64,000 nucleotides of DNA from a virus (Duplodnaviria; Caudoviricetes): the IMG/VR virus record IMGVR_UViG_3300027804_000063, positions 10,186 to 74,185 of that record. The stretch is one strand, 5' to 3'. The number at the start of each line of letters is the position of its first letter. Within the stretch, counting starts at the first letter, position 1. Below the pieces are notes generated by a model. It did not search any database. It saw nothing but the letters and a program-made list of their open reading frames with translations, and was not told the DNA's origin. The position numbers and the translations under genes were made by a program. Below, in pieces: positions 1-64,000 of this stretch.

Positions 1-86
1 GCCACAGCATCCAAATACGACCCAAACACAGGAAACCCATACCACACCCACATACAACAAACACAACAGAAAACAGATAAACCTAA

Positions 87-401
87 ATGAAACAACAACA
101 CCACAAACCCCAAGACGATACACAAACAAAACGCTGGCAAACCCACGCAGCCTGCCGCGGAAAAACAAACCTCATGTTCCCCCAACACCACAAAGACATC
201 ACCTACATACTCCAAGCACGAGAAATATGCGCCCACTGCACCGTCAGACCACAATGCCTCAAAGAAGCCCTAGAATACCACCCAATAGACATGCACGGAG
301 TCTGGGCAGGCTTAACATCACGACAACTAGCCGCCGAACAAAAACGCCGAGGCATCAAACCAATCCGACCATCAATCAGCCAAATGTGGGATCTATCCTA
401 A
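87..401 (+). CDS. whiB: WhiB family Fe-S transcription factor
   Basis: Four Cys (AAC...CAHC...QC) and GVWAG turn motif. Confidence 0.93.
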   Translation: MKQQHHKPQDDTQTKRWQTHAACRGKTNLMFPQHHKDITYILQAREICAHCTVRPQCLKEALEYHPIDMHGVWAGLTSRQLAAEQKRRGIKPIRPSISQMWDLS

Positions 402-692
402 ACAAACCCCACACACATCACAAAAAACAGAACCCAAAACCTCAACAGGCTTCTTACCACAAGACGGCAAACCACAAGGCTCCAACCTACGCTCACCCCG
501 CAAATAAGCCACCACCCCCGACAAAGGCTCAACAGGATCCGAAACCTCCAACAAAGCCCGACCCTCACTATCACGCAAACCATTCACCAACAACAAACCC
601 ACAAGTTTCTGAAACGAAACACCCGAACCCTCAGCCAAATCCACCAAACCATTCTTCAACCACCCCGGCAAAGGAACAGTCACAAAAACCAT
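393..692 (-). CDS. Hypothetical protein, RHH-like N-terminus and C-terminal Cys cluster
   Basis: ORF MVFVTVPLPGWLK...CGLPSC...CDVCGVC; start chosen after a GGGG SD-like sequence. Confidence 0.55.
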   Translation of the reverse strand: MVFVTVPLPGWLKNGLVDLAEGSGVSFQKLVGLLLVNGLRDSEGRALLEVSDPVEPLSGVVAYLRGERRLEPCGLPSCGKKPVEVLGSVFCDVCGVCLG

Positions 693-717
693 ATCCCCAT
701 CCCGAGCACGCCTAGAC

Positions 718-903
718 CTAAACCCCAACAGAACCACCCCAATCCCGAACCACCAACATCCCCAAATACTCACCAATAGACAAATCAAAAGCATCCGCCT
801 GATCAACCATCAAATTCTTGATGTCTGCGTCTATTTTTATGGTTAGGGTTGTTTTTGTGTTTGGTTGTGCGCGGTGTGGTGGGCGTCCGTGTCGTTTTTT
901 CAT
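718..903 (-). CDS. Small ribbon-helix-helix-like DNA-binding protein
   Basis: TTLTIKIDADIKNLMVDQADAFDLSIGEYLGMLV fits the RHH pattern. Confidence 0.55.
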   Translation of the reverse strand: MKKRHGRPPHRAQPNTKTTLTIKIDADIKNLMVDQADAFDLSIGEYLGMLVVRDWGGSVGV

Positions 904-1017
904 TTTGGTTTGTCTCCGGCTGGTGGGTGTTTGGCATTTTTTCGTGCGAGGTATAGTCCGAGGAGGATTCCGTGTGAGAGTCCGATGATGATGCCGTGTA
1001 TGTATTGGGTCATTATG

Positions 1018-1446
1018 TTATTGCTTTGTTATATGTTGGTTGTATGTTTGTTTGAAGTGGTCTCTGTCTGCGCCTGTGGTGAGGTTGAGTCCGACTATTC
1101 GTATTACTTGTTGTAGTTTAACTGGGATTTGGGTGTCGGGTTGTGCTGTTCCTGAGTTGACGGTGTCTCGTATGTGGCAGTACAGGTTCCATGCTTGTGT
1201 GGCGGTTGGTTCTGCGTCTGGTTGGGTTTGTTGCCATTCTTCGTGGATCATGCCGGGTGTGGGGAGGAAGCGTTCTGTTCTGTTTAGTTTAACTAGGATG
1301 AGTTCTAGTTGTTTGTATGGGCAGTCTTGGAGGACAAGATCCCATGCTGTGTAGATGGTTTGTTTTTGTTTGGGGTCGTTGGGGAGTTCTTTGTTCCACA
1401 TAGAGTAGGCGAGGTTGACTAGTTCTGTGGATTGTTGTTGATCCAT
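1018..1446 (-). CDS. Replicative helicase loader/inhibitor, SPP1 G39P-like
   Basis: WDLVLQDCPY...RFLPTPGMI motif; directly downstream of a replisome-organizer-like gene. Confidence 0.6.
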   Translation of the reverse strand: MDQQQSTELVNLAYSMWNKELPNDPKQKQTIYTAWDLVLQDCPYKQLELILVKLNRTERFLPTPGMIHEEWQQTQPDAEPTATQAWNLYCHIRDTVNSGTAQPDTQIPVKLQQVIRIVGLNLTTGADRDHFKQTYNQHITKQ

Positions 1447-1868
1447 TATTCGCCTGCTTTGCGTCGTGGGCTGTTGATGAAATCTTGTTGGGCGTCGCGT
1501 TTCTCTGATCGTTGGATGAAGCCTTCTATTTTGTCGGCGTCTCGGAATATCAAATCTATACCGTTATATTTTTTTTGTTGCGGGTTGTCGCCCATATGGA
1601 ATGGGGAGGATGCACAGCCGTCTATGGCTTGGCAGGATGCTTCTATGCCGTAGTCGTGGATTGATGCGGCGATTTTGACTTTGCGTTCGTGGTCTAGGAC
1701 GGCACGGGTGGAGCCCATTGTTTTAACCCAGTAGTCCCATACGATTTTGACTGCTTCGTCGGAAATTTCTTTGGCTTTGGCGTTGCGTTGTTTTGTGGAG
1801 ATCCGTGGACGGGTTTGTTTAGGTTTATTTACGCCACCGTTCGGATTGGGAAACAGTTCTTCAACCAT
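1446..1868 (-). CDS. Phage replisome organizer-like C-terminal domain protein
   Basis: VWDYW...AIDGCASSPFHMGDN...YNGIDLIFRDADKIEGF resembles phage initiator C-termini; ORF is open to 1907. Confidence 0.55.
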   Translation of the reverse strand: MVEELFPNPNGGVNKPKQTRPRISTKQRNAKAKEISDEAVKIVWDYWVKTMGSTRAVLDHERKVKIAASIHDYGIEASCQAIDGCASSPFHMGDNPQQKKYNGIDLIFRDADKIEGFIQRSEKRDAQQDFINSPRRKAGE

Positions 1869-2421
1869 CGCAGACACTTTACATCCTTTTACTGAAAAGG
1901 TCAACATTGGAATCTATAAATATCTGGTCCGGCCGGACCGGACGTTGTGGCAGTAATCATCTGTGGTAGCCACGTTGATTTAACTAAAGAGGAAAAACCA
2001 CTAGTGGGTTTAAAACTTTGGAGAGTGTGAGAACCTTTACCAAATCTTTTTTGGCGGACGCGCAGCCGAAACAAGATCCGCGATTTTGGGTAGTCGCAGA
2101 TTAAGATTTGATTATTGATCGCGCGCGAAAGGTTGTATACGCCACCGTTGCAGTTGGGTCACGAACTGCTTTATTGCGCTTACTATTTCATTCGGCGCAG
2201 TCCCGATGTGGTTGTACAAGATAGCAGACGATCAGTCCCGCTACACGCACATTTAAAAGAAAAACCACTAGTAACGTTATATATCGTTATGTTGTGGTTT
2301 TTGTTGGTGTGCGGGGCTCCCGACCACAATATGTGGGGTAACGCTTATTGGGGGGCGGGACTTGCTAACCTTCCTTGTATCGGCGGGGCTTTGAAGACCC
2401 CCATCTAAAAAACTCGTCGTT

Positions 2422-2480
2422 GTAGTGGAGCGGGACTACGAACCCTTCTGTCGGGTTGGGTGTCGTAGCCCGCTCACTAC
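2422..2480. terminator. Long imperfect hairpin
   Basis: GTAGTGGAGCGGGACTACGA ... TCGTAGCCCGCTCACTAC inverted repeat. Confidence 0.55.
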
Positions 2481-2585
2481 TTAACCAACTTCAACACAGG
2501 TTTTCTGTAGGTCGGATGGTTACGCATTGAGCGTGACAGATCATTGTTTCCGCCACCGTTCAGTTTGGATAACTTCGGTTTGGTT

Positions 2586-2930
2586 TTAGAACGGTTCTTC
2601 TGTGCCATCTTCATCATCTTCTAGTTGATCTATCTTCTGTTGCCATTCCATCAAAATGTAAAACGCATCTGATCGTCGTTTAATTGCGTTACTGGTCATT
2701 ATCGGCCAGTCTTTGATTGGTGTTGCGAAACCTTCAAAGTGTTCTTGCATCCCTTCTTCAGTTCCACAGTCTGAACAGATCTCTATCGGTTTAGAGTGCT
2801 TGTCTCGTGTGAGACGCGATATTGCGCCCATGTATTGTTTGTGATGTTCGTTGGAGGGAATTAGCCCTTCACATCGTGGGCATACACCCATGTCTATTTG
2901 TTTTGAATGGATCTTGTTAAACGGTTTCAT
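2586..2930 (-). CDS. Hypothetical Zn-finger-like protein
   Basis: CPRC...CSDC pairs. Confidence 0.7.
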   Translation of the reverse strand: MKPFNKIHSKQIDMGVCPRCEGLIPSNEHHKQYMGAISRLTRDKHSKPIEICSDCGTEEGMQEHFEGFATPIKDWPIMTSNAIKRRSDAFYILMEWQQKIDQLEDDEDGTEEPF

Positions 2931-3075
2931 TATGTGTTCTTTCTTCTAGTGGTATATGTGGAGATTTTCTGTTTTCCCATCCGCAGATTTCTTCAAACCA
3001 TTCATCCATCCATGATGTGCGGGATGAATAGTTTACTTCTGTTATTGCCCACCCGCAGTATTTACAAGTTTTCAT
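2917..3075 (-). CDS. Small hypothetical protein (CKYC)
   Basis: ATG immediately after a repeat copy; overlaps the next gene. Confidence 0.5.
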   Translation of the reverse strand: MKTCKYCGWAITEVNYSSRTSWMDEWFEEICGWENRKSPHIPLEERTHNETV

Positions 3076-3092
3076 TTTATATACGCCACCGT

Positions 3093-3284
3093 TCAGTTTG
3101 GAATAGGGGTTTGTTTGAATGTCAGGTATCCGCCGTCGCAATCTGATGCGATTCCTGTTACCCAACATTCTTGTTCGTCGCCGACGATTGCGCGGATCTT
3201 CTGTATCGCGTTTGTCATTGCGTCGGTGTCGTATTCGCCGTCTACATCTGTTGTGACCATGACGGTGACTCTGTAGGTGGACAT
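3093..3284 (-). CDS. Hypothetical protein
   Basis: Coupled ORF; its stop codon lies inside a repeat copy. Confidence 0.65.
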   Translation of the reverse strand: MSTYRVTVMVTTDVDGEYDTDAMTNAIQKIRAIVGDEQECWVTGIASDCDGGYLTFKQTPIPN

Positions 3285-3607
3285 TATTGGTTGTTCTCCA
3301 AATACTGTTCAACCGCTTTCAGACCTTTGTTGAGGAGAAGGGAGATTGGGAGGAACGCTGATGCGTGCTTCCCGTAGGTGTCACCGTTCTTCTCAATAGA
3401 CTCTGCGATCAGTCGCTCTATGATGTCTTCGTTGAACGCGACACAAATGCTGTTATCGCCAATCCCATACACCAATGGTTCAAGTTCGTCCCTCTGAGGG
3501 AATACTTCTGGTGGTGCTGTCAAGAATGTGACGGTAGTTCCGTCTTCGTGTTGCATACGGATAAGAACATCTTTGTTGTCGTCGTCTGTAAACTCTGTGA
3601 AGTCCAT
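3284..3607 (-). CDS. Hypothetical protein
   Basis: Acidic ORF coupled to the next gene. Confidence 0.7.
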   Translation of the reverse strand: MDFTEFTDDDNKDVLIRMQHEDGTTVTFLTAPPEVFPQRDELEPLVYGIGDNSICVAFNEDIIERLIAESIEKNGDTYGKHASAFLPISLLLNKGLKAVEQYLENNQ

Positions 3608-3665
3608 TTTGTTTTCTTTCTGATGGCATATACGCCACCGTTCGGTTTGGATAAAGCCACTTCGT

Positions 3666-4190
3666 TTAGAAGTGGTAGTCCACGATCACAATCCACTGCT
3701 TGTCAGGATTGGTTTCTGCTCGTTTGTGAACCCACTCAGGGTTGGGTGTGTATTCCACTGTGTCGTAGAACATGGTGTCTGAGTCGTATTCCCTGTTGAG
3801 GACTTTCAACGCTCGTGTGATCTTGAAGACCGCGAGACTTTCCTTCAGGTATGTGTCACGCTGTTCTTCTGTGAGTCCACCTAAAGGTTGGTTGAAACTT
3901 CCGAAAGTGTATTTCGGGTTGGTGAGGATTTCGCTCAACGGAATATCTCCGTAAAGTTCAACCGCTTTCGTGATCGTTTCTTGTGTCCATCCGCACGCAA
4001 CCGTTATGAGTTCGTTGAATGCTTCAGGGTTGTCTTTGTAGTTTGTTGCGATCTTGCCGTCTTGCATACGCGAGTCGTCAGGGATTGAACACCAATCAGA
4101 CCATCCTTGCGCTTCCGCAAAATCAAGTGCTATGTGCTTTGCGTCGTCTTCGTTGTCTGCTTCTACTGCTAGTCGGTGATATGTGTGCAT
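3666..4190 (-). CDS. Hypothetical protein
   Basis: 174-aa ORF in a coupled run. Confidence 0.75.
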   Translation of the reverse strand: MHTYHRLAVEADNEDDAKHIALDFAEAQGWSDWCSIPDDSRMQDGKIATNYKDNPEAFNELITVACGWTQETITKAVELYGDIPLSEILTNPKYTFGSFNQPLGGLTEEQRDTYLKESLAVFKITRALKVLNREYDSDTMFYDTVEYTPNPEWVHKRAETNPDKQWIVIVDYHF

Positions 4191-4453
4191 TATTTGTTCT
4201 CCTTACTGAGATAAACGCGGTGTAGTGCTTCTTCCACGATTTCGTGGAGTTGTTCCCAAATGCCGTCCATGCCCTTGAAACTCATTGCTTCAAGTGCTTT
4301 CGCCCAATCTTCATCAGAGATGAGATATGGTTCTTCGCTCTCAAACATTGGTTCAGGTCGCTCAAAGTCTTCTTTGGTGAGAAACAACCCAAAGATGTCT
4401 TGATCGGGAAGTGTGTGTTCTTGTAGTTTGTTGCTGAAGTCGCGCGCTTTCAT
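4190..4453 (-). CDS. Hypothetical protein
   Basis: Overlapping stop/start coupling. Confidence 0.7.
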   Translation of the reverse strand: MKARDFSNKLQEHTLPDQDIFGLFLTKEDFERPEPMFESEEPYLISDEDWAKALEAMSFKGMDGIWEQLHEIVEEALHRVYLSKENK

Positions 4454-4887
4454 TAGATTGTCCTCCCCATGATGTCGCTTGCGTAGTTACGGATACCCGA
4501 AACAAGTTCCTCGCTGTAAACATTCCACAAATAGTCAGATGACAAAATGTATTGCCCCAACTCGTTCAGTTGGTCGTCTGTGAGTTCTTTTGCGAACTGA
4601 TATTCTTCGCTCCTGTAACCGCTATCAAGACGATCGTTGATTTCGTCACGCAACGCCTTCACGCTGAACGCGATTGAGTTCGCATAGGTGAGATCGTTGT
4701 CGGTGTATCGGTCTAAGTCCACGCCGTATTTCTCTCCGAGTTCACACGCGGTGCTGTCGTTGCCACCGTTGTTCCACTCCTCTAAGAGTGCTTTGCCTGC
4801 GTCGTCTAGGGTTTCGGTGTCTACGATCACCGTTCCTGCGAGGTCACAAACAGTGCCGTCGTGGGTGTTGATAAGAAACTTACCCAT
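4453..4887 (-). CDS. Hypothetical protein
   Basis: GGAG SD upstream; coupled run. Confidence 0.75.
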   Translation of the reverse strand: MGKFLINTHDGTVCDLAGTVIVDTETLDDAGKALLEEWNNGGNDSTACELGEKYGVDLDRYTDNDLTYANSIAFSVKALRDEINDRLDSGYRSEEYQFAKELTDDQLNELGQYILSSDYLWNVYSEELVSGIRNYASDIMGRTI

Positions 4888-4966
4888 ATTTTGTTACTCC
4901 ATTTCTAGTAGGTGTATTTATTGTAGCGGTTACAAAAATGTTTTGCAACCTAAAGCGGTTGGGTTT

Positions 4967-5323
4967 TTACACCCGAACCGCCCTACTAAGGATTTCTGCC
5001 TCAATCTCTTTTACAGGACGAGGACTCCAATGACAATCACGCTCAACCATAGGGATCGTGCCACCGAACCCACAGACTTGCTCTAGTTCTGAATACGAGA
5101 AGTATCCATACTCCATCTCAAAACCGTCCACGAGACCCCAAAAGGTGTCCTCGCCGTCAAACTCAACCGCATACCAAGTCCATTGGGAATACGGTGAGAA
5201 GAACTTGACCATTGCGATCGCTTCCTTCTCAGGGTGCTTCTCGCTGTTGTAAAGAGGAGGGAGTTTTTCCCTAATCTCTTGTGTCAAGAGTAGGTGCTTC
5301 CGTTTTGCTCTTTGTGTTTCCAT
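4967..5323 (-). CDS. DUF2958 family protein
   Basis: KFFSPYSQWTWYAVEFDGEDTFWGLVDGFEMEYGYFSYSELE. Confidence 0.8.
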   Translation of the reverse strand: METQRAKRKHLLLTQEIREKLPPLYNSEKHPEKEAIAMVKFFSPYSQWTWYAVEFDGEDTFWGLVDGFEMEYGYFSYSELEQVCGFGGTIPMVERDCHWSPRPVKEIEAEILSRAVRV

Positions 5324-5475
5324 CAGTTGATCTCCTTGTAGTCGCCGTTCCTGAGTTCCCTCAGGTTCGTGTAAATGATTACTTGTCCCTCGTTATCAAC
5401 ATCCATGTCACAAGTTGGGATAAGTTTTTCCAACTGCTTACGGAGTTTGTTCCCGTCAATCGTTTTCGTTTTCAT
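5323..5475 (-). CDS. Small hypothetical protein
   Basis: GAGGAG SD; coupled to the DUF2958 gene. Confidence 0.55.
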   Translation of the reverse strand: MKTKTIDGNKLRKQLEKLIPTCDMDVDNEGQVIIYTNLRELRNGDYKEIN

Positions 5476-5581
5476 TATTTTTGCTCCTCGCAATCGTGAC
5501 CATACCAATAGTCGTTTGCTTCATCCTCGTCACGCATATCAAATACGCGATCACATTCCTGACACTTCGCAACGGTTTTCA

Positions 5582-5917
5582 TTACGCCGTCTCAATCGTG
5601 TCTGTGTTTTGTTCAACGATCATTGCCCAAGTGGTCGCCCACCCTGCAACATCACGCAACCCAACGATCTCGCCTTCGGGTTCACGCTCTAACACATGAA
5701 GAAGTGTCGCCATGCGTGCGGTTGCGACAGAAAGAAGATCAAACTCCTCTTCCCACACATTCGCAACATAGTCGCCCCAAATCAACACAAACTTGTTGAA
5801 GTATTCGTCGTCGCGATCGGTTGTGACCACATAGACCTCCGCCGAGTCTGCTTGTAACTCAAACAGGATGTCCCCGAGTGGATACTTTTCAATGATCCCT
5901 TGCTTTAGTAATGACAT
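5582..5917 (-). CDS. Hypothetical protein
   Basis: AAGGAGA SD and own promoter at 5968-5985. Confidence 0.7.
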   Translation of the reverse strand: MSLLKQGIIEKYPLGDILFELQADSAEVYVVTTDRDDEYFNKFVLIWGDYVANVWEEEFDLLSVATARMATLLHVLEREPEGEIVGLRDVAGWATTWAMIVEQNTDTIETA

Positions 5918-5993
5918 TCTTTTCTCCTTGTTTAGTAGTTCTAGTTTCGGGTTTCCCCTCACCCATAAGAATAGGTGAGGGGTGTAACACGGT

Positions 5994-6350
5994 TTAGATG
6001 TCTTCGTCTTCTTGATCTTCGTCGTCTTCGTAGTCTTCCCAATCCGCGCCTTGTGGGATGAGATTTGTGAAACCGTCGTTCGGGTTTTCTTCGTTGGTTT
6101 CAACCGCGTGAACGAAACGCAAACTGCACGACTCGTTATACCACTTGACGATCATGTCATACATTTCTTGCGGTGTTCCCGTGAAGTTGCGATCATCACA
6201 ACTCACGCCGTTGTAGTTATCACGAAACCATTGCGCCTGACCTTCGTCCATTGCGACATAGATTTTGTGACAACCATCAAACGCGATCAGTTTCGCGGTT
6301 TCGGTTGCCTGTCTGACATCCTCAAACAGTTCGGTGAGTGTTGCATTCAT
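5994..6350 (-). CDS. Hypothetical protein with acidic tail
   Basis: AAGGAG SD and own promoter. Confidence 0.75.
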   Translation of the reverse strand: MNATLTELFEDVRQATETAKLIAFDGCHKIYVAMDEGQAQWFRDNYNGVSCDDRNFTGTPQEMYDMIVKWYNESCSLRFVHAVETNEENPNDGFTNLIPQGADWEDYEDDEDQEDEDI

Positions 6351-6430
6351 TTTCTGCTCCTTTGTTTAGTAGGTTTATTCGGGTGTTTGCCCTTCCCCCA
6401 TATTGTAGGGGAAGGGTGTAACACGGTTAT

Positions 6431-7066
6431 TTAGACGGACACTTCCTCGTCTTCCAACATTGCTTTGCATTGCGCTTCAATGCCGTCAAGGACATTCGTG
6501 ACACGCTCATATTGTGCGTCATAATCGTCTGCCTCAATCTCTGCGTCGCTCATTGACGGATATTCGCCCTCAATGTCTGCCACGACCACACCGTTGCGGA
6601 TCGCCACACCACCTAAGAACGCCATACCGCCCTCCTCGTAAGAGAGAACAAAGTCAAGTGTTGGGAACTGTTTGGACACATTGCGTATGCCCTCACAAAT
6701 CGGAGACCATGCGGTCATGAAAGTCATGTTCAGTTCGGTATCTGCGATCTGTCCGAACACACCGTCAAAGTCTGCCCACTTAGAACCGTAGTTCTTGCAG
6801 TTCCACTCATACCAATCGGGTGCGCCGAACTTTTCCATGTTCTTCTTGTTCATTGCTTCCATCTTGAGTTGCTTTTCTGAACCCTCACCATAGAAACCTT
6901 TTGGTGTTGCTGTCAGTTCCTCAGGTGTCGGGAACAAGTTGTCAAGAATACTGAACTGATTGTATTCCTTGCGTTCGTCCTCGTTCTTGATGATCGCTTC
7001 GTGGAAACGCTTGATCTCAGTCGCCTCCCCTGAAACGGTCAGGTTGTTAGTGCAATAGTTTGGCAT
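6431..7066 (-). CDS. DUF1281/YubB ferredoxin-like domain protein
   Basis: MPNYCTNNL...WYEWNCKNYGSKW...FMTAWSP...YEEGG. Confidence 0.8.
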   Translation of the reverse strand: MPNYCTNNLTVSGEATEIKRFHEAIIKNEDERKEYNQFSILDNLFPTPEELTATPKGFYGEGSEKQLKMEAMNKKNMEKFGAPDWYEWNCKNYGSKWADFDGVFGQIADTELNMTFMTAWSPICEGIRNVSKQFPTLDFVLSYEEGGMAFLGGVAIRNGVVVADIEGEYPSMSDAEIEADDYDAQYERVTNVLDGIEAQCKAMLEDEEVSV

Positions 7067-7461
7067 TACTTCTCCTTGTTTAGTTAGGTTTATTTGCTTG
7101 CCCCAACATTATGCATGATGGGTGTAACACAGTTATTTTTTAGTAGGTATTTTTTATTACTCTCACATTATATATCCGACAAAAACAAAAAGCAACTATT
7201 CCCCAAAACTATTTAGACCTAAATACGGAGCGATATTTAGAGCGAAATCTAGAGCGATCACTCAGCCCGACCAAATGCGATCCGTATTCAGGTTTATATG
7301 CGCCACCGTTCAGGTTAGATGCGAACAACCAACCATTGCTAACTAACAATCGTTGCAAACTAGTCCCGCATCAACAAAGCCCACCCCACAGCCCCGCCCC
7401 CCGCCGCAAGGCGCGGGACTAATGCTTGCGAACGGCTGTTCGCCCTACTACTATCGGGGCT

Positions 7462-7848
7462 ATGACAATCTCACGAACAGACAGATGGCAATACCGTTTC
7501 AATGCGCTCGTGCAATACACCAACAGAACAGGAACATCACTCGTTCCCGCGACACAGGTTGAAGTGTACGAAGGGAAGAATGTCGCGCTCGGCGCATGGG
7601 TCGCGTACAACCGTCAGCAGTATCGCGCAGGAGAACTACCGCTTGAGCGAAAGCAAGCGTTGGAGCAACTCGCAGGTTGGCATTGGGAGAAGCAGAAACC
7701 TGGCAGACGCTACGACATGACGCGAGACGCAGAGATCGCGAAGCGTTATCAGAGTGGTGAGCGCGTAGGAATGATCGCAGACAGTTTCAATCTGTCACGC
7801 CAACGGGTTCATCAAATCTTGAAAAAGGTTTCATCACCAAATGTCTGA
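7462..7848 (+). CDS. Helicase-associated (HA) domain plus C-terminal HTH protein
   Basis: WQYRFNALVQY...LGAWVAYNRQQY...ALEQLAGWHW, then RDAEI...FNLSRQRVHQIL. Confidence 0.75.
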   Translation: MTISRTDRWQYRFNALVQYTNRTGTSLVPATQVEVYEGKNVALGAWVAYNRQQYRAGELPLERKQALEQLAGWHWEKQKPGRRYDMTRDAEIAKRYQSGERVGMIADSFNLSRQRVHQILKKVSSPNV

Positions 7849-8185
7849 TTACGGTCATCAACACGACAAGCGCGATCATAACGCTTGGAAAAAGATGAGC
7901 GAATGGTCTCACAGCGTTCCTGATTACGAACTTGACGCATTGTGGGATGAAGACATTTGGAGCACAAATCTGCCACCTGTTGAGACGGGCGCACAGAAGT
8001 TTGGGAAGTTTCTTGTTGCGACACTCGGTCTCTTTATTGGTATCGCGCTCGTATCGGTTGTTTTCTATCAACTTGTTTTAGCGTTGGGTTTCACTGACAT
8101 CACTTTCCGTGAAGCGGTGATCGCAACTGTGTGTGTCGCGTTTATTCGTTACGCCGACGCAGGAGTGATGAAACAACTCCGATAA
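7841..8185 (+). CDS. Membrane protein
   Basis: Two hydrophobic segments; overlaps the upstream gene. Confidence 0.65.
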   Translation: MSDYGHQHDKRDHNAWKKMSEWSHSVPDYELDALWDEDIWSTNLPPVETGAQKFGKFLVATLGLFIGIALVSVVFYQLVLALGFTDITFREAVIATVCVAFIRYADAGVMKQLR

Positions 8186-8190
8186 ACACA

Positions 8191-8220
8191 TCAGGACGCA
8201 CCCTTGCGAGTGCGCCCTGA
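8191..8220. terminator. Hairpin between convergent genes
   Basis: TCAGGACGCAC...GTGCGCCCTGA. Confidence 0.55.
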
Positions 8221-8314
8221 GCGGAGAAGCGAAAGGTGAAAGGAGAAGTCCTTTCGTTCCTCTAGCGATACAGAATAACACATGAGTTATATGTCGTTCT
8301 GAAGCGATTAGGTT

Positions 8315-9808
8315 TTACCCCAATCGCTTTCCATTTAGTTTGAGATATGTTTCCTGCCAACATCTCGGATACCAACGGTTCGGTTTCTTGCCGACTGACA
8401 GTTGCTTCAACACCGCGAGACCGTCAGTGACATTGTGTGCCATAAACACTTTGTGCTTCAAGACTTCTTTTATGCAGTCCATTGCCAAGATGTCGTGGTA
8501 TCCACCGTATTGACCACCTGTGCCAAGACCGTGAACCTTGCCGTCAGTCACCCACACGATCGGTGTGGACGAACGCTTGCGTTGCTTCACTGCCCAACGG
8601 ATTGCTTCTCCGTCTACGCCGTTACCGCCGTTACGCTCGGGAAGTTTGTCAATCATTTTCCCGTTTTGTGCGAGAACGAGAAGGTTCGGTTTGACATTGT
8701 TTCGGTCTGCTGAATAAACCGCAACCGTGCAACCTGGACTTGCTTCCGTGATGTCAAGGATGTCTTTGTTAGTGAAAGACATTGAACCTGAACCGTCAAT
8801 CAGAACGATACCGCCGTTGCCTTTCTTGTATCGGTCAAACACACGCTTTTCGGGATCTGCGAGTGCGTTACCAATCCTGCGAGGGTTGCGACCCATGTTG
8901 CTCGCGACACGCTTGCGACCGAGACCGCCGTGCGCCTTGCGAGTGAGTGGGAGTGTTCCGACAATGAGTTTGCCCCAACTTGGAACAACACCATTGTTGC
9001 CCTTGCCGACTTCCGTAGGTCGTACCTTCTTTGGGTCTGCCTTTGGTTGTGCGTTGGTTGCGCCAACACCGCCCTTCCCGTCTTTCGTTGGGTCGTCCTT
9101 CTTTGGTTCGCCTTCGCCTTCCTTCTGACCGTTAGGTTCGTCCTGTTGCTCGTCCTCATCCTGTTGTGGTGGGTTCGCAAGACGATCTACCCACTCCGCA
9201 ATACGCTCGGTGTGAGAGAAACCGAAAGGTGCAAGACCGTGACGAGGGTCTACTTCGGTTGAACCGAGTGTTCCCGTCTTGAACGCCTTGACAAACTCTT
9301 TCTCAACCGCCTTGATGATCTCGCGCAATGTTTTCGCCCACGCAGGGTTCACACGCTTGACACCCGTGAGAAAATCTTTGCCACCACCACAGATTGAGTA
9401 ACCGACCGCGATATAAACCGCCTGTGTCCAATCACCTGCTTCTGCGATACGAACGCCTGACGCTTTCTCACTTCCGTCCGCGAGGAGATCAACATCAAAT
9501 CCTGCTTTCTTGATAAGAAAGTTCACGCGCACTTCCTCAACGACAGTCATTGCTTCCTCTGTCGCAATGCCACGCGCAATCCATTTCGGAAAATCATCCG
9601 CAGGTGAAAATCGTGCGTGTGCCATTTCGTGCGCACGGATAACTCGGTCAATCTGCTCGTCACCAACAGGAACAACCATGTGCTTCGTGACGACATTCGT
9701 CATTGGTTTGCCACGCACAGGTGCGCAAGTGTCTACGCGCCATACACCTGCGTCCTTATCTTTACGACCCAACATTTCGGGAAGTGGTCTGATTTCTACT
9801 TTCTGCAT
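8315..9808 (-). CDS. HExxH metallopeptidase-like plus vWA domain protein (MoxR partner)
   Basis: RAHEMAH; MIDAS motif DGSGS...VTDG; acidic linker. Confidence 0.8.
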   Translation of the reverse strand: MQKVEIRPLPEMLGRKDKDAGVWRVDTCAPVRGKPMTNVVTKHMVVPVGDEQIDRVIRAHEMAHARFSPADDFPKWIARGIATEEAMTVVEEVRVNFLIKKAGFDVDLLADGSEKASGVRIAEAGDWTQAVYIAVGYSICGGGKDFLTGVKRVNPAWAKTLREIIKAVEKEFVKAFKTGTLGSTEVDPRHGLAPFGFSHTERIAEWVDRLANPPQQDEDEQQDEPNGQKEGEGEPKKDDPTKDGKGGVGATNAQPKADPKKVRPTEVGKGNNGVVPSWGKLIVGTLPLTRKAHGGLGRKRVASNMGRNPRRIGNALADPEKRVFDRYKKGNGGIVLIDGSGSMSFTNKDILDITEASPGCTVAVYSADRNNVKPNLLVLAQNGKMIDKLPERNGGNGVDGEAIRWAVKQRKRSSTPIVWVTDGKVHGLGTGGQYGGYHDILAMDCIKEVLKHKVFMAHNVTDGLAVLKQLSVGKKPNRWYPRCWQETYLKLNGKRLG

Positions 9809-9898
9809 TTTTCCTTCTTTCGTTTCTAGGTTTATGTCTCTTGCTTAGGGAGACTTACTTACACCCCCCACTTTAGGTGAGGGGTGTAGTGGGGTTTA

Positions 9899-10642
9899 TT
9901 AGACCGCGACCTTGTTGATCGCGATTGCGTCCAAGACGCTTTCTGCCTGTCGCCCGAACACCATTCGTGCGCTGTCCTTGTCACCAAGTGTCTTTCGCAG
10001 TTGGTCAAATGCGTAGAAGGTGCGGAGTGAAATCCTGCGCTCTCCTGCGTCTGCCATACGAACCGCATACTCACGCAAGTCTGCCGACAACTTCTTGAGT
10101 GCGTCAGGGTGAGGTTGGTTGATACGGATTGCGACAGGGAAACGGTCTTTCAACGCTTCAGGGAGTTCCTCCATTGTCTCAATGTTTGTAGTCATAACGA
10201 CACTGAAACCGTCTTTCGGAGTGATCGTGCGTCCGTTTTCAGGACTTTCCCACTTCGCGCTTTCAGGACTATCGGTGAACGCGAGAAGTGTTGCGAACAC
10301 ATCCGCACCTGCCTTGTCAATCTCGTCAATGACGAGACGACCACCACGCAAACCGTCACCCTTCCATGCGGACACTGCCTTACCGTCCACCCAAGACCAA
10401 CCGCCTTCGCCGTTCATCTTGTAGTGACCCTCAACTTGCGCATTGGACATATCCTCTGTGCAAATGAGACGGAACGCTCCTGCGGTGACATCACCGTAGT
10501 TGAGACCTGCGAAGGTCTTGCCCGTTCCTGGGGGTCCGAACAGGATGAGACGATCTACTCCTGCCTTGAGTGCGTTCTCAACATCCTTCCAACACTGCGG
10601 AAGGTCGTTGCGCACCTCTCTCTCTGCGACTTGCTGTTCCAT
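9899..10642 (-). CDS. MoxR/CbbQ-type AAA+ ATPase
   Basis: GPPGTGKT, VIDEIDKA, MTTN, ALKDRF. Confidence 0.9.
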   Translation of the reverse strand: MEQQVAEREVRNDLPQCWKDVENALKAGVDRLILFGPPGTGKTFAGLNYGDVTAGAFRLICTEDMSNAQVEGHYKMNGEGGWSWVDGKAVSAWKGDGLRGGRLVIDEIDKAGADVFATLLAFTDSPESAKWESPENGRTITPKDGFSVVMTTNIETMEELPEALKDRFPVAIRINQPHPDALKKLSADLREYAVRMADAGERRISLRTFYAFDQLRKTLGDKDSARMVFGRQAESVLDAIAINKVAV

Positions 10643-10744
10643 TACTTTCCTTCTTTCTCCGAACCTTGTTCGGTCTAGTTGCTTATTTCTAGGTTTACTT
10701 GCCTTACACCCCCAACATTACATTGGGGGTGTAACAGGGTTTGA

Positions 10745-11152
10745 TTACGCGACTTGCGCTTCTGCGTCTGCGTTGCTCTCGGACTTTGCGCCCTTGAGTT
10801 CCGTGACACGGATTTGCTCGTATGCGGTGATCGTGGTTACTGCGTCTGCGACATCTGCCTTGATGACACCGACTTCCACTGCTGACTTGAACTTCTTTCC
10901 GTCCACTGCGAACTTGGTGACAGTCTTGAACACCTTGTCCGAAACGAGACCCTTCAAGAGTTCCACGCTGTATGAAGGACGCTCGCCCCTCACAACCGCG
11001 ACCTTTACTCCGTCCACGACTGCGTAGTCCACGCCTTCCTTTGCGAGTTCCAACTTGAAACTTGCTTCCGCTTGTGCGAGTTCCTGCTCTGCGATCGCCA
11101 ATGCTTCACGCTTTGCGAGAACTGACTTCGCTGTTGAGGTGATTAGTGCCAT
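10745..11152 (-). CDS. Hypothetical protein
   Basis: AAGGAGA SD and own promoter. Confidence 0.75.
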   Translation of the reverse strand: MALITSTAKSVLAKREALAIAEQELAQAEASFKLELAKEGVDYAVVDGVKVAVVRGERPSYSVELLKGLVSDKVFKTVTKFAVDGKKFKSAVEVGVIKADVADAVTTITAYEQIRVTELKGAKSESNADAEAQVA

Positions 11153-11295
11153 TTGATTTTCTCCTTATGTTTAGTTGGTTTATTTGCTTCTTGTCCACCA
11201 CTCTATATGAGGGGTGTAACACGGTTATTTCTATTTCGTACTGACTAACTATCTATGATAGATAGTCTAGTACCACTTTTGGGGGATTGCAACCT

Positions 11296-11571
11296 TTATT
11301 CCAAGATTTTTGAGATTTCTTGATCCATATTGGTCACAAACTCCTGAACCACATTTTCCTCATATTCCGCAACGATTTGTCGCGCAATCGGGTTCAAGAC
11401 CCGTGCGAGTTCCTGTGCTGTCCCTAACCGTTCTAACAGGGTTTCCTTGCGGTCGCTGTCGGTGTCAGGGTTCGTGGACTCTTTTGCGTCCTTGATTACC
11501 TGCCCACCTAATGCGGTTTGCAGAAGGAATACCTGATCTGCTGTTAGTCGGACTTCGTATCGCTTTGCCAT
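11296..11571 (-). CDS. Hypothetical protein
   Basis: ORF MAKRYEVRL... after an AAGG SD (start approximate). Confidence 0.55.
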   Translation of the reverse strand: MAKRYEVRLTADQVFLLQTALGGQVIKDAKESTNPDTDSDRKETLLERLGTAQELARVLNPIARQIVAEYEENVVQEFVTNMDQEISKILE

Positions 11572-11653
11572 TCTGTTTCCTTTCGGGTTGTTGTTGTTCA
11601 TACCTTTATTACGCAATGAGCCCCCAAAAGTGTGCGGTGTTTTTTAGAAAATC

Positions 11654-11686
11654 TTTTCCACAGGGTTATCCTCAACCTGTGGATAA
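11654..11686. promoter_or_regulatory. Cluster of three DnaA-box-like 9-mers
   Basis: TTTTCCACA-ggg-TTATCCTCA-acc-TGTGGATAA. Confidence 0.7.
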
Positions 11687-11874
11687 CTCGTTGAGGTTTA
11701 TATACGCCACCGTCCATGTTGGGAGATCACAGTCAGGATCGCTGATTCGTGCGCGCGCCCGCGCGTGAGCCCCGCATGGTTCTTCGCGAGAAGAAGAGCC
11801 CCGCACCCGCATCTTCAAACGCGGGACTAGGCAAAAAGAAAGGGGAGGCTTTCGCCCCCCCTCTTATTTTTTGA

Positions 11875-12012
11875 TTACTCCCAAGTAATCATTCCGTTTT
11901 CTGAGATGTAGGTTGGGAGTCCCATACTTTTGAGTTCCTCGTATGTGTAGGGATCTTTTTGGTTTTTGTTGATGTGATCAACATATCCCTTGTTTCTTTC
12001 TGCTTCTGTCAT
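11875..12012 (-). CDS. Small hypothetical protein
   Basis: AAGGAGA SD, promoter at 12052, terminator-like hairpin downstream. Confidence 0.55.
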   Translation of the reverse strand: MTEAERNKGYVDHINKNQKDPYTYEELKSMGLPTYISENGMITWE

Positions 12013-12447
12013 TTCTTCTCCTTGTTTTAGTTGTTCTTCCTTACATATATAACATTACTGTAAGGGTGTTGCACAGTATTGACGCACGGAGAACCTCAAA
12101 ATGTGTATGTCACACTTTATCTAACTAAGTGCGTTATATGTATGTAGGCAACAACGCCTACCAAAGCGTTAGGAGACGCAGTTGGAAATCAACTACGAAG
12201 CAATAAAAGAAATGCGAAAAGCGTTGAAGCAAGAAATTGCAAGAAACGGGATCAACGAAAACAACAGGCAGTGGGTTCACGAACTGCGAGTTGCGATTGA
12301 ACTTCGCGAAAGCGGTGTTTACTAAAACCACAAAGAAAACCCCAACTCAGAAATGGGTTGGGGTTCTTTTTTGCGTTAGCCCCGCGTCTGATGCACGCAT
12401 TCGCGTAGTCCCGACATCCGATGCGCGTAACGGGACTGAGACAAAAT

Positions 12448-12486
12448 AAAACCCGCAGAAGATGGCTGAGTTCTTCTGCGGGTTTT
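12448..12486. terminator. Bidirectional intrinsic terminator
   Basis: Perfect 14-bp stem AAAACCCGCAGAAG/CTTCTGCGGGTTTT. Confidence 0.8.
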
Positions 12487-12489
12487 GAT

Positions 12490-12699
12490 TTAGTTGGTTG
12501 TTTCGCGGACTACCTGAAACCGATCGCCTTCTTCGGTGATCATTCCGAGAGTGCTTCCGTTGTCCCATTTGATGTGAACCGTGCCAAGTCCGTCAATATG
12601 GGTGACGACACCTTCGTCTCCCCACTTCAACTTCGTGTACGGGTCGCCTGACCGCATAAACATTACGCGCTTACCGACATAACTTTCTTTGTCTGACAT
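12490..12699 (-). CDS. DUF4314 family protein
   Basis: GKRV...DPY..L..GDEGVVTHIDGLGTVHIKWDNGSTLG. Confidence 0.8.
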   Translation of the reverse strand: MSDKESYVGKRVMFMRSGDPYTKLKWGDEGVVTHIDGLGTVHIKWDNGSTLGMITEEGDRFQVVRETTN

Positions 12700-12923
12700 T
12701 AGTAGACCCCGAACGATATTCCGTCTGATGTCAGTCCGAACAACGCACCTGCGTCGTTTCCTTCTGTGTCCATTGACGGGTAAAGAATAGTTCCGCTAGA
12801 GAGAACGAGAACCATTGGTATCTCATTCTTGCGCCAACCTTCTTTGTCCATTTCTGCTTGTGTCATTGGTCGGATATCAACAACTGTTGATCCGACAATG
12901 GTGTCGTCTATTGTGTCGCTCAT
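12699..12923 (-). CDS. Hypothetical phage protein
   Basis: Coupled ORF with AGGAGA SD. Confidence 0.7.
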   Translation of the reverse strand: MSDTIDDTIVGSTVVDIRPMTQAEMDKEGWRKNEIPMVLVLSSGTILYPSMDTEGNDAGALFGLTSDGISFGVY

Positions 12924-12966
12924 TTACTTTCTCCTTTTGTTTAGGTTTATGTGAAGCGTCTCGCTG

Positions 12967-13221
12967 TTATGCGGACGCTTTTGGAAGTTTGAGACCTTTG
13001 AGTTCGCGTTCCAACTCTGCGCCCTCAACATTGTTCATTAGGTCAATGAGTTCATCTAACCAAGTCGCAACGGGGATAGGTAGTGGTGTGACACGGAGAT
13101 AGTCGTCGTACTTGGTGAGAACGCTATCTATCTCGCTCACTAATCCTGCGCCTTCAACATTGCGAACAATGTCAAAGATGTCGCGCAACAACTGTTTCCA
13201 ATCTTGGTTTACTGTTTTCAT
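12967..13221 (-). CDS. Hypothetical protein
   Basis: AAGGAGA SD and promoter at 13255. Confidence 0.7.
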   Translation of the reverse strand: MKTVNQDWKQLLRDIFDIVRNVEGAGLVSEIDSVLTKYDDYLRVTPLPIPVATWLDELIDLMNNVEGAELERELKGLKLPKASA

Positions 13222-13550
13222 TTGTGCTTCTCCTTTGTCTAGGTTTATATAACTATCTTACTGAAGCGGTGTGACAGGGTTATCCTGCCATCACCCGACT
13301 TGCTCCCACGATCCACAACAACGACACTTCCAACGCCCAATCCTTTTCAGGGTTCTGAGTGTAGAACTCGTACCATTGCTTCGCTTCGTTGAGACATTCG
13401 CTGACTGACATTATTGACCATCTCCATTCCATCTGAACCCACGACATTCTTGCTTGTTACGCTTCTTGCGCTTGTCTGCGACACGCTGTGCCTTCAGGAT
13501 ATTCCTATCCGCGAACGCTTGACGGTCTGCGTCATTCCATTTCTTATTCA

Positions 13551-14033
13551 TTAGAACCTTCTCCTGTTTCTCCGCCACTCGTGGCAGTCGTGCTTTGCTT
13601 GCTCATCTACTTCTGCTTGCGTCATCTTTGCCGTGATCAACGGACGGTATCCGCACGAGTTACACGCGATACCGAGATATTCGGTGACACCTTGTGCCAA
13701 CTGATATCCGTGAACCGCCGTGTTGCCGTGTGTTCGTTCGTTGAGATAAACCGTGATGAACACTTCACAGTTCGCGCAACCGATGATCTTGACATCTTTG
13801 CCGTTTGTCGGTGCTTGCTTCGTAAAGAAGTCAAACTTGAAGTGCTTACAGGTTTCGCATTTGTCGTCAAGTTTGCGTGACTTGACGATTTCTGTTTTGC
13901 CCTCTGTGATTACTGAATACTCTTGTGGGAGTATTCCTTTCAAGGTCGCTTGATGAATGAGGTGATTTCGCACCAACCATTCCGTGTAAGGCTTTGCAAC
14001 CTTTGCGACTTTGGTCTTTCCTTTCTTTGCCAT
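13551..14033 (-). CDS. Cys-rich Zn-binding hypothetical protein
   Basis: CETC, CANC and CNSC pairs; SD and promoter upstream. Confidence 0.75.
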   Translation of the reverse strand: MAKKGKTKVAKVAKPYTEWLVRNHLIHQATLKGILPQEYSVITEGKTEIVKSRKLDDKCETCKHFKFDFFTKQAPTNGKDVKIIGCANCEVFITVYLNERTHGNTAVHGYQLAQGVTEYLGIACNSCGYRPLITAKMTQAEVDEQAKHDCHEWRRNRRRF

Positions 14034-14168
14034 TTCTAGTTTCTCCTTGTTTAGGTTTATCTAACTCGCTACTTACACTATATACGCACGGTGTCATATA
14101 GTTTGTGTCATTTATAGACCTAATAATAAATATACTTCTAATATATCAGGGGCATAATATACCCACAC

Positions 14169-14189
14169 TTATCCACAGGCTGTGAATAA
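14169..14189. promoter_or_regulatory. Inverted DnaA-box pair
   Basis: TTATCCACA-ggc-TGTGAATAA; both fit TTWTNCACA. Confidence 0.75.
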
Positions 14190-14616
14190 CTAGATCACCC
14201 AACTCCACTTAGCACTAAATACAAAAACACAGCAGTTATATACGCCACCGTTCAAGTTGGGGTTGATGTCACGACATCACGACAGCAGATCCGCGATCCG
14301 CCAGCCCACAGCCCCGCGCCCATCTTCCGATGCGCGGGACTCACAAGTCTCGGCTTGTTCTTCGGGACTGTAGGATGCGTTTATGCCCCATCCATTCCGT
14401 CCGCGTAAAGAATCCCATAACTTGCAGATCGTTGAGATCATTGACGCGATCGCTCAAACTGAGCCCGAACTATTTGGCGTTGGGACTGCAACACTTATGC
14501 CCGTCAAGCACTCCGCACGGCTCACACTTGCAGACGATCTGCACCCCTACTATCAGCCCCTAACGCAAAATAGCCCGCCTACCGAACGGCAGACGGGCTA
14601 ATTGTTTGAGTGCTAG

Positions 14617-15104
14617 TTACTTCGGTTGCGCCTCACTCCATAGGTGTCTAAATACGAACTTCGGAATCGGATGCCCGTCGTTCGTAAAGTAGTAACCATT
14701 CTCAAGTGTTGAATGATCGGGAATAGTTACGATCTGACGCTTGCTAACACGCCCACCATACCAATACCCAACGATAAAGATATTGTGATCGCTTGTCGTC
14801 TCCCATTGCCAACGCGACTTACCGACATACCCCTTATAGGTAAGTTGAGTGCTCACGACTGCACCCACCCGTTAGGTGTGCGCATTGCGTATAGATACGG
14901 TATGACGCTCAGAATGAGATCGGTAAGTGCCTGCGACACTTCATCCCGACTAGTTGCCATACCGTGAATGAAGTCGTCGTCAATGCGCCCATGAATGAGA
15001 TCATCCACGATCGCGCCAATAACTCCGATACCTATCGCACCTATGCCGAGATAATTCTCCGCAAGGACTTCGCTAATAGATACCGTCTCCGTAATGTCTG
15101 ACAT
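14617..15104 (-). CDS. Two small hypothetical ORFs (14853-15104 and 14617-~14850)
   Basis: Adjacent ORFs on the dominant strand. Confidence 0.55.
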
Positions 15105-15208
15105 AAATTGCCCTTCGTGTAGTAGTTGCTTAGTAATCGGCTTACGCCTTGTGCCTAGTTGGAATTGAATCCCACGCCGAACGCGCTAGGCGACTCACCT
15201 AGTGAGTG

Positions 15209-15646
15209 TTACGCACCGTGTGCGCCGTCTCCACCCATTGAGATAAGTGTCGCACGCTCCCACACTTCACGCACTTGCTCACTCGCACCCGAGAGACCAT
15301 TGTTGAGATAGTCAATGACACGACTCTCAAACTCGCCCAACGCCTTCGCGCTATAACGCGCGATCGGTTGAGTTGCAACCGTGCCACACGGATAGTTCAC
15401 CGTGTCAAAAATTGTGAACTTCACGACTTCGTAACCGTTGCCACGATCGTAGTGTGCATAACGGATATGCGCACTGAATTGCTTGCGATCTGAATCATGC
15501 GAGATACTCAACTTGACTAGTCCGCCAACTTGCTCACCGTCAAACTGAATTGACTGCGAAGGACTGCGCCAAGTGTAAGAGACTTCACGATCGCCCACCT
15601 TGCGAGTGGCTTGTGCGAAGTTCGCACCTTGAGTAATAACCGACAT
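15209..15646 (-). CDS. Hypothetical protein
   Basis: GGGAG SD and promoter at 15696. Confidence 0.7.
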   Translation of the reverse strand: MSVITQGANFAQATRKVGDREVSYTWRSPSQSIQFDGEQVGGLVKLSISHDSDRKQFSAHIRYAHYDRGNGYEVVKFTIFDTVNYPCGTVATQPIARYSAKALGEFESRVIDYLNNGLSGASEQVREVWERATLISMGGDGAHGA

Positions 15647-15986
15647 TATTTGCTCCCTTGTCTAGTAAATATAAGCGGAATTGCTTATACAAATAACTAT
15701 ACGCAAGGGGTGTTGCATAGTGTGACTGCACACGATCAGGTAAATAAGTGAGATATCGCTCATCCGCCATAGCCCGAGATCGGTATCTACGATCGTAGAT
15801 ATTTTGTATCCGCCACCGTTCAGGTTGGGGACTTCAGATCCGCCCCTCCCCGCGACGCGCGTCCGCGCCCGCGAGCCCCGCGCGCTGAATTGTTGGCGCG
15901 GGACTGATGCGGTTTATGCCATCTTCAGACAGTTGATCTTCAGATCAGATCAAAAGCCCCGCGCGCGTCTTCGTGTGACGGGGCTG

Positions 15987-16310
15987 TCAAGTCCAAATGA
16001 TCTTCGCAACTCCCCAGCGCTGCAGAGCCGCTTCGCATCTTTTACACGGCTTTGAGTTGGCGGGCAAACCATTGGCAAGAACTCGGGCAACATACACAGT
16101 CGCACCCGATATTTGAGACCCTGCCGATATCGCTCCTGCTATCTCTGCGTGGATATGCGACCTACGCCAAGCGTGGTGAACATCTCCGACACGCTTATTG
16201 GTGGCTTTGGCTACAACACGCCCGTTACGCACCACAACGCACCCGTGGCGGTGTCTACACCTGCTCTGAAGGGCTGTAGCGACCGCTGTGCGGAGATGAT
16301 GCTTGGACAT
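15987..16310 (-). CDS. Zn-dependent cytidine/dCMP deaminase-fold protein
   Basis: HAE and SKPCKRC motifs. Confidence 0.85.
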   Translation of the reverse strand: MSKHHLRTAVATALQSRCRHRHGCVVVRNGRVVAKATNKRVGDVHHAWRRSHIHAEIAGAISAGSQISGATVYVARVLANGLPANSKPCKRCEAALQRWGVAKIIWT

Positions 16311-16347
16311 AGGTTGGCATAGTTTATATGCCGACCCTAGAAACGCA

Positions 16348-16382
16348 AAAAGCCCCCACCCCGACAGAAGGGTGAGGGCTTG
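16348..16382 (-). terminator. Intrinsic terminator
   Basis: AAAAGCCCCCACCC...GGGTGAGGGCTT. Confidence 0.6.
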
Positions 16383-16396
16383 CGCCTGTGTGTGGA

Positions 16397-16813
16397 TTAC
16401 GCCGAGAGTGCTTCCACCTTCGCGCGAACATTCGCGATATTGGTGAAATGCTTGTCACCTGCGGGGGTGGTGAAACCGACCTTGATGACACCGTAACCGT
16501 CCTCTTGGGGTGCGACCCAAAAGACCACGCCGACCGTGCCCTTAGGAACTTTGCGCCCCTTGAACACCTCAACGGTTTGACCCTTGACGATTTCGCCGTT
16601 CGCGATCGCCTGTGCGAGACGCTCCTCGTTGAGACGGACGACTTCCGCCCAACGCGCGACCTGCTCCTCCGTGTGCCTGTGTGGTTGCTTCCAACGACCC
16701 ACACCACCCTCGTATACCTGACCTGCGCGCTCCGCGAGATAACGCACACCGTTACGGTTAGTGTCCCAAAACACCTCCGCACCGCACCCGCGACAACTGA
16801 TTACTTTGCTCAT
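16397..16813 (-). CDS. Hypothetical protein with KOW/SH3-like C-terminus
   Basis: CRGC; GQTVEVFKGRKVPKGTVGVVFW. Confidence 0.7.
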   Translation of the reverse strand: MSKVISCRGCGAEVFWDTNRNGVRYLAERAGQVYEGGVGRWKQPHRHTEEQVARWAEVVRLNEERLAQAIANGEIVKGQTVEVFKGRKVPKGTVGVVFWVAPQEDGYGVIKVGFTTPAGDKHFTNIANVRAKVEALSA

Positions 16814-17344
16814 ATGCCCTCCTTAGGGGTCTAGTAGTTACTACAGACATTACGCACAGGGTGTCACAGAGTGTGACTTGGATAAACCTAAACGGCGAAG
16901 CCGCTTTGTGACCGTGCGAAGCCGCTCGGCAGCGTCACCAAGCCGCTCGGCAGCGCTGGCTTTCCGCGTTCCGCAGCGCTGGCTTTCCCTCCTCACAGCC
17001 CCGCAAACCGCGTAACTACGCGGGACTAGCAGGTTGGCGACAAACAGTAGCGTTTGGGGAGGACCTCCCGCAGGACCTGACGCGGAGGACCCGACGAAAC
17101 GTTCAAAAAACGTCAGTTTTTGCACGTTTTTGCTGGTTTTAGAAAAACGCGTTTTTACAACTTTTTTTGCGGTTTTTGAAAGCCTTATTTTATAAGGGTT
17201 TTACGGAGGGTGTTTTTGGGAACTTTCCCACCCAACTCAGAAAACCATCAAAAACGTCACTTTTTGATCAACCCGGCTGCCAGGTCCGTCTTCAGCCCGG
17301 GAAGATGCGGTTACAGTCCCGAAGATCTGTCGCTGATGCGGGGC

Positions 17345-17545
17345 TCAGAAGAGAGTTGGTGCGTCATCAAACGCGTTACGCGACTCTGTGCAGATGCGGT
17401 GGGCGTAACCAAGTGGGGTTGAAGGGTTGCGAGGTGCGCCAATGTATCTTCCGTCTTTGTGTTCTATCCAAGACAGTATCTTGACGCAGTATTGGGTGTT
17501 GAGGGTGTCAAACTCTATGTTGCAGATGGAGCAGGCGACTTTCAT
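17345..17545 (-). CDS. Small Zn-finger-like protein
   Basis: CSIC...HRIC. Confidence 0.55.
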   Translation of the reverse strand: MKVACSICNIEFDTLNTQYCVKILSWIEHKDGRYIGAPRNPSTPLGYAHRICTESRNAFDDAPTLF

Positions 17546-17710
17546 GCCTGTCAGACTAGCGGATTTAGTTTTGTGGTGCGCTGTCTACGGACAGTTCGTT
17601 GTGTGACCGTAGGTCTAACAGCAGATCAACCATCTCTGCGGAGGACACTAGTTCCCGACCCGAGATGGTTTTGATCGCGTTGTCAATGACCTGAACAACT
17701 GTGAGTTCTT

Positions 17711-18166
17711 TTACTGTATCTGTGACCATTGTTCATCGTCCTCAATGATTTCTGATGCGCTGAGAACCATGCCGTCTAGTTCAAAATCAACACAGTTCAA
17801 CCAACCATCAACTATACCGTCTCCGTATGCGTAGAGATCAAACCACGCATTATTGACCCACTCAATGCGCTCTGCTTCATCTGCTTCACGCAACTTTTGG
17901 TCGGTGTCAATACCTGCGCGCATGAGACGGTCGCAGTAACGGATAACTTCAGGGTCGTCACCACGCTCTCGTGCTTCTTTGCTTTCCCAAAGGTTGAGAC
18001 GCATTTCGCCGTCGCAGAACACTCTGACTTCACGGTCGCCCATTGTGACGGTCGCGATGTGTTGATGTGCGTTTGCGTCCCAAACATAGAACGCAGGGTC
18101 TTGTCGGTGCTTCCGATCTTCGTCTGTCACCTCATAGGTGATTTTGATGTCGGGTTTAGTTTCCAT
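17711..18166 (-). CDS. Hypothetical protein
   Basis: AAGGAGA SD and promoter at 18196. Confidence 0.75.
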   Translation of the reverse strand: METKPDIKITYEVTDEDRKHRQDPAFYVWDANAHQHIATVTMGDREVRVFCDGEMRLNLWESKEARERGDDPEVIRYCDRLMRAGIDTDQKLREADEAERIEWVNNAWFDLYAYGDGIVDGWLNCVDFELDGMVLSASEIIEDDEQWSQIQ

Positions 18167-18368
18167 TTACTTCTCCTTGTCTAGTAGTTGATGCAAGAAT
18201 ACCCGAAGGGTGTCGCAGGGTTATTCGTAAAAAGGTTCAGCGGGTTTCTGTCTCGGGGTCGGGTTGTTTCGTGCGAGTTTGCGTATCTGATACAACGCAA
18301 ACAAAATAGGGACACCGAAGAACGCCACCAAGATCATCTTGATACCCAAGACGACACCTAAGACACGC

Positions 18369-19484
18369 TTATTCACGGACACCAACCAAGTTCAACGCTT
18401 CGTCTAGTTGCATTGTGGTTTTGATGGAGTGATCGCCGTCGTATGCGACTGTCACAAAGTTCGCACCTTGTGACGGGTCTTTCGCTAACGCACAGATTTC
18501 TCCGTATGCCTGAACGATCGCGTCTAAATGATCGTCTGCCTCATACACCATCTGCCAAGTGACCAAGTATGATTTGCTCATACGCTGAGGTCTGCCTGCC
18601 ACGCGAACATTGGGGAAACGCCAAGTTCATCTTTGATACAACGGAGGGTAACTTCTGTATCAACTTTGTACTGTTCCAACAACGCGAGGGTGTCTGCGAG
18701 TTTGAGTTTGTCGCTCTCTATCTGAGAACGAAGTTCATAAACTTGCTTTGACAAACTCTCAAATGTTTGCTTGTTTCTACGGAGTTTCATTACTTGTCTG
18801 CCTTTCGGTCTGCTTGTGGATCTCTTACTTCATACCGACGACCCTCACGCTTGATGAAGATGTCGGGTCTATCTGTAACAACCTTGCGTGCTGTCGCTTC
18901 GGATACTTCTCCGATTTCTGCGAGTTGCTTGATAGTCACCAACTCAAAGACATTGTCTTTCGCCCACGACAAAATGTCGTTCTTGCCGTCTTGCGCCGTG
19001 CGCCAACCTTCGCTGTGCTCTGCGTTCGCCAACAGTTCCGCTTTGATGTGTGACGGAACAATGTCACGGACACGCTTCGCCACATGTGCAACCCAAACGG
19101 GTGTTCCGTATACACGGATCGCTTCTGTGACTTCGCGTATCGCGCTGTCAAGTTCTGTGTCTAGTTCGTTACTCATAGTATCTACTATACGCAACGGGTG
19201 TGACAAAGTGTGCGATGCCATTAGAACAAGTCCTTTTCGTCTTGAAGAAAGTCAGGAACAACTAGTCCCTTTTGCGCCTCTATACACGCACTCTCCGCTT
19301 CGTATATTGACTTCTTGACTTGCGCCAATGCGTTCTTGTATACCGCACTTTGGTTTGCTTCGTCGGTTCGTAAAAGTTCCGACACAACAAGATCGTATGC
19401 AGTATTCAGAGATCGCAATACCCGACTAAGACTGAGATAGTCCTCGTCAAAGATTTGTTTGATCGTGTTCTGTGTTTCAGTCAC
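18369..19484 (-). CDS. Run of four small hypothetical ORFs (18369-~18590, 18578-18790, 18790-19176, 19221-19484)
   Basis: Coupled ORFs; 19176 start is apparently leaderless after -10 TATAGT; TTGCTT-N17-TATAAT promoter near 19530-19560. Confidence 0.65.
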
Positions 19485-19780
19485 TATCTTTTTATACCCC
19501 TTTCAGAGTTCTAGGTTTATCTAACACTACCATTATATATACCCCCACAACAAAAAGCAACCCCACCCCAAACATTTGTTTGCCCACCTCCCCAAAAACT
19601 TTTATATCCGCCACCGTTCGGTTTGCAGAACACTTCTGAGATCCCTCCGCGCCCCCGCCCGTCGGCTCAGGCTCACAGCCCCGCGTTTCTCTTCAGATGA
19701 CGGGGCTCCCGGGTTTGATCCCGGCTTGCATTCTGGTTGGGAGTCAGATAAACTACAAGAACTAGAAAAAGGGGGTCGTT

Positions 19781-20380
19781 TTGGCTCAAATTGAGTTAGA
19801 AATATTAGAAGAAGTCAGCAAATATTGGGTTTCCTTCCGCAAAAAGGAAAATATTCAGCAGAACTCGTGCATCTTGGCGTGCAACTTCGTGCGTCAAATC
19901 TTGATCCGCATGGGTGTAGACCACGAGGTTGTCCCCATCGGGACTACGGTCTTCAACCGCAGAGGTTGGGAACTGTTCGGTCTTGCAAACAACCAACTGC
20001 CTGACGACGCATGGCAAGTCCATTGTTCAAGCGCATCTTTGGGCAGAGGTTTCGGTGGTCATGTTGTAATCCAAACGAAGAACTATTTTTTTGATCCGAC
20101 AGCAGGCGCGTTCTCCCGACCTGAGCACGGCATGACCGTCCCCGAAACTTTGATAGTCCCGTTGGCGAAGATGGAAGTTCACAAACGGGACTCCAACACT
20201 CACCCTGTTCATGTTGTGTTTCGTACCAACAAGTTTTGGACTTTCCCGATCGGGTCGGGGTTGTATTCGTATTACTTTGAGAAGTGGAACACGATTTATC
20301 GTAAGTCACCCGATTGGCAGGTCTCACCGAAGCAGTTAGGGATACCTGACATAGTTGCGGAGATGCGTAAGGGTTCTTGA
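19781..20380 (+). CDS. Transglutaminase/papain-like fold protein (putative Cys-His-Asp triad)
   Basis: NSCILAC...GGHVV...FFDPTAG. Confidence 0.5.
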   Translation: MAQIELEILEEVSKYWVSFRKKENIQQNSCILACNFVRQILIRMGVDHEVVPIGTTVFNRRGWELFGLANNQLPDDAWQVHCSSASLGRGFGGHVVIQTKNYFFDPTAGAFSRPEHGMTVPETLIVPLAKMEVHKRDSNTHPVHVVFRTNKFWTFPIGSGLYSYYFEKWNTIYRKSPDWQVSPKQLGIPDIVAEMRKGS

Positions 20381-20443
20381 CTTTATAACACCCCACCCAT
20401 ATAATGGTACTTGTAATATAGAACTACTAAACAAGGAGACGAA

Positions 20444-20776
20444 ATGACCGAGAACACTTACCGAACAGTCAAGACTGTTCTAATCACAGCGACAGTCACT
20501 ATCGCATCAGTATTCGCTTTCAGTTATCTGAAAGAACAGAACCGACAAGACAACGAGTTCTTTTGTAACGGAGCACCTATCACCATTGAACAAGGCGACA
20601 CCTTGTATTGGATCGCACGCACAAACTGTGAAGGCAACACCATGAATGTTGTGGACGAACTTGTGCGAGTTTACGGAACTGATCTCACGGTTGGTGACAC
20701 GATCTACCTACCAACACACCCGAACTGCGAACTACGCATGACAGACGGCGGACAAGTAATGGAAGAGTGCAAGTAA
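20444..20776 (+). CDS. LysM-domain protein with N-terminal membrane anchor
   Basis: ITIEQGDTLYWIA...LTVGDTIYLP; TTGACT-N17-TATAAT promoter at 20377-20405. Confidence 0.8.
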   Translation: MTENTYRTVKTVLITATVTIASVFAFSYLKEQNRQDNEFFCNGAPITIEQGDTLYWIARTNCEGNTMNVVDELVRVYGTDLTVGDTIYLPTHPNCELRMTDGGQVMEECK

Positions 20777-21391
20777 TGGGAATAGAGAAACTAGATAACC
20801 CATACACAACGGAGTGTCTTGACTGCGGAATAAACCTGTGGTCACAATACCTGCACTATTTAGGTATGGACAACGACACCGCACAATGCGCAAACTGTCT
20901 AACAGCAAACCCTACTAAATACGAAAGAGAGATAGAAATAGCGTGAGCGAACAAAACGGACAACTACCGACCTTCGGAGAATGGTGCGACCTGCACCGAA
21001 TGAACCCCGACAACGACGACAACTACGAACTTTATTGTAAGTGGTTAGAAAGAGAGAAAAAGTCATGAGCATCACCGAACTAATCCCATCTACCGCCCGA
21101 GCGTGGAAAGCAGGGAAATACATTTACTGTCTTTCACACGGGCGAAGTCAAGTGATTAGCACCATAGAGTTTCTGAACGAAGATAGCGAACACCTATACG
21201 ACGGCAAGAAATGCGATTGGTGCGGAAAGAACTTAGGTAAAAAGTCATGAGCGACACCGAAGTCACCCTAGAGGACTTAGACGAAACAGTCAGCGAACTA
21301 GACCGCCTAATGGCGTTACTAGCGGAGCGTCTAGGCGCACGACCCGTAACCAAAGCACCTCACTACGAAGACAAATAGATAAACTATCTAG

Positions 21392-23338
21392 GTGTCAGAG
21401 AAATATCTTTTCCTAGCCGACGACCATCTCGTTTCAACCTCGCCATACGACCGAGAAGAAGTTGAACAGATCAAAGCGATTGACGGCGCAAAGTGGGACA
21501 AAATCGCTAAAGCGTGGCGTATCCCAATGTCTTCAGTTGTTGAAGCGCGGGACTTCGCAACCCGAAACGGGTTCACCATAGATCCTCAGGTTCTGACCTT
21601 TGATCTTCCCGAGAAACTCAACCCAACCAACGGAATAACTTTAGAAAAAGAGTTCATTTACCTGTCTTTTGCTTATGACCCCGTAAAAGTCAAAGCAGTC
21701 AAGCAAATCCCGAGCGTAACTTGGCACGCAAAAACGAAAGCGTGGCGTGCACCCGTAGCAAGCATCACCGAATGTATTGAATGGGCGGAGAAGTTCAACC
21801 AACAAGTCCCAACAAACCTAAAAGAGATGGCGACCCAACTGAAGGAAGTGCATGATGCGTCCGTGCAACAGTCCCGATCAACAGATGCGGATCTAGAAGT
21901 CGCGGGACTGCCACTTCTTCCATACCAGCGAGCCGGAGTGAAATACGCGTCGGAGGCAAAAAGATGCTTCATCGCAGACGACATGGGGTTGGGAAAAACT
22001 TTGCAAGCGATCGCAACTTTGGAATATGTGTGGGGTTCCTACCCTGCTGTTGTGGTTTGCCCACCGAACTTGGTGTTGAATTGGCAGAAAGAATACGCCA
22101 AATGGCTACCCGAAAGGACAGTCGTAACGGTTGTAGACCGTAAAACTTTTCCTGAACACAAAGACTTTGATGTTCTTGTTATTGGTTACTCTAACATCTC
22201 GCATTGGCAAAAGCAAATCACCAACCTCAACTTCAGGTCAGTCGTCTTTGATGAGTCACATTATGTGAAATCTCCGACGTCGCAGCGAACCAAAGCCGCG
22301 ATCAAGATCGCCAGAACAGCCCCGCGTGATGGCATCGTGTTGTGTCTGACCGGGACTCCTGTGACGAACAGACCAGCAGAGTACGCATCTCAGTTGGATG
22401 TGTTGGGGAAATTAAACGCGTTCGGCGGACTTTGGGGTTTTTACCGAAGGTATTGCGGTGCTTTCCGCGACAGATTCGGTCAATGGAACATCAACGGCAA
22501 CTCAAACTTAGATGAACTCAACGAAAGATTGCGTGGGAACTGCTACATCCGAAGAACCAAAGAACAGGTCCTGAAGGATCTTCCTCCCGTGCGGCACGCC
22601 AATATCGTCGTGTCCGGGAGCCCCGCGCAGATGGAAGAGTACCGTAAAGCAGAGCGGGACATCGTGGAATATTTGGTGGAACGCGCCAAACAGATCGCGT
22701 TGGAGATCGGTAAATCACCCGGGTCCGCTGCGGTTGTTGCACGCATCAAAGCCGAATCAAACGAACATTTGGTTCGTATTTCTGTGTTACGACGGCTAGC
22801 AGCAAAAGCAAAAATGGACTCAGTTGTTGAGTTTATTGAGGCGCACCGAGACGCAGGTTTGAAAGTTGTTGTCGCAGCACATCACCGAGACGTTGTTGAT
22901 GAACTCGCAAACAAGTTTGGGGGACTCAAGATCCAAGGAGGGATGCTGGTCTCAGATGTTGAAGAAGCGAAGTCCCGTTTCCAAGAAGAACCAACCGAAG
23001 ATGCACCCGTGATTGTGCTCAGCATCCAAGCCGCCAAAACTGGACACACGTTGACGGCAGCCCAAGACGTTCTTTTTGTTGAACTTCCGTGGACACCCGC
23101 AGATGTAGACCAAACATATAGTCGTTGCCACCGCTTGGGACAGCAGGGTTCTGTGACCGCAACATATTTGTTGTGCGAAGGAACTGTTGATGAGGAGATC
23201 TACAACCTGATCAGCCGCAAACGCGGGGTTGTTGATGCGGCGACGGATGGCGGGGCTGTGGAGCGAAAGCAGGAGTCGGTTGGTCAGATGATCGTCGGAT
23301 TGTTTGCACGGAGGGGACTTGATGGCATACAGTTCTGA
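21392..23338 (+). CDS. SNF2-family helicase with two N-terminal HARP-like domains (SMARCAL1-like)
   Basis: ADDMGLGKT, DESH, LTGTP, QTYSRCHRLGQ; two (P/A)YD...W....KAWR.P repeats. Confidence 0.9.
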   Translation: MSEKYLFLADDHLVSTSPYDREEVEQIKAIDGAKWDKIAKAWRIPMSSVVEARDFATRNGFTIDPQVLTFDLPEKLNPTNGITLEKEFIYLSFAYDPVKVKAVKQIPSVTWHAKTKAWRAPVASITECIEWAEKFNQQVPTNLKEMATQLKEVHDASVQQSRSTDADLEVAGLPLLPYQRAGVKYASEAKRCFIADDMGLGKTLQAIATLEYVWGSYPAVVVCPPNLVLNWQKEYAKWLPERTVVTVVDRKTFPEHKDFDVLVIGYSNISHWQKQITNLNFRSVVFDESHYVKSPTSQRTKAAIKIARTAPRDGIVLCLTGTPVTNRPAEYASQLDVLGKLNAFGGLWGFYRRYCGAFRDRFGQWNINGNSNLDELNERLRGNCYIRRTKEQVLKDLPPVRHANIVVSGSPAQMEEYRKAERDIVEYLVERAKQIALEIGKSPGSAAVVARIKAESNEHLVRISVLRRLAAKAKMDSVVEFIEAHRDAGLKVVVAAHHRDVVDELANKFGGLKIQGGMLVSDVEEAKSRFQEEPTEDAPVIVLSIQAAKTGHTLTAAQDVLFVELPWTPADVDQTYSRCHRLGQQGSVTATYLLCEGTVDEEIYNLISRKRGVVDAATDGGAVERKQESVGQMIVGLFARRGLDGIQF

Positions 23339-23342
23339 TCTC

Positions 23343-23418
23343 GCCCTCGTATCGGCTCACTCTTATAAGGTGTTGAAACCGTAGCGGTGACACGGTGGTT
23401 CAAATCCACCCGAGGGCA
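23343..23418 (+). tRNA. D-arm-less tRNA-like RNA, anticodon UAU (Ile)
   Basis: Acceptor GCCCTCG/CGAGGGC; T arm GGTGG-TTCAAAT-CCACC; anticodon loop CTTATAA; variable hairpin ACCG-TAG-CGGT. Confidence 0.6.
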
Positions 23419-23556
23419 CAAAACCCTTACCCAGTATGGCGTTCATTGTTTGTTTGCGGTTTGTTTACAATCTTTGCTATACTGGAGATACAAGATTACT
23501 TGACATAGACGGGCACAAGAGACCCGAGACCTATCCCCAAACCGAAGGACAATCTT

Positions 23557-24123
23557 TTGATACGCAAAGCAACTTTACTTATCATTTCCATATATGCCCT
23601 AACCTTCTTTGCCTCGGTCGCAAAAGCAAGCGCACCAGATGACTCCGTAAAACCGAAGTTCATCGCGTTAGCCCCGCTGTCGTCGGTAACCGCGGATCGC
23701 TTCAAAAACCCTGAAAAACCAGTGGTTTTTAGACATGGAGATATAAGTTGGTTGCCAGAACTGGCTTTGCAAGCCGGTTGGGAGCCGAAGCATCTCAGGA
23801 AACTCGGCGAAATCATTCTTCGCGAGTCGGGTGGATGCCCGAACCGCATCGGAAGTTCCATCGTTGATGCGAACTGCAACATCACTGGGTACACGAAGGC
23901 GACCAACAAGTCCGATACGGGGCTGTTGCAGATCAACGGCGTGAACTACAACCCCGAACGAAACAAGTGGGCGATTGCGTGCAGGGAAATGAACATTTGC
24001 ACCCAAGAGCCTTTGCTTGACCCGATTAATAATCTCAAGGTTGGGAAGTTGCTGTTTGATGAGGCGGGCTGGGGTCCGTGGAATGTGTGCAACTGGAACC
24101 CGAAGGCAAAAGGCTGTAAATAA
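23557..24123 (+). CDS. Lytic transglycosylase (SLT-like) with signal peptide
   Basis: ILRESGG, DTGLLQIN, DPINNL, GWGPW. Confidence 0.85.
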   Translation: MIRKATLLIISIYALTFFASVAKASAPDDSVKPKFIALAPLSSVTADRFKNPEKPVVFRHGDISWLPELALQAGWEPKHLRKLGEIILRESGGCPNRIGSSIVDANCNITGYTKATNKSDTGLLQINGVNYNPERNKWAIACREMNICTQEPLLDPINNLKVGKLLFDEAGWGPWNVCNWNPKAKGCK

Positions 24124-24147
24124 AGGGAAATATTTTATTTTTATAGG

Positions 24148-24176
24148 TTGACATCAACCCTTTCCTCGTATAAACT
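24148..24176 (+). promoter_or_regulatory. Sigma70-type promoter
   Basis: TTGACA-N17-TAAACT upstream of the DUF932 gene. Confidence 0.7.
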
Positions 24177-24214
24177 ATTCTGTATAAACTAAACAGAAGC
24201 CGAGGAGGTATCTG

Positions 24215-25240
24215 ATGGCAGCAAATATAGAAGTAAACAAGGACGGAACAGCACGATTCGCATACGCGGGTCCGCAAACACCGTGGCACCGACTAGGAAA
24301 GTCAATGAACGGTCTCCAAACCATTGACGCAATGTTGGAAGCGGCACAAGCGGACTATCAGGTGTTACTCACCAAGATCGCAGTCGTGGACGACGACGGC
24401 AACCTAATCCGAAACCCTGACGGCACACCCGTAGTCCTAGAGGACAACAAGGCAACCGTCCGAATGAACGACGACGGTTCTTTCTCCCCATTCGCAACAG
24501 TCGGCAATCGTTACGATGTCCGACAGAACCGAGAAGTACTTGAGCGTGCGATGGCAGTCGTAGGCGCATCTAGGGGCGACGCAGTGATTGACACTTGCGG
24601 TGTTCTCAAGGGCGGAGCACGATTCTTTGCGGGTATTGACTTGGGAACCCTTGTCATTGACCCAACGGGTGTGAACGACAAGATCGCACGATACCTCGTG
24701 GTCTCACACGGACACGACGGTTACTGGCCGATTCGGTACGCAAATACCGATGTTCGGGCAGTATGTCAAAACACCGTAATCATGGGTATCAAGAACGCAG
24801 AGCGTCTTTTCACCGCACGACACACCCGTAACGCAGACGAATATCTCAACACCGCACAAGAGGCGTTGCAGATCTCTACCGAATGGGCAAAGAACTTCAA
24901 AATCATGGCAGAACAAATGTTGGCAATCCCCGTCCCTCAAGCATCACAGCGAGTGGACAAGGTTCTCAACACAGTGTTCCCAATCAAAGCAACGGAAACA
25001 GATTCTCAGCGACGCAACCGTGAAGAAATCACAGGAACTATCCGTGCGTTGTACGGTTCACAGAAGAACGCAGGCGGTTACGGTTTCAACGGTTGGAGTA
25101 TCTACAACTCTGTAGTTGAATATCTTGACCACCATCGCAAGGGCGACGCAAGTGACCGAGCATTGGCAACCATTGAAGAATATTCTTGGGTGAACAAAGC
25201 AAAAATCACAGCACAGCACGCAGTGTTGGAACTCGCATAA
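24215..25240 (+). CDS. DUF932/DUF945 phage/plasmid-like protein (TIGR03299-like)
   Basis: PWHRLG...RAVCQNT...RHT...NGWSIYNSVVEYLDH. Confidence 0.85.
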   Translation: MAANIEVNKDGTARFAYAGPQTPWHRLGKSMNGLQTIDAMLEAAQADYQVLLTKIAVVDDDGNLIRNPDGTPVVLEDNKATVRMNDDGSFSPFATVGNRYDVRQNREVLERAMAVVGASRGDAVIDTCGVLKGGARFFAGIDLGTLVIDPTGVNDKIARYLVVSHGHDGYWPIRYANTDVRAVCQNTVIMGIKNAERLFTARHTRNADEYLNTAQEALQISTEWAKNFKIMAEQMLAIPVPQASQRVDKVLNTVFPIKATETDSQRRNREEITGTIRALYGSQKNAGGYGFNGWSIYNSVVEYLDHHRKGDASDRALATIEEYSWVNKAKITAQHAVLELA

Positions 25241-25302
25241 ATCTCACATCTCCTTGTTGAGACTTGGATGCCACCCCTTAATCGGGGTGGTATTCTTGTT
25301 TT

Positions 25303-25749
25303 ATGGACGACGCTGAGTGGGACGAGTTCAAAGGCGAAAAGATAGAACTCCCACCCGTCGCAATACCCAAAGACCTACTGAAAGAGTTAGCAGAGTTCGT
25401 GCAGAACGCTTTAGAGAAAGAAAACAAAGTGATGAGCCTCACCACCGAAGTATTAGACGAACTATACCGAGAGATACAAGACGAAGATATAGCCGCCTCA
25501 CACATCATCTCTTACATACAACGCAGACACCATTGGGATATTGAACTGCTCGCCGAACGCCAAGATGTAGACAATATGCTGATGGCACAGTTCAACCTGT
25601 TTGATGAACATATGTGGGATAAAGTGATGAATACCACCGCCATCTCAGATCTACACCACGAGACCTACAAACTGTCCCAAAAATATATTGCACGCGCGAT
25701 CGCCGAAGTGCTCGCCAAAGACGGGACTGGCGAACAACCAGCGTTCTAA
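25303..25749 (+). CDS. Hypothetical protein
   Basis: Acidic helical ORF. Confidence 0.7.
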   Translation: MDDAEWDEFKGEKIELPPVAIPKDLLKELAEFVQNALEKENKVMSLTTEVLDELYREIQDEDIAASHIISYIQRRHHWDIELLAERQDVDNMLMAQFNLFDEHMWDKVMNTTAISDLHHETYKLSQKYIARAIAEVLAKDGTGEQPAF

Positions 25750-25997
25750 GCGAGATCCTCCTCAAGCGGATCGCCGTCAATAATCTCCAAAGAAGCAGTA
25801 AACCGAGTTCCTTCTTCGTTATCTACAGATGTAACCGTAAAACCAAGCGAATCAAGCATCAAATCAGCCACCCCACCCATGTCGTCCTCAAACTGTGCGA
25901 CTTCTTCGTCGGTGGTTTCATCATCAACTGCGAGGGACACGAGGATCTCCATCAGCAGATCGCGGACTTTTAGGCGGGTTTCTTCAGGTGTTGGCAT
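25746..25997 (-). CDS. Hypothetical acidic protein
   Basis: Convergent ORF. Confidence 0.6.
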   Translation of the reverse strand: MPTPEETRLKVRDLLMEILVSLAVDDETTDEEVAQFEDDMGGVADLMLDSLGFTVTSVDNEEGTRFTASLEIIDGDPLEEDLA

Positions 25998-26080
25998 GGT
26001 TGCATCATAGTCCCGCGTCGGCTATAGTGATTGCAACTACCCAACCAAAAGGGTTGGGATTTACACTAGGAGGATCCGAA

Positions 26081-26548
26081 GTGAGTGCATCACCCGTAAC
26101 GCTGGTTGGGAATCTAACCGCCGACCCAGAACTGAAGTTTCTACCAACAGGAGTTGGTAAGTTGGCTTTCAGTATCGCAGTAAACCATTATTGGACTGAC
26201 CAAGATGGTGAAAAGCAGGAGAAAACCTCCTTTTTCAATGTTGTTGCATGGCGCAACCTTGCCGAAGATGCCGCGAATGTGCTCGCCAAAGGCGTGCGTG
26301 TTGTGGTGACGGGACGGTTGGAGCAACGCTCGTGGGACGACAAAGAGTCAGGTGCAAAGCGATCAACAGTTGAAGTTCTCGCCGACAACATTGGTTTGTC
26401 TGTTGGGAACATTGACTCGTTCGTCAGGAAGCAGAAGGCTGAAGGCGGTGCTCAGTTCACCCCGAAAGCAAAGACCGCAACCGCGCCTGCACGCAACAAA
26501 CCACAGCCGATGGCTCAAGTCCAACTTGAAGAAGAAGAGGCTTGGTAA
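26081..26548 (+). CDS. ssb: Single-stranded DNA-binding protein
   Basis: VTLVGNLTADPELKF...WRNLAE..A..L.KG.RVVVTGRLEQRSW; acidic tail; AGGAGG SD. Confidence 0.95.
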   Translation: MSASPVTLVGNLTADPELKFLPTGVGKLAFSIAVNHYWTDQDGEKQEKTSFFNVVAWRNLAEDAANVLAKGVRVVVTGRLEQRSWDDKESGAKRSTVEVLADNIGLSVGNIDSFVRKQKAEGGAQFTPKAKTATAPARNKPQPMAQVQLEEEEAW

Positions 26549-26742
26549 AAGATGCGTCCGCAACCAACTCTTGTGAGTTGGGGTAAACCACGATCCATGT
26601 GGCGGAGGACGTTGGGCGTGCTAGTCCCGTTCGCGTTCTTCTGCTTCGTGTTTGCGCTGGTTATGTGCGCGTGTTTTTTACTTTTGGTGAAGTAAGTCTG
26701 TCCCCCAATAAACCCTACCCGTGAGTGGGTTTGGGGGGCGCA

Positions 26743-27135
26743 TCAAATGGTTTCAATCTTGAATGATGTGTCAATGCTTTCCATCAACGGTCGGAGGTTT
26801 TCTTTTGCCTGTTCGTTGGTGTTACACCTCGTGTAGAGGTCTATTGTCGCTTCGTCTACTGCGAAGTCCGCTTCGTGTCCGTCTGCTGTTCCGCGACTGA
26901 GAACAATGTCGCCGACGAGTACTTGGTTGAACAGGTATGTCATCGCGACATTTATTTCCTGCTTGCGAAGTAAACCTTCGTCGTGGACATATGCGTGTAA
27001 ATCTTTGCGGAGTGGGTGTCTGACGAGATCAAACCATCCGCCAACCATGTGATGGATCATGATGTGTGCGTCGTCCACGGGGAGTTCAATGTGTCGGACT
27101 TCGCCGTTTGCTCTAACTAGTAGTGCTGATGTCAT
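26743..27135 (-). CDS. DUF3846 family protein
   Basis: MVGGWFDLV...AYVHDEGLL...LVGDIVL. Confidence 0.7.
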   Translation of the reverse strand: MTSALLVRANGEVRHIELPVDDAHIMIHHMVGGWFDLVRHPLRKDLHAYVHDEGLLRKQEINVAMTYLFNQVLVGDIVLSRGTADGHEADFAVDEATIDLYTRCNTNEQAKENLRPLMESIDTSFKIETI

Positions 27136-27740
27136 TTGCTGTTTCCTTTATTGTGTGATCGTATTCTTTGTCTAGGTTTTCCATGCGTTCGGGGAGATAG
27201 AACTCGTGTGTTGCGCGCGCAATGTAAGGGTTGCGCAACGGTTGCCATACGAGATGAACGCCTCGTGGGAGATAGTTTTTACACCATTCTGACGCTTCCA
27301 CGCCGTCTTGGAACGGACCGTACATTTTCATTGTTCTGTCCATATAGATCAACGCGACTAACGGTATGTCAATGAAATGTTTTGTGAGATGTTCTGTTAC
27401 GCGTTGTATTACTTTTTGGTGTTCTGCGAATGTGTCCCATTCATTGAAGTATGTTTCGCTCAGTTCGTCAAAGTATTGGTCGCTCATTTGATTGCGTTTG
27501 CCCATTCTTCTTCTGTTGGTGGTTGTGGTGTTGCTATCACAACGGTTTCGTTTTTGAGGTTATGTGCGACTACCCGTTCACGCTGAACAAGCAGTGTGAT
27601 ATCACCCGAGTATTCGTAGTAGTAGTCACCGAGGTCTACCGCACCGCATTTTGTATCTGCTACAAACTGTGCGTATGCGAGTAGACGATCGGCTTCTGTC
27701 TCGTATTCGTCTTTGGGACGAGCGAGTGGCATCTGCTCTT
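27113..27740 (-). CDS. Two hypothetical ORFs (27113-~27487 and 27484-~27740)
   Basis: Coupled ORFs; starts approximate. Confidence 0.55.
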
Positions 27741-27745
27741 TTGGT

Positions 27746-28519
27746 TTACGCATATTCCACTTCGTTGTATGCGTCAAGGTCTGCTTCGCCGAGATCAAAG
27801 ATGAGAACACTGTCCTCACCCATTGTGTCGCGTCCGAGAACGCTGACTTCGGTTTCGCCGTCCTTCCAATCAACCCGTGTGTGGTGGTGTCCGCAGATGT
27901 GGAACTGTGGTGTCACCTTGTCAAGGATTTCTTTTACAAGATGTCGCTGTGCGATAGATACTTGAATGTCGTCCTTGTAGGTGATTTTGTTCCCGTTGTC
28001 ATACGGTGCTTCGTGGGTCATCAAGATATCAACGGGTTCGTTGCTGATGAGATCAACATCAAACGGGTTGATGAGTTCGCCACGCCACCACGATTCGCCT
28101 TCCACACGGTCTAACCAATCAACTGAGTACGCACCTCCGTAACCCATAAAGGTTGTTTCGTTGATTTGGAAACGACATCCACGAGGAATGTACTGTAACC
28201 ATTCGTTAGGTGTTGGTATCGGGTTGTTGCGTCCGTTGCAAGTTGTGAGGTCACGAATGATGTCGTGGTTCTCATGGTTTCCGTCAATCCACAGAAACTT
28301 GATCTGTGCTTGTTCTGCGAGTTCTGCGACACGGTTCACGAACTTGCGTCCGAATGGTTTGTGTACCCAATATCCGAAGTCGCCTACCGAGATGATGTGC
28401 GTTACTTCGTTCTGTTGTGCGTGCCTGATTACCCACTCGGCGTGTTCAATGTTGCCGTGGATGTCGCCTGCGAACATTACCCGTTGGTTGTTCTGTTTAG
28501 GGTTTAGTAGTTGTTTCAT
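27746..28519 (-). CDS. Calcineurin-like metallophosphoesterase
   Basis: GDIHG, GDFG, DGNHEN, THEAP, GHHH. Confidence 0.9.
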   Translation of the reverse strand: MKQLLNPKQNNQRVMFAGDIHGNIEHAEWVIRHAQQNEVTHIISVGDFGYWVHKPFGRKFVNRVAELAEQAQIKFLWIDGNHENHDIIRDLTTCNGRNNPIPTPNEWLQYIPRGCRFQINETTFMGYGGAYSVDWLDRVEGESWWRGELINPFDVDLISNEPVDILMTHEAPYDNGNKITYKDDIQVSIAQRHLVKEILDKVTPQFHICGHHHTRVDWKDGETEVSVLGRDTMGEDSVLIFDLGEADLDAYNEVEYA

Positions 28520-28620
28520 ATATATAAGTATATACGGGTACTGTCATATTGTCAACCCCATAAATGCCCTATTTTTAGCGGTTTCCCGTGATATATCCAC
28601 AAGTAAGGTAGTGTATTTAT

Positions 28621-29049
28621 ATGGCTGAAACCCCCACCCCCCAAGAACTGATCTCCCGAATGCCCGAGGATTTCGTAGACCTAATCGGAAGATTTATCGG
28701 CGACCCCGACATAAACACCGACCATCTTGACGTTCAAGAACTGATGCCGTCCCAACCGTGCGTAGCGTTGATCGCCAACCATTTAGGACTAGGAAAAGAA
28801 CTACTCGGGACTGCTGAGTTGGATCAAGCAAAAGCATGGCTAGATGAGCAAATCAGTTGGCAAGACAGGTCTGTTGCGGTACAAAAGAAACTCGCAGAAA
28901 AAGCCCCCTTCGGTGAAGAACAAGCAATAAAAGGCGAAATCCCTATGTGGATGAACGCAAAATGGGCTCCGATGCTGTTGTTCCAATGGTCAGACGGCTT
29001 GCGTGACGCAGTTCTCCAAGCAGAAGAATATGTAGAGGAAGTTCTATGA
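28621..29049 (+). CDS. Hypothetical protein
   Basis: 142-aa ORF, coupled run. Confidence 0.7.
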   Translation: MAETPTPQELISRMPEDFVDLIGRFIGDPDINTDHLDVQELMPSQPCVALIANHLGLGKELLGTAELDQAKAWLDEQISWQDRSVAVQKKLAEKAPFGEEQAIKGEIPMWMNAKWAPMLLFQWSDGLRDAVLQAEEYVEEVL

Positions 29050-29420
29050 GCGACACCCCCGACAACCTAGAAGTAGCAATGAACAAAGTCGCCGAGGACT
29101 TGACTCCGACGCGATCGCGTGCAGTTGGGAAAAAGAAGAAAAGTGAAGACGGGACTGAACTTTCTTCAACAGCACAAGAACAGGTGTTGTTTCGCGCTTC
29201 AACTGAGGACAAACAGAAATGGGAGGAATGCGCCAAACATTTGGGTATTTCTTTGGCTGAGTTTCTGCGTGTTTCCGCAAACGAAAAGGCTGAAAATGCG
29301 ATGAAAGGTTGCGAACACCCGTTGGCTTTCCGCCGATCTTTCCCGTGGATGGAAGAATGCTTGAAATGCGGTGTACGACTCCGCAACGAAGACAGAACAA
29401 CTTATCAAAATCGTCGCTAG
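29046..29420 (+). CDS. Hypothetical protein, RHH-like plus Cys motif
   Basis: QVLFRASTEDKQKWEECAKHLGISLAEFLR. Confidence 0.6.
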   Translation: MSDTPDNLEVAMNKVAEDLTPTRSRAVGKKKKSEDGTELSSTAQEQVLFRASTEDKQKWEECAKHLGISLAEFLRVSANEKAENAMKGCEHPLAFRRSFPWMEECLKCGVRLRNEDRTTYQNRR

Positions 29421-29773
29421 TGAAGCCCCGCAAACCGCTCAAACGAACGCCACTCAAACGATCAACTAAACCGATCAAGAAGAAGTCGGCTAAACGGGAA
29501 GTCGCTGATGTAGAACGACGCATCTTTGTTGCAATGATGCTGAAAAAACACCCGTATTGTGTTGCGTGTCCTGTGTTCGCTGAACATGATGGCTTAGTTG
29601 CGTATGTTCGCCGTCCTTCGCGTGACATTCACGAGTTGGTGCGACGATCTCAGGGCGGATCAGTGGTTAGTGAAGATAACTGTATTGCTGTGTGTCGGGA
29701 CTGTCACAACAGGATCGGCAACTATCCTCAGTTGGCTTTTGATTTGGGGTTAGCGAAACACTCGTGGGAATAA
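29420..29773 (+). CDS. HNH endonuclease
   Basis: CVAC...DIHELVRRSQGG...NCIAVCRDCHNRI. Confidence 0.85.
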   Translation: MKPRKPLKRTPLKRSTKPIKKKSAKREVADVERRIFVAMMLKKHPYCVACPVFAEHDGLVAYVRRPSRDIHELVRRSQGGSVVSEDNCIAVCRDCHNRIGNYPQLAFDLGLAKHSWE

Positions 29774-29870
29774 CACCCGTAGCGTTATCGGCGGTGACGG
29801 CGGTTGTAGCGAACACCTTTGTTGTATAGCCACACACCCACTATCACAAGTAGTAAACCCGTCACGAAGT

Positions 29871-30407
29871 TCATTGTGTTTTCCCTCTCTTACAGAACTC
29901 TATATATCTAGACATTACGAAGTCTACGAACTCAGACTTTACCACTCCGTCCTCAATATCTTTGAGAACAGTGAACTCAGGTAAACCATTGTCATCATAA
30001 ACATAGGTGACACACTTACCTGCGCTACCCCCATCATACCCATAGGTCGCTACAGTCAATGCCTCAGAAACAGGTGCGTTCGGGTTGTTCTTGTACTCAC
30101 GCTCTAGATCACCACGCTTATAACCCGTGACACTATCCACCTTTTTGAGACGAACATAACTATCCACAACGATACTTACAGTGTCAAACTCATCTAAACC
30201 ATCATTGTATGCGTCACTCAACACATCAGGTAACGACTCAAAAGGGTGACCATCTTTACCACTTTGACGACACTCAAACATATCGCCCTTCTGAAACACA
30301 ACGAAAGACTGCATATCGCTAATGCCATTGTCTTCCTTACATATCTCAGTCTTACGAAGTTGTGCGATCTTCGCTATCTTCTCTACCTCTACAAGTACAT
30401 CTATCAC
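29871..30407 (-). CDS. Hypothetical protein
   Basis: 178-aa ORF. Confidence 0.7.
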   Translation of the reverse strand: MIDVLVEVEKIAKIAQLRKTEICKEDNGISDMQSFVVFQKGDMFECRQSGKDGHPFESLPDVLSDAYNDGLDEFDTVSIVVDSYVRLKKVDSVTGYKRGDLEREYKNNPNAPVSEALTVATYGYDGGSAGKCVTYVYDDNGLPEFTVLKDIEDGVVKSEFVDFVMSRYIEFCKRGKTQ

Positions 30408-30719
30408 TTTACCCGTGTGCTCCTTTTTCGTTCAACGCTAAGACACGCTCTCAACGCTTCTTGTCTAGTTTCATGTGTAGACAACGGCATATTGCCACAC
30501 TGTGTATCTATCACCAACCATTTAGTAGATGGATATCTATCAGGTGATATGTCGTATCTGTCGTTCATTGTGCTCCTATCAGTAACACGATCAGGCATAG
30601 CGTCATTGTCGCTACACCTATCAGTGCGTCTGTGTGTATGTCTAGTAACCAACTCATATGACAAACTATATAACACTATCAGTCATATGTCAAGTATCAC
30701 CCGCAAACCACCCGTAGCA

Positions 30720-30938
30720 CTACCGCTCAACCCTCCACCTCAACCCCAAACCCCTACGCCTCGCATTCGCCTCCAACCTACGAGACCGCTCAGGCTCAGG
30801 CAACAACAAATACTGCGCCACACGCTTAGCATTCTTTCTCTCACGCTCATACTCACGCCTATGCAAACGCTTCGCCTCAGAATCCTCACGATGACACCGT
30901 TGCCACTCCCTATGATCTGAAATATTTTTGTAAGGCAC
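30720..30938 (-). CDS. Small basic hypothetical protein (MPYKN...)
   Basis: GTG start after GGGGG; arginine-rich. Confidence 0.5.
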   Translation of the reverse strand: MPYKNISDHREWQRCHREDSEAKRLHRREYERERKNAKRVAQYLLLPEPERSRRLEANARRRGLGLRWRVER

Positions 30939-31228
30939 AACACCCCCTATACAAAACAAAAACAATACAAACAATCACAACACTTGCAACAACATTCTCA
31001 AAGTTCGTCACAAACACAAAATGCAACAACTGCAACAACCAATACACGGCGACCATCACAAACAACAAAGGCACAAGGACACGCATCACAAAACCCTTAC
31101 AACATAAGGGTTATACGACAACACACACTGCAACAAGATCATAAGCGGGGCTGTCAACCTTTTGAACACGTCAGATAGCAGGGGGCGGTGGTGCGACAAT
31201 TTTTTTGGTCGGGTTTTGTTTTTTAGGT

Positions 31229-31669
31229 TTATCTGTCGTGGGGCTGTTTGGTTTTGGTTTGTAGATTTTTTCTAGTTGTTGGATTTCTTTTTGGAGTTGT
31301 TGGATTTCTTTTTCTAGTTGTTTGATTTGTTGGTCTAGGTTTTTTGGTGGTGTCATTGGGTGTGCTTTCTGTTTGGTGGATCATGTTGATGCAGGTGAGG
31401 TAGCCGATGGTGTCTAGGAGTGTGTCGTAGTGGAGTTTTCCTTGGTCTAGGTTGGTTTTTAGTCGTGCGAGTTTGACGGAGACCATGAAGAGTAGTGCGT
31501 CGTTGAGGGTGAGTTGGTGTCCTGTGAGTGTTTTGTAGATGTTGATGACTTTGGTGTAGTCGTCTTTGGGGTGTCCGTAGGTGTTTTGTCTGTCTTGGTT
31601 GACGATTTTGTGGGCGTGTTGGAGGATTTCGGTTCCGGGGGTGGGTTGTTTTTTATTTGTGTTGGTCAT
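31229..31669 (-). CDS. DUF6378 family protein
   Basis: IVNQDRQNTYGHP...MVSVKLARL...DTLLDTIGY. Confidence 0.8.
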   Translation of the reverse strand: MTNTNKKQPTPGTEILQHAHKIVNQDRQNTYGHPKDDYTKVINIYKTLTGHQLTLNDALLFMVSVKLARLKTNLDQGKLHYDTLLDTIGYLTCINMIHQTESTPNDTTKKPRPTNQTTRKRNPTTPKRNPTTRKNLQTKTKQPHDR

Positions 31670-31843
31670 GGTTGTTTTAGTTTATCTGTGCTGGGTGTGT
31701 TGGGGTGTTTTTAAAAAATGGGCGCGGCTTTTGTGGGTTTTTTGTTTTGTGTATTGTGCAGTGTTTTTCTGTGGGGGCGGTTTGTCGTCGGCATGGTGTT
31801 CCGCTGTATGCGGTTTTTGCGGTGCATTTTCTGCGGTTTTGGT

Positions 31844-32377
31844 TCATAGGTGTGTGAGTTGTTGTTCGTTTAGGGTGAGTCTTGGTCCGTAACCGTAGTC
31901 GGTTTTTTGGGCGTTTGCGAAAAAGTTTTCGCGGGTTGTTCCGCCGATTATTTGGAATTGGGTGTTGGTGCCGATGTTTTCCCATTGGTTTTTGGGTTGG
32001 TTGCACCATACGACTAGGCATTGTTCGGTTTCGGGTTTCCATAAACCGTATTTGCAGTGTTGGGGGTCGTTGATGATCAGGTTTTTTTGGCTTGATGTTT
32101 TTATTTCGGTTGTTTTGCCGTTGATGGTGGTGTCAAAGCCGTGGTCTGCGCCTATATAGATTTCCCAGTCTATTTCGGTGTTGTAGTAGCGGGAGACGAT
32201 GACTTCTCCTGCTTTGCCGAGCATGATGATGCCTTTTTCGGTTGCTCCTGCCGTGTATTTTCGGTCGGTTACTTGGTGTTCGTTTTTGTTTGCTTTACAT
32301 AGGTTGGTGAATTGGCGTAGTTGTAGTACTTCTCGGGCGGTGAGGTGCATCAACGGATATTTAGTAGCAGTTTCCAT
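31844..32377 (-). CDS. PD-(D/E)XK-like nuclease domain protein
   Basis: GKAGE...GFDTTINGKTTEIKT. Confidence 0.5.
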   Translation of the reverse strand: METATKYPLMHLTAREVLQLRQFTNLCKANKNEHQVTDRKYTAGATEKGIIMLGKAGEVIVSRYYNTEIDWEIYIGADHGFDTTINGKTTEIKTSSQKNLIINDPQHCKYGLWKPETEQCLVVWCNQPKNQWENIGTNTQFQIIGGTTRENFFANAQKTDYGYGPRLTLNEQQLTHL

Positions 32378-32403
32378 TGCGTTGTAGTTTATCTAGCGTG
32401 GGG

Positions 32404-32673
32404 CTATTTTGTTTTTGAGATGATCTGGTAACCCTCGTCGGTAACTGCCACCTGCCATTGGACTTCGCTGAATCGTTGACGCAACCCGTACACCTCTATG
32501 GTGATTTTGTTGAGTGGTTGGGTTTGTCCCACGAAATTTTTGTATACGACCCATTGGTTTGGGTTTTGTTTTACTTGTTCTACGAACAGTTGGACTCGTC
32601 CTCGTGTTTGTTTTCTTGTTACGAATGTGGGGTTTTCCACAAATTCAAGTTGGCTGAATGTTTCGGTAATCAT
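32404..32673 (-). CDS. Hypothetical protein
   Basis: AGGAGA SD and TAAACCTA leader. Confidence 0.6.
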   Translation of the reverse strand: MITETFSQLEFVENPTFVTRKQTRGRVQLFVEQVKQNPNQWVVYKNFVGQTQPLNKITIEVYGLRQRFSEVQWQVAVTDEGYQIISKTK

Positions 32674-32747
32674 TGTTATTTCTCCTGTATTTCTAGGTTT
32701 ATTTATTGTGTGATTAGTGTAGCGGGTATTTAAACAAAAAGCAACTT

Positions 32748-33464
32748 TTATTTGCCTTGTATTTGTGCTTCTTTCACATATTTTTCGTCTATATCGTATC
32801 CGATATATTTTCTGCCGAGTTTTTGGGCGGTTGTTGTGGTTGTTCCGATCCCGTTGAAGGGGTCTAGGACGATGTCGTTGGGTTGTGTGGTGAGAAGGAT
32901 GCAGTTTTCTACGAGTTGTGTGGGGAATGGTGCGGGGTGGATTGTTTGCCGTTGTGGGGGGATGTCCCATATTTCGCCAAGATATTTGGGGTCTATGTTG
33001 TCACGGAATGTTTTTGGCTTGTCTTTGGATAGCCAGTAGATGTGTTCGGTGTTTGGAAGCAGATGGTCTTTGCGTATGTTGGGGCTGTTTTTGCGGTTCC
33101 AGATGATCAGTTGATATATGTGTGCGTTTGTTTTGTGTATGAATTCGGTGGGTAGCCGTGCTTGGTTGTTGTGTCGGCGTGGTTTGTGGTTGAAAAAGAT
33201 TGATCCGTCGGGGGTGATGATTCGGTGTAGTTCGTTGATTATTTCTATTATCCAGTTTTGGTATTCGTTTTCTGGCATGTTGTCGTGGTATTCGTTGTAG
33301 TCAATATTGTGTTTCTGCCAGATTTGGTTGCTGTTTTGTGTTTTGCCGTTTTGGATACCTTTTTTGTTGTATGGCGGTGAGGTGATAATGGTGTTTATGC
33401 TGTTATCTGCAAGGTTTTTGAGTTCTTGTAGGGCGTCACCGCATTTTATGATGTTGGTCTCCAC
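32748..33464 (-). CDS. DNA methyltransferase, N4-C/N6-A, beta class
   Basis: TSPPY before VLDPFNGIGTT; HPAPFP. Confidence 0.92.
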   Translation of the reverse strand: METNIIKCGDALQELKNLADNSINTIITSPPYNKKGIQNGKTQNSNQIWQKHNIDYNEYHDNMPENEYQNWIIEIINELHRIITPDGSIFFNHKPRRHNNQARLPTEFIHKTNAHIYQLIIWNRKNSPNIRKDHLLPNTEHIYWLSKDKPKTFRDNIDPKYLGEIWDIPPQRQTIHPAPFPTQLVENCILLTTQPNDIVLDPFNGIGTTTTTAQKLGRKYIGYDIDEKYVKEAQIQGK

Positions 33465-33491
33465 GCGGTTTAGTTTATCCAGCGTGGGACG

Positions 33492-34016
33492 TTAGAACGG
33501 TTCTCTGTTGACCGATTTAGCGTTTCTGGTTGTTTTCTGTATGCGCCAAATTGTGTTGCTAAAAAGCGTTTCGGCTTGATCAGCGTTTTGTCCTGATAAG
33601 AGCATAATGTGGTGTTCTGATGTTTCTGGAAGTGTGTCAAACGGGTACCCCTGTAACGCACCTTCCGCATATTGGCAGTTGGATATTTCCATAAGGAACC
33701 GCCAGTCTTTTTCTTCTTGTGGGGTGTGGAGCGAGTTGAAATCTATGTAGAGACCTTTGAATGATTGAAGCGCTATTTGTGATGCTGTGTTGAATGCGAT
33801 TCCGCCTGTACCAATACAGATGATTGTGTCGCATTGGTTTTGGAGTGCCGTAATGTCGGGGAGTTCTATGATCCCTGCTTGTTTTGCAAGTTGAACGGTT
33901 TCTGTTTTTCGGCTTTGGCTAGCGAAATAGGTTTTGTGTCCGTTCATGTGAAGGGTGAGCGCAAGTGTGCGACCCATTTTGCCGGGTGAGATTATTCCTA
34001 TGTGGTTCATCGCCAA
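33492..34016 (-). CDS. NAD(P)-binding Rossmann protein (6-phosphogluconate/3-hydroxyacid dehydrogenase-like)
   Basis: IGIISPGKMGRTLA. Confidence 0.7.
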   Translation of the reverse strand: MAMNHIGIISPGKMGRTLALTLHMNGHKTYFASQSRKTETVQLAKQAGIIELPDITALQNQCDTIICIGTGGIAFNTASQIALQSFKGLYIDFNSLHTPQEEKDWRFLMEISNCQYAEGALQGYPFDTLPETSEHHIMLLSGQNADQAETLFSNTIWRIQKTTRNAKSVNREPF

Positions 34017-34303
34017 GGTGTTGTGTCGTCTCGTGTTTTTTGTAGCGCTCCGCTTATCGCAAGGTTTTTGCCGAATGTGTTGATGGCGTGTATTACGCCA
34101 AGAGGTTCAGGAAACCCCAATTTTTTTGTCACAACATCTAAGGTTTTTTGTTCTATTTCTTTCCAAGCGTTGAGTACGGCTTGTGCTCCTGTTGTGTGTT
34201 CGTTGTAGTAGTTGTTGGCGATGATGTCTATGCCTTGTATTTCCCATAGTTCAGGGTCGTGTTTTGTTGCCATTTGTACTCGGGTTATTTTTTCCGTATT
34301 CAT
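34007..34303 (-). CDS. Hypothetical protein
   Basis: Coupled ORF. Confidence 0.6.
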   Translation of the reverse strand: MNTEKITRVQMATKHDPELWEIQGIDIIANNYYNEHTTGAQAVLNAWKEIEQKTLDVVTKKLGFPEPLGVIHAINTFGKNLAISGALQKTRDDTTPWR

Positions 34304-35052
34304 CGCGTGTTGCTGACTCCTCCGTCAACGATGAGGGTTGATCCTAGGACATAATCTCCAGCCTGAGACGCTAGGTACACGACAGCACCAACGATGTCTT
34401 CGGGTGTTCCCGTTCTCCCAACAGGGATATATTTTGCTGTTTCATATGGGTAGTCGCGCGCGTATTGGTTCATGTTTGACGGGAATGCGCCGGGGCAGAT
34501 TGCGTTTACGGATATTCCATCTTTGATGAGTTCTATTGACATTTGGCGGGTGAGATGCAGTAATCCTGCTTTGCTTGCGTGATATCCGTAAGAATGGTCT
34601 TGATCTAAAGTAAGCCCGTTGATGGATGAAATGTTGATTACTTTTGCTAAACGATTATTTTGCTTGTATGACTTTGTCAACATTTTATAAAATCGTTGTG
34701 TAAGAAATAGTGGCGTTTTCATATTTATGTCTACTGCTGTTTCCCAATTTTCTTCCGCATATTCAGTAAAACTTTTTGCGCCTGCGCTACGACCAGCGTT
34801 ATTTACGAGGATATCTATGTGGGTTTCTTTTTCTTCTATTTGTGAAACAGCCCGATCTATCCCGTCAAGGGTTGAGAGATCTTCTTTTATGTAGGTCACA
34901 CTTGTTCGCTCTTGCAGAGGGTCATGAACGGAAATGTTGTAGACACGAGTGCACCCGAATTTGACTAGTCCCCTCGTAATCATTTCGCCAATTCCGCTTG
35001 AACCCCCTGTTACGACGGCTACGCGACCTTCAAGAGAAAATAGATTTTTCAT
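34300..35052 (-). CDS. Short-chain dehydrogenase/reductase
   Basis: TGGSSGIG, NNAG, YHASK. Confidence 0.93.
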   Translation of the reverse strand: MKNLFSLEGRVAVVTGGSSGIGEMITRGLVKFGCTRVYNISVHDPLQERTSVTYIKEDLSTLDGIDRAVSQIEEKETHIDILVNNAGRSAGAKSFTEYAEENWETAVDINMKTPLFLTQRFYKMLTKSYKQNNRLAKVINISSINGLTLDQDHSYGYHASKAGLLHLTRQMSIELIKDGISVNAICPGAFPSNMNQYARDYPYETAKYIPVGRTGTPEDIVGAVVYLASQAGDYVLGSTLIVDGGVSNTR

Positions 35053-35843
35053 CCTCTGATCTCTGAAACACCACCATCTAGAACGATGTGTGTGCCCACA
35101 CAGTAATCACCTGCTCGTGACGCAAGATAGGTGATTGCCGCGACGATGTCGTCTTTATGTCCAAGTCGTTTTGCGGGGATTCGTTGTGTAACTTGCAGAC
35201 GGTTTGCGGGGTTGACTTCGTTTGGGGTGGTGTTAAACAATCCAACGGTTATAGATGAGGCAACTATTTTGTGGCGGATGTATTGTACGGCGAATGATTT
35301 TGTTGCGTGATTTATTCCCGCGTTGCTTGAACTGAAGGCGAAGTTGGATATTTGTGGAGGATTGATTCCGTCAACGGTAGAGATGTTGATTATTTTTCCG
35401 TAAAGTTGTTCAGTTGAAATGCTTGTTCCTTCATCTGGGTTAGTTGATGCTTTCAGTAGCGGAAGGAATTTTTCGGTGAGTTTGATTGGGGCTTCCAAGT
35501 TGTATTTGATTACCTGATCCCAATCTTCGGCGTTGTAGAGCGATGAGTTGACAAGAATATTAATGAATGGTTCAAGGGTGCTGATTTCGCAGAATAGTTT
35601 TTCTCGTCCTTCTTCTGTGGTTATGTCGCACTCTATGTGGATAATGTTTTTGTAAATATCGTTCAGTTTGGCTTGTTCTTCTTCGTCTATGACTGTCCGA
35701 GGGGTGAACGCTTCTTTATCGGCAACATATACGCGAGCAACACCTTGCTCTACTAAGCCCTCAGCGATCATCCATCCGTAACCAGTAAATCCACCAGTCA
35801 GCAGGGCTATACGGTTATCTAATGAAAATAGCGTGCTCATCAT
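35049..35843 (-). CDS. SDR paralogue with degenerate active site
   Basis: TGGFTGYG retained; YxxxK replaced by FSSSN. Confidence 0.85.
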   Translation of the reverse strand: MMSTLFSLDNRIALLTGGFTGYGWMIAEGLVEQGVARVYVADKEAFTPRTVIDEEEQAKLNDIYKNIIHIECDITTEEGREKLFCEISTLEPFINILVNSSLYNAEDWDQVIKYNLEAPIKLTEKFLPLLKASTNPDEGTSISTEQLYGKIINISTVDGINPPQISNFAFSSSNAGINHATKSFAVQYIRHKIVASSITVGLFNTTPNEVNPANRLQVTQRIPAKRLGHKDDIVAAITYLASRAGDYCVGTHIVLDGGVSEIRG

Positions 35844-35848
35844 TTCTC

Positions 35849-36262
35849 CTATTTGGTTTGTATCTGAAATCCTAATACTTTTTGCTCACCCCTCCAGCGA
35901 GACAGACCGTTGTTGTATGCGCTTTGTTTTCTGATCTTTTCTTCACGCATACGCTGACTTCTGCCAAGAACCATCAAAGCGTGGCTCCCGTTCAGCGTTA
36001 TTTTGTAAAGATATTTGGCAAAACCGTATGTGTTTGTTATCTGCGGGTTGGGGTGTGCGACCTTTTCTAGGTACCCAATTTTTGTCAGGAATAAGAGATT
36101 GGCGTCTAGCCTTTTGCGCGAAACATTACCTAGAACAAAGTTTCGGTAATCAACCGAAGTGAAGGCTTGGTCTTTTCTGAAACGGGCATAACACAAAATT
36201 TTGTAAGCACCTGATCCGTAGCGAAGGTATTTTGTTGGGCTGTTTAAGGGTGTACTTTCCAT
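35849..36262 (-). CDS. Hypothetical protein (possible winged HTH)
   Basis: Basic 137-aa ORF. Confidence 0.6.
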   Translation of the reverse strand: MESTPLNSPTKYLRYGSGAYKILCYARFRKDQAFTSVDYRNFVLGNVSRKRLDANLLFLTKIGYLEKVAHPNPQITNTYGFAKYLYKITLNGSHALMVLGRSQRMREEKIRKQSAYNNGLSRWRGEQKVLGFQIQTK

Positions 36263-36294
36263 GCCGTAAAGATATCGGGTGGTAGCCTATTTTC

Positions 36295-37224
36295 ATGGAG
36301 TTTTCTTTGGAGTCACACGAAATTTTGCCTTATGTTCGTGTGTACACAGGCGCATTTCCTGATATTGAAGAAATGCTATCGGTGTTATTTGAACACGAAA
36401 AAACAACAACTGAAGACCCCGAAGCACCACACCTATTTGAGCCTTACAGACCTTGGTATACCTTCGGTCGGGTTACTGATGTTTTAAGAACTCCAGACGA
36501 CTCTTCCCACGAATATATTCGTAAACAAACATATTTTTTTGATCGGGTGATGGATGTAAGAAAAGCAGTTATCGCAGATTATTGCGATAAATATAAGGTT
36601 TTTGATTTTATAAATACGGAGACTTGGATCCAATCGTCTGTGAATTTAGCAGAATACTTTGATGGCGCGTCAGTTTTAAGTCCGCAAATAGACGGTTTAA
36701 ATATTTCATTAAAACCAAAAGCAATGAATTACCATACGGATTTTGAAATAAAAAAAATGTGTGAAGATTCAGATAATTTTGTTCTTACTTGCAACATTTA
36801 CTGGAATGACGACTATGACAGCGGAGAGGTAGTTTTTTTTAATTCAGATCAATTGCTTCCATATAAACCCAAACGAGGCGAAGTGCTTATTTTCCCGTCT
36901 GGATCCCCCTTCTTCCCCGAAGACGGACAAGCGTTTTATCATTGCGCAAATACTGTATTCAAGGGGAAAAAGTATTTTTCAAGAAATTATTTGCAATACA
37001 AGCATGTGCCGACTGAGGAAATGCGTGAAGCACGAGGAGATTATCCTAGTGGTGATCGCGTGAAGGGGGATCACCACTATGACTCCCTATTTAATCAAAT
37101 GATTGATATAAGCACCGGCGGTGAAAAAAAATTTCTTGTTCACCCAATTGCAAAAAGGTTTTATAAAAAACTTGGTGAATCTATTTGTGTGAACGATTTC
37201 AGCAAAAACGATTTTTTTCAGTAG
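36295..37224 (+). CDS. 2OG-Fe(II) oxygenase, prolyl-4-hydroxylase-like
   Basis: YHTD, YWNDDYDSGEVVF, KPKRGEVLIFPS, FYH. Confidence 0.85.
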   Translation: MEFSLESHEILPYVRVYTGAFPDIEEMLSVLFEHEKTTTEDPEAPHLFEPYRPWYTFGRVTDVLRTPDDSSHEYIRKQTYFFDRVMDVRKAVIADYCDKYKVFDFINTETWIQSSVNLAEYFDGASVLSPQIDGLNISLKPKAMNYHTDFEIKKMCEDSDNFVLTCNIYWNDDYDSGEVVFFNSDQLLPYKPKRGEVLIFPSGSPFFPEDGQAFYHCANTVFKGKKYFSRNYLQYKHVPTEEMREARGDYPSGDRVKGDHHYDSLFNQMIDISTGGEKKFLVHPIAKRFYKKLGESICVNDFSKNDFFQ

Positions 37225-37994
37225 TTGGCATGTGCGTCAACAAAATTAAGTACGCGTTCCGCTGTCGTATCACCATCTGTGCCGGGATCTGTTTTTAGCC
37301 AACGAATAAAGTCATACCATTTACGCTGTTGATCAGGGCTATCAAACACGAGCGTGTATTGCACAATTGTTTTTGACCCGTTGGCAACCACCGAAGGTGC
37401 TCCCTGTGTGACTGCTTGTTGCGTGTCTGTTCCTTGTGGGGCACTTAAAACGGTTTCACCGTTTTCAAGTTGAACACTTACTGCTTGCGGTGCTGTCTTT
37501 ATCGGATCAGCGGTTAACGGCGTTATGGGCTGTATTACTGGTGGTTCGTATGGTGTGTCGTCTTCCTGATAGTAGTCGCCTTCCATAGCGGCTAAATCAA
37601 ATTCGTCCCATCCAAGTGCGTCTATGAGCGTGTCGTATTGTTCGCCGACCTCTCCTAGTAGTTCAAAAATTAGGTTGCTGTCAGTTGTTCCGAGTTCATT
37701 GGTTCGGTTATCTGCTAGGGCATAGGCGATCGCGCTTTCAAGATCGCCTTCAAATTTTACGCAAGCAATTTTTTCCCAACCAAGTTTTTTCGCGGCTTCG
37801 TATTGGTGGTTCCCTGCGATTATGGTTGATGTTCCGTCGCCGTTATCTTTGATAACAATCGGTTTTACTTGCCCGAATTCTTTGTAGGAAGCGACGATTG
37901 CGTCTATGTTGCCCTTGCGTGGGTTGTTTTCTAGGTGGACAAGTTCTGTAAGTGGAACAGCCAAATGTTCAATGTTTTTATGAATATTAGACAT
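37218..37994 (-). CDS. ParB/Srx N-terminal domain protein
   Basis: NNPRKG...FGQVKPIV...IIAGNHQYEAAKKLGW. Confidence 0.85.
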   Translation of the reverse strand: MSNIHKNIEHLAVPLTELVHLENNPRKGNIDAIVASYKEFGQVKPIVIKDNGDGTSTIIAGNHQYEAAKKLGWEKIACVKFEGDLESAIAYALADNRTNELGTTDSNLIFELLGEVGEQYDTLIDALGWDEFDLAAMEGDYYQEDDTPYEPPVIQPITPLTADPIKTAPQAVSVQLENGETVLSAPQGTDTQQAVTQGAPSVVANGSKTIVQYTLVFDSPDQQRKWYDFIRWLKTDPGTDGDTTAERVLNFVDAHANY

Positions 37995-38339
37995 CTACGG
38001 TCCTGTCTGTATACGAACATTGGCGTTCAATGTTCTGAGTGCGTCCAATGATGTTCGCACGGTCAATAGTTTTTCTCGTTTGGATTTAACTAACGCCTCG
38101 CTGATCTTATATGAGTATGCTTCGTCGGAAAGTTTGTAGTCCGCCCACGCTTCACGCTCCTTGATGGATCCCTTGGCGGCTAGGTACTCTTTAGCCCAAT
38201 TACTTTTCATTAGGGCATCTTTTTTGGCTGCGTCAACCGAAAGGACTTCAAATGCCTCGGTTTCTTCTTCAAGCATTCCCAATAAACGCATAATTTCAGA
38301 TTCAATTTCAACTTGAGATATCGGTTGCGACCTAGCCAT
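37995..38339 (-). CDS. Hypothetical helical protein
   Basis: Coupled to the RuvC gene. Confidence 0.7.
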   Translation of the reverse strand: MARSQPISQVEIESEIMRLLGMLEEETEAFEVLSVDAAKKDALMKSNWAKEYLAAKGSIKEREAWADYKLSDEAYSYKISEALVKSKREKLLTVRTSLDALRTLNANVRIQTGP

Positions 38340-38859
38340 TTTGTTCCTTTTCTAATTCTGAGAAATCACATTTTTTGAGAGCCAACATTTGATCGTGTGT
38401 CCAAGTATAGGTTGATAATCCCAAATATGTGAGCGTCATTTGTTCAAGGATCCACGCATCGCACCTGTCGTTGCCGTCGGCACTAGTAAAAGTTATTCCC
38501 GTTTTGGTGGTTATGGCGTTTATGACATCTGTTTTACCAGAGTTCCCTTTACCTGTGGCGAATTTTGCTCTACAGGTTGGCGGGATAATTACTATTTTTA
38601 GCCCAAGTTCTCTCATGGCGACTTTTACGATTCCGCCAAGTTCTCCGATGGAGTGGGCTTGAGAGTATTGGGAAGCATACGAATATCCTTCTATGGCGAC
38701 GATTTCTATCTGCTTTGTTTTGGCTATGGCGACTATTAAATCGCGTATTTCAATGAGGCGGGCTATGCTTTTTTGCTTGGATCGGATACTCGTCGTATCC
38801 CCGTCCACACTCACGCCAGTGCTTGTGAGCGAAAGATCCAAACCCATTATTTTCGCCAT
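38332..38859 (-). CDS. ruvC: RuvC-like Holliday junction resolvase
   Basis: MGLDLSLTSTG, AIEGY, GKGNSGK, DRCDA. Confidence 0.88.
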   Translation of the reverse strand: MAKIMGLDLSLTSTGVSVDGDTTSIRSKQKSIARLIEIRDLIVAIAKTKQIEIVAIEGYSYASQYSQAHSIGELGGIVKVAMRELGLKIVIIPPTCRAKFATGKGNSGKTDVINAITTKTGITFTSADGNDRCDAWILEQMTLTYLGLSTYTWTHDQMLALKKCDFSELEKEQNG

Positions 38860-38882
38860 TCCGTTGAGGTTACTATATTTTT

Positions 38883-39836
38883 ATGTCTCGTATTTTTATT
38901 GCTATCCCATCCTTTCAGGAAGAAGATTTACAAAATACAGTTGACAGCATTTTTTTGAATGCTTCAGATCCAAGCCGAATATTTGTTGGTATTTGCAATC
39001 AAAGAACGGATGGGCGCATGTTTGAAACATTTCAACGCTATGGCGATCATGTTCGTTCCGTAAACGTAAGTTCCCCACACCCGCTAGGTCTCGGTTTTGC
39101 GTACTATTCGGCATCACGATTGCTTTCGGATGAAGAATTCGTTTTACGCATAGATGCCCATACAAGAATGAAACCTAATTGGGATGAAACATTGATCGCT
39201 CACTACGAACTAATTGCGTCAAGCGAAAACACGAAAAATATTATCATTAGTCAATTAACAGGCGGATTTTTAAAAACTAATCCAAATAAAGAAGACTTTT
39301 TAAAATCAGACAAAGAAGACATATGGCTTCACGAAAAAGAACCGCCTAATACAAATGAGTGGGTCAACGAACTTGTGCGCCAATTTAAAAAACACGTTTT
39401 AGGCTCCAACCATCAATTTGCCGATAACTACTCGTGGACAGAAATTGATTTAGAAAAAGGTTATAAAGAAGTTCCCGTTATTTCTGGCTCATTTCATTTT
39501 AGTATTAACAAATTTTGGTTTGATTGTAGCCCTGACCCAAGAATAGAATTTTGGGGGGAGGAGCAGATCCTCGCCTTACGCGCATGGACGCGAGGGTATA
39601 AAATATTTTCCTTGAATACAAACACCCAGTTCACTAGCGGGAAACCCGATGATTACCTGAAAACAATAGGGGGCTCAGATTGGAGAAACAGTCAAACAAC
39701 TTTTAGCAATACCACAGCCATCAGTATTCTTGGCGGTTGCGAAATTGGCTATTACGGAGCAAAAAACATAAACCTATACACAGAATTCATTAAAAAGTTA
39801 GGTCTTGAAGGGATTGAGAACAGTGTCGGTCAATAA
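38883..39836 (+). CDS. GT60/Gnt1-like GlcNAc transferase (GT-A fold)
   Basis: IFIAIPSF...RIFVGICNQ...RIDAHTR...WD...GEEQILALRAWTRGY. Confidence 0.75.
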   Translation: MSRIFIAIPSFQEEDLQNTVDSIFLNASDPSRIFVGICNQRTDGRMFETFQRYGDHVRSVNVSSPHPLGLGFAYYSASRLLSDEEFVLRIDAHTRMKPNWDETLIAHYELIASSENTKNIIISQLTGGFLKTNPNKEDFLKSDKEDIWLHEKEPPNTNEWVNELVRQFKKHVLGSNHQFADNYSWTEIDLEKGYKEVPVISGSFHFSINKFWFDCSPDPRIEFWGEEQILALRAWTRGYKIFSLNTNTQFTSGKPDDYLKTIGGSDWRNSQTTFSNTTAISILGGCEIGYYGAKNINLYTEFIKKLGLEGIENSVGQ

Positions 39837-40260
39837 AAAATCTGCACCGCAAAAAACAGTTCTTTCCATTGAAAGACAAGGGGCGTGGGGGGATGTTTCG
39901 TATTACCATAGGCTTGAGTGTGGACACATTGAGGTAAGAAAACGGGCTTCTCCAAAACCAAAGATTGCATGTGCTTGGTGTGTGGTCGGCGAAGAAAAAG
40001 GCAAAGAACTTAAAGCGCTGACACTAATACAGCCCCCGACCGTTGAAGAGGTATGGGATTTCTATGACGATTTCAGCAACGAAGAAGTTGATGTTGCCCA
40101 ATTACGAGCAGGTGTTGCCAGCGCAATTGGTTGTCCACAGGACAGTATTGAAGTGATATCCGAGGTCGGTGAAGACAATGTGTTGCGTGTCAACTATGTG
40201 AGAATTTTCTTGGATATTGAGTTGGCGAAAAAAATCGGTAAATACTCAAAGAATATTTGA
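39823..40260 (+). CDS. Hypothetical protein
   Basis: HRLECGH...CAWC. Confidence 0.65.
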   Translation: MSVNKKSAPQKTVLSIERQGAWGDVSYYHRLECGHIEVRKRASPKPKIACAWCVVGEEKGKELKALTLIQPPTVEEVWDFYDDFSNEEVDVAQLRAGVASAIGCPQDSIEVISEVGEDNVLRVNYVRIFLDIELAKKIGKYSKNI

Positions 40261-40324
40261 AATTTCAATATTCTGGTTGTAGCGTAAGGCAGACATCGGA
40301 CGACCAAAATAGATCGGGGGAATT

Positions 40325-40678
40325 TTGAAGACTAAAGAAATTGACGATTTTTTTGATACAAAAAAAGCCGCGTGTAGAGGAGAAGACATTACCTTGTTTT
40401 TTCCTAATTTGCCTGCTGGTCAAACTCGTAAAGATGTTCAGTTGGCAAAACAATTGTGTGATCAATGTGAAGTTGTTGAAGGCTGTTTAGAGTATTCACT
40501 TCACTTTGAGCCAATGGGTTTTTGGGGCGGCAAAACTGAAGTAGAGAGAGAAGTTTTACGAAGAAGTAAAAATATTTCTTTACCAATGGATCGCCGACCC
40601 TCGCCCTCTGCTCGCAGAGCCGCCAACGCAGGACGATTGCGTAAAACCGCGAAACGACTAGACTTAGCGAATGGGTAA
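40325..40678 (+). CDS. whiB: WhiB family transcription factor (second copy)
   Basis: AACRG...LFFP...CDQCEVVEGC...GFWGG. Confidence 0.92.
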   Translation: MKTKEIDDFFDTKKAACRGEDITLFFPNLPAGQTRKDVQLAKQLCDQCEVVEGCLEYSLHFEPMGFWGGKTEVEREVLRRSKNISLPMDRRPSPSARRAANAGRLRKTAKRLDLANG

Positions 40679-42425
40679 TGTTTCAGTCCCACAGCATGTT
40701 GACAAATTCCTTTCTAGATTAAACGGGGTTCGTCCAACTAGTAACGGGTGGGAAGCACGATGCCCATGTCGCAACGACGACGAAAACCCTTCCCTGTCTG
40801 TGGGACTCGGCAACGAAGAAAAGATTTTAGTTACCTGCCACCGCGGTCAGGGTTGCTCGGTTGATGAGGTTTGTAAATCCGTTGGATTGCAATTGTCTGA
40901 TTTGTATCCACCTAAAAAAGAAGAACGAAAATTATCTCTCGTCGCAACATATGACTATCGCGACGAGCGTGGGCAACTTCTTTTTCAGAAACAGCGATTC
41001 GTGGATCAATGGGGTAAGAAAACTTTCCGCCAACGACGTCCAGACCCTGTCAATAAGGGTAGATACATTTTTTCTCTTGATGACACACCGAAAGTTTTAT
41101 ATCGCCTTCCCGATGTTCTTCATGCCAAAGCGAACAACGAAGTTATCTGGCTTGTGGAGGGCGAGAAAGATGCGGACAATTTAGTCAAGTTGGGTATCTG
41201 CGCCACAACCCCTCCGAACGGTGCGGGGAAGTGGCTTGATATTCATACGCGCGCTCTTGAGGGCGCCCATGTTTACATCATTGCGGACAATGACGCCGTT
41301 GGTCGTGAACACGCACAGATGGTATCTCGGACACTTGAACAGAACGGTTGCACTGTAGTTAGTTGGGTTCCGCCTAATGGTTTTAAAGATGTTTCGGATT
41401 TGTTGGCTGCTCGCGGGTCAATTGATGACCTTGTGGAAATGAAATTTGCTGAACCGCTAGATGACATAGTTGATCATGAGGAAGAGGAACAGCAAACTGA
41501 CGCAATCATTGAGGCGACAACGCCACTAAGTGCTCTTGCTGAAAGAATAAGTGACCTGCTTCAGCGAGAAGATATTTCCGAAAATGTGAGGCTTACGAAA
41601 GCATCAATGCTTATCGGCTCATTCGGACATGAAGACGAGATTGACCGAGGCAGGCTAGTTAATTGGTCGGATTTTCTTCTTGAAAACGAAAACGATGAAT
41701 ACGATTGGGTTATCCCAAATGTTTTGGAGCGTGGAGAGCGTGTAATTGTTGTTGCTGCGGAGGGTGTGGGTAAAACCATGCTTGCAAGACAGATAGCGAT
41801 TTGCAGTTCTTTTGGTATTAACCCGTTCAATTTCTCGCGGATGAAGCCGATCAGAACATTAACTATTGACCTTGAAAACCCTGAGCGAATTATTCGCAGG
41901 ACTTCAGCAAACATTATGGGCGCAGCCCGTAATCTCGGCTACCTGCAAGGCGACCCAGAGTGCCATATTTTGATAAAGCCGTCAGGTGTTGACTTGATGC
42001 GTGCATCTGATAGGTCAATTATTGAAGAGGCAGTTGAGACGGTGAAACCAGATTTAATCCTTCTCGGTCCTATTTATAAGTCTTTTGTTGATCCCGGCGG
42101 AAGAACTTCAGAATCAATCACTGTTGAAGTAGCCAAATATTTTGACATGCTACGCGACTACTATAACTGTTCCCTTTGGCTTGAACACCACGCCCCTTTA
42201 GGCACATCTTCATCAACACGAGATTTACGACCTTTCGGTTCCGCTGTTTGGTCACGCTGGCCGGAATTCGGTCTCTCTCTAACTCCCGACCCAACGGCGG
42301 TGGGTGAATATGTTTATGATGTGCGCCATTTCCGCGGTGCGCGAGACCTCCGTGCTTTTCCGACTAAAATGAGAAGAGGGAAAGTGTTCCCATTTGAAGT
42401 TATTGAATTTATGAAAGCGTCCTGA
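40671..42425 (+). CDS. Primase-helicase (Zn finger, TOPRIM, RepA/AAA_25 ATPase)
   Basis: CPC...PSLSV...CHRGQGC; VEGEKDAD; ADND; AEGVGKT. Confidence 0.9.
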   Translation: MGNVSVPQHVDKFLSRLNGVRPTSNGWEARCPCRNDDENPSLSVGLGNEEKILVTCHRGQGCSVDEVCKSVGLQLSDLYPPKKEERKLSLVATYDYRDERGQLLFQKQRFVDQWGKKTFRQRRPDPVNKGRYIFSLDDTPKVLYRLPDVLHAKANNEVIWLVEGEKDADNLVKLGICATTPPNGAGKWLDIHTRALEGAHVYIIADNDAVGREHAQMVSRTLEQNGCTVVSWVPPNGFKDVSDLLAARGSIDDLVEMKFAEPLDDIVDHEEEEQQTDAIIEATTPLSALAERISDLLQREDISENVRLTKASMLIGSFGHEDEIDRGRLVNWSDFLLENENDEYDWVIPNVLERGERVIVVAAEGVGKTMLARQIAICSSFGINPFNFSRMKPIRTLTIDLENPERIIRRTSANIMGAARNLGYLQGDPECHILIKPSGVDLMRASDRSIIEEAVETVKPDLILLGPIYKSFVDPGGRTSESITVEVAKYFDMLRDYYNCSLWLEHHAPLGTSSSTRDLRPFGSAVWSRWPEFGLSLTPDPTAVGEYVYDVRHFRGARDLRAFPTKMRRGKVFPFEVIEFMKAS

Positions 42426-42426
42426 C

Positions 42427-43068
42427 ATGGCAGAAAAAGGGTTGACACGAGAGTTTCTTGCTGAGCGGGATTTGCGTATCTTCAAGATGCGTCAGGCTGG
42501 TGTGCCGATTGCGGAGATCGCACGTCGTTTCGGTATAGGAACTTCTAATGTCTCGCACTCTATTCGTAGACAGTTGGGGAAATTGAATCAAGAGGCTTTG
42601 CTTGCCTACCCTGAGGTGTTGCAAATGGAACTTGAACGATTGGATGCTTTGCAGTCCGCGATCTGGCCGCTAACGCAACATAGAAAACAAAAGATGGATG
42701 ATGGGACAGAGGTTTCCATAGAGCCAGATATCAAGGCTGTGTCTACCGTTTTGTCAATTATTGATCGTCGCGCAAAACTTCTTGGCATGGAACAAACAAA
42801 TGTCAATGTTCAGATGGATGTTCGTGATTCTTCCCCAATTCGTGCCGTGTTGGCAGGTGCTCCCGGTGTTGTTCAAACAGAAAAATTTGATTCAGAGGCT
42901 GAAGCCAAAAAACTTTTGATGTTGATGGGTGATGCGGGGATCATGCCGAAAGAAACAATTAGGGAATTGCTTGGAGATCTTCCTGCGTTGAGCGACGGTG
43001 AAGATGACATTGAGGATGGGGAGATTGTGGAGACGGAAAAATCTCCCACAGAGATAGAACCCATCTAA
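42427..43068 (+). CDS. HTH protein, possibly terminase small subunit-like
   Basis: N-terminal HTH; LERLDAL...IIDRRAKLLG. Confidence 0.6.
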   Translation: MAEKGLTREFLAERDLRIFKMRQAGVPIAEIARRFGIGTSNVSHSIRRQLGKLNQEALLAYPEVLQMELERLDALQSAIWPLTQHRKQKMDDGTEVSIEPDIKAVSTVLSIIDRRAKLLGMEQTNVNVQMDVRDSSPIRAVLAGAPGVVQTEKFDSEAEAKKLLMLMGDAGIMPKETIRELLGDLPALSDGEDDIEDGEIVETEKSPTEIEPI

Positions 43069-43126
43069 TTTCGTGAAGTGATGGTTTCGTTCAGATCATC
43101 ACAAAAAAAGATGGCATTATAGGTGC

Positions 43127-43300
43127 ATGATTTTTTCACTTATTATAATTCTAGTTCTTGCCGTTTCCCTCCACCTGTTTGTCATGCGATCCATTGATTC
43201 GTTTGAAGGCTATGGCGGTGGCGGATCATTCCGCGAGTGGGAACAATTTGAGGCTAAATATCGGACATACCTCAACGACAATCATTCGTCACTGATTTAG
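43127..43300 (+). CDS. Small membrane protein
   Basis: MIFSLIIILVLAVSLHLFV...; below the ORF-track cutoff. Confidence 0.5.
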   Translation: MIFSLIIILVLAVSLHLFVMRSIDSFEGYGGGGSFREWEQFEAKYRTYLNDNHSSLI

Positions 43301-43303
43301 TAT

Positions 43304-44062
43304 CTACCGAAAATCAAAATAGTATTTTCCATTCCATTGTTTTATTTTTGGGTTAGCGGCTAATTCAACCATCGTGTTGAAATATGTTTCGTCTTTAGCC
43401 TGCTCATTGTGAAGCGTATTTGTGTAGTGACCGATAATCGCTCGCCTCAAGATTGATGTATCAGTTGGTATTAGCGCACGGTGAAGCAGGTTTCCGTGCC
43501 ATATCAATACGTCGCCTTTTTCGCCAAGAAAAGTGAATGGTTCTATATCACTATGATCTTGTATGGCTTGTTTAATGTATTTATTTACCCACCGCCCATC
43601 TATGATTTCGCCGCTATCCTCCCCAAAGTAGGTGGAATATTTATCTAGTTCCCAGTTATGTGATGTCGGGATAAGTTGAAATGGTCCTGCTTCGGGATGT
43701 ATTTTTTCTGAAGCAACCCAAGCGCCAATGTAATTGTTGTATGCGGTCGGGTTTGAGAAAACCGAGTCTTGATGCCAAGGTTTTTGGCTACTTGTTCCCC
43801 ATGTGTCAACTCTATGTAAAGCAACAGCGAGTTGAATTTCATCAAAAAAGTTGTAGATGCTGTGGTGACACATTACATCCATGATTTCGGGATGGTTGAG
43901 ATATTCAAACTCGTTTTTCCAGCCAAAATTGTTGCCATGTTCGTCAAAGTTGGAGGAGTTATCCCTATTCCACGCATCAAGGTATTTATCTAACAGTTCA
44001 TGTTCTATTGCTTGTTTTAATACGACATAACCATTTGTTTTAAAAAATTCAAAGTGGTTCAT
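43304..44062 (-). CDS. Phytanoyl-CoA dioxygenase (PhyH) family 2OG-Fe(II) oxygenase
   Basis: NGYVVL, WHQDS, KGDVLIWHGNLLHR. Confidence 0.88.
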   Translation of the reverse strand: MNHFEFFKTNGYVVLKQAIEHELLDKYLDAWNRDNSSNFDEHGNNFGWKNEFEYLNHPEIMDVMCHHSIYNFFDEIQLAVALHRVDTWGTSSQKPWHQDSVFSNPTAYNNYIGAWVASEKIHPEAGPFQLIPTSHNWELDKYSTYFGEDSGEIIDGRWVNKYIKQAIQDHSDIEPFTFLGEKGDVLIWHGNLLHRALIPTDTSILRRAIIGHYTNTLHNEQAKDETYFNTMVELAANPKIKQWNGKYYFDFR

Positions 44063-44064
44063 CG

Positions 44065-44894
44065 TTATTCTTCTCGTTTTTTGCGATTCTTCTTTCCGAC
44101 TGGTCCGTGGATGTCGTGTGTGCGTAATGGGTCGTTTGGCGCTGTGCGTACACGCTTTTTCCCTGCTTTTCTTCCGGGGATCGTTTCCTGTTGTTTGGTG
44201 ATCGGGTTTATACGGGTACGCTGATTACCACCAGATTTGCTTTTGTCACCAGATTTTGCCATTAAACATCGTCCCTATAGAAAATTTCAAATCCGCAGTG
44301 CATAACTGCTGATGCAAGTGTACCAAAGTACACTTCTCTGTCTATTGAGGTATCCAATGGTTCTGGTGGAAGTTTGAGTGATGCTTTAAGGGCTGCGGGA
44401 TATTCAATGTCTCTCATAACTTTCCCACCGTTGAACCAAAGGGCATCGCCAAAGTCAACTTTTCTTCCAAGTTTAACTTTGTATGGGAGTGCAACGAATA
44501 TGTGATCATCAACTTTGAGATGGGTGAAAGATACACATTCGGTAACTGGTGAATTCGCTGATGCAAACAGATGGGCGAGGTTTTCCCCATAGGTTTGGGC
44601 TGGCGCCATTGAGCAGTACCCCTCGGCGGCGAGCGTGTATTCGGTTATGCCCCATCCTCGCCTCATGATTACTGAAGCCTCTATTACTGATTTTATGCGA
44701 TCGTCTTTGGGGATTGAAAAGGTATCTTTAAGTTGAACAATTGTAGCCAACTCATTATCTTTCCACCCAAATATATTAATATTTAAATCAGAGCCAATTC
44801 CATCTTCTTCTATTAATGATGCTTTAGCAGTTTTTATAGATTCGGCGCAGAGGGCTATTTTGTCCAAATCTGTTTCATAAAAACCTGTGTACAT
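44065..44894 (-). CDS. Two hypothetical ORFs (44065-44262 basic; 44262-44894)
   Basis: Coupled ORFs. Confidence 0.65.
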
Positions 44895-44976
44895 GTAAGG
44901 TAACCCTACCTTATTTGATGCGGGTCAAAATAAAGGGGTTGCATTTTGGCGTACGTCTTTGTACTAGGGTTTTTTT

Positions 44977-45288
44977 ATGGCAACAAAACAACCTAAAAAA
45001 TCAAATAAAAAGAAGGCTCCTGTGACCAATAAAAAGAAGGCTCCTGCCAAGAAGGCTCCAGCAAAGAAGGCTCCAGCGAAGAAGGCATCTGCACCTAAAA
45101 CCAAGGGGAAGGTTGCCTCTGTGGATCCATTTTTATTGGAAAAAGCCGTTGAAACTAAGCCTCAATTTGCTACCGCTGAGAAGTTAATGAAGACCATTGC
45201 ACAGCAACCTACTGTTGTTCGCGCAAACGATCTGAAATCGTCTTCACTTCGTAAACGAATGCTTGCGTGGTTTAAACTTTCCAAGTAG
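44977..45288 (+). CDS. Histone H1-like/PAKK-repeat basic protein
   Basis: KKAPAKKAPAKKAPAKKASAPK. Confidence 0.7.
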   Translation: MATKQPKKSNKKKAPVTNKKKAPAKKAPAKKAPAKKASAPKTKGKVASVDPFLLEKAVETKPQFATAEKLMKTIAQQPTVVRANDLKSSSLRKRMLAWFKLSK

Positions 45289-45321
45289 TCTTTACCCCAA
45301 TGTGGGGTCTACGAAAGGATA

Positions 45322-46704
45322 ATGATGAATGAGGCTGATAGTGGGCTGCGCATAGATATTGACAAGAATATTCTTCTCGGTGATGTCCGCGAAACATTGG
45401 CTTCACTGCCGGACAACAGCGTTCATTGCGTTGTTACCTCCCCACCATATTGGGGTTTGCGGGATTACGGAACCGCAACTTGGATTGGCGGGGATCCGTC
45501 ATGCTCTCATAAACGAGATAGTAAATTCAGTGAAAGTTGCTCCACTGGACAAAAACTTTTAGAGGGTGCAATCGGCGACGGTATATATAAAGTTCAATGC
45601 CCTCGTTGCGGTGCGATGCGTGAGGATAGCCAACTCGGTCTTGAGCCAACTGTTGATGAATATGTTGAACACATGGTTCAAGTATTTCGTGAGGTTAGAC
45701 GAGTTCTACGAGATGATGGGACTCTTTGGTTGAATCTAGGCGACTCATACGCTGGTAGTAACGGCAACGGGTGGAAACAAAGCATTGCTTCAACCAACGC
45801 TTCAAATGCTGGCGGGGAGAATGAAGATTTTCGTGCCAAAATCGGCAGAGATGATGGAGATCTAAAGCCAAAAGATTTAGTCGGTGTGCCGTGGCGTGTT
45901 GCTTTTGCTCTGCAAGCAGATGGGTGGTATTTGCGTCAAGACATTATTTGGGCTAAACCAAACCCAATGCCAGAGTCTGTGCGCGATAGATGCACCAAAG
46001 CCCATGAATACATTTTTCTATTAACGAAGAAATCTCACTATTTCTTTGATAGTGAGGCAATCAAGGAACCAGCAAAATATGCTTACGATGACAGGGGGTC
46101 TCGTGCGGATAGCCGTAAGGAAGCAGGGATATCAAACGCGATGCACGGGTCAACTGGTGCATTCAAGAACAAGAGGTCGGTATGGACGGTAACAACGAAG
46201 CCTTTCAAGGGCGCACATTTCGCTACATTTCCACAGGACTTGATAGAGCCTTGTATTGCTGCTGGTACGAGCGAGAAGGGGTGTTGTGCGCAATGTGGCT
46301 CACCAGTGGTGAGACAAGTGTCAAGGAAACGGATCGCACGGAACGAGTTGCCGACGGACGATCCGAGGTATCGCCCAAACGATTACAACGGCGCGTATGG
46401 AGAAATCAATGGAAAAGGCGACGCAGGGTTTTCTCAGACCGAAACAGTGGGTTGGGCTAAAGAGTGTAAATGTGAAACAGAAGAGATTGTTCCGTGTACT
46501 GTATTAGATGTGTTTTTTGGTGCTGGTACTACAGGGGTTGTCGCGCAGAGGCTTGGTCGGGCGTATCTTGGGTGCGAACTAAACCCTGAATATGCGCAAA
46601 TAGCCACAAATCGTTTGGTTGATGAGAAAGAAAAAAATCGGCTCCTGATTCTCGCGCGAGAAGCACAACAGTCTTTGTTTGAGGTTTCTTTTGATGGGCG
46701 ATAA
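45322..46704 (+). CDS. DNA methyltransferase, N4-C/N6-A, beta class, with Cys-rich insertions
   Basis: TSPPYWGLRDY; HFATFP; VLDVFFGAGTT; CPRC and CCAQC insertions. Confidence 0.92.
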   Translation: MMNEADSGLRIDIDKNILLGDVRETLASLPDNSVHCVVTSPPYWGLRDYGTATWIGGDPSCSHKRDSKFSESCSTGQKLLEGAIGDGIYKVQCPRCGAMREDSQLGLEPTVDEYVEHMVQVFREVRRVLRDDGTLWLNLGDSYAGSNGNGWKQSIASTNASNAGGENEDFRAKIGRDDGDLKPKDLVGVPWRVAFALQADGWYLRQDIIWAKPNPMPESVRDRCTKAHEYIFLLTKKSHYFFDSEAIKEPAKYAYDDRGSRADSRKEAGISNAMHGSTGAFKNKRSVWTVTTKPFKGAHFATFPQDLIEPCIAAGTSEKGCCAQCGSPVVRQVSRKRIARNELPTDDPRYRPNDYNGAYGEINGKGDAGFSQTETVGWAKECKCETEEIVPCTVLDVFFGAGTTGVVAQRLGRAYLGCELNPEYAQIATNRLVDEKEKNRLLILAREAQQSLFEVSFDGR

Positions 46705-46763
46705 ATGATGTATTATTTATTCCTGTAGTAAGCAACTAGTTTTAATTGACTTGGAGGTCAATA

Positions 46764-47195
46764 ATGTCAGCATCAGCCCCTCTTCTTCTCCCAATGACAG
46801 TTAACGGCGTTGTTGCAACGACCTCAACTGTTGTCGCTCGCACTCCTGTCGCAGGTCGTGTTCGTGGCATCACCGTTGCTGTTGGTACCGCACCTGCTGG
46901 TTCGGTTCTCAGTGGAACTGTCCGCAAGACTTCATCTTCGGGAACTGTTATCGGAACTTGGTCAATCGCAGCCGCTGGAACTTCAGCAGTAGCAACCATG
47001 TCGTCAACTGATGGCGCCGACGAACTTGCCGCTGACGATCTCATCGTGTTGGTTGTTGGTGCAGTCGGTTCGGGAACCGCTGGTTCAAACCTCACCGCAC
47101 TTCTTCAAATTGATCAATCAGCCGACCAAGATGGTTCGGATGTTGTTTCAGTAGCAACACTTCGCGGTTCACACCCAGGTGGCGTTGTAGCCTGA
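46764..47195 (+). CDS. Ala/Gly/Ser/Thr/Val-rich beta protein, possibly a virion decoration protein
   Basis: GGAGG SD; composition; terminator hairpin at ~47233-47270. Confidence 0.55.
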   Translation: MSASAPLLLPMTVNGVVATTSTVVARTPVAGRVRGITVAVGTAPAGSVLSGTVRKTSSSGTVIGTWSIAAAGTSAVATMSSTDGADELAADDLIVLVVGAVGSGTAGSNLTALLQIDQSADQDGSDVVSVATLRGSHPGGVVA

Positions 47196-47336
47196 TAATT
47201 AAGTAAGTAAAAATTTAAACCCGACAAGTAGTTGGTCCCCCACATCCGTGCAGGTCTGTGGGGGATCAACTATTTATGGCGTTAAAACTTGCGCAGATTG
47301 CAAGTTTTATGCCTTTAAAACCCATTAACGCAAGTT

Positions 47337-47956
47337 TTATGGTTTTAAAACCGTTATTGCGACTCTATCGCTTGCCTTCTTCAGAAGAGAAATTGCTTCA
47401 TCTTTAGTATGAGCATTACACCACTCTGCTATTTCTTTATTGATTATTAGTTCTAGATATTCACAAAAAAATCTTGCCCTTCCACACATAAATGGTGGGA
47501 CACCGCATTCTTCGGGTTCTGTAAGACCTTCTGCAAGCAGTTTTTCTTTTGCTCCGCAGGCAAGAAGTATCGCACCCCAAATATCTATCTCTTTGGTGTA
47601 TGGATCGTATGTATTGTGTTGGGAGAACCCATTTACCAATATGAGTTTAGATGCTTTGTCGTAGATGCGATGAGCGCCTAAATCTTTCAGTGTTGGAAAC
47701 ATTATTGCTGTAATCCATTTTTGAAACAAAGGTCGGCGTATGCTTCGTTAGGGTTCGCCCCTATGCCTACAGTTTGTTTGTACTCGTCGGTGAACAGATC
47801 ATATGCTTCACAGTCATCACCTTCAAAATAGTTAATCATCGGCTCGGTGAATTCATTGCATTCAGGGAATGCAATCCACTTGCCCCCCTCGTATATGCCC
47901 CCATACCGTGCTTCTCGTATAACAACTGGGTAAAGGTCAATAAGTTTTTTGGTCAT
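47337..47956 (-). CDS. Two hypothetical ORFs (47337-47729 and 47702-47956)
   Basis: ORFs downstream of nrdJ. Confidence 0.6.
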
Positions 47957-47965
47957 GCGACTACT

Positions 47966-49894
47966 TTATTTTATTGGGCATGCTCCAGTTGCACAATTGT
48001 CAAGGTCAAGGTCAATTCCGCTCGCTTGGCTCAATGGAACAGATGTATCAATTTTTTTCACAAGAGCCTCATAGTCGCTTTGCGAGATTTGCTCATACGG
48101 AGGAAGCGGGAAGTTGTGGTCAGCGTGCAAGAGGAAAGACACAGACTTCACTCCCGTATCGTAGTTTTTGGACAACCATTCACGGATGGAGTCAAGTTCT
48201 TCTTTACGGTAGTAGACGGTAACCGAAACGGCATTATCCGCCCATTCGGTCTGCATCTTCTTAACCCATTCCAATTGTTCAACTGCTGTCATGTTTTCGG
48301 CGAGAACAGCGTTGTCTGGTGATTTACAAGGGAATTCAACGACATAGCGTGTGTGATCCTCTCTGCCATCAATGCCGATGTCCCATATAACCCTATGTCC
48401 TCGTGCCCGCAGACCAGCCACAAGCGCGTCAGATGCGCCGAAACGCACCCGACGGATGTAATACGGAGCGAACGCTGGATGAATGCCCGGTGTGATGCCG
48501 GGAAGCAATGAGAGGGTTCCTGACGGCTGAACAGTAGTGAGACGAACCGAACGAGGGAAACCCTTTTCCTTTGAGTAAGAAACATCAAACTCGTCTAGAT
48601 TGCGATACACCTCATCTAGCCATGAGACCTGCTCTTCTGAAGCCTGTAAAACACCTGAAATGCTTTGACCCAATCGTGCGTTCTTAGCGACGATTGTGTT
48701 CGTTTTTGCATATGGGTAAGAAAGTCGTGTTATTTGCTTCTGAACCATGTAAAGAAGTTGTGATAATTCTTTGAATTGTTCAATACTGCAAATATTGGGA
48801 AGAAAGATGGTGGAAAGATTGCAGGACTCACCATCACCTAAACCGATCTCTGCGCAAGGGTTGAAACCCTCAATTGATTTGTCGGCTCTTTCTTCTTTAA
48901 GTCTTCCGAACTTTCGTGCAAGACGGCGGTTGACAAGCCCGTATGGTTCTCCGCCTCCCGTGTAGCCCTTCCACAGTTCTGGCATGATGTGGTCGTAGTA
49001 GTCGGCGTAGATGCTGTTGTTTGAGTTGGCGCGATACCCCGGTATGTCTCCCGATGCCCAGTTTTTTGCACGCAGGAAAAGGACATCGTCTGGATCGCCA
49101 ATAGCAATCTGTGCCGAGCGACGTGATGAGCCTGACACAACGATGCGCCCAATAATGTTGCAGATGTCAAGAACATCAATAGAACGAAGTTTTTTTCCTT
49201 CTCGTGCCTCCATTACTTTGCAGATATCTGCAATCCCGTCAACGAGCGCACCGGGTCCGCTTGCCGTACCACCGAATGTCTTGAGCGGTGCACCGAATTC
49301 GCGGATGAGAATTGTGGAGTACGAGAAAGACTTTCCTGTATCAAAGTAAGACTTCAAGACGCTATGCAGTAGTCGCCTCCACCCTTGACGCGAGTCAGGG
49401 ACAATGATGTCCGCGTCATTTGTTCGTTCATGTGTGATACGCACATTTGGAAGAACTTTTGGTAGATCATGGATTTTTGCTCGCTCTACAGAAAAACCAA
49501 CACCGCCACCAAGCATTAGGTGGTCAAAAAGAAATTCAAAATCTTCTACTTTTTCTATGTTGACGAAGTAACAATTATTTAATGAAGCGGCGTTGAATTG
49601 TTTGATAAGTGGTGTTCCTAGTTGCCAAAGAGCGCGACCAGAAAATGAGCCACGAAGATTAAATACATGATCAAAAAGTTTTTCCGCTTGCTCTGTGGTA
49701 AGTGGAGTACCAATATCTATTGCTCCATTGACGCATCGTTGAACAGTCTCTACCCATGTTTCGTTACGGTTTAGTTCATCTATGCGACGCGAGTAGGTTC
49801 GCAAATAAACAACCTCACCTAGACCACTAAATCCCCATGGGGGTGTTTGGGTCTTGTATTGGTCTACAAATTCTTGAGATAGGTGAGCAGTCAC
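47966..49894 (-). CDS. nrdJ: Class II (B12-dependent) ribonucleotide reductase, monomeric RTPR type
   Basis: NNC, FNPCAEI, ESCNL, TTVQPSGT, C-terminal CATGACPIK. Confidence 0.95.
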   Translation of the reverse strand: MTAHLSQEFVDQYKTQTPPWGFSGLGEVVYLRTYSRRIDELNRNETWVETVQRCVNGAIDIGTPLTTEQAEKLFDHVFNLRGSFSGRALWQLGTPLIKQFNAASLNNCYFVNIEKVEDFEFLFDHLMLGGGVGFSVERAKIHDLPKVLPNVRITHERTNDADIIVPDSRQGWRRLLHSVLKSYFDTGKSFSYSTILIREFGAPLKTFGGTASGPGALVDGIADICKVMEAREGKKLRSIDVLDICNIIGRIVVSGSSRRSAQIAIGDPDDVLFLRAKNWASGDIPGYRANSNNSIYADYYDHIMPELWKGYTGGGEPYGLVNRRLARKFGRLKEERADKSIEGFNPCAEIGLGDGESCNLSTIFLPNICSIEQFKELSQLLYMVQKQITRLSYPYAKTNTIVAKNARLGQSISGVLQASEEQVSWLDEVYRNLDEFDVSYSKEKGFPRSVRLTTVQPSGTLSLLPGITPGIHPAFAPYYIRRVRFGASDALVAGLRARGHRVIWDIGIDGREDHTRYVVEFPCKSPDNAVLAENMTAVEQLEWVKKMQTEWADNAVSVTVYYRKEELDSIREWLSKNYDTGVKSVSFLLHADHNFPLPPYEQISQSDYEALVKKIDTSVPLSQASGIDLDLDNCATGACPIK

Positions 49895-49968
49895 TGAATC
49901 CTCTTTCGGCGCACAAGGCAATATGGGTAAAGAACCATATTACAACACCGCGGATTTTAAGTAAAATG

Positions 49969-50601
49969 CTAATTACGTGTAAGGTTATATTTTCTCGCTT
50001 CGGATAGCGGTATTACTTGTCCGACAGCAAACTTGCGTACTTTGGTGAAAATACCAGCAGATACTTCTTCGTCAACAAAAAAATCTTCTTCAACGCGAAA
50101 TGTTTGTTTGTCGTCTAACGATTTGAATATGCCCAAACCAAAGATTTTGTTTGGTGGCTGATGCCCCTCAGGTATGCAGTTTCCTGTTGGATCGCCACAG
50201 ACTATGCACGGTTCTGATGATGCGCGCAATATTTCTATGTCACCGAAAATGTATTCAGGCATAAGCAATTGTACATCAAGCCGTAAAAGGAAAAGGAGCG
50301 CTCAATGGCGCTCCTTTCCTTCTATGCGGGGGGCATAGATCTTGTGCCCCAAGTATTAGTTCTTGGGGGCGAACTTATTCTCCAATTTCATTGCCTTCAT
50401 TTCCTCGGCAAAAAGTTCGTCAAATTCTTGACTGTATCTCGTCTGCAAGACAAAAGATGCTCGGCGCTTAGCCTCATTGCGACGCTTTGCCTCAATCTTG
50501 CGGAGTTCGGCTCGTCGGGCACGCTCTTCTGCGGGGAGTGGCTTACGCCCACGGGTGACCCCGAGTTTCTTCTTTAGTTGCTGATAAGTGGTTGTAGCCA
50601 T
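49969..50601 (-). CDS. Two hypothetical ORFs (49969-50268 and 50356-50601)
   Basis: Separated by a hairpin at ~50288-50322. Confidence 0.6.
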
Positions 50602-50770
50602 TATGGGCTCCTATTTCTGTCTAGTGGTTTATATCTTCTTGGATCAGAGAGTAACTACTATTTGAGGATAAAACAACCCCTGCTAATAAAAAAACCTAAA
50701 CTTTATTTCTTTCTATTTAAAGGGTTTGGGCGGGTTGCCAAACCTCCCCCTAGGGGACTACACTTACGGT

Positions 50771-51298
50771 ATGAGTAATATAACTACAAATACTAAAGAA
50801 AGTGGAAATATGGAAACATCCCTGATAGCCCTACCAACCGTTAGAAACCTTAAAGAAGCACGATCTGAGTGCCTCTCGTATGATGCCGTTATAACCGCCG
50901 GTCCACACAAAGACGAGGTGCGCGATTTCGGTCACCCATGCCATAAGGTCGTTCAGTTCAGCGACACCATGTTTGAGCAAAATGGCGGACCGACCTATGG
51001 AGAAGTGGTTGAACTTATTGAGTTTGGCACAGGTGTGCCAAAACTACTAGTTCACTGCCATGCGGGTATCTCTAGGTCAACCGCAACAGCGTGGGGAGTG
51101 GCGATTGCCAATGGTTATGACCCACTTGAATCATTCCTACAGTTACAGGAAAACCACCCTATTGAGCATGGGTTGTTTCGTGGCGCGAAACGAACATTCG
51201 CACCAAATATTCTTATCGTCAAGCATCTTGACAAGTATTTCAATCTGGGTACAACCCTCCTAGAAATACGAAGCAAGCACACCGAGATGGGTTGGTAA
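50771..51298 (+). CDS. Protein tyrosine/dual-specificity phosphatase-like protein
   Basis: CX5R loop VHCHAGISRS; TTGCCA-N18-TACACT promoter suggests a leaderless start. Confidence 0.85.
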   Translation: MSNITTNTKESGNMETSLIALPTVRNLKEARSECLSYDAVITAGPHKDEVRDFGHPCHKVVQFSDTMFEQNGGPTYGEVVELIEFGTGVPKLLVHCHAGISRSTATAWGVAIANGYDPLESFLQLQENHPIEHGLFRGAKRTFAPNILIVKHLDKYFNLGTTLLEIRSKHTEMGW

Positions 51299-51302
51299 GA
51301 AA

Positions 51303-52253
51303 ATGCGCATATTTTGGAACGAAAACTACACGAGCATCAAACACAACTTTGATACTTCGCGCAAATCCAACAACATTATTGAGATGATTCAATCAGATCA
51401 AAACGACACCCCTAATAGGGTTAAGTTGTTAAAAGATATCCCGAGTGTTCAGATCGTCAACCCTGAGCAAACAACGGATATTTCTATTACTGAACGACTT
51501 ATTTCCAAATGGCTTGATTCGGAATATGTTGAAGCATTAAAAACAAACAACAACAGGTACTTGGCTGAAAGTCAAGGTTTCCCGTGGTGCACAAACACAT
51601 ACAAGTTTGCGCGCGCCCATACACACGGCTTGATCGCGTCAGTTGACGAAATTAAGGCTGGCGCAAAAAGGTGCGGGAGTTTGTCCTCAGGTCTACACCA
51701 CGCCTCACGAAGCGGTGGTATGGGGTTCTGTACTATCAACGGGGTTGCGTTGTCTGCCATATATGCGTATGAGCAGGGATTTGAGCCAATTATTCTTGAC
51801 TTTGATGCCCATTGTGGTGGCGGAACAATGGATTTCTTGAAGGCATTCAACAGCACATTTCAAACCTCTGAAAAACCAATACGCCACATTGATTTATCAA
51901 CCAACGGATTTGACTCATATAACCCAACACAGACAGATCATTGGTCATATCTACACATCCTTGAACGCAACGAAAATTATTTGGAAGCGATCAGCAGGGC
52001 GTTGGCGGAAGCCAAACCCTTCATTACCGATAAGACTTTGTTTATCTACAACGCAGGCATAGACCCAATAGGATCCCATGGGATAGATGACGATGTCATA
52101 GCGGATAGGGAAAGAATGGTTTCTAGTTTTATAGGCGACAGTAAGGCTATTTTTGCTTTGGCTGGCGGATATTCTGGTAGAACTGTGTCGCGAGACGATG
52201 TCGCACGAACACACCTCAAAACGATTTACGGTTGGTCATGTCAGACGAAATAG
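51303..52253 (+). CDS. Zn-dependent histone deacetylase family protein
   Basis: GLHHA, GFCTIN, DFDAHCGGGT, NAGID, GGY. Confidence 0.92.
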   Translation: MRIFWNENYTSIKHNFDTSRKSNNIIEMIQSDQNDTPNRVKLLKDIPSVQIVNPEQTTDISITERLISKWLDSEYVEALKTNNNRYLAESQGFPWCTNTYKFARAHTHGLIASVDEIKAGAKRCGSLSSGLHHASRSGGMGFCTINGVALSAIYAYEQGFEPIILDFDAHCGGGTMDFLKAFNSTFQTSEKPIRHIDLSTNGFDSYNPTQTDHWSYLHILERNENYLEAISRALAEAKPFITDKTLFIYNAGIDPIGSHGIDDDVIADRERMVSSFIGDSKAIFALAGGYSGRTVSRDDVARTHLKTIYGWSCQTK

Positions 52254-52736
52254 AACATGGGCTTTACGCCACATACACCAACATTAAATGCAGATGCGAA
52301 TTGTGCAGGAAAGCCGCTGCGGAATATATGCGCAATTACAGGAAAACATCTGTTGGTAAATCGCAAGCGCGTTTTCATCAGGTCGTAGCAAATAAGCGAT
52401 CACAAATTGCTATTCAATGGATCAAAGAAAACCATCCTGAGCAGTGGGATAAAATATGTTCACGCGCAATCAAACTCGTCAAAAAACAAGAAAGCGAAGA
52501 TTAATATGCCCTATGAAAGAAATGATTTAGAGGCTCGGTTTGATGATTTCGTTGAAGAAACAAATCAAAAAATTAAAGAACTTGAGTCAGTTATTCGCAT
52601 TCTTCAAAATGAACTGAGTTTGACCAAAAAAGAAACAACTAAAATCAATATCACAAACCAAGACATAAAGTCATCGCTCGGAGCAACAATCAAAACAGTT
52701 GGCGATATTGTCAGAAAAAATGGATACCGTAAATGA
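52238..52736 (+). CDS. Two small ORFs (52238-52504 with HG..Y...CRC..C; 52506-52736 coiled coil)
   Basis: Coupled ORFs. Confidence 0.65.
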
Positions 52737-53320
52737 GTAAATATCAAGGCTCAAGCAACCAAGAGGCATTCGTTCTAGAACTTCTTGACTATAAAAGAGC
52801 AGGCTTCTATGTTGAACTTGGGGCTTTCCATTCATCCGAAGGCAGTAATACCAAGATCTTGGAACAAGATTATGGATGGCAAGGTGTTTCCTTTGAGTTG
52901 GTTGATGAGCGCCGTTCCGAGTTCATTGAAAATAGGTTTAATCCATGTATGGGCGATGCTCTAAATTTTGATTATTTAGGCTACTTCCGCGACAATTTTT
53001 TCCCTAAGCAAATTGATTATCTACAGGTAGACATAGATACGGGATATGACAGGGCGACAAGACCTAACGGAAATCACTACACAACCCTTCTAGGTTTGAT
53101 TACCGTTCCGCTAACCCAATATAGGTTTTCAATTATCACCTTTGAGCATGATGCAAACATGTACTTCCGCAACACTGGTCAAAGAGATGCGCAACGAGAA
53201 ATCCTTGACTGCCTCGGCTATACATTGGTGGTGAGAACTATTCATGAAGATTGGTGGGTTGACCCAACAGTCATTAGCCCTGATGTCTATAAAAAGCACA
53301 TGAGATGGGAAACCCTTTAG
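52733..53320 (+). CDS. FkbM-like SAM-dependent methyltransferase
   Basis: FYVELGA...SNT..LE...GWQG...IDYLQVDID...ITFEHD. Confidence 0.8.
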   Translation: MSKYQGSSNQEAFVLELLDYKRAGFYVELGAFHSSEGSNTKILEQDYGWQGVSFELVDERRSEFIENRFNPCMGDALNFDYLGYFRDNFFPKQIDYLQVDIDTGYDRATRPNGNHYTTLLGLITVPLTQYRFSIITFEHDANMYFRNTGQRDAQREILDCLGYTLVVRTIHEDWWVDPTVISPDVYKKHMRWETL

Positions 53321-53898
53321 TGGGTAGCAAAAAATTTTATCCGTTTGTTTATCTGACAGATTTCCTGCCAAAAACAGACCACGAAACGCTTCTGAATCAA
53401 GCACTACAAAGCGAAGGTAGTTCTGATCCGCAAACCACTCATTTGATAAATCTAAGAAACTTGAACACATGGTCTGTGCGTGAGAAAATAATTGAAATAT
53501 ATCCACGCCATTTCGGTGAAAAATTACTCAAGATAAAAGGCGGTAATGTTCTTGCGTTTTACGATCAAAGAGGCATGGATTATCATCAAGATTCGGTGCC
53601 GAATAAAGATTATCCTGATGATCCAGAAGTTGGTTTTCCGCCCAACGCATCAGCCGTGTTTTACCTTAATGACAACTACGAAGGTGGGGAAGTCTGTTTT
53701 TCAACCTCTCAGCCGTCTGAACCACAGCCACGAATCGGCGACGCGAACATTACGCATTTGATTACTATAAAACCAAAAGCGAATTCATGTCTGTTTTTTG
53801 ACGCCGACATATGGCATTGGGTTAGACCAGTAACGGCAGGGAAAAGGTTCTCTGCAACATACTTTTTGCTTGTTGAACCACAGGCTAATCTTGGGTGA
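53305..53898 (+). CDS. 2OG-Fe(II) oxygenase, prolyl-4-hydroxylase-like
   Basis: YHQD, YLNDNYEGGE, KPK, WHWVRPVTAGKR. Confidence 0.88.
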   Translation: MGNPLVGSKKFYPFVYLTDFLPKTDHETLLNQALQSEGSSDPQTTHLINLRNLNTWSVREKIIEIYPRHFGEKLLKIKGGNVLAFYDQRGMDYHQDSVPNKDYPDDPEVGFPPNASAVFYLNDNYEGGEVCFSTSQPSEPQPRIGDANITHLITIKPKANSCLFFDADIWHWVRPVTAGKRFSATYFLLVEPQANLG

Positions 53899-54056
53899 TG
53901 CTTGAAAAAACATCTTTAGCGGAAACAGAATTTAATGCTTTGTACAATAACGCCACGCGCAGACTGCAAGACGAAATAGCGGTATTGAAATTGAAGATCA
54001 GCGAACTAGAAAAGCAGATAAATTGGTTAGAGCAAGAAAACTCTAAACATCTTTAA

Positions 54057-54458
54057 TTATTTTGTTTTAAATTCAGCCCAAGTCTTGTCGCCGACACCAA
54101 AATATTCACGCGCATAACCAGACTGAATAATGTCGGTGTTGAGGCATGCTGTCTTTGGGTCATCAATTTTGTCTGAACTAAAAATTCGTGCAAGGATGCG
54201 ACCGTATTTATCGTTTTTGTCAGGAATCGTATTGACAAATACCCACTCGTGGTTAGTTAGCCAATCTTCTGTAAATTTTTTTGCCTTTAATCCAAGTTCT
54301 TTTTCAGCAAGGTCTTTTGTTCGTGACTCTGGTGTATTCACACCGTAAAGCCGTACACGCATTTTATGGTGAATATTAAAACCAAGATCAACCATCAACT
54401 CAATTGTGTCGCCGTCAATAACTTTCTTGACAGTAGCGCCATACCAAAATCTTTCCAC
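54057..54458 (-). CDS. Thermonuclease (SNase-like)
   Basis: VIDGDT, VRLYGVNTPE, DKYGRILA. Confidence 0.9.
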   Translation of the reverse strand: MERFWYGATVKKVIDGDTIELMVDLGFNIHHKMRVRLYGVNTPESRTKDLAEKELGLKAKKFTEDWLTNHEWVFVNTIPDKNDKYGRILARIFSSDKIDDPKTACLNTDIIQSGYAREYFGVGDKTWAEFKTK

Positions 54459-54460
54459 GG

Positions 54461-55216
54461 CTAATCCTTATCTTTGGAGTTCTTGTATCGCTCAAGCATG
54501 CGTCGCCCTTTTGCGGCGAGAGCACTAGCGTCTTCCGCATTTTGCGGAACTGGTTCACCCCATGCCGCGGCTGAAAGAGCAAGGCGTGTAGGTCTGCCTT
54601 TTTCGTCCTTCATTGGTCCTGATGGATTACTGAAAAAACGGGTGAGGAATGAACCTTTGCGACGCATTTTTTCTGGTGTATCGGCGCGACCTTTCACTCC
54701 CGGTTTCAAATTTGAGCCCTCTGTGCGGTTGAAATGGGCTCTTCCCGCTGCGGTGAGCCCACCTTTTGGGTCTTTAAGTGGCTTATCAGACTTTTCTTTC
54801 AGTATCGGACCACCGCTTACCCATGCATCACAAGTTCTCGCGCTGGCGCATTTAAAATCAAATGCTTCGCAATAACCAAGATCGCCAGCATCCACAACTT
54901 CCCAAGCGCTGTTTCCTTCTTCGTTACCTAAACCACTTTCAATGCATTTCAGCATTCGTGGCGTCTTGATGAAGACCGCACAATTCCCACAGCGTTGTTT
55001 CTTCGCTTCTCCTTCAGAAACATCCCATCTGTCAGCCTTATTCTCCCAAAAAGAATTATTGGGTTCGTTTGGATTGAGCGGACCGTAACCAGCGTCATCT
55101 ATCGCTTTCTGCCTATTTTTAATGTTCAACTTGATATCGGATGTCGCAGGGGGACATTTGGTTTCAGCCTTTACACGAACCGAAATCGGTTGATCAATTA
55201 TTTCAGTGAACTTCAT
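54461..55216 (-). CDS. HiPIP-like Cys domain plus DUF6321-like domain protein
   Basis: CGNCAVF...GYCEAF...TCDAW; KDPKGGLTAAGR...SFLTRF. Confidence 0.6.
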   Translation of the reverse strand: MKFTEIIDQPISVRVKAETKCPPATSDIKLNIKNRQKAIDDAGYGPLNPNEPNNSFWENKADRWDVSEGEAKKQRCGNCAVFIKTPRMLKCIESGLGNEEGNSAWEVVDAGDLGYCEAFDFKCASARTCDAWVSGGPILKEKSDKPLKDPKGGLTAAGRAHFNRTEGSNLKPGVKGRADTPEKMRRKGSFLTRFFSNPSGPMKDEKGRPTRLALSAAAWGEPVPQNAEDASALAAKGRRMLERYKNSKDKD

Positions 55217-55243
55217 ATAGCCTCCATTATCCCACAAAAGCAA

Positions 55244-55281
55244 AAACCCCGCCCCAACCTTTCGGCTGAAGCGGGGTTTTT
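55244..55281 (-). terminator. Intrinsic terminator downstream of the capsid gene
   Basis: AAAAACCCCGC...GCGGGGTTTTT. Confidence 0.8.
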
Positions 55282-55297
55282 GTTAATTGCTTAGTGA

Positions 55298-56602
55298 TTA
55301 GGCTGATGGAGCCGCATCAAAACTTACCTTAACGAACGACTCTGGTCGCTTCACAGCGAGAGCGAGGCGTTGCTCGGCAAGGATGACGATCGCGTTACGC
55401 ACGAAGAAGTCTGCGTGCTGTTCCGAGATACGGATGCTTGGTGATTCACGGTCGTAGATTTGTGCGCCCGTACCGAAAGCACCGATAAGTGCAGTGCCTT
55501 CAGCAATTGCTGGCGTATCCACAACTGGGATCCTCCACAACTTCTGCTCGCCACCCATTGCAACAGAGACTGCTACGACATAAGCGCCGTTGCCGTCCTT
55601 GCTGAGTTCAATGTCTTCCCAGTCGTTCGGGTTAAGAACGATGCCCGATGGCTCGTAGTAAGCCAAGAAGGACAGGGTAGCGGCACGACGGATTGCGTCA
55701 GCCTTGGTGTCGGACATTCCTGCGGTGGCGGAGTAAACGCCATCTGACCAGTTGTAGGTCTGAACACCAGAGGTATTGAGAATACCAGTGAGGTTCTCGC
55801 CAGTGCCTGAACCGTTGAGGATTTGTGCATCTTCCTGCAAGCGGAGACCGTACATCAACTCGTTGTCAATGATTGAGCGCAGTTGTGGCTCATCAGCAAG
55901 AACGTTGCGGTGTGCGGCTTCCCAGTGAGCCAAGGTGCGAACAGGAGCCTGCTCACCAACGAAGGTGAAGGACGACTGTGGCTTGGCTGCGAAGGCGGCA
56001 CCTGAACGCTCAGCGACTGCTGCTGCGTTGTTGGTGAAGCCTGTCATGCGGAAGTACTCAATGATTGCGGCAGTCGTGGTGCGGCTTGGGAACAAGTCAC
56101 GAACACGCTTGGTACGCATTGGAGGAACGACCATTGCATCGCGTTGGATGGTTCCAAACGAGCCAGGTGTACCAGTTGGGAGTGCTGAGTACAAGTCTTT
56201 TACGTTGTAGTCACTCTTGTATGGTGCTGGCATGTTTGCTGATCCGCTAGCAAGAAGCGACTTGAACTCTGCTGAAGCAAGGAATGCTTCGCCGATGCTC
56301 TTGGAGCGTACTTGCTGTACTGCTTGCTGAAGTTCCGAAGTTGCAAAAGCCGAAGCCTGTGCTACTGAATCTTGTGGTTCAGAAGCCCACTTGTCAGCAT
56401 CGCGCATTGCCTCAAGGCTCTCAACGAGGCTCTTGATTTCGCGGATGTCTGCCATGTTCTTGTCAAACGCGGTCTTTTGTTCTGCTGATACGACCACGGT
56501 GCCGTCTTCAATTTTGAAGTTGTCGGCGATGGTCTTGTTTTCTGCCATCTTGGCGCGCATTGCACCTTGAAGTTCAGTTAAACGGCTGTTGTCAAATGAC
56601 AT
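55298..56602 (-). CDS. Major capsid protein, HK97 fold
   Basis: Coiled-coil delta domain, then VRDLF...TLAHW...ILNGSGTGENLTGILN...AEQRLALAVKRPESFV; AGGAG SD. Confidence 0.92.
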   Translation of the reverse strand: MSFDNSRLTELQGAMRAKMAENKTIADNFKIEDGTVVVSAEQKTAFDKNMADIREIKSLVESLEAMRDADKWASEPQDSVAQASAFATSELQQAVQQVRSKSIGEAFLASAEFKSLLASGSANMPAPYKSDYNVKDLYSALPTGTPGSFGTIQRDAMVVPPMRTKRVRDLFPSRTTTAAIIEYFRMTGFTNNAAAVAERSGAAFAAKPQSSFTFVGEQAPVRTLAHWEAAHRNVLADEPQLRSIIDNELMYGLRLQEDAQILNGSGTGENLTGILNTSGVQTYNWSDGVYSATAGMSDTKADAIRRAATLSFLAYYEPSGIVLNPNDWEDIELSKDGNGAYVVAVSVAMGGEQKLWRIPVVDTPAIAEGTALIGAFGTGAQIYDRESPSIRISEQHADFFVRNAIVILAEQRLALAVKRPESFVKVSFDAAPSA

Positions 56603-56750
56603 ATTTTTCTCACTCCTAGTGAATTGGATTTTTTGGTGGTTACTTCGTGGATATTTGCAGACTTCGGTAAGCACCTAGTCCAGTTACTATTACTGTAATA
56701 CGAGAATAACATCAAAGTAGTATTAAAAATGCAACCCCATTTAAAACGGG

Positions 56751-58514
56751 TTATTTTGCGTAATGTCTTTTCACAATTTGTGGGCAACATTGTTCTTTGT
56801 ATTTGATTCCGTATTCACCGTCGTCAAAACCAGCCCATTTTTTGTTGGTTTTTTTGTTGCGCCATGGGTGATCTAGCGGCAGTAAATCGTTATCATCAGA
56901 ATACTTTACGTCCTTTGGCTTATCTGAAAGAAGCAACGATAGGAACCGAGAAACCCGCTTATTCGCTGAAGAACGATCCCCATCTTGCAGACCGCGTAAA
57001 TACACGGTCTTTAGGTCGCGGAGATTTGTTTTCTGTGTAGTTTTTGCTTTGGCGTTATGTTGGCGCACACGAATGGCAAGATTATTTACATCTGAACTTG
57101 AAATAGATGGAGGAAGTTTTTTGGGTTTAGCCACAACCTTGTGCAAAAAAATCCCATCCGTTAAAGCATCCTTTTGAGATGACTTCACACCACGAGGCAA
57201 CATAATATCGCGAACATTTAGTTCTTCAGGCGTTACAACATATGGAAGTCTCTCCTGACGGCTATGTTCGTTTATATGTTGCTGAACCTGTTTTGGTGAT
57301 AATTTAAATTTTTTTGCTGATGCAACATATGCGCGACGCATCATAATGCGTTTTTTCTTCGCATAGTCTTTATCGTCTTTGCTGATTCCAGAATTTTTTT
57401 CCATCGCCTCAATAGTTGATTCCCAATAATCCAGCACCTCTTTTGCCTTATCGTAGGCAATAGCGCCAGGGGCAAGACGAGGTGCATCGGGTTCGTAAAC
57501 ATATCCTCTCGCGTTGGCGAGTCTTCTATCACGCTTCCTACGCGCAACTTCCTCATCCCACGCGTCAAGATCTCGTTGCTGTGCGCGGGTTAACTTTTTC
57601 TTTGGCGCTTGCTTCTTAGGCGCTGGTTTCTTTTTTTGAGGTTTTGGCACTTTGATAACGGGAATATTATCTTGACCGTCAGGACCTGTTCTAAACCCGT
57701 CGCCATCGCCGTCGTCGTTTGAAACAACTCCGCTTATTGGTTTGAACATTCTCCTGTATCCACCGATTGTTCTGCCTAAAGCCTTGTAATCTATCGCATC
57801 TTTTTTCTTGTATCCTGAGCCTTGGCGGCGAGGATTTATGCGAGGGCTATTATCGCCTCGTATGCCAGTAGCACGGTTGTAGTCGGAAACATTCGTACAT
57901 GGCAACCAAACAAGTTTTCCGTCTCGTGCGGTATATCGGCGGATACCGATACAGCCAAGGTTTCTTGCACGGATACGAGCAGACTCGGGATCGCTGAAAG
58001 TATCAGGGTCGGTAGAACGGCTAACAAAGTTAACAAAACCTTTTTCTTCAATGATTTCATCGGCTTCTTTGCCAGCGACAGCAGCGGAAACAAGCCCCCC
58101 ACCGGGCAATGTTTCAATGCCAGCAATAGGGCGCTCGTCTAATTTTTCCCAACCTTTGCGTGGTTTGTGGTCGCACGGAGCGTAATAGCGTTTACCAGCA
58201 AGAATGATTGTCCGCACGCCACCGCAACCGCGAATCTTAGAAATAGATAAAGCATCAGATCGGCTTTCGTAATACGCGTCTGTTTTTGTTTCTAAACGCT
58301 TTGTGCGTTGAACCATTTTGGGTGTTGGTTTTTTGTTTTTAGCAGCACGAACTTTTAAATACTCTTCTTTGCCTTTTTTGATTGCTTCGTATTCATCCAT
58401 TGACGCACAAGGCATCCAGCCCTTTTCGCCTTCATGCGCGCCTTGGCACCCGAGCATTCTTGCGACGCGAAGAGCCTGCTCTCTCGTCGTTAAATCAGGT
58501 TTTTTATTTTCCAT
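56751..58514 (-). CDS. Large head-cluster protein with three GCxG...PC repeats
   Basis: ARMLGCQG...MPC; KIRGCGG...APC; ARNLGCIG...LPC. Confidence 0.75.
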   Translation of the reverse strand: MENKKPDLTTREQALRVARMLGCQGAHEGEKGWMPCASMDEYEAIKKGKEEYLKVRAAKNKKPTPKMVQRTKRLETKTDAYYESRSDALSISKIRGCGGVRTIILAGKRYYAPCDHKPRKGWEKLDERPIAGIETLPGGGLVSAAVAGKEADEIIEEKGFVNFVSRSTDPDTFSDPESARIRARNLGCIGIRRYTARDGKLVWLPCTNVSDYNRATGIRGDNSPRINPRRQGSGYKKKDAIDYKALGRTIGGYRRMFKPISGVVSNDDGDGDGFRTGPDGQDNIPVIKVPKPQKKKPAPKKQAPKKKLTRAQQRDLDAWDEEVARRKRDRRLANARGYVYEPDAPRLAPGAIAYDKAKEVLDYWESTIEAMEKNSGISKDDKDYAKKKRIMMRRAYVASAKKFKLSPKQVQQHINEHSRQERLPYVVTPEELNVRDIMLPRGVKSSQKDALTDGIFLHKVVAKPKKLPPSISSSDVNNLAIRVRQHNAKAKTTQKTNLRDLKTVYLRGLQDGDRSSANKRVSRFLSLLLSDKPKDVKYSDDNDLLPLDHPWRNKKTNKKWAGFDDGEYGIKYKEQCCPQIVKRHYAK

Positions 58515-58777
58515 TACTTTTTATCTTTAGTGTTAGATGTTTCAATTTCTGTGGCATACGGAATGGACATTGAGTACTTATCGTATAGGTCGTCTAATTT
58601 GTCGGAGTTATTGGGATCCATTAGAAAAGCAATCATTGATTCAAGATCGCCATCTTGCCCATTTTCGTTTGCAAAACCATAAGCGGTAGAAATGATGCGT
58701 GAACGAGTTTCGGCGTTTTTAACTTTTGTTAGAAGTTCCGACTTGATAGAATTTTTTTGTTCTGCTGTAAGTTTCAT
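58514..58777 (-). CDS. Small acidic protein (immunity-like position)
   Basis: Coupled immediately downstream of the GNAT-ending giant ORF. Confidence 0.65.
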   Translation of the reverse strand: MKLTAEQKNSIKSELLTKVKNAETRSRIISTAYGFANENGQDGDLESMIAFLMDPNNSDKLDDLYDKYSMSIPYATEIETSNTKDKK

Positions 58778-61700
58778 TACGCCCTCGGTTGCTGTACCCG
58801 TATACGCGGGCGACGAGTTTTTGGTTTAGCGAATCGTGCGCCAACTTTTTGTGCCGCAAAACTTAGTTCACCACCCGGGAATGGCAGACCAGATCTTCCA
58901 TCCTTGAACCATTGTTTCACATATTCTGCCCGTGTCTTGTCACCAGTTGGGTCGTCCAAAGCAAAAATAATATCTTGGTGATGGAATGTTTTCCCACCAC
59001 GAGCCTGTGTAAGTATGGATTTAATTCTCTGATATTCGGCGTCGTTACCGATAAGTCCGCCAGCACCAAAGTTCTCGTAGAACCTTAGAGGAGCCTCAAG
59101 TTTTTCTAATTCCATTCTATCCAACGGTCTGCTTCTCTTGAACCCAACACGCGCCCAAACATATTGCCCGTCATCAGCGGCATTTACTTTTGCTTTTGAT
59201 ACACCGATTTTCTTCAGGTACAAAAAGGCGTGCTGATTATAAATTGTCTGAATATCAGCACCACGATCTATTTTGCTCGTAACAAACATGGAGTTTTGTG
59301 ATACTTGGCTCGCCGAAACATCACGACTTGATGATGCAATACCTCTACGAATAATCACCCCATCTTTGTTTATCTCGTGAAATACTACAGAAACATGATG
59401 ATTATTCATGCTTCCACGAACCGTTGCTTCAGCGCGGTAAAGTTTTCCGTTTGCCCCTTCAATCCTGTCGTGACTATACGCCTGCTTTAAATAATCTTGT
59501 CTTTGCGCGGCGGTTAATGTTCTCCACTTTTCAGGGGTCATATCTTCATACGGTGCACCACCTTGAGGATGGCGTTTCTTCAAATATTTTTCAAGTTTAG
59601 TTTGCCGACGATCAATCGCAGCCTCTATCTGTTTATTGATTTGCTTAAGAACATCATCTGGTGTCGGCTTCGGCATATCGGTCGCATCTGGATTAAATAC
59701 AAATCCTTGTTTTTGACGCTCTACTGCTTTACGGATTTCTTGCTCAAGCGAATCATTCAATTGAAGATGTCCTTCAATTTTTCCTATCTCCGAAAGATTT
59801 TTACCTAATTTATCCATTGACTGTGCTCGGGCTGCGTCTCTGTCGCGTGGTGTATTACCTGCTGGAAGTTGGATTGCCCGAAGGAGTGTCTTGTTTGATT
59901 CTTTTAATGCCTTCAGTCGGTCTTCTGCTTGCGACTTGCTTCCGTATGGGGCAAGATGAGCCATATATGCGGCTTTTGCTGCGTTGACTTCGTTAGCCAA
60001 GTTGAAACCGTCAGGGTTTGCTTTGTATTTAGCAATAGCACGATCTAGTTCGTTTTGGTATCGGCGCAAAGCCAACTGTCGTCCTTCATTATGGTTAAAT
60101 ATTGCCTGATCGCCTAATAAGCCAAATTCAACAAGCCGTTCTGGGTCTTGGATACTGAGCAGTACTCGCTCAATAACTTGTTCGTCTTCAGCACTAAATT
60201 TTGCAATTTCCATTTTTGGTGGAACATGCTTTAATTCTTCAGGAACATTTCTGATGTCACGGCGGGTTGGCGCTTCAAATGGTGCATCAATTGAATCTGG
60301 TTTTGGCGTTGGGGTTTTGGGCTTTGGTGTTTTCGGTTTTGGGGTTTTAGGTGAATCGGATCGTGCATCCCTGATTGCCTGCTCCATGAATTCGTTTTCA
60401 AGAACTCGCCTTCTGCGTTCCTGCGCGTTAACAACGATTCTGTTGAGTGCGTCTGCGCGTCTTTGACCGTTTGCCGCACCATCCTGAATTAGTTCAACAT
60501 CGCCGTCTATCCGTGATTGCGCCTTGCGAATTTCTTCTAGGTTTGAGGCAATACGCTCACGCAAATCATCTGGACCGCCCAACTCCTCATCAACGATTCT
60601 ACGCCTAAAGAAACGTCGCACTTCATCAACAGCCTCTTCTTCTGCGTCCCACTGTTCACGCATCACGCGTCGTTCTTCTTCGGTTAAGTCTTTACCAATT
60701 GCTGGTATCCATCCGCGAACAAAATTGTCAAACGCATTATTGTCAAGAAGCGGAACACCCAAAGGAGCGCGGGCAGGAGTAGGTGGAGACGCATTATTTG
60801 GATTTATTAAGGGCATTGATTCCAACTGATCGGCGACTTCTTGCCATCCGTCGCGGTGATCAGCCATAAGTGTTTTCATGCGGGCTACGGTGATGCGCTC
60901 ACCGCCAATTTCCATATAGTCGTTATCGCCAAGTTCTCCGCGGTTTATAGCCTGTTGTAGTTTTTCAATGCGTTCGTTCGCTGCCCTAATTCGTTGTTTT
61001 GCAGACCAAAACTTTTCGCGCATTTGCTGTCTATCATTAGGGAAGTTTTCTGAATCATTAATAACTACAAGTCGTTGTTCTTTGAGTACTCTGTCGCGTA
61101 GATATTCAACGTATTCTTGCGAATTTTCGTTATTAAGTATTTTGTCAACATCAACTTCTTTGCCTGCGCCTCTAGCCCTATCTGCTCGTGCTTGACGCAA
61201 TTGCTCTGAACGAGCAGCGTTATCGCTACCTGCTGGCTTGCGACGCTTCGGTCTCTTGATGAGATTTGCGTCGTCCGCTGGCTGTGGACGGCGAGGCGTA
61301 ACTACTCTTGGTTCTGGCGCTGGTTGGACTGCTTCTTCTTGTCGGCGACGCGGAGCGCGAGGTGCGCGTGTTGCGTCAGCGACCGCACGACGGCGACGAC
61401 GGGCAGGTGCCTCTCCTGTTCTTGGTGCACCCGGTTGTTCAATTTCTCGTTCCATTCTCCGTTGTTCTGACTCACGAAGATTGCCACCGCCTCTACGTCT
61501 TGCTGGCTGTTGTCTACGGGCAGGGCGAACAGGGGCATTGCGTCGTCTTAGTTCCGCCATTACTCGTTTGTAGTCGTCACTTTGCCTACCGCCAGTAGCG
61601 TTCTCTAACTCATCACGCATTTCTTCTAGAACTTCAATAGGTTCTGCGGCGAGAAGATTTGCTTCGTCTCGTTGAGGGCGTGCAGGCGCTTGTCTTCTGC

Positions 61701-62199
61701 GTTGCGGTCTTGGTGCGGGAGGAAGTTCTGGTGTGTCTATTGACGGTGTTCGTGCAACAACAGTTCTTCTACGACCAACAGCAGGCGTTGGTGTTTCTCC
61801 CCCATCAAGTCTGTCAGCGACACCACGAAGCCCGCGCTCAAGACGACCAGCGCCTCTATCTTGAGGGTTTAAACGGGCAAGTATCCGTCGTTCACGACGA
61901 GCAATACGCCGACCACGACGAGCATCATCAACATTTTCAAGCCGTTCACCAATATCTGAAATTTGATTAGCAATACGACGAGCCACACCCCATCCACAAG
62001 ACCTACCGAAACGGTCGGTTATTTGTCCTCCGTATCGCGTCCCTACAGGACAGCGCCAACCTCCACGACGGTTTGTGCCGGGAATGGAAAGGCTTGGATC
62101 CCAAATAGCGCGAACACCTTTAACTTCATAAGCGATAGTAGACGTGTTTCGTTCAGTAAGAAACGATTTCGCTTTAAAGTCAACAATGTTCTGAAGCAT
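58777..62199 (-). CDS. 1140-aa protein with C-terminal GNAT-like domain
   Basis: N-terminal RCPVGT...GG..TD..G.SCG; R/P-rich linker; DRGADIQ...IGV...NA.DDGQYVWARVGF. Confidence 0.7.
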   Translation of the reverse strand: MLQNIVDFKAKSFLTERNTSTIAYEVKGVRAIWDPSLSIPGTNRRGGWRCPVGTRYGGQITDRFGRSCGWGVARRIANQISDIGERLENVDDARRGRRIARRERRILARLNPQDRGAGRLERGLRGVADRLDGGETPTPAVGRRRTVVARTPSIDTPELPPAPRPQRRRQAPARPQRDEANLLAAEPIEVLEEMRDELENATGGRQSDDYKRVMAELRRRNAPVRPARRQQPARRRGGGNLRESEQRRMEREIEQPGAPRTGEAPARRRRRAVADATRAPRAPRRRQEEAVQPAPEPRVVTPRRPQPADDANLIKRPKRRKPAGSDNAARSEQLRQARADRARGAGKEVDVDKILNNENSQEYVEYLRDRVLKEQRLVVINDSENFPNDRQQMREKFWSAKQRIRAANERIEKLQQAINRGELGDNDYMEIGGERITVARMKTLMADHRDGWQEVADQLESMPLINPNNASPPTPARAPLGVPLLDNNAFDNFVRGWIPAIGKDLTEEERRVMREQWDAEEEAVDEVRRFFRRRIVDEELGGPDDLRERIASNLEEIRKAQSRIDGDVELIQDGAANGQRRADALNRIVVNAQERRRRVLENEFMEQAIRDARSDSPKTPKPKTPKPKTPTPKPDSIDAPFEAPTRRDIRNVPEELKHVPPKMEIAKFSAEDEQVIERVLLSIQDPERLVEFGLLGDQAIFNHNEGRQLALRRYQNELDRAIAKYKANPDGFNLANEVNAAKAAYMAHLAPYGSKSQAEDRLKALKESNKTLLRAIQLPAGNTPRDRDAARAQSMDKLGKNLSEIGKIEGHLQLNDSLEQEIRKAVERQKQGFVFNPDATDMPKPTPDDVLKQINKQIEAAIDRRQTKLEKYLKKRHPQGGAPYEDMTPEKWRTLTAAQRQDYLKQAYSHDRIEGANGKLYRAEATVRGSMNNHHVSVVFHEINKDGVIIRRGIASSSRDVSASQVSQNSMFVTSKIDRGADIQTIYNQHAFLYLKKIGVSKAKVNAADDGQYVWARVGFKRSRPLDRMELEKLEAPLRFYENFGAGGLIGNDAEYQRIKSILTQARGGKTFHHQDIIFALDDPTGDKTRAEYVKQWFKDGRSGLPFPGGELSFAAQKVGARFAKPKTRRPRIRVQQPRA

Positions 62200-62468
62200 T
62201 ATTCTCCGTATTTTGCTTTTATCATGTCTACATTTTCTTGCGAGTAAGGAAGCGGTTCATACTCAAAATTTTGTGCGGAAGAACCCCAATATTCAACAGG
62301 ATCATCCATTGTTCCTTTTTTAACAAATTCGCTGTACATGCTTTTAGGGTCATTGATTAGTTCCCTAATTGAGTTGGCAACGTCATTAGAGCCGATCACT
62401 TCAACATTTTCCCCGTCACAGGAAATAGCGAAATTAAAGTTTGGTATGACACCTATAAGTTTTTTCAT
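62199..62468 (-). CDS. Small acidic protein (immunity-like position)
   Basis: Immediately downstream of the kinase-like ORF and coupled to the next gene. Confidence 0.65.
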   Translation of the reverse strand: MKKLIGVIPNFNFAISCDGENVEVIGSNDVANSIRELINDPKSMYSEFVKKGTMDDPVEYWGSSAQNFEYEPLPYSQENVDMIKAKYGE

Positions 62469-62479
62469 ATTTGCATCTC

Positions 62480-64000
62480 CTAAGCCTCTATCTTTCGCAT
62501 TAAACCGTCAAGGAATGCTGGCGAAGCAAATTCATCAATGTTGTGCACAAGGTCTGCCCTTCTACGGTTTTTAACGGAGTCTTCAAGCACCGTAAACGCT
62601 CCGTTTATCTCATCAACGCGCTCTAGTGCTTTCCTCATGTTTTCTGCCGCTGTAGCAATATCCGCTTGTAACTCAGCACGGATAGCGGCAATTTCTCGTG
62701 TTTTTGCTGCTCCGCTCTTACCATCAAGACGTTTTGAATATCCTGCCCAAGAACGACGATCCATTCCTAGGCTATTCAAATAGTCTAATTGTTGTTGAGC
62801 GGTTCTCCGACCAAATAGGGCGCGACCAAAATCTAATGGGATTGCTCCATTGCCTTTGATTTGATCACCGTTACCGTTGTGTCTATCGGCAACATTTATT
62901 ACCGCGTTGAGTATCCCGTTAAATAGACGAGAACGAGCATCTGTGACATTGCCCGGACTGTATGCACCAGCAACCTTGCCATCTGCGTTATTGACGAAAA
63001 TATCCATTAACAAAAACTTACTTTGACCAGTTCCCTTAACAATTCGTGGAGAACCGTTAGCAAACCCAATCGCCTTGGCAAAAACGTTTCCGACTAGTTC
63101 TGCGTGCTGAGATATTGGTTTACCAGCACCGTGGTGTCTCTCCCACTGTGAATCTGGTTTCTTGAGGAAATATCCGCGCCCCCATTTAGTCGGGTCATCT
63201 GAAAGTTTGAAATAGTATTGAGGTGCAGTAATTCCATTACCCACACCGACCTGAATGAAATCTATCTTTCTATCTTGCAACGCCTTGATTAAGTCTTTTG
63301 TTTCCTGATCAACTACTTGTGGCGGGTCACCATTCAGTGATCTGCGCATATTTTGACTTAGACGGCGCATAATGGTTCCAATTTCGGCGTCATCAGCAGA
63401 CGGGAACACCGATTTGACAGCCTCAACAACATTCGGGCTTATCGGACCACTAGCCTTGTGTGTTCGTTTTTGTACAACATCCATCAAAAACTCATCTGGA
63501 ATATCTGATAGTGGACCGTTGTACCTTCGCGCATCGGCAAGAGTATTGATTCCTTTGTTCCCAACAGGAACGGCAACAAATTTGTCGTCGTCTGGTTGTA
63601 GTTTTGGCATTGATGTTGAATGGTTGTCAACAAGATTGTTCATCTTCAATTGTTGAGCATTTTGTTGTGCCCTGCGCCCTCGCGGTCGTCGTAGCGGTCT
63701 TGATATGGGGGCAGGGGGTTGATTTTGTGGAGGTTGTGCTTGCATGGCACGACCTTCGGCAAGGTTTTTTGCCGTCTCAAGAAGGCGATCAGCATATCCT
63801 CGTATGTCGTCTTCATTGCGGTTCGCTGGCACGAGCATCACATTTTTGTAGTTATCTGGTGCCGTAATATGAAGTTCTTTTAATCTGCCGTTTGCATCAA
63901 AAATCTGTTCAACTTTATATCCGTCTCGTTCCCACTGACCATTTTGGTTTTGTGTCCATTTTGATCCAAGATCAATTTGCCGTGGATTTTCTCCTGCATT
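62480..64000 (-). CDS. Protein with C-terminal HipA/PI3-PI4-kinase-like domain (5'-truncated by window edge)
   Basis: YFLKK, HAELVG...AKAIG, VADRHNGN, PLDFG; frame is open to position 64000. Confidence 0.75.
   Translation of the reverse strand, partial: NAGENPRQIDLGSKWTQNQNGQWERDGYKVEQIFDANGRLKELHITAPDNYKNVMLVPANRNEDDIRGYADRLLETAKNLAEGRAMQAQPPQNQPPAPISRPLRRPRGRRAQQNAQQLKMNNLVDNHSTSMPKLQPDDDKFVAVPVGNKGINTLADARRYNGPLSDIPDEFLMDVVQKRTHKASGPISPNVVEAVKSVFPSADDAEIGTIMRRLSQNMRRSLNGDPPQVVDQETKDLIKALQDRKIDFIQVGVGNGITAPQYYFKLSDDPTKWGRGYFLKKPDSQWERHHGAGKPISQHAELVGNVFAKAIGFANGSPRIVKGTGQSKFLLMDIFVNNADGKVAGAYSPGNVTDARSRLFNGILNAVINVADRHNGNGDQIKGNGAIPLDFGRALFGRRTAQQQLDYLNSLGMDRRSWAGYSKRLDGKSGAAKTREIAAIRAELQADIATAAENMRKALERVDEINGAFTVLEDSVKNRRRADLVHNIDEFASPAFLDGLMRKIEA

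Follow-up and report, generated by a model that had tools for sequence, protein, structure and literature searches.

The window analysed here, a 64,000-nt stretch of a Caudoviricetes genome (IMG/VR record IMGVR_UViG_3300027804_000063, positions 10,186 to 74,185), contains short motifs that recur between its gene blocks. The initial annotation described them as five clear copies of one composite element, in which the 9-mer CGCCACCGT is followed by a dyad of the form AGYCCCG-N17/18-CGGGRCT. Whether this is really a single element, and what it does for the phage, is the question that the locus raises. The number five is correct for the composite and wrong for its components, each of which has more copies than claimed (Table 1).

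The 9-mer is present at all the positions originally given (7301, 11705, 14243, 15811 and 19609) and also at 1832, 2140, 2551, 3084 and 3633. All 10 copies are on the plus strand, against an expectation of 0.43, and a count of 10 was reached in 0 of 100 shuffles. In this lineage the 9-mer forms the core of a 26-nt box, which is read on the coding (minus) strand. In the wider phage group the box is conserved over only about 14 nt, ACGGTGGYGGAWR, with a constant core and diverging flanks. Its direction is that of leftward transcription: every one of the 10 copies is co-oriented with leftward genes, and in 145 kb no copy lies ahead of any rightward gene. The whole set falls in one 18-kb block, with its highest density close to a strand-skew flip. 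The copies are all in syntenic positions in four relatives with genomes of about 140 kb, each with 9-12 boxes in the same 18-kb block. A search for a host origin of the box gave 0 matches in 185,579 species genomes.

Table 1. Positions of the boxes, dyads and associated features in the window (strand "." for dyads, clusters and arrays).
Feature	Position	Strand	Remarks
Box copy A, 26 nt	7293..7318	-	core ACGGTGGCG at 7309-7301; divergent region between leftward operon and HA+HTH gene
Box copy B	11697..11722	-	followed by conserved DnaA box
Box copy C	14235..14260	-	followed about 45 nt on by two inverted DnaA boxes and AT-rich stretch
Box copy D	15803..15828	-	followed by 18-bp palindrome
Box copy E	19601..19626	-	between divergent leftward promoter (19560) and probable rightward promoter (19733-19761)
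Five box copies without dyad	1824..3650	-	cores 1840, 2148, 2559, 3092, 3641
Dyad A	7390..7420	.	two inverted half-sites, 17-nt spacer
Dyad B	11797..11828	.	third half-site 11768-11774 (-); directly after bidirectional terminator 11839-11864
Dyad C	14310..14341	.	third half-site 14363-14369 (+)
Dyad D	15874..15905	.	second dyad at 15955-15985
Dyad E	19677..19707	.	orthologues in relatives with spacers of 16, 17 or 26 nt
Dyad and third half-site without box	12378..12437	.	between two bidirectional terminators
Six-half-site array	2199..2437	.	2 minus, 4 plus; around terminator-like hairpin
Dyads without box	within 16997..22357	.	16997-17027, 17315-17345, 20155-20192
Dyads without box, inside SNF2 gene	within 16997..22357	.	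21870-21909, 22318-22357
Gene of HA+HTH protein, 128 aa	7462..7848	+	HA domain and C-terminal HTH; candidate box binder
Host-type promoter, TTGCTT-17-TATAAT	7167..7195	-	of leftward operon, about 90 bp downstream of box A; twin at 19532-19560

The claim that the copies lie at borders of gene blocks with their own promoters was borne out. Box copies A to E are upstream of host-type promoters, and every long copy has a terminator or a divergent gene before it and a host-type promoter after it. The flanking features listed in the initial annotation are also real, including three GAGCGA units at 7228-7257, DnaA boxes at 11678, 14169 and 14181, the 18-bp palindrome before 15811 and the sigma70 promoter near 19530-60 (TTGCTT-17-TATAAT, minus strand, 19560-19532). 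The DnaA boxes adjoining boxes B and C are perfect and are conserved in relatives. A palindrome near copy E resembles the one in the regulator promoter described below, but it does not represent a repeated family. Among the other boxes, those with cores at 3641, 3092 and 2559 occupy intergenic gaps of 17-60 nt, and the copy at 1840 lies inside a coding region, at about codons 7-13 of a gene. At 3092 the TGA of the box is a stop codon and the next ATG lies 8 nt past the core; this is the sole copy in the window with a start-associated ORF. The ATAAACCT tail of the box was considered as a shared promoter core and rejected, because other genes carry this tail within their 5' leader, always 26 nt from the ATG.

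There are 12 dyads, ten in the form originally given (10 sites per strand against 0.29 expected) and two with a 26-nt spacer inside the SNF2 helicase gene. The five dyads reported after the 9-mer were all found, 63-92 bp from it start to start, and further ones start at 12407, 15955, 16997, 17315 and 20155. Their spacers measure 16-18 or 24-29 nt, two classes between which orthologous dyads switch. The unit that recurs is really the half-site, an 8-mer, D-CGGGRCT, which occurs in pairs, singly, in triplets and in one array, on both strands and in some cases antisense inside genes. The array lies between boxes 2559 and 2148, and has seven half-sites in relatives. Around dyad A, extra half-sites at 7362-7368 (-) and 7455-7461 (+) make a four-site cluster that is kept in relatives. 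This densest conserved cluster flanks the regulator's own promoter and stays at a fixed 28 nt from the -10 in five genomes. The 17-18 nt spacing had suggested a -35/-10 pair, and this was rejected because the halves are reverse-complementary, single sites are common and no start-site pattern follows them.

Box and dyad are separable, in that five boxes have no dyad and seven dyads have no box, and in the composite they are not adjacent but 54-83 nt apart. Nevertheless, a co-oriented half-site lies 57-66 nt upstream of 6 of the 10 boxes, namely the five of the composites and a looser sixth at 2148, which has unpaired half-sites 57 and 92 nt upstream. The association of box and half-site is therefore not due to chance. 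Flanked by the same genes, the five composites keep their synteny in up to five genomes, and beyond the short motifs their copies share nothing. The linker between box and dyad is C-rich on the plus strand. GATC, said to be frequent there, is found in four of the five gaps, but its regional enrichment is only mild, at 1.25-1.45 times expectation. The related tail noted at 14363 and 15899 is present.

Next to box A is the gene of a small protein with an HA domain and an HTH of the resolvase/sigma-4/Mor type. Its promoter is of the leaderless type (TTGCGA at 7426-7431, a 17-nt spacer, TACTAT at 7449-7454, then 7 nt to the ATG) and contains a CGAAC-N4-GTTCG palindrome at 7429-7442, a LexA-type palindrome being carried by this promoter in many lineages. 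An alignment-based model gave two confident domains (pLDDT 87), a single-sequence fold being poor, and a structure search with the model returned generic HTH matches only. Pfam Mor matches the C-terminal HTH in 19 of 30 family members and some homologues are named 'Mor family' in the source database, with fold matches to Mor and C being weak (E about 1). We collected 80 loci solely by homology to this protein (identity 91 to 39%), using two patterns, one of which was the recognition-helix peptide. Across these loci we counted 434 box cores on the opposite strand to the gene and 8 on its own, against 18 and 1 for a reversed control pattern. At least two boxes are present in 78 of the 80 loci, and 41 of the 80 have one no more than 300 bp upstream of the gene. 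The 48 loci that were translated share one and the same recognition helix, an identity that is partly imposed because the helix peptide was among the fetching patterns. The co-occurrence of box and gene could reflect the shared ancestry of one phage group and not a direct interaction.

The half-site shows a dependence on lineage. The base preceding it is A in 18 of 18 sites of the G003 lineage, and the other lineages have G in 60-80%; this holds for paired as well as for single sites. Because one lineage has A at all of its sites where others have mostly G, this shift points to a co-evolving protein. The changes specific to G003 in the HA+HTH protein (D7N, G24R and V35I) are all outside the recognition helix, so they do not pick out this protein as the half-site binder. 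Comparing the presence and absence of neighbouring genes with half-site density gave no clear candidate. The half-site is also the commonest 7-mer of a contiguous 29-kb domain (about 1.6 sites per kb, about ten-fold enriched over composition-matched 7-mers) and is absent from the rest of the 140-kb genome; the ends of the domain coincide with abrupt flips in strand composition. Judged from such comparisons of sequences, the shift and the tie of the box to a DNA-binding protein gene point to trans-acting proteins, and they argue for the multi-protein DNA site that the initial annotation had put forward.

The element was also said not to be a described one. This is right for its sequence but not for its kind, which has been described: oriented intergenic repeats, half of them with an upstream inverted repeat, occur in the non-structural regions of actinobacteriophages (PMC3203893, PMC7302621, PMC9283540). 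In cluster A mycobacteriophages (L5 gp71, TipsytheTRex), a monomeric two-domain repressor binds oriented asymmetric stoperators in promoter regions and short intergenic gaps (PMC9283540). The box is like a stoperator in being asymmetric, with 13-14 conserved bases and many copies per genome, in having its orientation locked to the direction of transcription, and in its placement, with the one copy at 1840 inside a coding region. Both cores contain GGTGG, and both systems are linked to a small protein with two DNA-binding domains (predicted in our case) whose gene is opposed to the regulated genes. In contrast to genome-wide stoperators, there are only 10 boxes in one 18-kb block, a second site family accompanies half of them, the regulator promoter has a LexA-type box and no lysogeny genes were seen. 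Moreover, the HA+HTH protein has no detectable homology to the stoperator domain or to the L5 gp71 family: profile and sequence searches of solved structures and the fold search gave only generic HTH matches.

SAS/ESAS repeats are found in cluster K mycobacteriophages and cluster EF Microbacterium phages, and oriented intergenic motifs of 18-30 bp in clusters EC and EI (PMC3203893, PMC7302621). The box resembles them in its asymmetry and orientation, in being restricted to the non-structural half of the genome and in its conservation between subclusters, including those with different neighbouring genes, and about half of the copies have an upstream imperfect inverted repeat with a variable spacer (here 5 of 10 boxes with a dyad and 6 of 10 with a half-site 57-66 nt upstream). 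However, the dyad is not adjacent to the box as it is in ESAS. SAS includes the ribosome-binding site and precedes start codons by 3-8 bp (PMC3203893, PMC7302621), whereas the association of the box with starts is only weak across the family: of 278 distinct boxes, 12% have an ATG-opened ORF of at least 45 codons that begins within 10 nt, the value for random positions being 7%. A separate SAS-like motif is also present in this phage. The Mor and C proteins of Mu are likewise small phage proteins whose C-terminal HTH matches Pfam Mor, with dyad-symmetric sites upstream of promoters that have no good -35. However, the N-terminal half is here an HA domain instead of the Mor dimerisation domain, the box is not a dyad, and the centre of dyad A falls near -57 in the promoter of the regulator itself, compared to -43.5 for Mor sites. 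The sites of matS/MatP, Noc and SlmA resemble the half-site in being short and confined to one contiguous chromosomal domain. This likeness is in distribution only, as we deal here with a phage genome and with asymmetric 8-mers, often paired at 17-18 bp.

Building on what was observed, namely the sites, their order, spacing and conservation, the strand lock, the gene linkage and the lineage shift, we tentatively favour, at a little under an even chance, the view that the composite consists of two families of phage-specific, predicted protein-binding sites, and that the box is an oriented, stoperator-like operator of the HA+HTH regulator. The two families share control regions at the heads of the leftward, early-type operons. 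The HA+HTH protein would bind the box and, on the model of the cluster A stoperators, the bound box would act directionally on RNA polymerase. The half-sites of the dyads may be the target of a second factor, with a specificity that varies from lineage to lineage. The effect could be repression, a roadblock or activation. A pure roadblock would have nothing to block at A, C and E because these are divergent junctions at which little leftward transcription should arrive, and with the LexA-type palindrome in its promoter, the regulator fits better as an SOS-induced activator or switch than as a maintenance repressor.

It is unlikely, though worth weighing first, that the box is instead a promoter specific to the phage, placed in tandem with the host-type promoters and served by a phage-modified host polymerase or by an unrecognised polymerase of the phage, with the dyads as upstream activator sites. 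The conserved 26-nt block is contiguous and ends in an AT-rich run, like the promoters of single-subunit polymerases, but this tail is lineage-specific, with GGAAAG or GGAAGA in its place in distant relatives, and it lacks the invariant final T of a -10 element. Strict co-orientation with genes, the fairly fixed half-site at 57-66 nt and the sigma-region-4/Mor-like HTH of the linked protein would agree with a promoter, and the ATG without a Shine-Dalgarno sequence 7-9 nt past the core at 3092 and its orthologues would suit a leaderless start. However, the copy at 1840 is inside a coding region, a transcript from the copy at 2559 would meet a terminator after about 300 nt with no gene between, and no copy precedes a rightward gene. 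The complete relative has four large ORFs without a family, which leaves room for a polymerase. Nothing recognisable as a phage polymerase or sigma factor was found in that genome with Pfam, PHROGs, solved-structure sequences or a protein atlas. In the four genomes sigma-70 region 2 was not found, nor was a T7-like polymerase (PF00940), a search that was also silent in 14 of 14 control genomes.

Origins or polar fork barriers like Ter sites are in our opinion a quite improbable explanation of these modules. They would account for the DnaA boxes, for the iteron-like half-site triplets and array, and for a long asymmetric box that keeps a single orientation and is densest near the skew flip; the G-rich transcript of the linker would favour R-loops. 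However, five to ten copies per genome are many for origins. Specific support for multiple origins, as for T5-like ejection signals, is limited to the conserved DnaA boxes of two copies. A DnaA or iteron cluster next to an AT-rich region exists at copy C and partly at B, and DnaA boxes are missing at A, D and E. The DnaA boxes overlap the -35 region of a promoter, and this fits regulation. Ter systems, moreover, would have an oppositely oriented set on the other side, which the box does not.

We regard it as very unlikely that the element acts as RNA on leftward transcripts, be it as a structured ncRNA, as was also proposed originally, a processing or stability signal, or GC-hairpin terminators without a U-tract. 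Most dyads show U-G wobbles when read on the minus strand and C-A mismatches when read on the plus strand, their stems extend 1-3 pairs past the 7-mer more than with shuffled spacers (1.47 against 0.59), and the box is co-oriented with transcription. The wobble pattern was first read as proof of RNA hairpins. This was later rejected because the combinations of Y and R have the counts predicted from their individual frequencies (TG 25, TA 8, CG 8 and CA 6), single sites occur on both strands, some antisense inside genes, and the flanking base of one lineage changed at all sites at once. The notion of a structured ncRNA family did not hold, as there was no covariation, whole composites folded no better than shuffles on either strand (z-scores of -0.5 to -1.8), and Rfam and tRNA scans gave no match. 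As for terminators, a U-run follows only the dyad at 15955-15985, the others being followed by G-rich sequence; canonical terminators with U-tracts sit elsewhere in the region, and one group of dyads is itself enclosed by terminators on both sides.

Recombination or mobility sites (PeSL-like, attC-like or REP/MITE-like) and T5-like packaging or ejection signals are extremely unlikely: the copies are indeed repeated, intergenic and at block borders, some alignments break at a dyad or box edge (window 11678 and 15906), and the inverted cores of seven bases around a variable centre are loosely reminiscent of attC, but the composites are syntenic and share only short motifs, no recombinase or transposase was found among 30 window proteins and 10 large ORFs of the complete relative, the sites are mid-map in that relative, and the module-shuffling cassettes once suggested fail because gene-content breakpoints are not enriched at the elements (8 of 81 in 7.4% of the sequence, with 6 expected).

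Searched with the 13-kb region, cultured phage genomes gave no near-identical match, the capsid protein has its best cultured relatives among actinophages (47% identity), and the proteins scanned showed neither an integrase nor a lysogeny module. A wider proposal, which we hold to be rather unlikely in its entirety, is that a large uncultured and probably actinobacterial phage group has independently evolved a hitherto undescribed functional analogue of the stoperator system, with an orientation-locked 14-nt box and its cognate two-domain regulator, controlled by an SOS box, as the constant part and with no classical lysogeny module, together with a lineage-specific second site as the variable part, here the 8-mer that would mark a 29-kb domain as a phage counterpart of domain-organising sites such as matS.

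To our knowledge, the cluster A stoperators are alone among the oriented intergenic repeats of many actinobacteriophage clusters in having a known protein and mechanism. The present comparisons connect such a repeat with one specific candidate protein in about 80 environmental phage contigs. The function of these repeats can therefore be put to a direct test, for which one small protein and a 14-nt site are enough. Should the box block or direct polymerase in one orientation, it would be a compact polar control part of independent origin. The half-site family, with its whole-lineage base change and its single domain bounded by composition flips, may offer a handle on the temporal or physical partitioning of large phage genomes.

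The repeated 9-mer of this region is real, and it has more copies than the five reported in the initial annotation: ten were found in the window, in the plus-strand orientation every time. On the coding strand, the 9-mer forms the middle of a 26-nt block, CCAAcCTGA-ACGGTGGCG-kATAyAAa (the box), whose consensus was built from 50 copies in five genomes. Only about 14 nt of it, ttg-ACGGTGGYGGAWR, are conserved across the group; the window's 26-mer also has a CCAA arm and an AT-rich tail, both of which are lineage-specific. The extended box was found in about 20 viral contigs and had zero matches in 185,579 prokaryotic species genomes. Five boxes have a dyad of two inverted CGGGRCT half-sites at 63-92 bp, just as had been annotated, and box 2148 is a sixth, with unpaired half-sites. 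In these six copies the nearest co-oriented half-site lies 57, 59, 61, 65, 61 and 66 nt from the box core; the remaining four boxes are in short gaps or inside a gene, with no half-site nearby. Ten dyads of the stated geometry occur in the window, two more with longer spacers lie within the helicase gene, and seven dyads have no box. Because there are boxes without a half-site and dyads without a box, the composite is not a single unit: two independent site families recurrently lie side by side. Both are probably regulatory DNA sites bound by proteins, and not RNA elements or mobile DNA.

The window covers bases 10186-74185 of a 74-kb IMG/VR viral contig with an estimated completeness of about half. 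Small genes with AAGGAG ribosome sites, nearly all on the minus strand (leftward), occupy about 0.7-19.2 kb; rightward genes, including those for an SNF2 helicase, a DUF932 protein and SSB, are found from about 19.8 kb on, and a primase-helicase, a class II ribonucleotide reductase, a DNA methylase and head genes lie farther along. The region is common to four related contigs, G001 (138 kb), G004 (145 kb, rated complete), G002 (101 kb) and G003 (30 kb), at 70-88% DNA identity, and no close cultured phage was found. The host is likely actinobacterial, as hinted by capsid relatives among actinophages, by Streptomyces as the only named cellular relative of an HA-domain protein, and by promoters of leaderless type. 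G004 also carries four large ORFs of 1351, 931, 955 and 890 aa (C1:14939-18994 and 79960-89037), three of which adjoin head genes. The 931- and 955-aa ORFs had zero Pfam, PHROG or solved-structure matches, the 890-aa ORF a single weak match to an unannotated PHROG, and the 1351-aa ORF a single weak PDB sequence match.

The two half-site 7-mers are the commonest of all 7-mers at 0.9-31.2 kb of the window (28 and 22 copies, where 7-mers of equal composition have about 2.4). All 45 copies in G004 are within 28.5-57.0 kb (C1:28527-56996), all 49 in G001 within 32.9-61.4 kb (C1:32902-61422), and every copy in a further contig, G006, within the first 15.5 of 65 kb. In the window, G004 and G001, one 29-kb domain holds every half-site copy, in genomes of about 140 kb. 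This enrichment is very strong. The 7-mers are also missing from 31.2-64 kb of the window and the 12 kb preceding it, but this counts for less, since 12-14% of composition-matched 7-mers likewise lack a copy outside the domain. The domain ends match abrupt flips of (A+C) versus (G+T) strand composition, which in G004 occur at about 26-27 kb and 57 kb, and the last half-site of the window (31146) sits exactly on the flip. The base preceding CGGGRCT is A in 18 of 18 G003 sites, while the four remaining genomes have G there in 60-80% of sites and C in 1 of 190. Thus one recognised base has changed at every site of one lineage, paired or single, as co-evolution with a trans-acting protein predicts, and we regard the half-site as a putative protein site with an unusual distribution. 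Dyad spacers are 16-18 nt in 34 cases and 24-29 nt in 13, and orthologous dyads swap class.

The five long intergenic regions were read on the minus strand and each was aligned with its orthologues, and a common plan was found. A module starts with a strong terminator or a divergently read gene, followed by one dyad, in many cases with a third half-site 28-29 bp off, and by a linker whose minus strand is G-rich and which frequently contains GATC. Then come the box, sites that differ from copy to copy (DnaA boxes for B and C, a palindrome for D), one or two promoters of host type and, at the end, a conserved leader motif, a ribosome site and the first gene. The initial annotation was correct that the element punctuates the gene region. 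Copies A, C and E are in divergent regions because two rightward islands interrupt the leftward block and rightward genes start at 19781.

Several smaller features were seen in the same regions. The three GAGCGA units of 12-bp period near copy A are reduced in G001 and absent in G004, G002 and G003, so the module does not include them as a conserved feature. Upstream of the AAGGAG site lies a start-associated leader motif, ATAAACCTAnAC, whose first T is exactly 26 nt ahead of the ATG in five genes. TAAACCT has 11 of its 14 minus-strand copies within the leftward block, and three of these make up a box's tail. Another repeated family looks promoter-like: its spacer carries a GTGTTACACCC-type element and its -10 reads TG-NN-TANNNT, with an inverted repeat also present in some copies (repeat families D3, D5, D7 and D8). 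One lone dyad with a third half-site is flanked by two bidirectional intrinsic terminators, which shield this group from transcription in both directions.

Coordinates of the features in the window
Feature	Position	Strand
Boxes of composites A-E (position of the plus-strand 9-mer)	7301, 11705, 14243, 15811, 19609	minus
Other boxes (core)	1840, 2148, 2559, 3092, 3641	minus
Half-site domain	2205-31146	
Canonical terminators	8191-8220, 11839-11864, 12338-12365, 14571-14600, 16350-16381	
Region of lone dyad and flanking terminators	12330-12490	
Shielded dyad group	12378-12437	
Rightward islands	7462-8185, 14383-14601	plus
GAGCGA units	7228-7257	
Leader motif ATAAACCTAnAC	7092, 9834, 12949, 13247, 14059; also 6377, 10697, 19519	minus
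GTGTTACACCC-type promoter-like family	5963-6432, 7103-7138, 10692-10741, 11177-11230, 15681-15724, others	
CGAAC-N4-GTTCG palindrome	7429-7442	
Leaderless-type starts	7449-7464, 14371-14385	plus
Regulator gene	7462-7848	plus
497-aa protein and AAA_5 ATPase genes	8315-10642	minus

Beside copy A, a rightward gene encodes a 128-aa protein that combines an HA domain with an HTH at its C-terminus. The HTH matches the models for resolvase, sigma region 4 and Mor, and the alignment-based structure model of the protein is confident (pLDDT 87). We searched viral contigs with an alignment of homologues of this regulator and confirmed 206 loci, of which 80 (91-39% identity), none selected by the box, were kept; because many are near-duplicates from different samples, they represent perhaps 15-20 independent lineages. 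In the 80 loci, the box core (C or T at the eighth base) occurred 434 times opposite the regulator gene's strand and 8 times on it, compared to 18 and 1 for a reversed control pattern. At least two boxes were present in 78 loci, and a box lay within 300 bp upstream of the regulator gene in 41. The recognition helix is identical across the 48 translated loci, partly by construction, since the search used two patterns and one of them was the helix peptide itself. Two neighbours of the regulator gene, encoding a 497-aa protein (phrog_33218, no known function) and an AAA_5 ATPase, are beside it in 70 and 65 of the 80 loci, respectively, forming a conserved three-gene neighbourhood. Both rightward island genes have a TANNNT 6-7 nt ahead of the ATG and no Shine-Dalgarno sequence, as in leaderless-type starts, and five genomes and many distant loci share this geometry at 7462.

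We lean slightly towards the HA+HTH protein as the factor that binds the box, which would then be the operator of this two-domain protein and would influence transcription of the leftward early-type genes in a directional manner, as stoperators do. If so, a polar roadblock or repressor mode would have about an even chance. The dyads, in this view, would be sites for a second factor that is specific to the lineage. The regulator promoter is overlapped, just upstream of its -10, by a CGAAC-N4-GTTCG palindrome, which has the LexA-box form of Gram-positive bacteria (LexA/Cheo-box form). It is exact in 21 of the 80 loci, from diverged lineages, and always abuts a TANNNT -10; elsewhere in 870 kb there are 18 exact copies, compared to about 1 expected. 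The palindrome suggests that the protein may be an SOS-linked switch or activator, and this cuts against simple repression.

The strongest competing reading makes the box a promoter specific to the phage, and the gene that follows copy 3092, which looks leaderless, would fit it. Against it, the tail of the box is lineage-specific, one copy is inside a gene, and no rightward gene is preceded by a box. No polymerase or sigma factor was recognised, but several large ORFs without assignment leave room for one.

A structured ncRNA family, one of the initial proposals, is not supported. The five composites are no more stable than dinucleotide shuffles on either strand (z +0.45 to -1.79), and the Y/R combinations of 47 dyads (TG 25, TA 8, CG 8, CA 6) are near those predicted by the marginals (23, 10, 10 and 4), so the wobble asymmetry that the dyads seem to show does not amount to covariation. 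Single half-sites occur on both strands, also antisense within the helicase gene, where 5 of 8 are kept across four genomes and changes are at the degenerate base only. The single terminator-enclosed dyad group and the Rfam and tRNA scans, which gave no match, also argue against RNA. The proposed module-shuffling cassettes fail because, of 81 alignment ends between the window and four relatives (31 intergenic), 8 were within 30 bp of a box or composite (7.4% of the region) against 6 expected, and all five composites are syntenic, with unchanged neighbours, in up to five genomes.

The elements are of a general kind that is already known. To our knowledge, stoperators are the only oriented intergenic repeats of actinobacteriophages with an established function. 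In cluster A mycobacteriophages, these 13-bp sites act with a monomeric two-domain repressor (PMC9283540). Oriented asymmetric intergenic repeats are frequent in the non-structural halves of actinobacteriophage clusters, and an inverted repeat lies upstream of about half of those in clusters K and EF (PMC3203893, PMC7302621). The present case differs in sequence, candidate protein, distance between the two parts and domain-restricted second site, and because we tested the HA+HTH regulator for homology to the repressor of the stoperator system and found none in profile, sequence and fold searches, it is not assigned to the stoperator family. Distant relatives (L208, L179, L167 and L175) keep the box together with other highly repeated second motifs, for example a 9-mer that 12 kb of L208 contains 13 times on one strand and 4 times on the opposite one. 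This suggests that a constant box system is combined with a partner system specific to each lineage.

Follow-up and report, generated by a model that had tools for sequence, protein, structure and literature searches.

Repeated intergenic motifs are known in phages, and their readers are rarely known. The stretch of DNA analysed here (64,000 nucleotides, hereafter the window) covers roughly one half of an uncultured freshwater phage of ~140 kb; among cultured phages, its closest relatives are actinophages. The window contains short inverted sites whose arms are held at a nearly constant distance. The question raised by this locus is what the basic unit of these sites is, where in the genome it is kept and what could read it. 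The region gave no match against cultured phages by megablast, and a search for the pair in 185,579 species genomes returned 12 singletons in unrelated taxa, approximately the number expected by chance, with no local enrichment. A host-derived repeat was rejected on these results.

The heptamer, its geometry and its distribution

The initial annotation had described nine inverted sites with 7-bp arms. A regex scan combined with fixed-gap pattern searches recovered all of them and found exactly nine AGYCCCG-N17/18-CGGGRCT sites in the window, six with a spacer of 17 nt (N17; 7390, 12407, 15955, 16997, 17315 and 19677) and three with a spacer of 18 nt (N18; 11797, 14310 and 15874), where 100 dinucleotide-preserving shuffles gave an expectation of 0.00 dyads of this type. 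The unpaired half-sites listed previously were also found (2234, 2312, 2356, 2431, 7362, 11768 and 12378, three of them shifted by one base), together with additional ones at 2199, 2384, 7455 and 14363. The recurrence of the core words TCTTC and GATG was reproduced, each being present in four of the nine cores (counted without a significance test). Three related phage genomes contain 8, 6 and 7 sites with N16-18 spacers, and the control pattern gave 0. A broad distribution of spacer lengths had been named as the result that would speak against the observation; the motif scan of this genome and its relatives showed narrow spacers, the pooled lengths having a peak at 17 (27 sites) followed by 18 (13 sites) and minor classes at 24 and 26-27, and the observation stands.

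The spacing rules extend to all the copies of the heptamer. Convergent pairs fall into two distance classes, 23-25 bp (60 cases) and 31-34 bp (26 cases), direct pairs lie 27-29 bp apart (30 cases) and divergent pairs are always at least 56 bp apart. Three genomes show a shortage of gaps of 45-215 bp between heptamers (0, 2 and 1 observed versus 5.5, 10.1 and 5.6 expected); gaps of 216-470 bp are enriched. In alignments of orthologous cassettes the arms appear as invariant islands between divergent cores and linkers. Besides, 26 of the 50 heptamers of this genome are unpaired, as are 21 of 23 in a distant clade (L126), so that no local hairpin is possible for more than half of the copies. The basic unit is a single 7-bp word, AGYCCCG, of which the pairs are the convergent form, and which also occurs unpaired and within genes.

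All 50 copies of AGYCCCG/CGGGRCT lie between 2199 and 31152, on both strands, in a domain made up of early operons read leftward and replication genes read rightward, and there is none in the other 45 kb of the 74-kb record, the expectation being 4-5 copies inside the block and 4-6 outside. The strand counts are 23 and 27 versus approximately 4.5 and 4.2 expected. Two complete relatives behave in the same way (G001, 49 in the block and 0 outside; G005, 61 and 0), where 9-14 copies would be expected outside. Variants with one mismatch stay at background, 0-8 copies versus 28 + 22 for the exact word. Outside the block, GTCCCG occurs 0 times versus 15.5 expected and GCCCCG once versus 14.8, and both are among the seven most avoided hexamers there. 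The sole extreme strand-composition switches flank the block in three genomes. A family of uncultured freshwater phages confines the word to one early/replication block of 29 kb, with about 50 copies there and none elsewhere.

Some 35 further copies are found inside and between replication genes, on both strands, and hardly any of them are separated by 45-215 bp; the region from 19.9 to 31.2 kb has 9 plus-strand and 12 minus-strand heptamers, with both orientations within genes. Three convergent pairs with longer spacers, absent from the earlier list, belong to this part of the block: one with a 24-nt spacer at 20155-20192, which is also present in relatives, and two N26 pairs (21870-21909 and 22318-22357) within a gene of the SNF2 helicase family (21392-23338, plus strand; Pfam). 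Within this gene 8 heptamers are embedded, spread over both strands and all three frames, versus 0.59 expected from codon shuffles. Orthologues with ~80% identity keep 5-7 of the 8 heptamers, versus 24-28% for random 7-mers, and in a clade with a 62%-identical SNF2 protein the heptamer positions differ and the density is alike (1.35-1.9 per kb). By these comparisons, the intragenic heptamers are selected at the DNA level. The motif, geometry, conservation and distribution of the heptamer are established.

Cassettes of the leftward early operons

In the leftward early operons the heptamers form intergenic convergent pairs set in repeated cassettes, which consist of a terminator (in some of them), the pair, a third heptamer that may follow after 28-29 bp, a GC-rich linker (48-57 nt), a conserved promoter-like box and the gene. 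Ten co-oriented boxes, CCAACnTGAACGGTGGCGnATATAAA, were found on the minus strand between 1824 and 19626, with their GAACGG elements starting at 19619, 15821, 14253, 11715, 7311, 3643, 3094, 2561, 2150 and 1842; the distant relative G005 has a variant box, CGACGGTGGCGTATAGC. The layout of the box does not fit a -35/-10 arrangement with a 17-bp spacer. In 42 of 43 cases a box and the closest heptamer upstream of it point the same way, and in this genome the distance from the end of that heptamer to the box is 48-57 nt. Five of the nine pairs are followed at 48-81 nt by a conserved box of the same orientation with genes behind it. Other short motifs are common to several cassettes.

At the left border of the block a cluster (2199-2437, both strands) has plus-strand copies at 2199 and 2234 facing minus-strand copies at 2312, 2356, 2384 and 2431 around an AT-rich centre, and two promoter-like boxes flank it. 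When this cluster is aligned with G001, individual copies have been gained or lost and the cluster persists. The following cassettes are on the minus strand. At 7362-7461 the pair 7390-7420 is accompanied by single heptamers at 7362 and 7455, and the box starts 50 nt past the nearest heptamer. The cassette at 11768-11828 (pair 11797-11828, third heptamer at 11768) has a canonical terminator, 11839-11864, 10 nt upstream in the minus sense, and its orthologues show invariant arms with a variable core. The pair 12407-12437, with a heptamer at 12378 (12378-12437), has terminator-like hairpins on both sides that face it; a related genome, L114, carries here a 29-nt deletion exactly between the two direct heptamers. 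The cassette at 14310-14369 contains the pair 14310-14341 and a heptamer at 14363, with the box starting 56 nt beyond. Two pairs stand in tandem at 15874-15985 (15955-15985, N17, and 15874-15905, N18), the box starting 52 nt beyond; the former starts 2 nt past a stop codon and is followed by UUUU.

The pair 16997-17027 (minus) has no box within 140 nt and is followed by short tandem repeats. The pair 17315-17345 (plus) has the opposite polarity, with T/G on the plus strand, and abuts the stop codon of an ORF at 17345-17545. The pair 19677-19707 (minus), a perfect C-G one, heads the leftward early region, its box starting 57 nt beyond.

Possible readings of the element

It is tentatively proposed, with somewhat less than an even chance, that AGYCCCG is a multi-copy operator word for a predicted sequence-specific DNA-binding protein controlling the early/replication block. 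We infer a protein as the reader, its reading of the word as duplex DNA and an effect on transcription, and the predicted protein is probably phage-encoded, because the element has been seen in no bacterial genome. Two protomers could sit on one pair, 24-25 bp from centre to centre, and binding could extend co-operatively to the third heptamer; once bound, the protein would control the neighbouring promoter or stop transcription from reading through into it. By way of the copies in the replication genes its action, as roadblock, bridging or looping, would reach the whole block, and the remaining genome, kept free of the word, would be immune to it. A dimeric protein site had been suggested from the outset; a protein site is the favoured reading, but the unit is the single word, also unpaired and intragenic, rather than the dyad. 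Nothing points to the recombinase site suggested as an alternative; no inversions were found between relatives, only the 29-nt deletion between direct copies.

Several features of the pairs count against this operator reading. When pairs are oriented by the box, 30 of 44 are T/G, 7 C/G, 4 T/A and only 3 C/A. This bias implies pairing in the sense RNA and not in the antisense one, and such a U·G asymmetry is not predicted by a symmetric dimer on duplex DNA. A distance of 24-25 bp corresponds to 2.3 helical turns and the 31-34 bp class lies in another phase, so a rigid dimer cannot fit every pair. The weak covariation and the coding-strand stability of the hairpins, given below, also count against the operator. 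The asymmetry leads to the main rival, rather unlikely in our judgement, that the pairs act as hairpins in the sense transcript, bound by a protein or nuclease, or serving, where early operons end, to terminate transcription with the help of a factor or to stabilise 3' ends. Such a hairpin would have a stem of 8 bp, in which the third pair is a U·G wobble, closed by a loop of 15-16 nt. On either side of the divergence point at ~19.7 kb the orientation bias agrees with the coding strand, the first interior position (the eighth pair) shows weak covariation (50 of 60 paired versus a null of 45.4 ± 1.8), in six of the nine hairpins the coding-strand fold is the more stable one, by 2.6-10 kcal/mol, the fold z-scores are -2.4 to -3.9 at most sites, and both 15955, with its UUUU, and 17315 abut stop codons. 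However, most heptamers are single, with no local partner, and the intragenic copies are on both strands; the distant clade has the C variant only, and hence no wobble, and wobble-compatible arm variants are not enriched. There is no RNA rationale for a fixed loop length with free sequence, canonical terminators already end transcripts 8-10 nt ahead of two pairs, and a scan of the window against Rfam gave nothing at gathering score. At the border cluster, a structured RNA was rejected: the predicted nested pairing is only slightly better than in shuffled sequences (z = -2.4) and is not kept in G001. As for the earlier idea of a stem-loop displaying a variable loop, its hairpin survives through the sense-strand U·G bias, but the loop interior is unconserved and not paired in register, and nothing in the cores points to other sequences as targets. 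An acceptor-stem/T-arm minihelix (7 + 17 + 7 nt) was rejected on the same lack of pairing in register.

The cassettes themselves could also be the unit. In T4-like phages, PeSL cassettes, in which an early promoter comes after a stem-loop, are repeated between small variable early genes (PMC2839356, PMC4122927). If the present cassettes were mobile in a comparable way, units of stem-loop and promoter would recombine and shuffle small early genes, the hairpin being a generic terminator whose arms are kept by gene conversion. We regard this as very unlikely. The architecture is alike, since a terminator or stem-loop with a promoter-like box recurs here between small ORFan genes, the L114 deletion falls exactly between direct heptamers and further short motifs are common to the cassettes; but conversion should homogenise cores and linkers too, and only the arms of 7-8 nt are invariant, around a spacer fixed at 17-18 nt. 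Neither the heptamers in conserved coding genes, nor the avoidance of the word in the remaining genome, nor the spacing rules would be accounted for. These phages also differ from the T4-like ones in lineage and in having a box that does not look like a sigma-70-type promoter. Slightly less improbable, and still doubtful, is a signal for replication or DNA handling, that is, an initiator or a priming/loading site with the border cluster as origin, or a ParB/MatP-like organising mark, instead of a transcription factor site. The convergent arrays around the AT-rich centre, the genes for SNF2 helicase, DUF932 and SSB in the block, the ParB_N protein encoded nearby, the quasi-regular spacing and the strand-composition switches bracketing the block in three genomes are in line with it. 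Against it, priming sites should be required throughout the genome instead of in one quarter of it, the close positional coupling to the promoter-like boxes suggests transcription, and no test ties the ParB_N protein to the word. A Chi-like or primase site was rejected because it leaves unexplained the exclusive convergent order, the fixed spacer and the restriction to one block. Beyond promoter operators, there is perhaps one chance in a few that AGYCCCG marks a domain: a reader would recognise the ~30-kb block, with its two strand-composition switches as boundaries, by its ~50-60 quasi-regular copies and selection would purge the remaining ~100 kb, as a phage counterpart of matS/parS-type chromosome organisation or of domain-wide silencing.

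Relation to described systems and candidate readers

The initial annotation had denied that the sites are ordinary terminators, and this is borne out. An intrinsic terminator has a GC-rich stem, a loop of 3-8 nt and an immediate 3' U-tract, whereas the pairs have loops of 15-16 nt; the absence of a U-tract, claimed for all nine, holds for eight and fails at 15955, where UUUU comes next on the coding (minus) strand. The terminator scan located canonical terminators elsewhere in the same intergenic regions, and two pairs have hairpin-plus-U terminators 8-10 nt upstream. The loops likewise differ from those of N4-type hairpin promoters (5-7-bp stem, 3-nt loop, phage RNA polymerase) and, against a CRISPR-repeat mimic, from the 4-nt loop of type I-E repeats, whose stems resemble the heptamer arms. 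Nor does the 17-nt interior show the T-arm pairing of a tRNA-like element, and an ARAGORN scan for tRNA and tmRNA was empty.

Many copies of one short site over many transcription units are also a property of the stoperators of Cluster A mycobacteriophages (L5), the C1 sites of P1 and the CIRs of phiC31, where one protein acts on tens of copies and silences a large part of the genome. Stoperators are asymmetric, of 13 bp, mostly intergenic throughout the genome and in one orientation relative to transcription; in contrast, the present word is of 7 bp, lies in both orientations within genes, forms pairs of fixed geometry and is confined to one block and avoided elsewhere. DUS/USS and matS are short words selected at the DNA level in cellular systems with known readers (the uptake machinery and MatP), and they share with the heptamer single intragenic copies, hairpin-like intergenic inverted pairs and even spacing or confinement to a domain; to our knowledge, nothing comparable has been described in phage genomes. 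Among actinophages, the SAS/ESAS of Cluster K mycobacteriophages are a similar feature, an asymmetric conserved box upstream of genes, about half of them preceded by inverted repeats of variable spacer (PMC3203893). ESAS has imperfect 17-bp arms, a spacer of 4-13 bp and a position directly beside the 13-bp GGGATAGGAGCCC box at the start codon (PMC3203893). The pairs described here do not belong to this class, differing in sequence, in their exact arms of 7-8 bp, in the 17-18-nt spacer and in a box placed 48-57 nt away and at a variable distance from the start codon.

The DosR box of Mycobacterium, TTSGGGACTWWAGTCCCSAA, has the half-site SGGGACT/AGTCCCS, which is identical to the T variant of the heptamer, and an HTH of the LuxR/NarL type can therefore read such a word (PMC2275270). 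The order in that box is CGGGACT-2 bp-AGTCCCG, a divergent arrangement at a distance never found here. A LuxR/DosR-type reader was rejected, the only HTH of this kind being sub-threshold (GerE match of 16.5-18.8 bits, under the Pfam cut-off of 23.5) in a 213-aa protein resembling gene 1 of Gordonia phage Jace. Neither this weak sigma-r4/LuxR-like HTH (42427-43068) nor the other candidates, the ParB_N protein (37218-37994) and a ribbon-helix-helix-like protein of 61 aa (718-903), is tied to the word by any test. The latter has no PDB or Pfam match, and its single-sequence fold (pLDDT 57), compatible with strand-helix-helix, is uninformative. The idea that an RNA polymerase or sigma factor specific to the phage reads the box was also rejected: neither a T7-like RNA polymerase domain (PF00940) nor PF04542 was matched in this record and two near-complete relatives, the PF00940 negative being weak since its family control gave no hit anywhere.

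This is an unusually clean case among phage motifs, with an exact 7-bp word, fixed geometries, an approximately ten-fold enrichment in the block, an excluded spacing range, absence from the rest of three genomes and selection even within conserved genes. The family consists of widespread freshwater phages of ~130-145 kb with no cultured member, and the heptamer could mark both the family and its early block bioinformatically. If the word is read by a protein, this reader would act as master switch, or as organiser, for the early and replication programme in this freshwater phage family.

The phage, its relatives and the heptamer

The sequence comes from an IMG/VR virus record of 74,185 bp, judged about 52% complete, of which bases 10186-74185 form the window. 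Its genes include those for a class II ribonucleotide reductase, a primase-helicase, an SNF2-family helicase, DUF932, SSB, several DNA methyltransferases, a ParB_N protein and the major head protein; no tRNA was found by ARAGORN in the whole window, 23343-23418 included. A 1140-aa ORF beside the head gene (58777-62199, minus strand) has no Pfam or PHROG match, and its 587-aa neighbour (56751-58514, minus strand) carries DUF3721. By head protein and helicase, the closest cultured relatives are actinophages of Brevibacterium, Gordonia and Arthrobacter, with no more than 35-47% identity. There are many close uncultured relatives, among them the near-complete G001 (138 kb) and G002 (145 kb); G005, a more distant relative, is complete (128.6 kb).

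The heptamer AGYCCCG (CGGGRCT on the other strand) occurs 50 times in the window, against about 9 expected, and all copies lie within 2199-31152, with none in the remaining 45 kb. This early/replication block has its counterpart in G001 (49 copies within 28.5 kb and zero across 110 kb, with 7.5-14 expected) and in G005 (61 in 33.8 kb; none in 95 kb, 9-14 expected). Outside the block GTCCCG is absent (15.5 expected) and GCCCCG occurs once (14.8 expected), both being among the most avoided hexamers there, alongside obvious restriction-site words. Heptamers of the early operons are intergenic only, and those of the rightward replication genes lie within coding sequence, using both strands and every frame. 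The SNF2 gene contains 8, compared with 0.59 under codon shuffling; orthologues of about 80% identity keep 5-7 of the 8, while only 24-28% of random 7-mers survive there. A clade with a 62%-identical SNF2 keeps none of these positions, yet has the same density (1.35-1.9 per kb); its 23 copies are all of the C variant, 21 of them single. The unit is thus one heptamer by itself. Its one-mismatch variants stay at background frequency, which indicates that the sequence itself is read and not merely a stem.

Restriction-site avoidance is extreme in this record and in G001, G005 and the further relatives L114-L140, and it differs between close relatives: TCGA is missing from some and common in others. 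G001 has no TCGA and no AGCT in 110 kb (about 640 and 630 expected), and GGCC, CCGG, ACGT, CCWGG, GCWGC and CTGCAG are strongly depleted. GATC is absent from G005 and, in G001, has double the density inside the block that it has elsewhere.

Pairs, spacing and block borders

The nine convergent pairs of the initial annotation, with spacers of 17 nt (7390, 12407, 15955, 16997, 17315 and 19677) or 18 nt (11797, 14310 and 15874), were recovered at those coordinates, with none in shuffled sequence; three extra convergent pairs (20155, 21870 and 22318) have 24- or 26-nt spacers. Spacers in the relatives are sharply distributed at 17 nt (27 sites), 18 nt (13) and 16 nt (2); smaller groups lie at 24 and 26-27 nt, and a peak at 45-48 is due to a third heptamer located 28-29 nt beyond the pair. 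The broad spread named in that annotation as refuting a fixed geometry was thus not seen. Across five phages, the arms AGTCCCGC and GCGGGGCT of orthologous cassettes do not vary, core and linkers do so freely, and the spacer stays at 17-18 nt. Pairing is favoured only at the first interior position (50 of 60, where 45.4 ± 1.8 would be expected), and deeper positions show no in-register pairing.

Heptamers that neighbour each other closely form convergent pairs (23-25 or 31-34 bp) or direct ones (27-29 bp); divergent copies closer than 56 bp were never found. Gaps of 45-215 bp are nearly missing in three genomes with differing site positions (0, 2 and 1, against 5.5, 10.1 and 5.6 expected), and gaps of 216-470 bp are over-represented. 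The cluster at the left border (2199-2437) is a convergent array with an AT-rich centre, and comparison of this phage with G001 shows gain and loss of individual copies.

Extreme A+C versus G+T strand skew (absolute value at least 0.25) is confined, in all three genomes, to 1-kb windows at both block borders: 1-815 and 30816-33815 here, about 27-31 kb and 62-64 kb in G001, and about 83 kb and 119 kb in G005. The plus strand of 1-800 is almost pure A/C, its ORFs being low-complexity P/T/N/H/K strings.

Early-operon cassettes

Early-region genes, from about 2.5 to 19.5 kb, lie on the minus strand. Between 1824 and 19626 this strand carries a 26-nt promoter-like box, CCAACnTGAACGGTGGCGnATATAAA, ten times in the same orientation, each copy ahead of genes and some followed by ATG after 0-6 nt. 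The box does not match a sigma-70 promoter with its -35/-10 layout, and a search of the record and two near-complete relatives gave neither a phage RNA polymerase nor a sigma factor, the polymerase family control also being without match. A box follows shortly after five of the nine pairs; in this genome the heptamer closest to it ends 48-57 nt ahead of the box, and across relatives the two are co-oriented in 42 of 43 cases. Pairs 11797 and 12407 each have a canonical hairpin-plus-U terminator 8-10 nt upstream, and the latter has terminator-like hairpins on both sides, facing the pair. The repeated unit is thus a cassette of terminator, pair, optional third heptamer, linker, promoter-like box and gene. 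The same layout is present in G005, with a diverged box, CGACGGTGGCGTATAGC.

After pair 16997, short tandem direct repeats (GGAAAGCCAGCGCTGC twice and GCTGCCGAGCGGCTT twice; 16850-16995, minus strand) occupy the place of the box in other cassettes. A second common motif, GCATAAAC(C)GCATC, directly precedes heptamers 14363 and 15899 (14370-14385 and 15906-15925, minus strand), and GAAGATG/CATCTTC is found repeatedly in the cores and flanking sequence of several cassettes. In L114 (900-1050) the counterpart of 12378-12437 is without the 29 nt that separate its two direct heptamers, precisely the loss that unequal recombination between these copies would give.

How the heptamer may be read

Action of the pairs at the RNA level, in the sense transcript, would agree with the polarity of the 44 pairs oriented by a box (T/G 30, C/G 7, T/A 4, C/A 3), by which the sense transcript can always pair and the antisense usually cannot. 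This polarity is reversed where the genes change direction, at about 19.7 kb, and the coding-strand hairpin is more stable in six of nine pairs. Nevertheless, such action is considered unlikely, and reading of the heptamer as DNA is tentatively placed above it, at a little under an even chance, because of the single copies, the intragenic use of both strands, the restriction to one domain and avoidance elsewhere, the spacing of direct repeats, the exclusion of 45-215 bp gaps and the site turnover. Besides, the distant clade (L126 among its members) shows no wobble, wobble-compatible arm variants are not enriched, and terminators already end transcripts just ahead of two pairs. A symmetric dimer on DNA leaves the U·G asymmetry unexplained, and a rigid dimer fits poorly with a spacing of 2.3 turns. 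Domain restriction, avoidance outside, the spacing rule and bracketing by composition switches leave room for a chromosome-organising role of the block, which is regarded as rather improbable.

No bacterial genome carries the pair beyond chance in a scan of 185,579 species genomes, which points to a phage protein as reader. A ribbon-helix-helix-like 61-aa gene (718-903), in the operon behind the box with the largest upstream heptamer cluster, and the ParB_N protein are both conserved in G005; these candidates are leads, not evidence, and fold prediction for the former was uninformative. The half-site of the mycobacterial DosR box has the same sequence as the heptamer (PMC2275270), but a DosR-type reading was rejected, since no heptamers here are arranged as in that box and the one GerE-like match is sub-threshold. 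Directly after the primase-helicase gene, a 213-aa protein (42427-43068, plus strand) has a weak N-terminal sigma-r4/LuxR-like HTH and resembles gene 1 of Gordonia phage Jace; its PHROG 645 name, 'RNase E', looks like a misnomer.

Of the known systems, the PeSL promoter/stem-loop units described in T4-like phages (PMC2839356, PMC4122927) would work in the same way as the cassette, but seem to differ from it in defining features; the ESAS/SAS pairs known from Cluster K mycobacteriophages (PMC3203893) are similar to it, but their defining features are missing here. Although stoperators differ from the heptamer in length, orientation rule and distribution, they would be the nearest in logic if it is a many-copy operator.

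Follow-up and report, generated by a model that had tools for sequence, protein, structure and literature searches.

The window that we analysed, a 64,000-nucleotide stretch of DNA from an uncultured lake phage of ~140 kb that probably infects freshwater actinobacteria, stops at the end of its contig at position 64000. Its final quarter holds two groups of genes on opposite strands (Table 1). On the forward strand, a gene for a CX5R phosphatase (PTP) is followed by one for a zinc-dependent deacylase of the HDAC family, the stop codon at 51298 and the ATG at 51303 leaving the gap of 4 nucleotides described in the original prediction. This pair lies outside the head module, amid genes of metabolic or accessory function such as those for ribonucleotide reductase and a 2OG-Fe(II) oxygenase, and a promoter scan of the DNA gave signal at chance level. 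On the reverse strand, the capsid gene anchors the head module and encodes a protein that shares 47% identity with actinobacteriophage capsid proteins and has 310 relatives in IMG/VR. The claim that giant proteins with enzyme-like C-termini are encoded upstream of this gene is borne out by the open reading frames (ORFs), by structural models and by the gene order of relatives. A metallophosphoesterase named in the same prediction is a genuine gene; it falls outside the pattern of writers and erasers described below, however, and we found no link between the two.

Table 1. Features of the window, with the evidence for each (positions refer to the whole stretch).
Feature	Position	Strand	Evidence or remarks
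Metallophosphoesterase	27746..28519	-	PF12850 at 1.4e-8; phrog_1649 at 1.5e-39
CX5R dual-specificity phosphatase, candidate phospho-eraser	50771..51298	+	175 aa; HCHAGISRS motif
HDAC-family Zn deacylase, candidate acetyl-eraser	51303..52253	+	Hist_deacetyl (PF00850) at 4e-20
Remaining genes of the forward-strand run (three small ORFs, 2OG-Fe(II) oxygenase)	52232..53898	+	ORF list; synteny with relatives
2OG-Fe(II) oxygenase	53305-53898	+	PF13640 at 2e-11
HK97-type major capsid protein	55298..56674	-	PF05065 at 9e-46; anchors head module; tree marker
DUF3721-repeat protein	56751..58514	-	PF12518 at 3.7e-12; between giants and capsid gene
Small acidic ORF directly after giant C	58514..58777	-	87 aa, pI 4.9; kept downstream of giant C in relatives
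Giant C, 1140 aa	58777..62199	-	Shared N-terminal module (~61720-62199), Arg-rich helical middle, C-terminal GNAT fold
Giant C, C-terminal GNAT-fold domain (candidate acetyl-writer)	58831..59538 (about)	-	Model pLDDT 83
GNAT-domain conserved core motifs	59233-59268; 59140-59175	-	
Small acidic ORF directly after giant B	62199..62468	-	89 aa, pI 4.4
3' portion of giant B (506 of 1017 codons)	62480..64000	-	ORF cut at contig end
PI3K/PI4K/HipA/CotH-type kinase domain, candidate phospho-writer	62483..63277	-	Model and conserved residues
Kinase motifs	YFLKK (Lys) 63158-63172; DRHNGN 62870-62887; LDFG 62825-62836	-	

Searched alone against Pfam, the phosphatase reaches DSPc (PF00782) only at E 0.0046, below the cut-off, whereas a profile built from 39 of its homologues finds solved dual-specificity phosphatases at E 4e-7. 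PF00782 is recognised on some of the 135 homologues, and their alignment shows Cys96, Arg102 and the upstream general acid Asp65 to be invariant. Together with the HCHAGISRS motif, these results confirm the CX5R call and indicate, at the level of sequence, that the protein is a Cys-based dual-specificity phosphatase; an alternative start at the ATG at 50810 would better fit the 160-162 aa of the homologues. The neighbouring deacylase scores 72.7 bits against PF00850 (cut-off 27.9) and matches HDAC6 in the PDB at 3.5e-10 with the active-site segments aligned. Its zinc ligands, His-His dyad and catalytic Tyr are all intact, and 28 unique homologues, the most distant at 37% identity, preserve the HH, DxH, NAGxD and GGY motifs without variation, all of which upholds the assignment as a Zn-HDAC. 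The two genes remain adjacent in relatives down to 33% PTP identity.

Complete relatives carry three tandem paralogous giants in the slot between the prohead protease and capsid genes. One relative, 97% complete, has the order portal-MuF fusion, S78 protease, three more large proteins, giants A, B and C, DUF3721-repeat protein and capsid protein, and the synteny of the DUF3721-repeat gene is kept in all relatives. Kinase domains are present in two of the three giants and a GNAT-like domain in one, and relatives place the third giant, with the second kinase, just past the end of the contig that supplies the window. Each giant of the window has a single recognisable effector domain; G046 and G058, both relatives, combine GNAT-like and kinase domains in a single ORF (2464 and 2500 aa). 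The N-terminal module that the giants have in common, 50-88% identical between them, matches no known family, and behind every giant comes a small acidic ORF. Given the gene position and this shared module, the giants are most likely cargo inside the capsid, which would be ejected with the DNA.

The C-terminus of giant B, of which the full-length form (P0180) has 1017 aa, is modelled by AlphaFold (pLDDT 84, pTM 0.84) as a two-lobed kinase fold of the PI3K/PI4K/HipA/CotH type. Alignment with VIA-align gives PI4KII-alpha as the closest structure (Z 12.4, rmsd 3.8, 212 aligned), followed by CotH (12.1), HipA (11.3), CtkA (10.9) and HipT (9.9), and the top Foldseek matches are all PI3K, PI4K, VPS34 or HipA. 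Across 26 kinase domains that are 19-70% identical, little or no variation is seen at K81 (the ATP-binding Lys), E102 (the Glu of helix C), D173-R174-H175 and N178 (the catalytic loop) or D191 (the metal-binding Asp), and a profile aligns the catalytic loops to those of PI3K-alpha (E 2e-4), PI4KB and DNA-PKcs (range E 2e-4 to 3e-3). The kinase protein of the window has no Pfam match above threshold, HipA_N is not matched in the part of giant B that the window holds, and the most that kinase paralogues achieve is PF00454 or PF20613 at E 0.001-0.04, short of the cut-off. The HipA/PI3K-like kinase that was predicted from motifs, and for which an AlphaFold model had been proposed as a check, is thus recovered with its fold, DRHxxN and metal-binding Asp in place. 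No family is matched by the 89-aa ORF behind giant B; its homologues are found only beside the 'DFG' subtype of the giant-B kinase, and behind each of the other two subtypes lies a small ORF of another kind.

Giant C has 54 homologue clusters, every one from ~140-kb phage contigs. Its C-terminal domain matches no Pfam or PHROG family, and a profile finds nothing among PDB sequences. When the model is compared with 48,161 PDB chains, however, the best 50 are all GNATs, with middling Z scores of 6.1-8.3. These include NatD (Z 8.1, rmsd 3.7, 133 aligned) and the KAT domain of Elp3 (Z 8.3), and the nearest structures, with PAT and TacT/AtaT among them, are protein or tRNA acetyltransferases. Foldseek E-values are 4e-3 at best, and matches in BFVD are to actinophage acetyltransferases. 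The loop after beta4 reads S-K-I-D-R-G-A-D-I-Q (59233-59268) and is partly invariant; it fits the CoA motif Q/RxxGxG/A inexactly. The GNAT-like domain of the original prediction is accordingly modelled as a GNAT fold, a mixed sheet built around the beta4-alpha3-beta5-alpha4 core, with moderate support, its CoA motif being degenerate. The 87-aa acidic ORF that follows is a candidate partner or inhibitor of giant C.

We placed 50 related phage records, some of them sampled by way of the PTP and 20 by way of the capsid protein only, on a capsid-protein tree. Of these, 20 have both the HDAC and the GNAT-like domain, 30 have neither and no record has just one of them, with absences in fragments (6-57% complete) counting for less than those in the ~8 near-complete records. 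On a single-gene tree, which phage mosaicism can mislead, this joint state changes ~7 times, and all five well-supported independent contrasts are concordant, a number for which p is 0.0625 at best. The control pairs HDAC-PTP and GNAT-kinase do not co-vary. In the PTP-sampled records the two genes are both present or both missing wherever both positions are covered, and of the 20 capsid-only records G046, G056 and G058, and no others, have the GNAT-like domain, these same three being the only ones with the HDAC. In G046 and G058 a distance of ~21 kb separates the two genes, so that close linkage is no explanation there. Fragment G038 (36%) has the GNAT-like domain and shows no HDAC in the mere 4.5 kb that it covers past the capsid gene. 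The expected co-occurrence of candidate writer and candidate eraser is therefore seen for acetylation, with the HDAC state equal to that of the GNAT-like domain in 50/50 records. Comparison of these genomes lends substantial support to the acetylation half of the scheme, and the concordance suggests that a protein modification is both written and erased by the phage.

The corresponding pattern for phosphorylation is less complete. All PTP-bearing records have kinases and PTP is absent from 13/13 kinase-free records, a pairing that yields only one well-supported independent contrast. The stand-alone PTP is kept in kinase-bearing relatives, but four kinase-bearing fragments show none, and kinase-bearing lineages that do not have the stand-alone enzyme carry a dual-specificity phosphatase domain fused to an ADP-ribosylglycohydrolase. 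These observations are consistent with a pairing of phosphatase and kinases.

Taken as a whole, we lean modestly towards a reading in which the giants would be packaged inside the capsid and ejected with the DNA, and the delivered kinase and GNAT-like domains would phosphorylate and acylate host proteins, much as is proposed for T4 Alt and the polyvalent proteins. The HDAC would then be the dedicated eraser of the GNAT-written mark, removing it after entry or restraining marking while new giants are made late, and the phosphatase would probably play the same part for the kinases. What the analysis shows of this scheme is the folds, the intactness of the catalytic residues, the order of the genes and the strict co-variation of HDAC and GNAT-like domain; we infer the packaging, the protein substrates, which way and when the switch would act, and the pairing of kinase with phosphatase. 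The broader proposition is one that we hold more tentatively, and somewhat doubt: that an entire clade of large actinobacterial phages has its own reversible modification circuit, in which capsid-delivered writers act on entry, the obligately matched erasers are kept or lost with their writer, and the fusion of ADP-ribosylhydrolase with phosphatase may be the eraser in sister lineages.

The co-variation might instead reflect a shared host rather than a shared substrate. The HDAC and the GNAT giant would each bring a benefit only in some host lineages, for instance those with acetylation-based regulation or defence, and would be gained or lost together, while PTP and HDAC would be general enzymes of host takeover or anti-defence that strip modifications made by the host. 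The setting of the PTP-HDAC pair among metabolic and accessory genes, away from the head genes, agrees with this, as does the finding of PTP-family members in bacterial MAGs and in HDAC-free phages. Moreover, Rhodococcus phage E3 carries an HDAC homologue with no clear GNAT partner, the GNAT signal being sub-threshold and in the structural protein gp70. Nevertheless, 50/50 concordance over ~7 changes, during which PTP and kinases stay constant, is more specific than a common host would lead one to expect, and we regard this explanation as unlikely. We think it quite improbable that the substrate of the GNAT-like domain and HDAC is a metabolite, a polyamine for example, and that the kinases and phosphatase perhaps act on lipids or sugars. 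Acetylpolyamine amidohydrolases are members of the HDAC family, and the window HDAC also matches the polyamine deacetylases HDAC10 and APAH at E 1e-4 to 6e-4; the kinase has its best match in PI4KII-alpha, which phosphorylates lipids, and actinobacteria make phosphatidylinositol. The best HDAC matches are protein deacetylases, however, the GNAT structures nearest to that of giant C modify protein or tRNA, and the protein kinases CotH, HipA and CtkA lie within 1.5 Z units of PI4KII-alpha. That the giants serve the head as structural or scaffolding proteins, with inactive relic domains, unrelated to PTP-HDAC and co-varying with it through exchange of a larger genome segment, would suit their place in the usual scaffold-gene slot, the degenerate CoA loop and the failure of either domain to reach a Pfam threshold, but is very improbable given that paralogues with no more than 19-30% identity all keep the catalytic Lys, Glu, DRHxxN and Asp, that polar GNAT-core residues are invariant down to 41% identity, and that a capsid gene (the tree marker) between HDAC and GNAT, with the gap of 21 kb in two lineages, makes exchange of one segment unlikely.

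Modification of host proteins by phages is established for the T7 kinase, the T4 ADP-ribosyltransferases and the acetyltransferase Rac, and our search of the literature found no described phage that has a writer together with an enzyme dedicated to erasing the mark it makes. The HDAC/GNAT coupling turns what was a guess into a defined experiment with one domain, one enzyme and one small partner. If the favoured reading is correct, a bacterial virus would exert timed, reversible control over host physiology, HDAC-family genes in phages would be assigned a role, and a PI3K/HipA-type kinase family would join the phage effector repertoire.

Several known systems share elements with this arrangement. 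T4 Alt, internal proteins and the MuF-fused polymorphic toxins of temperate phages have an N-terminal part that directs them into the capsid, from which they are ejected into the host, and the variable C-terminal domains of MuF toxins are followed by a small immunity gene; the giants, however, have no PF04233, and in relative G001 MuF is found on the portal protein. AcuA/AcuC, in which AcuC belongs to the HDAC family, and Pat/CobB are cellular pairs for reversible acetylation that match a GNAT writer with a deacetylase, and DarT/DarG is a writer-eraser toxin-antitoxin system in which the toxin is neutralised by the enzyme that removes its mark. In contrast to these pairs, both genes here are borne by a phage, in separate modules that are encoded on different strands, and the candidate writer forms the C-terminal end of a head-module giant. 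HipA/HipB, HipT/HipS, CotH and PI4KII-alpha have the same atypical kinase fold as giant B, with an active site of DRHxxN and metal-binding Asp, but identity is only 9-14%, and sequence searches of the window recognise neither a HipA N-terminal domain nor a DNA-binding partner of the HipB type for giant B. Unlike HipA and CotH, the phage kinase is the C-terminus of a head-module protein of 900-1100 aa followed by a small acidic ORF.

Among phages, the 'Gratiaviridae' of the gut encode a HipA-family kinase in the interval from the portal gene to the capsid gene (Benler et al. 2021; PMC8008677), where our tailed phage likewise has its HipA-like kinase gene. They are Bacteroidetes phages with one kinase, beside an ATPase and a glycosyltransferase, and its describers propose superinfection immunity rather than virion delivery and note no phosphatase partner (PMC8008677). 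Rac of phiKMV-like phages is a phage GNAT that acts on the alpha subunit of host RNA polymerase during takeover, but it is a small early protein with no phage deacetylase alongside (PMC7552054), whereas here the GNAT-like domain belongs to a head-module giant accompanied by an HDAC. There is also a likeness to the polyvalent proteins of phages and conjugative elements, which are very large, encoded with head genes, equipped with kinase, GNAT or ART domains and proposed to be delivered to the host together with the DNA (Iyer, Burroughs, Anand, de Souza, Aravind 2017; PMC5512222). The giants are likewise large head-module proteins with predicted modifying domains, fused in G046 and G058 as described above. 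In polyvalent proteins the kinases belong to a truncated clade of Ser/Thr/Tyr kinases from phages of Verrucomicrobia and Bacteroidetes, and the GNATs are RimI-like (PMC5512222), whereas the kinases here are of the PI3K/PI4K/HipA type and each window giant carries one recognisable effector domain. Dedicated erasers are not described in that paper, from which the words 'deacetylase' and 'phosphatase' are absent (PMC5512222). We propose that the present system is a variant of these polyvalent or cargo effectors of phages, in which the new part is the coupling of a candidate acetylation writer to its candidate eraser.

In relatives of the window phage in IMG/VR, the head module encodes three tandem paralogous proteins, giants A (~870-950 aa), B (~890-1116 aa) and C; the window contains all of giant C but only the 3' half of B, with A lying beyond the contig end. 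Support for the original prediction that such proteins end in a kinase is provided by an AlphaFold model of the giant B C-terminal domain (pLDDT 84), which aligns best with PI4KII-alpha (Z 12.4), CotH (12.1), HipA (11.3), CtkA (10.9) and HipT (9.9), and for which the top Foldseek matches are all PI3K, PI4K, VPS34 or HipA. The ATP-binding Lys, the helix-C Glu, the DRHxxN motif and the metal-binding Asp are invariant in 26 aligned kinase domains (19-70% identity), and the family is rare, with 19 matches in 1.84 billion representative proteins. A single-sequence search had presented the kinase as a variable module missing from two complete relatives, an idea rejected by motif and profile searches, which show that giants A and B of all close relatives carry the DRHxGN domain. 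The giant-B kinase falls into three sequence subtypes that differ in the metal-binding site (DFG, MDLG or IDHG), and a search with the kinase-subtype alignment returned close relatives only. A different small ORF of about 90-100 aa, unrelated to the others, lies downstream of each subtype, a pattern suggestive of kinases being swapped as cassettes together with a cognate partner. Kinase-bearing ORFs of other relatives reach 2047 and 3662 aa, and as many as five kinase-domain matches occur per genome.

The C-terminus of giant C is a conserved 240-residue domain for which we found no sequence-level family, and a profile search against the PDB yielded nothing useful. When the predicted structure (pLDDT 83) is compared with 48,161 PDB chains, however, the best 50 are all GNAT acyltransferases (Z 6.1-8.1), with NatD, the Elp3 KAT domain, PAT and TacT/AtaT as the top matches. 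Foldseek returns GNAT or HAT enzymes exclusively, with weak E-values, and the BFVD matches are actinophage proteins annotated as acetyltransferases. On the strength of this middling structural match we accept the GNAT fold proposed for the domain; with its only partly canonical CoA loop, the domain is a candidate acyltransferase.

The two candidate erasers were also correctly recognized. The phosphatase has an HCHAGISRS loop and, taken alone, gives a weak Pfam DSPc match (E 0.0046), but a profile of 39 homologues supports its assignment when compared with solved dual-specificity phosphatases (E 4e-7), and neither the Cys and Arg nor a candidate general-acid Asp lying 31 residues upstream varies. 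Most homologues have 160-162 residues, and their alignment begins at the third of three possible start codons. The HDAC is a clear family member (PF00850, 4e-20; HDAC6, 3.5e-10); none of its 28 unique homologues, the most distant at 37% identity, departs from the His-His dyad, the Asp-x-His and Asp zinc ligands or the GGY tyrosine. The same-strand run begun by these two genes ends with a 2OG-Fe(II) oxygenase (PF13640, E 2e-11), which could be a third modifying enzyme. Scans for promoters and terminators around the eraser genes gave results at chance level.

Coordinates of the genes and domains discussed; L-numbers are loci in phage genomes, and G-numbers related phage records, each with its own coordinates
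Feature	Location	Strand	Remark
Phosphatase	window 50771-51298	+	start options TTG 50726, ATG 50771, ATG 50810 (window 50726-50810)
HDAC	window 51303-52253	+	
2OG-Fe(II) oxygenase	window 53305-53898	+	
Capsid gene	window 55298-56674	-	
DUF3721 protein	window 56751-58514	-	
Giant C	window 58777-62199	-	1140 aa; GNAT-like domain at 58831-59538
Small ORF after giant-B kinase	window 62199-62468	-	
Giant B, 3' part with kinase domain (62483-63277)	window 62480-64000	-	
Small ORF after giant-B kinase	L006:7460-7778		
Small ORF after giant-B kinase	L009:7061-7391		
Small ORF after giant-B kinase	L010:7424-7721		
Portal-MuF fusion, G001	L032:6430-8640	-	
DUF3626 protein, G001	L032:750-2438	-	
~570-aa motif protein, G001	L006:1-1290	+	
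GNAT-like and kinase domains in one ORF, G046	5929-7410	-	
GNAT-like and kinase domains in one ORF, G058	41343-42920	+	
ADP-ribosylglycohydrolase-DSP fusion, G042	L243:1722-3296	-	
ADP-ribosylglycohydrolase-DSP fusion, G053	L241:1423-2871	-	
Rhodococcus phage E3 gp70	L246:15161-18320		~1050 aa; annotated structural; adjoins portal gene; flagged pseudogene in record
Rhodococcus phage E3 gp202	L031:6001-6903		apparently the HDAC homologue

In relative G001, which is 97% complete, the gene order runs from a divergent terminase through a portal-MuF fusion, an S78 prohead protease and three large proteins (one of 493 aa, a 562-aa DUF3626 protein and a ~570-aa protein with an RCPxGxxYGGxxTD motif) to giants A, B and C, a DUF3721 protein, the capsid protein, a DUF6321 protein and an endonuclease. 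The giants therefore sit in the slot between protease and capsid that codes for scaffold and internal head proteins. They have in common an N-terminal module of ~150-260 residues (50-88% identity), which could be assigned to no family and for which the ESM Atlas offered no clue. Because the RCPxGxxYGGxxTD motif of this module is also present in the ~570-aa protein encoded upstream, the module may label a wider class of proteins inside the head. Slot position and shared module together are the basis for predicting that the giants are packaged in the virion. A conserved 87-aa ORF (window 58514-58777) comes after giant C, and the two small ORFs of the window, of 89 and 87 aa, are both acidic (pI 4.4 and 4.9, respectively); such ORFs could be cognate inhibitors or chaperones, although adjacency alone would also explain their joint travel. 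Just upstream of the capsid gene, the DUF3721 protein of the window contains three Cys-containing DUF3721-like repeats; its length among relatives is 379-877 aa, and it is represented by two ORFs in some. Relatives G046 and G058 combine adjacent GNAT-like and kinase domains in a single ORF of 2464 or 2500 aa.

The close group is uninformative on co-occurrence because all four genes are core there. A wider sample was built on the phosphatase family (68 loci), with whole-record profile searches on 32 records. The order phosphatase-then-HDAC is kept down to 33% phosphatase identity, many phosphatase genes have no neighboring HDAC, and a kinase domain is found in every record covering the head module. 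Of the 17 HDAC-bearing records, 12 contain the GNAT-like domain; the 15 HDAC-less ones, four of which are 69-98% complete, all lack it. Among the five HDAC-bearing records with no GNAT match, three are 7-15% fragments holding neither capsid gene nor kinase, one is a 24% fragment that also has no kinase, and the last stops before the expected site. The kinase-to-capsid gap in nine HDAC-less fragments is 1.3-2.1 kb, which is too short for giant C. A second sample was chosen by capsid protein, independently of all four genes (310 relatives, the best 80 being fetched). In the 20 of these records that were searched whole, the GNAT-like domain occurs in exactly three (G046, G056 and G058), as does the HDAC, which lies ~21 kb from the GNAT-like domain in G046 and G058. 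None of the four genes is found in 13 records (G040, G041, G043-G045, G047-G051, G054, G055 and G059), including one that is complete and has terminal repeats; their capsid proteins are 69-73% identical to that of the window. All four genes are thus accessory in this group of phages.

When 50 records are placed on a capsid-protein tree, HDAC and GNAT-like domain have the same state in every one (20 with both, 30 with neither; seven changes per trait), which is new evidence in favor of the writer/eraser idea for the acetylation pair. Independent pairs on well-supported branches are concordant in 5/5 cases (7 pairs if all branches are used), giving p = 0.0625 in a two-sided sign test, the best value possible from five pairs, so that p < 0.05 is out of reach for five contrasts; the tree is of a single gene from mosaic viral genomes, and most records are fragments. 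The control comparisons, HDAC versus phosphatase and GNAT versus kinase, reveal no such co-variation across these changes. A swap of one contiguous segment is an unlikely cause, because the capsid gene, itself the tree marker, separates the two loci. A possible exception is G038, a 36% fragment, in which the GNAT-like domain is present and no HDAC is seen in the 4.5 kb past the capsid gene, the capsid-HDAC spacing elsewhere being 3-6.3 kb.

For the second pair, all 29 scorable phosphatase-bearing records have kinases and all 13 kinase-free records have no phosphatase; the capsid-protein tree provides only one well-supported contrast, and in four kinase-bearing fragments the phosphatase was not found even at E 10. 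Pairing of phosphatase and kinase is thus compatible with these data, if thinly supported. Two kinase-bearing lineages, one 92% complete, have no stand-alone phosphatase; instead, a DSP domain is fused to an ADP-ribosylglycohydrolase (PF03747, E 1e-53 to 1e-57). This is again an "eraser" architecture, with two predicted "eraser" activities in one protein. Both fusion carriers, G042 and G053, also have neither HDAC nor GNAT-like domain, and Pfam reveals no matching ADP-ribosyltransferase writer in the 3662-aa giant of G053.

The source IMG/VR record is 74 kb long and 52% complete (CheckV), the window spanning its bases 10186-74185 and so ending at the contig end, and complete relatives are 128-145 kb. 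At the DNA level, nothing similar to the window was found among isolated phages, and INPHARED contains nothing related to the region, to either giant or to the phosphatase. Matches there are limited to the capsid protein (47% identity to actinophages, namely Brevibacterium and Gordonia phages) and the HDAC (36%, Rhodococcus phage E3), and phosphatase homologues are present in freshwater "uncultured Caudovirales" and an Actinomycetota MAG. E3, which alone among isolated phages has a homologous HDAC, is a second possible exception: it gives no match to the kinase, phosphatase or GNAT profiles, and its gp204, a "virion structural protein" beside the HDAC, has no Pfam domain. A sub-threshold Acetyltransf_1 signal in gp70 (PF00583, 18.3 bits versus a cut-off of 20.7) is a lead only.

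On the reading with the best support, the giants would be cargo of the capsid, their C-terminal domains would phosphorylate and acylate host targets, and the HDAC-type enzyme would be the dedicated eraser of the acyl mark. The HDAC might come into play once entry is complete, which would create a temporal switch, or at a late stage of infection, when it would shield the producing cell as new giants build up with the small acidic ORFs. Judged by the nearest structures, we favor proteins or aminoacyl-tRNA as substrates of the GNAT-like domain and proteins as those of the kinase; lipids or polyamines in place of proteins are a less favored possibility. A co-evolving eraser is not mentioned in PMC5512222, PMC8008677 or the other literature searched. 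The system may be classed among the "polyvalent" proteins and cargo effectors known from phages (PMC5512222), and the HipA-family kinase of "Gratiaviridae", whose gene lies between those for portal and capsid, is a precedent (PMC8008677). Neither the kinase or GNAT family nor the N-terminal module common to the giants matches those described.
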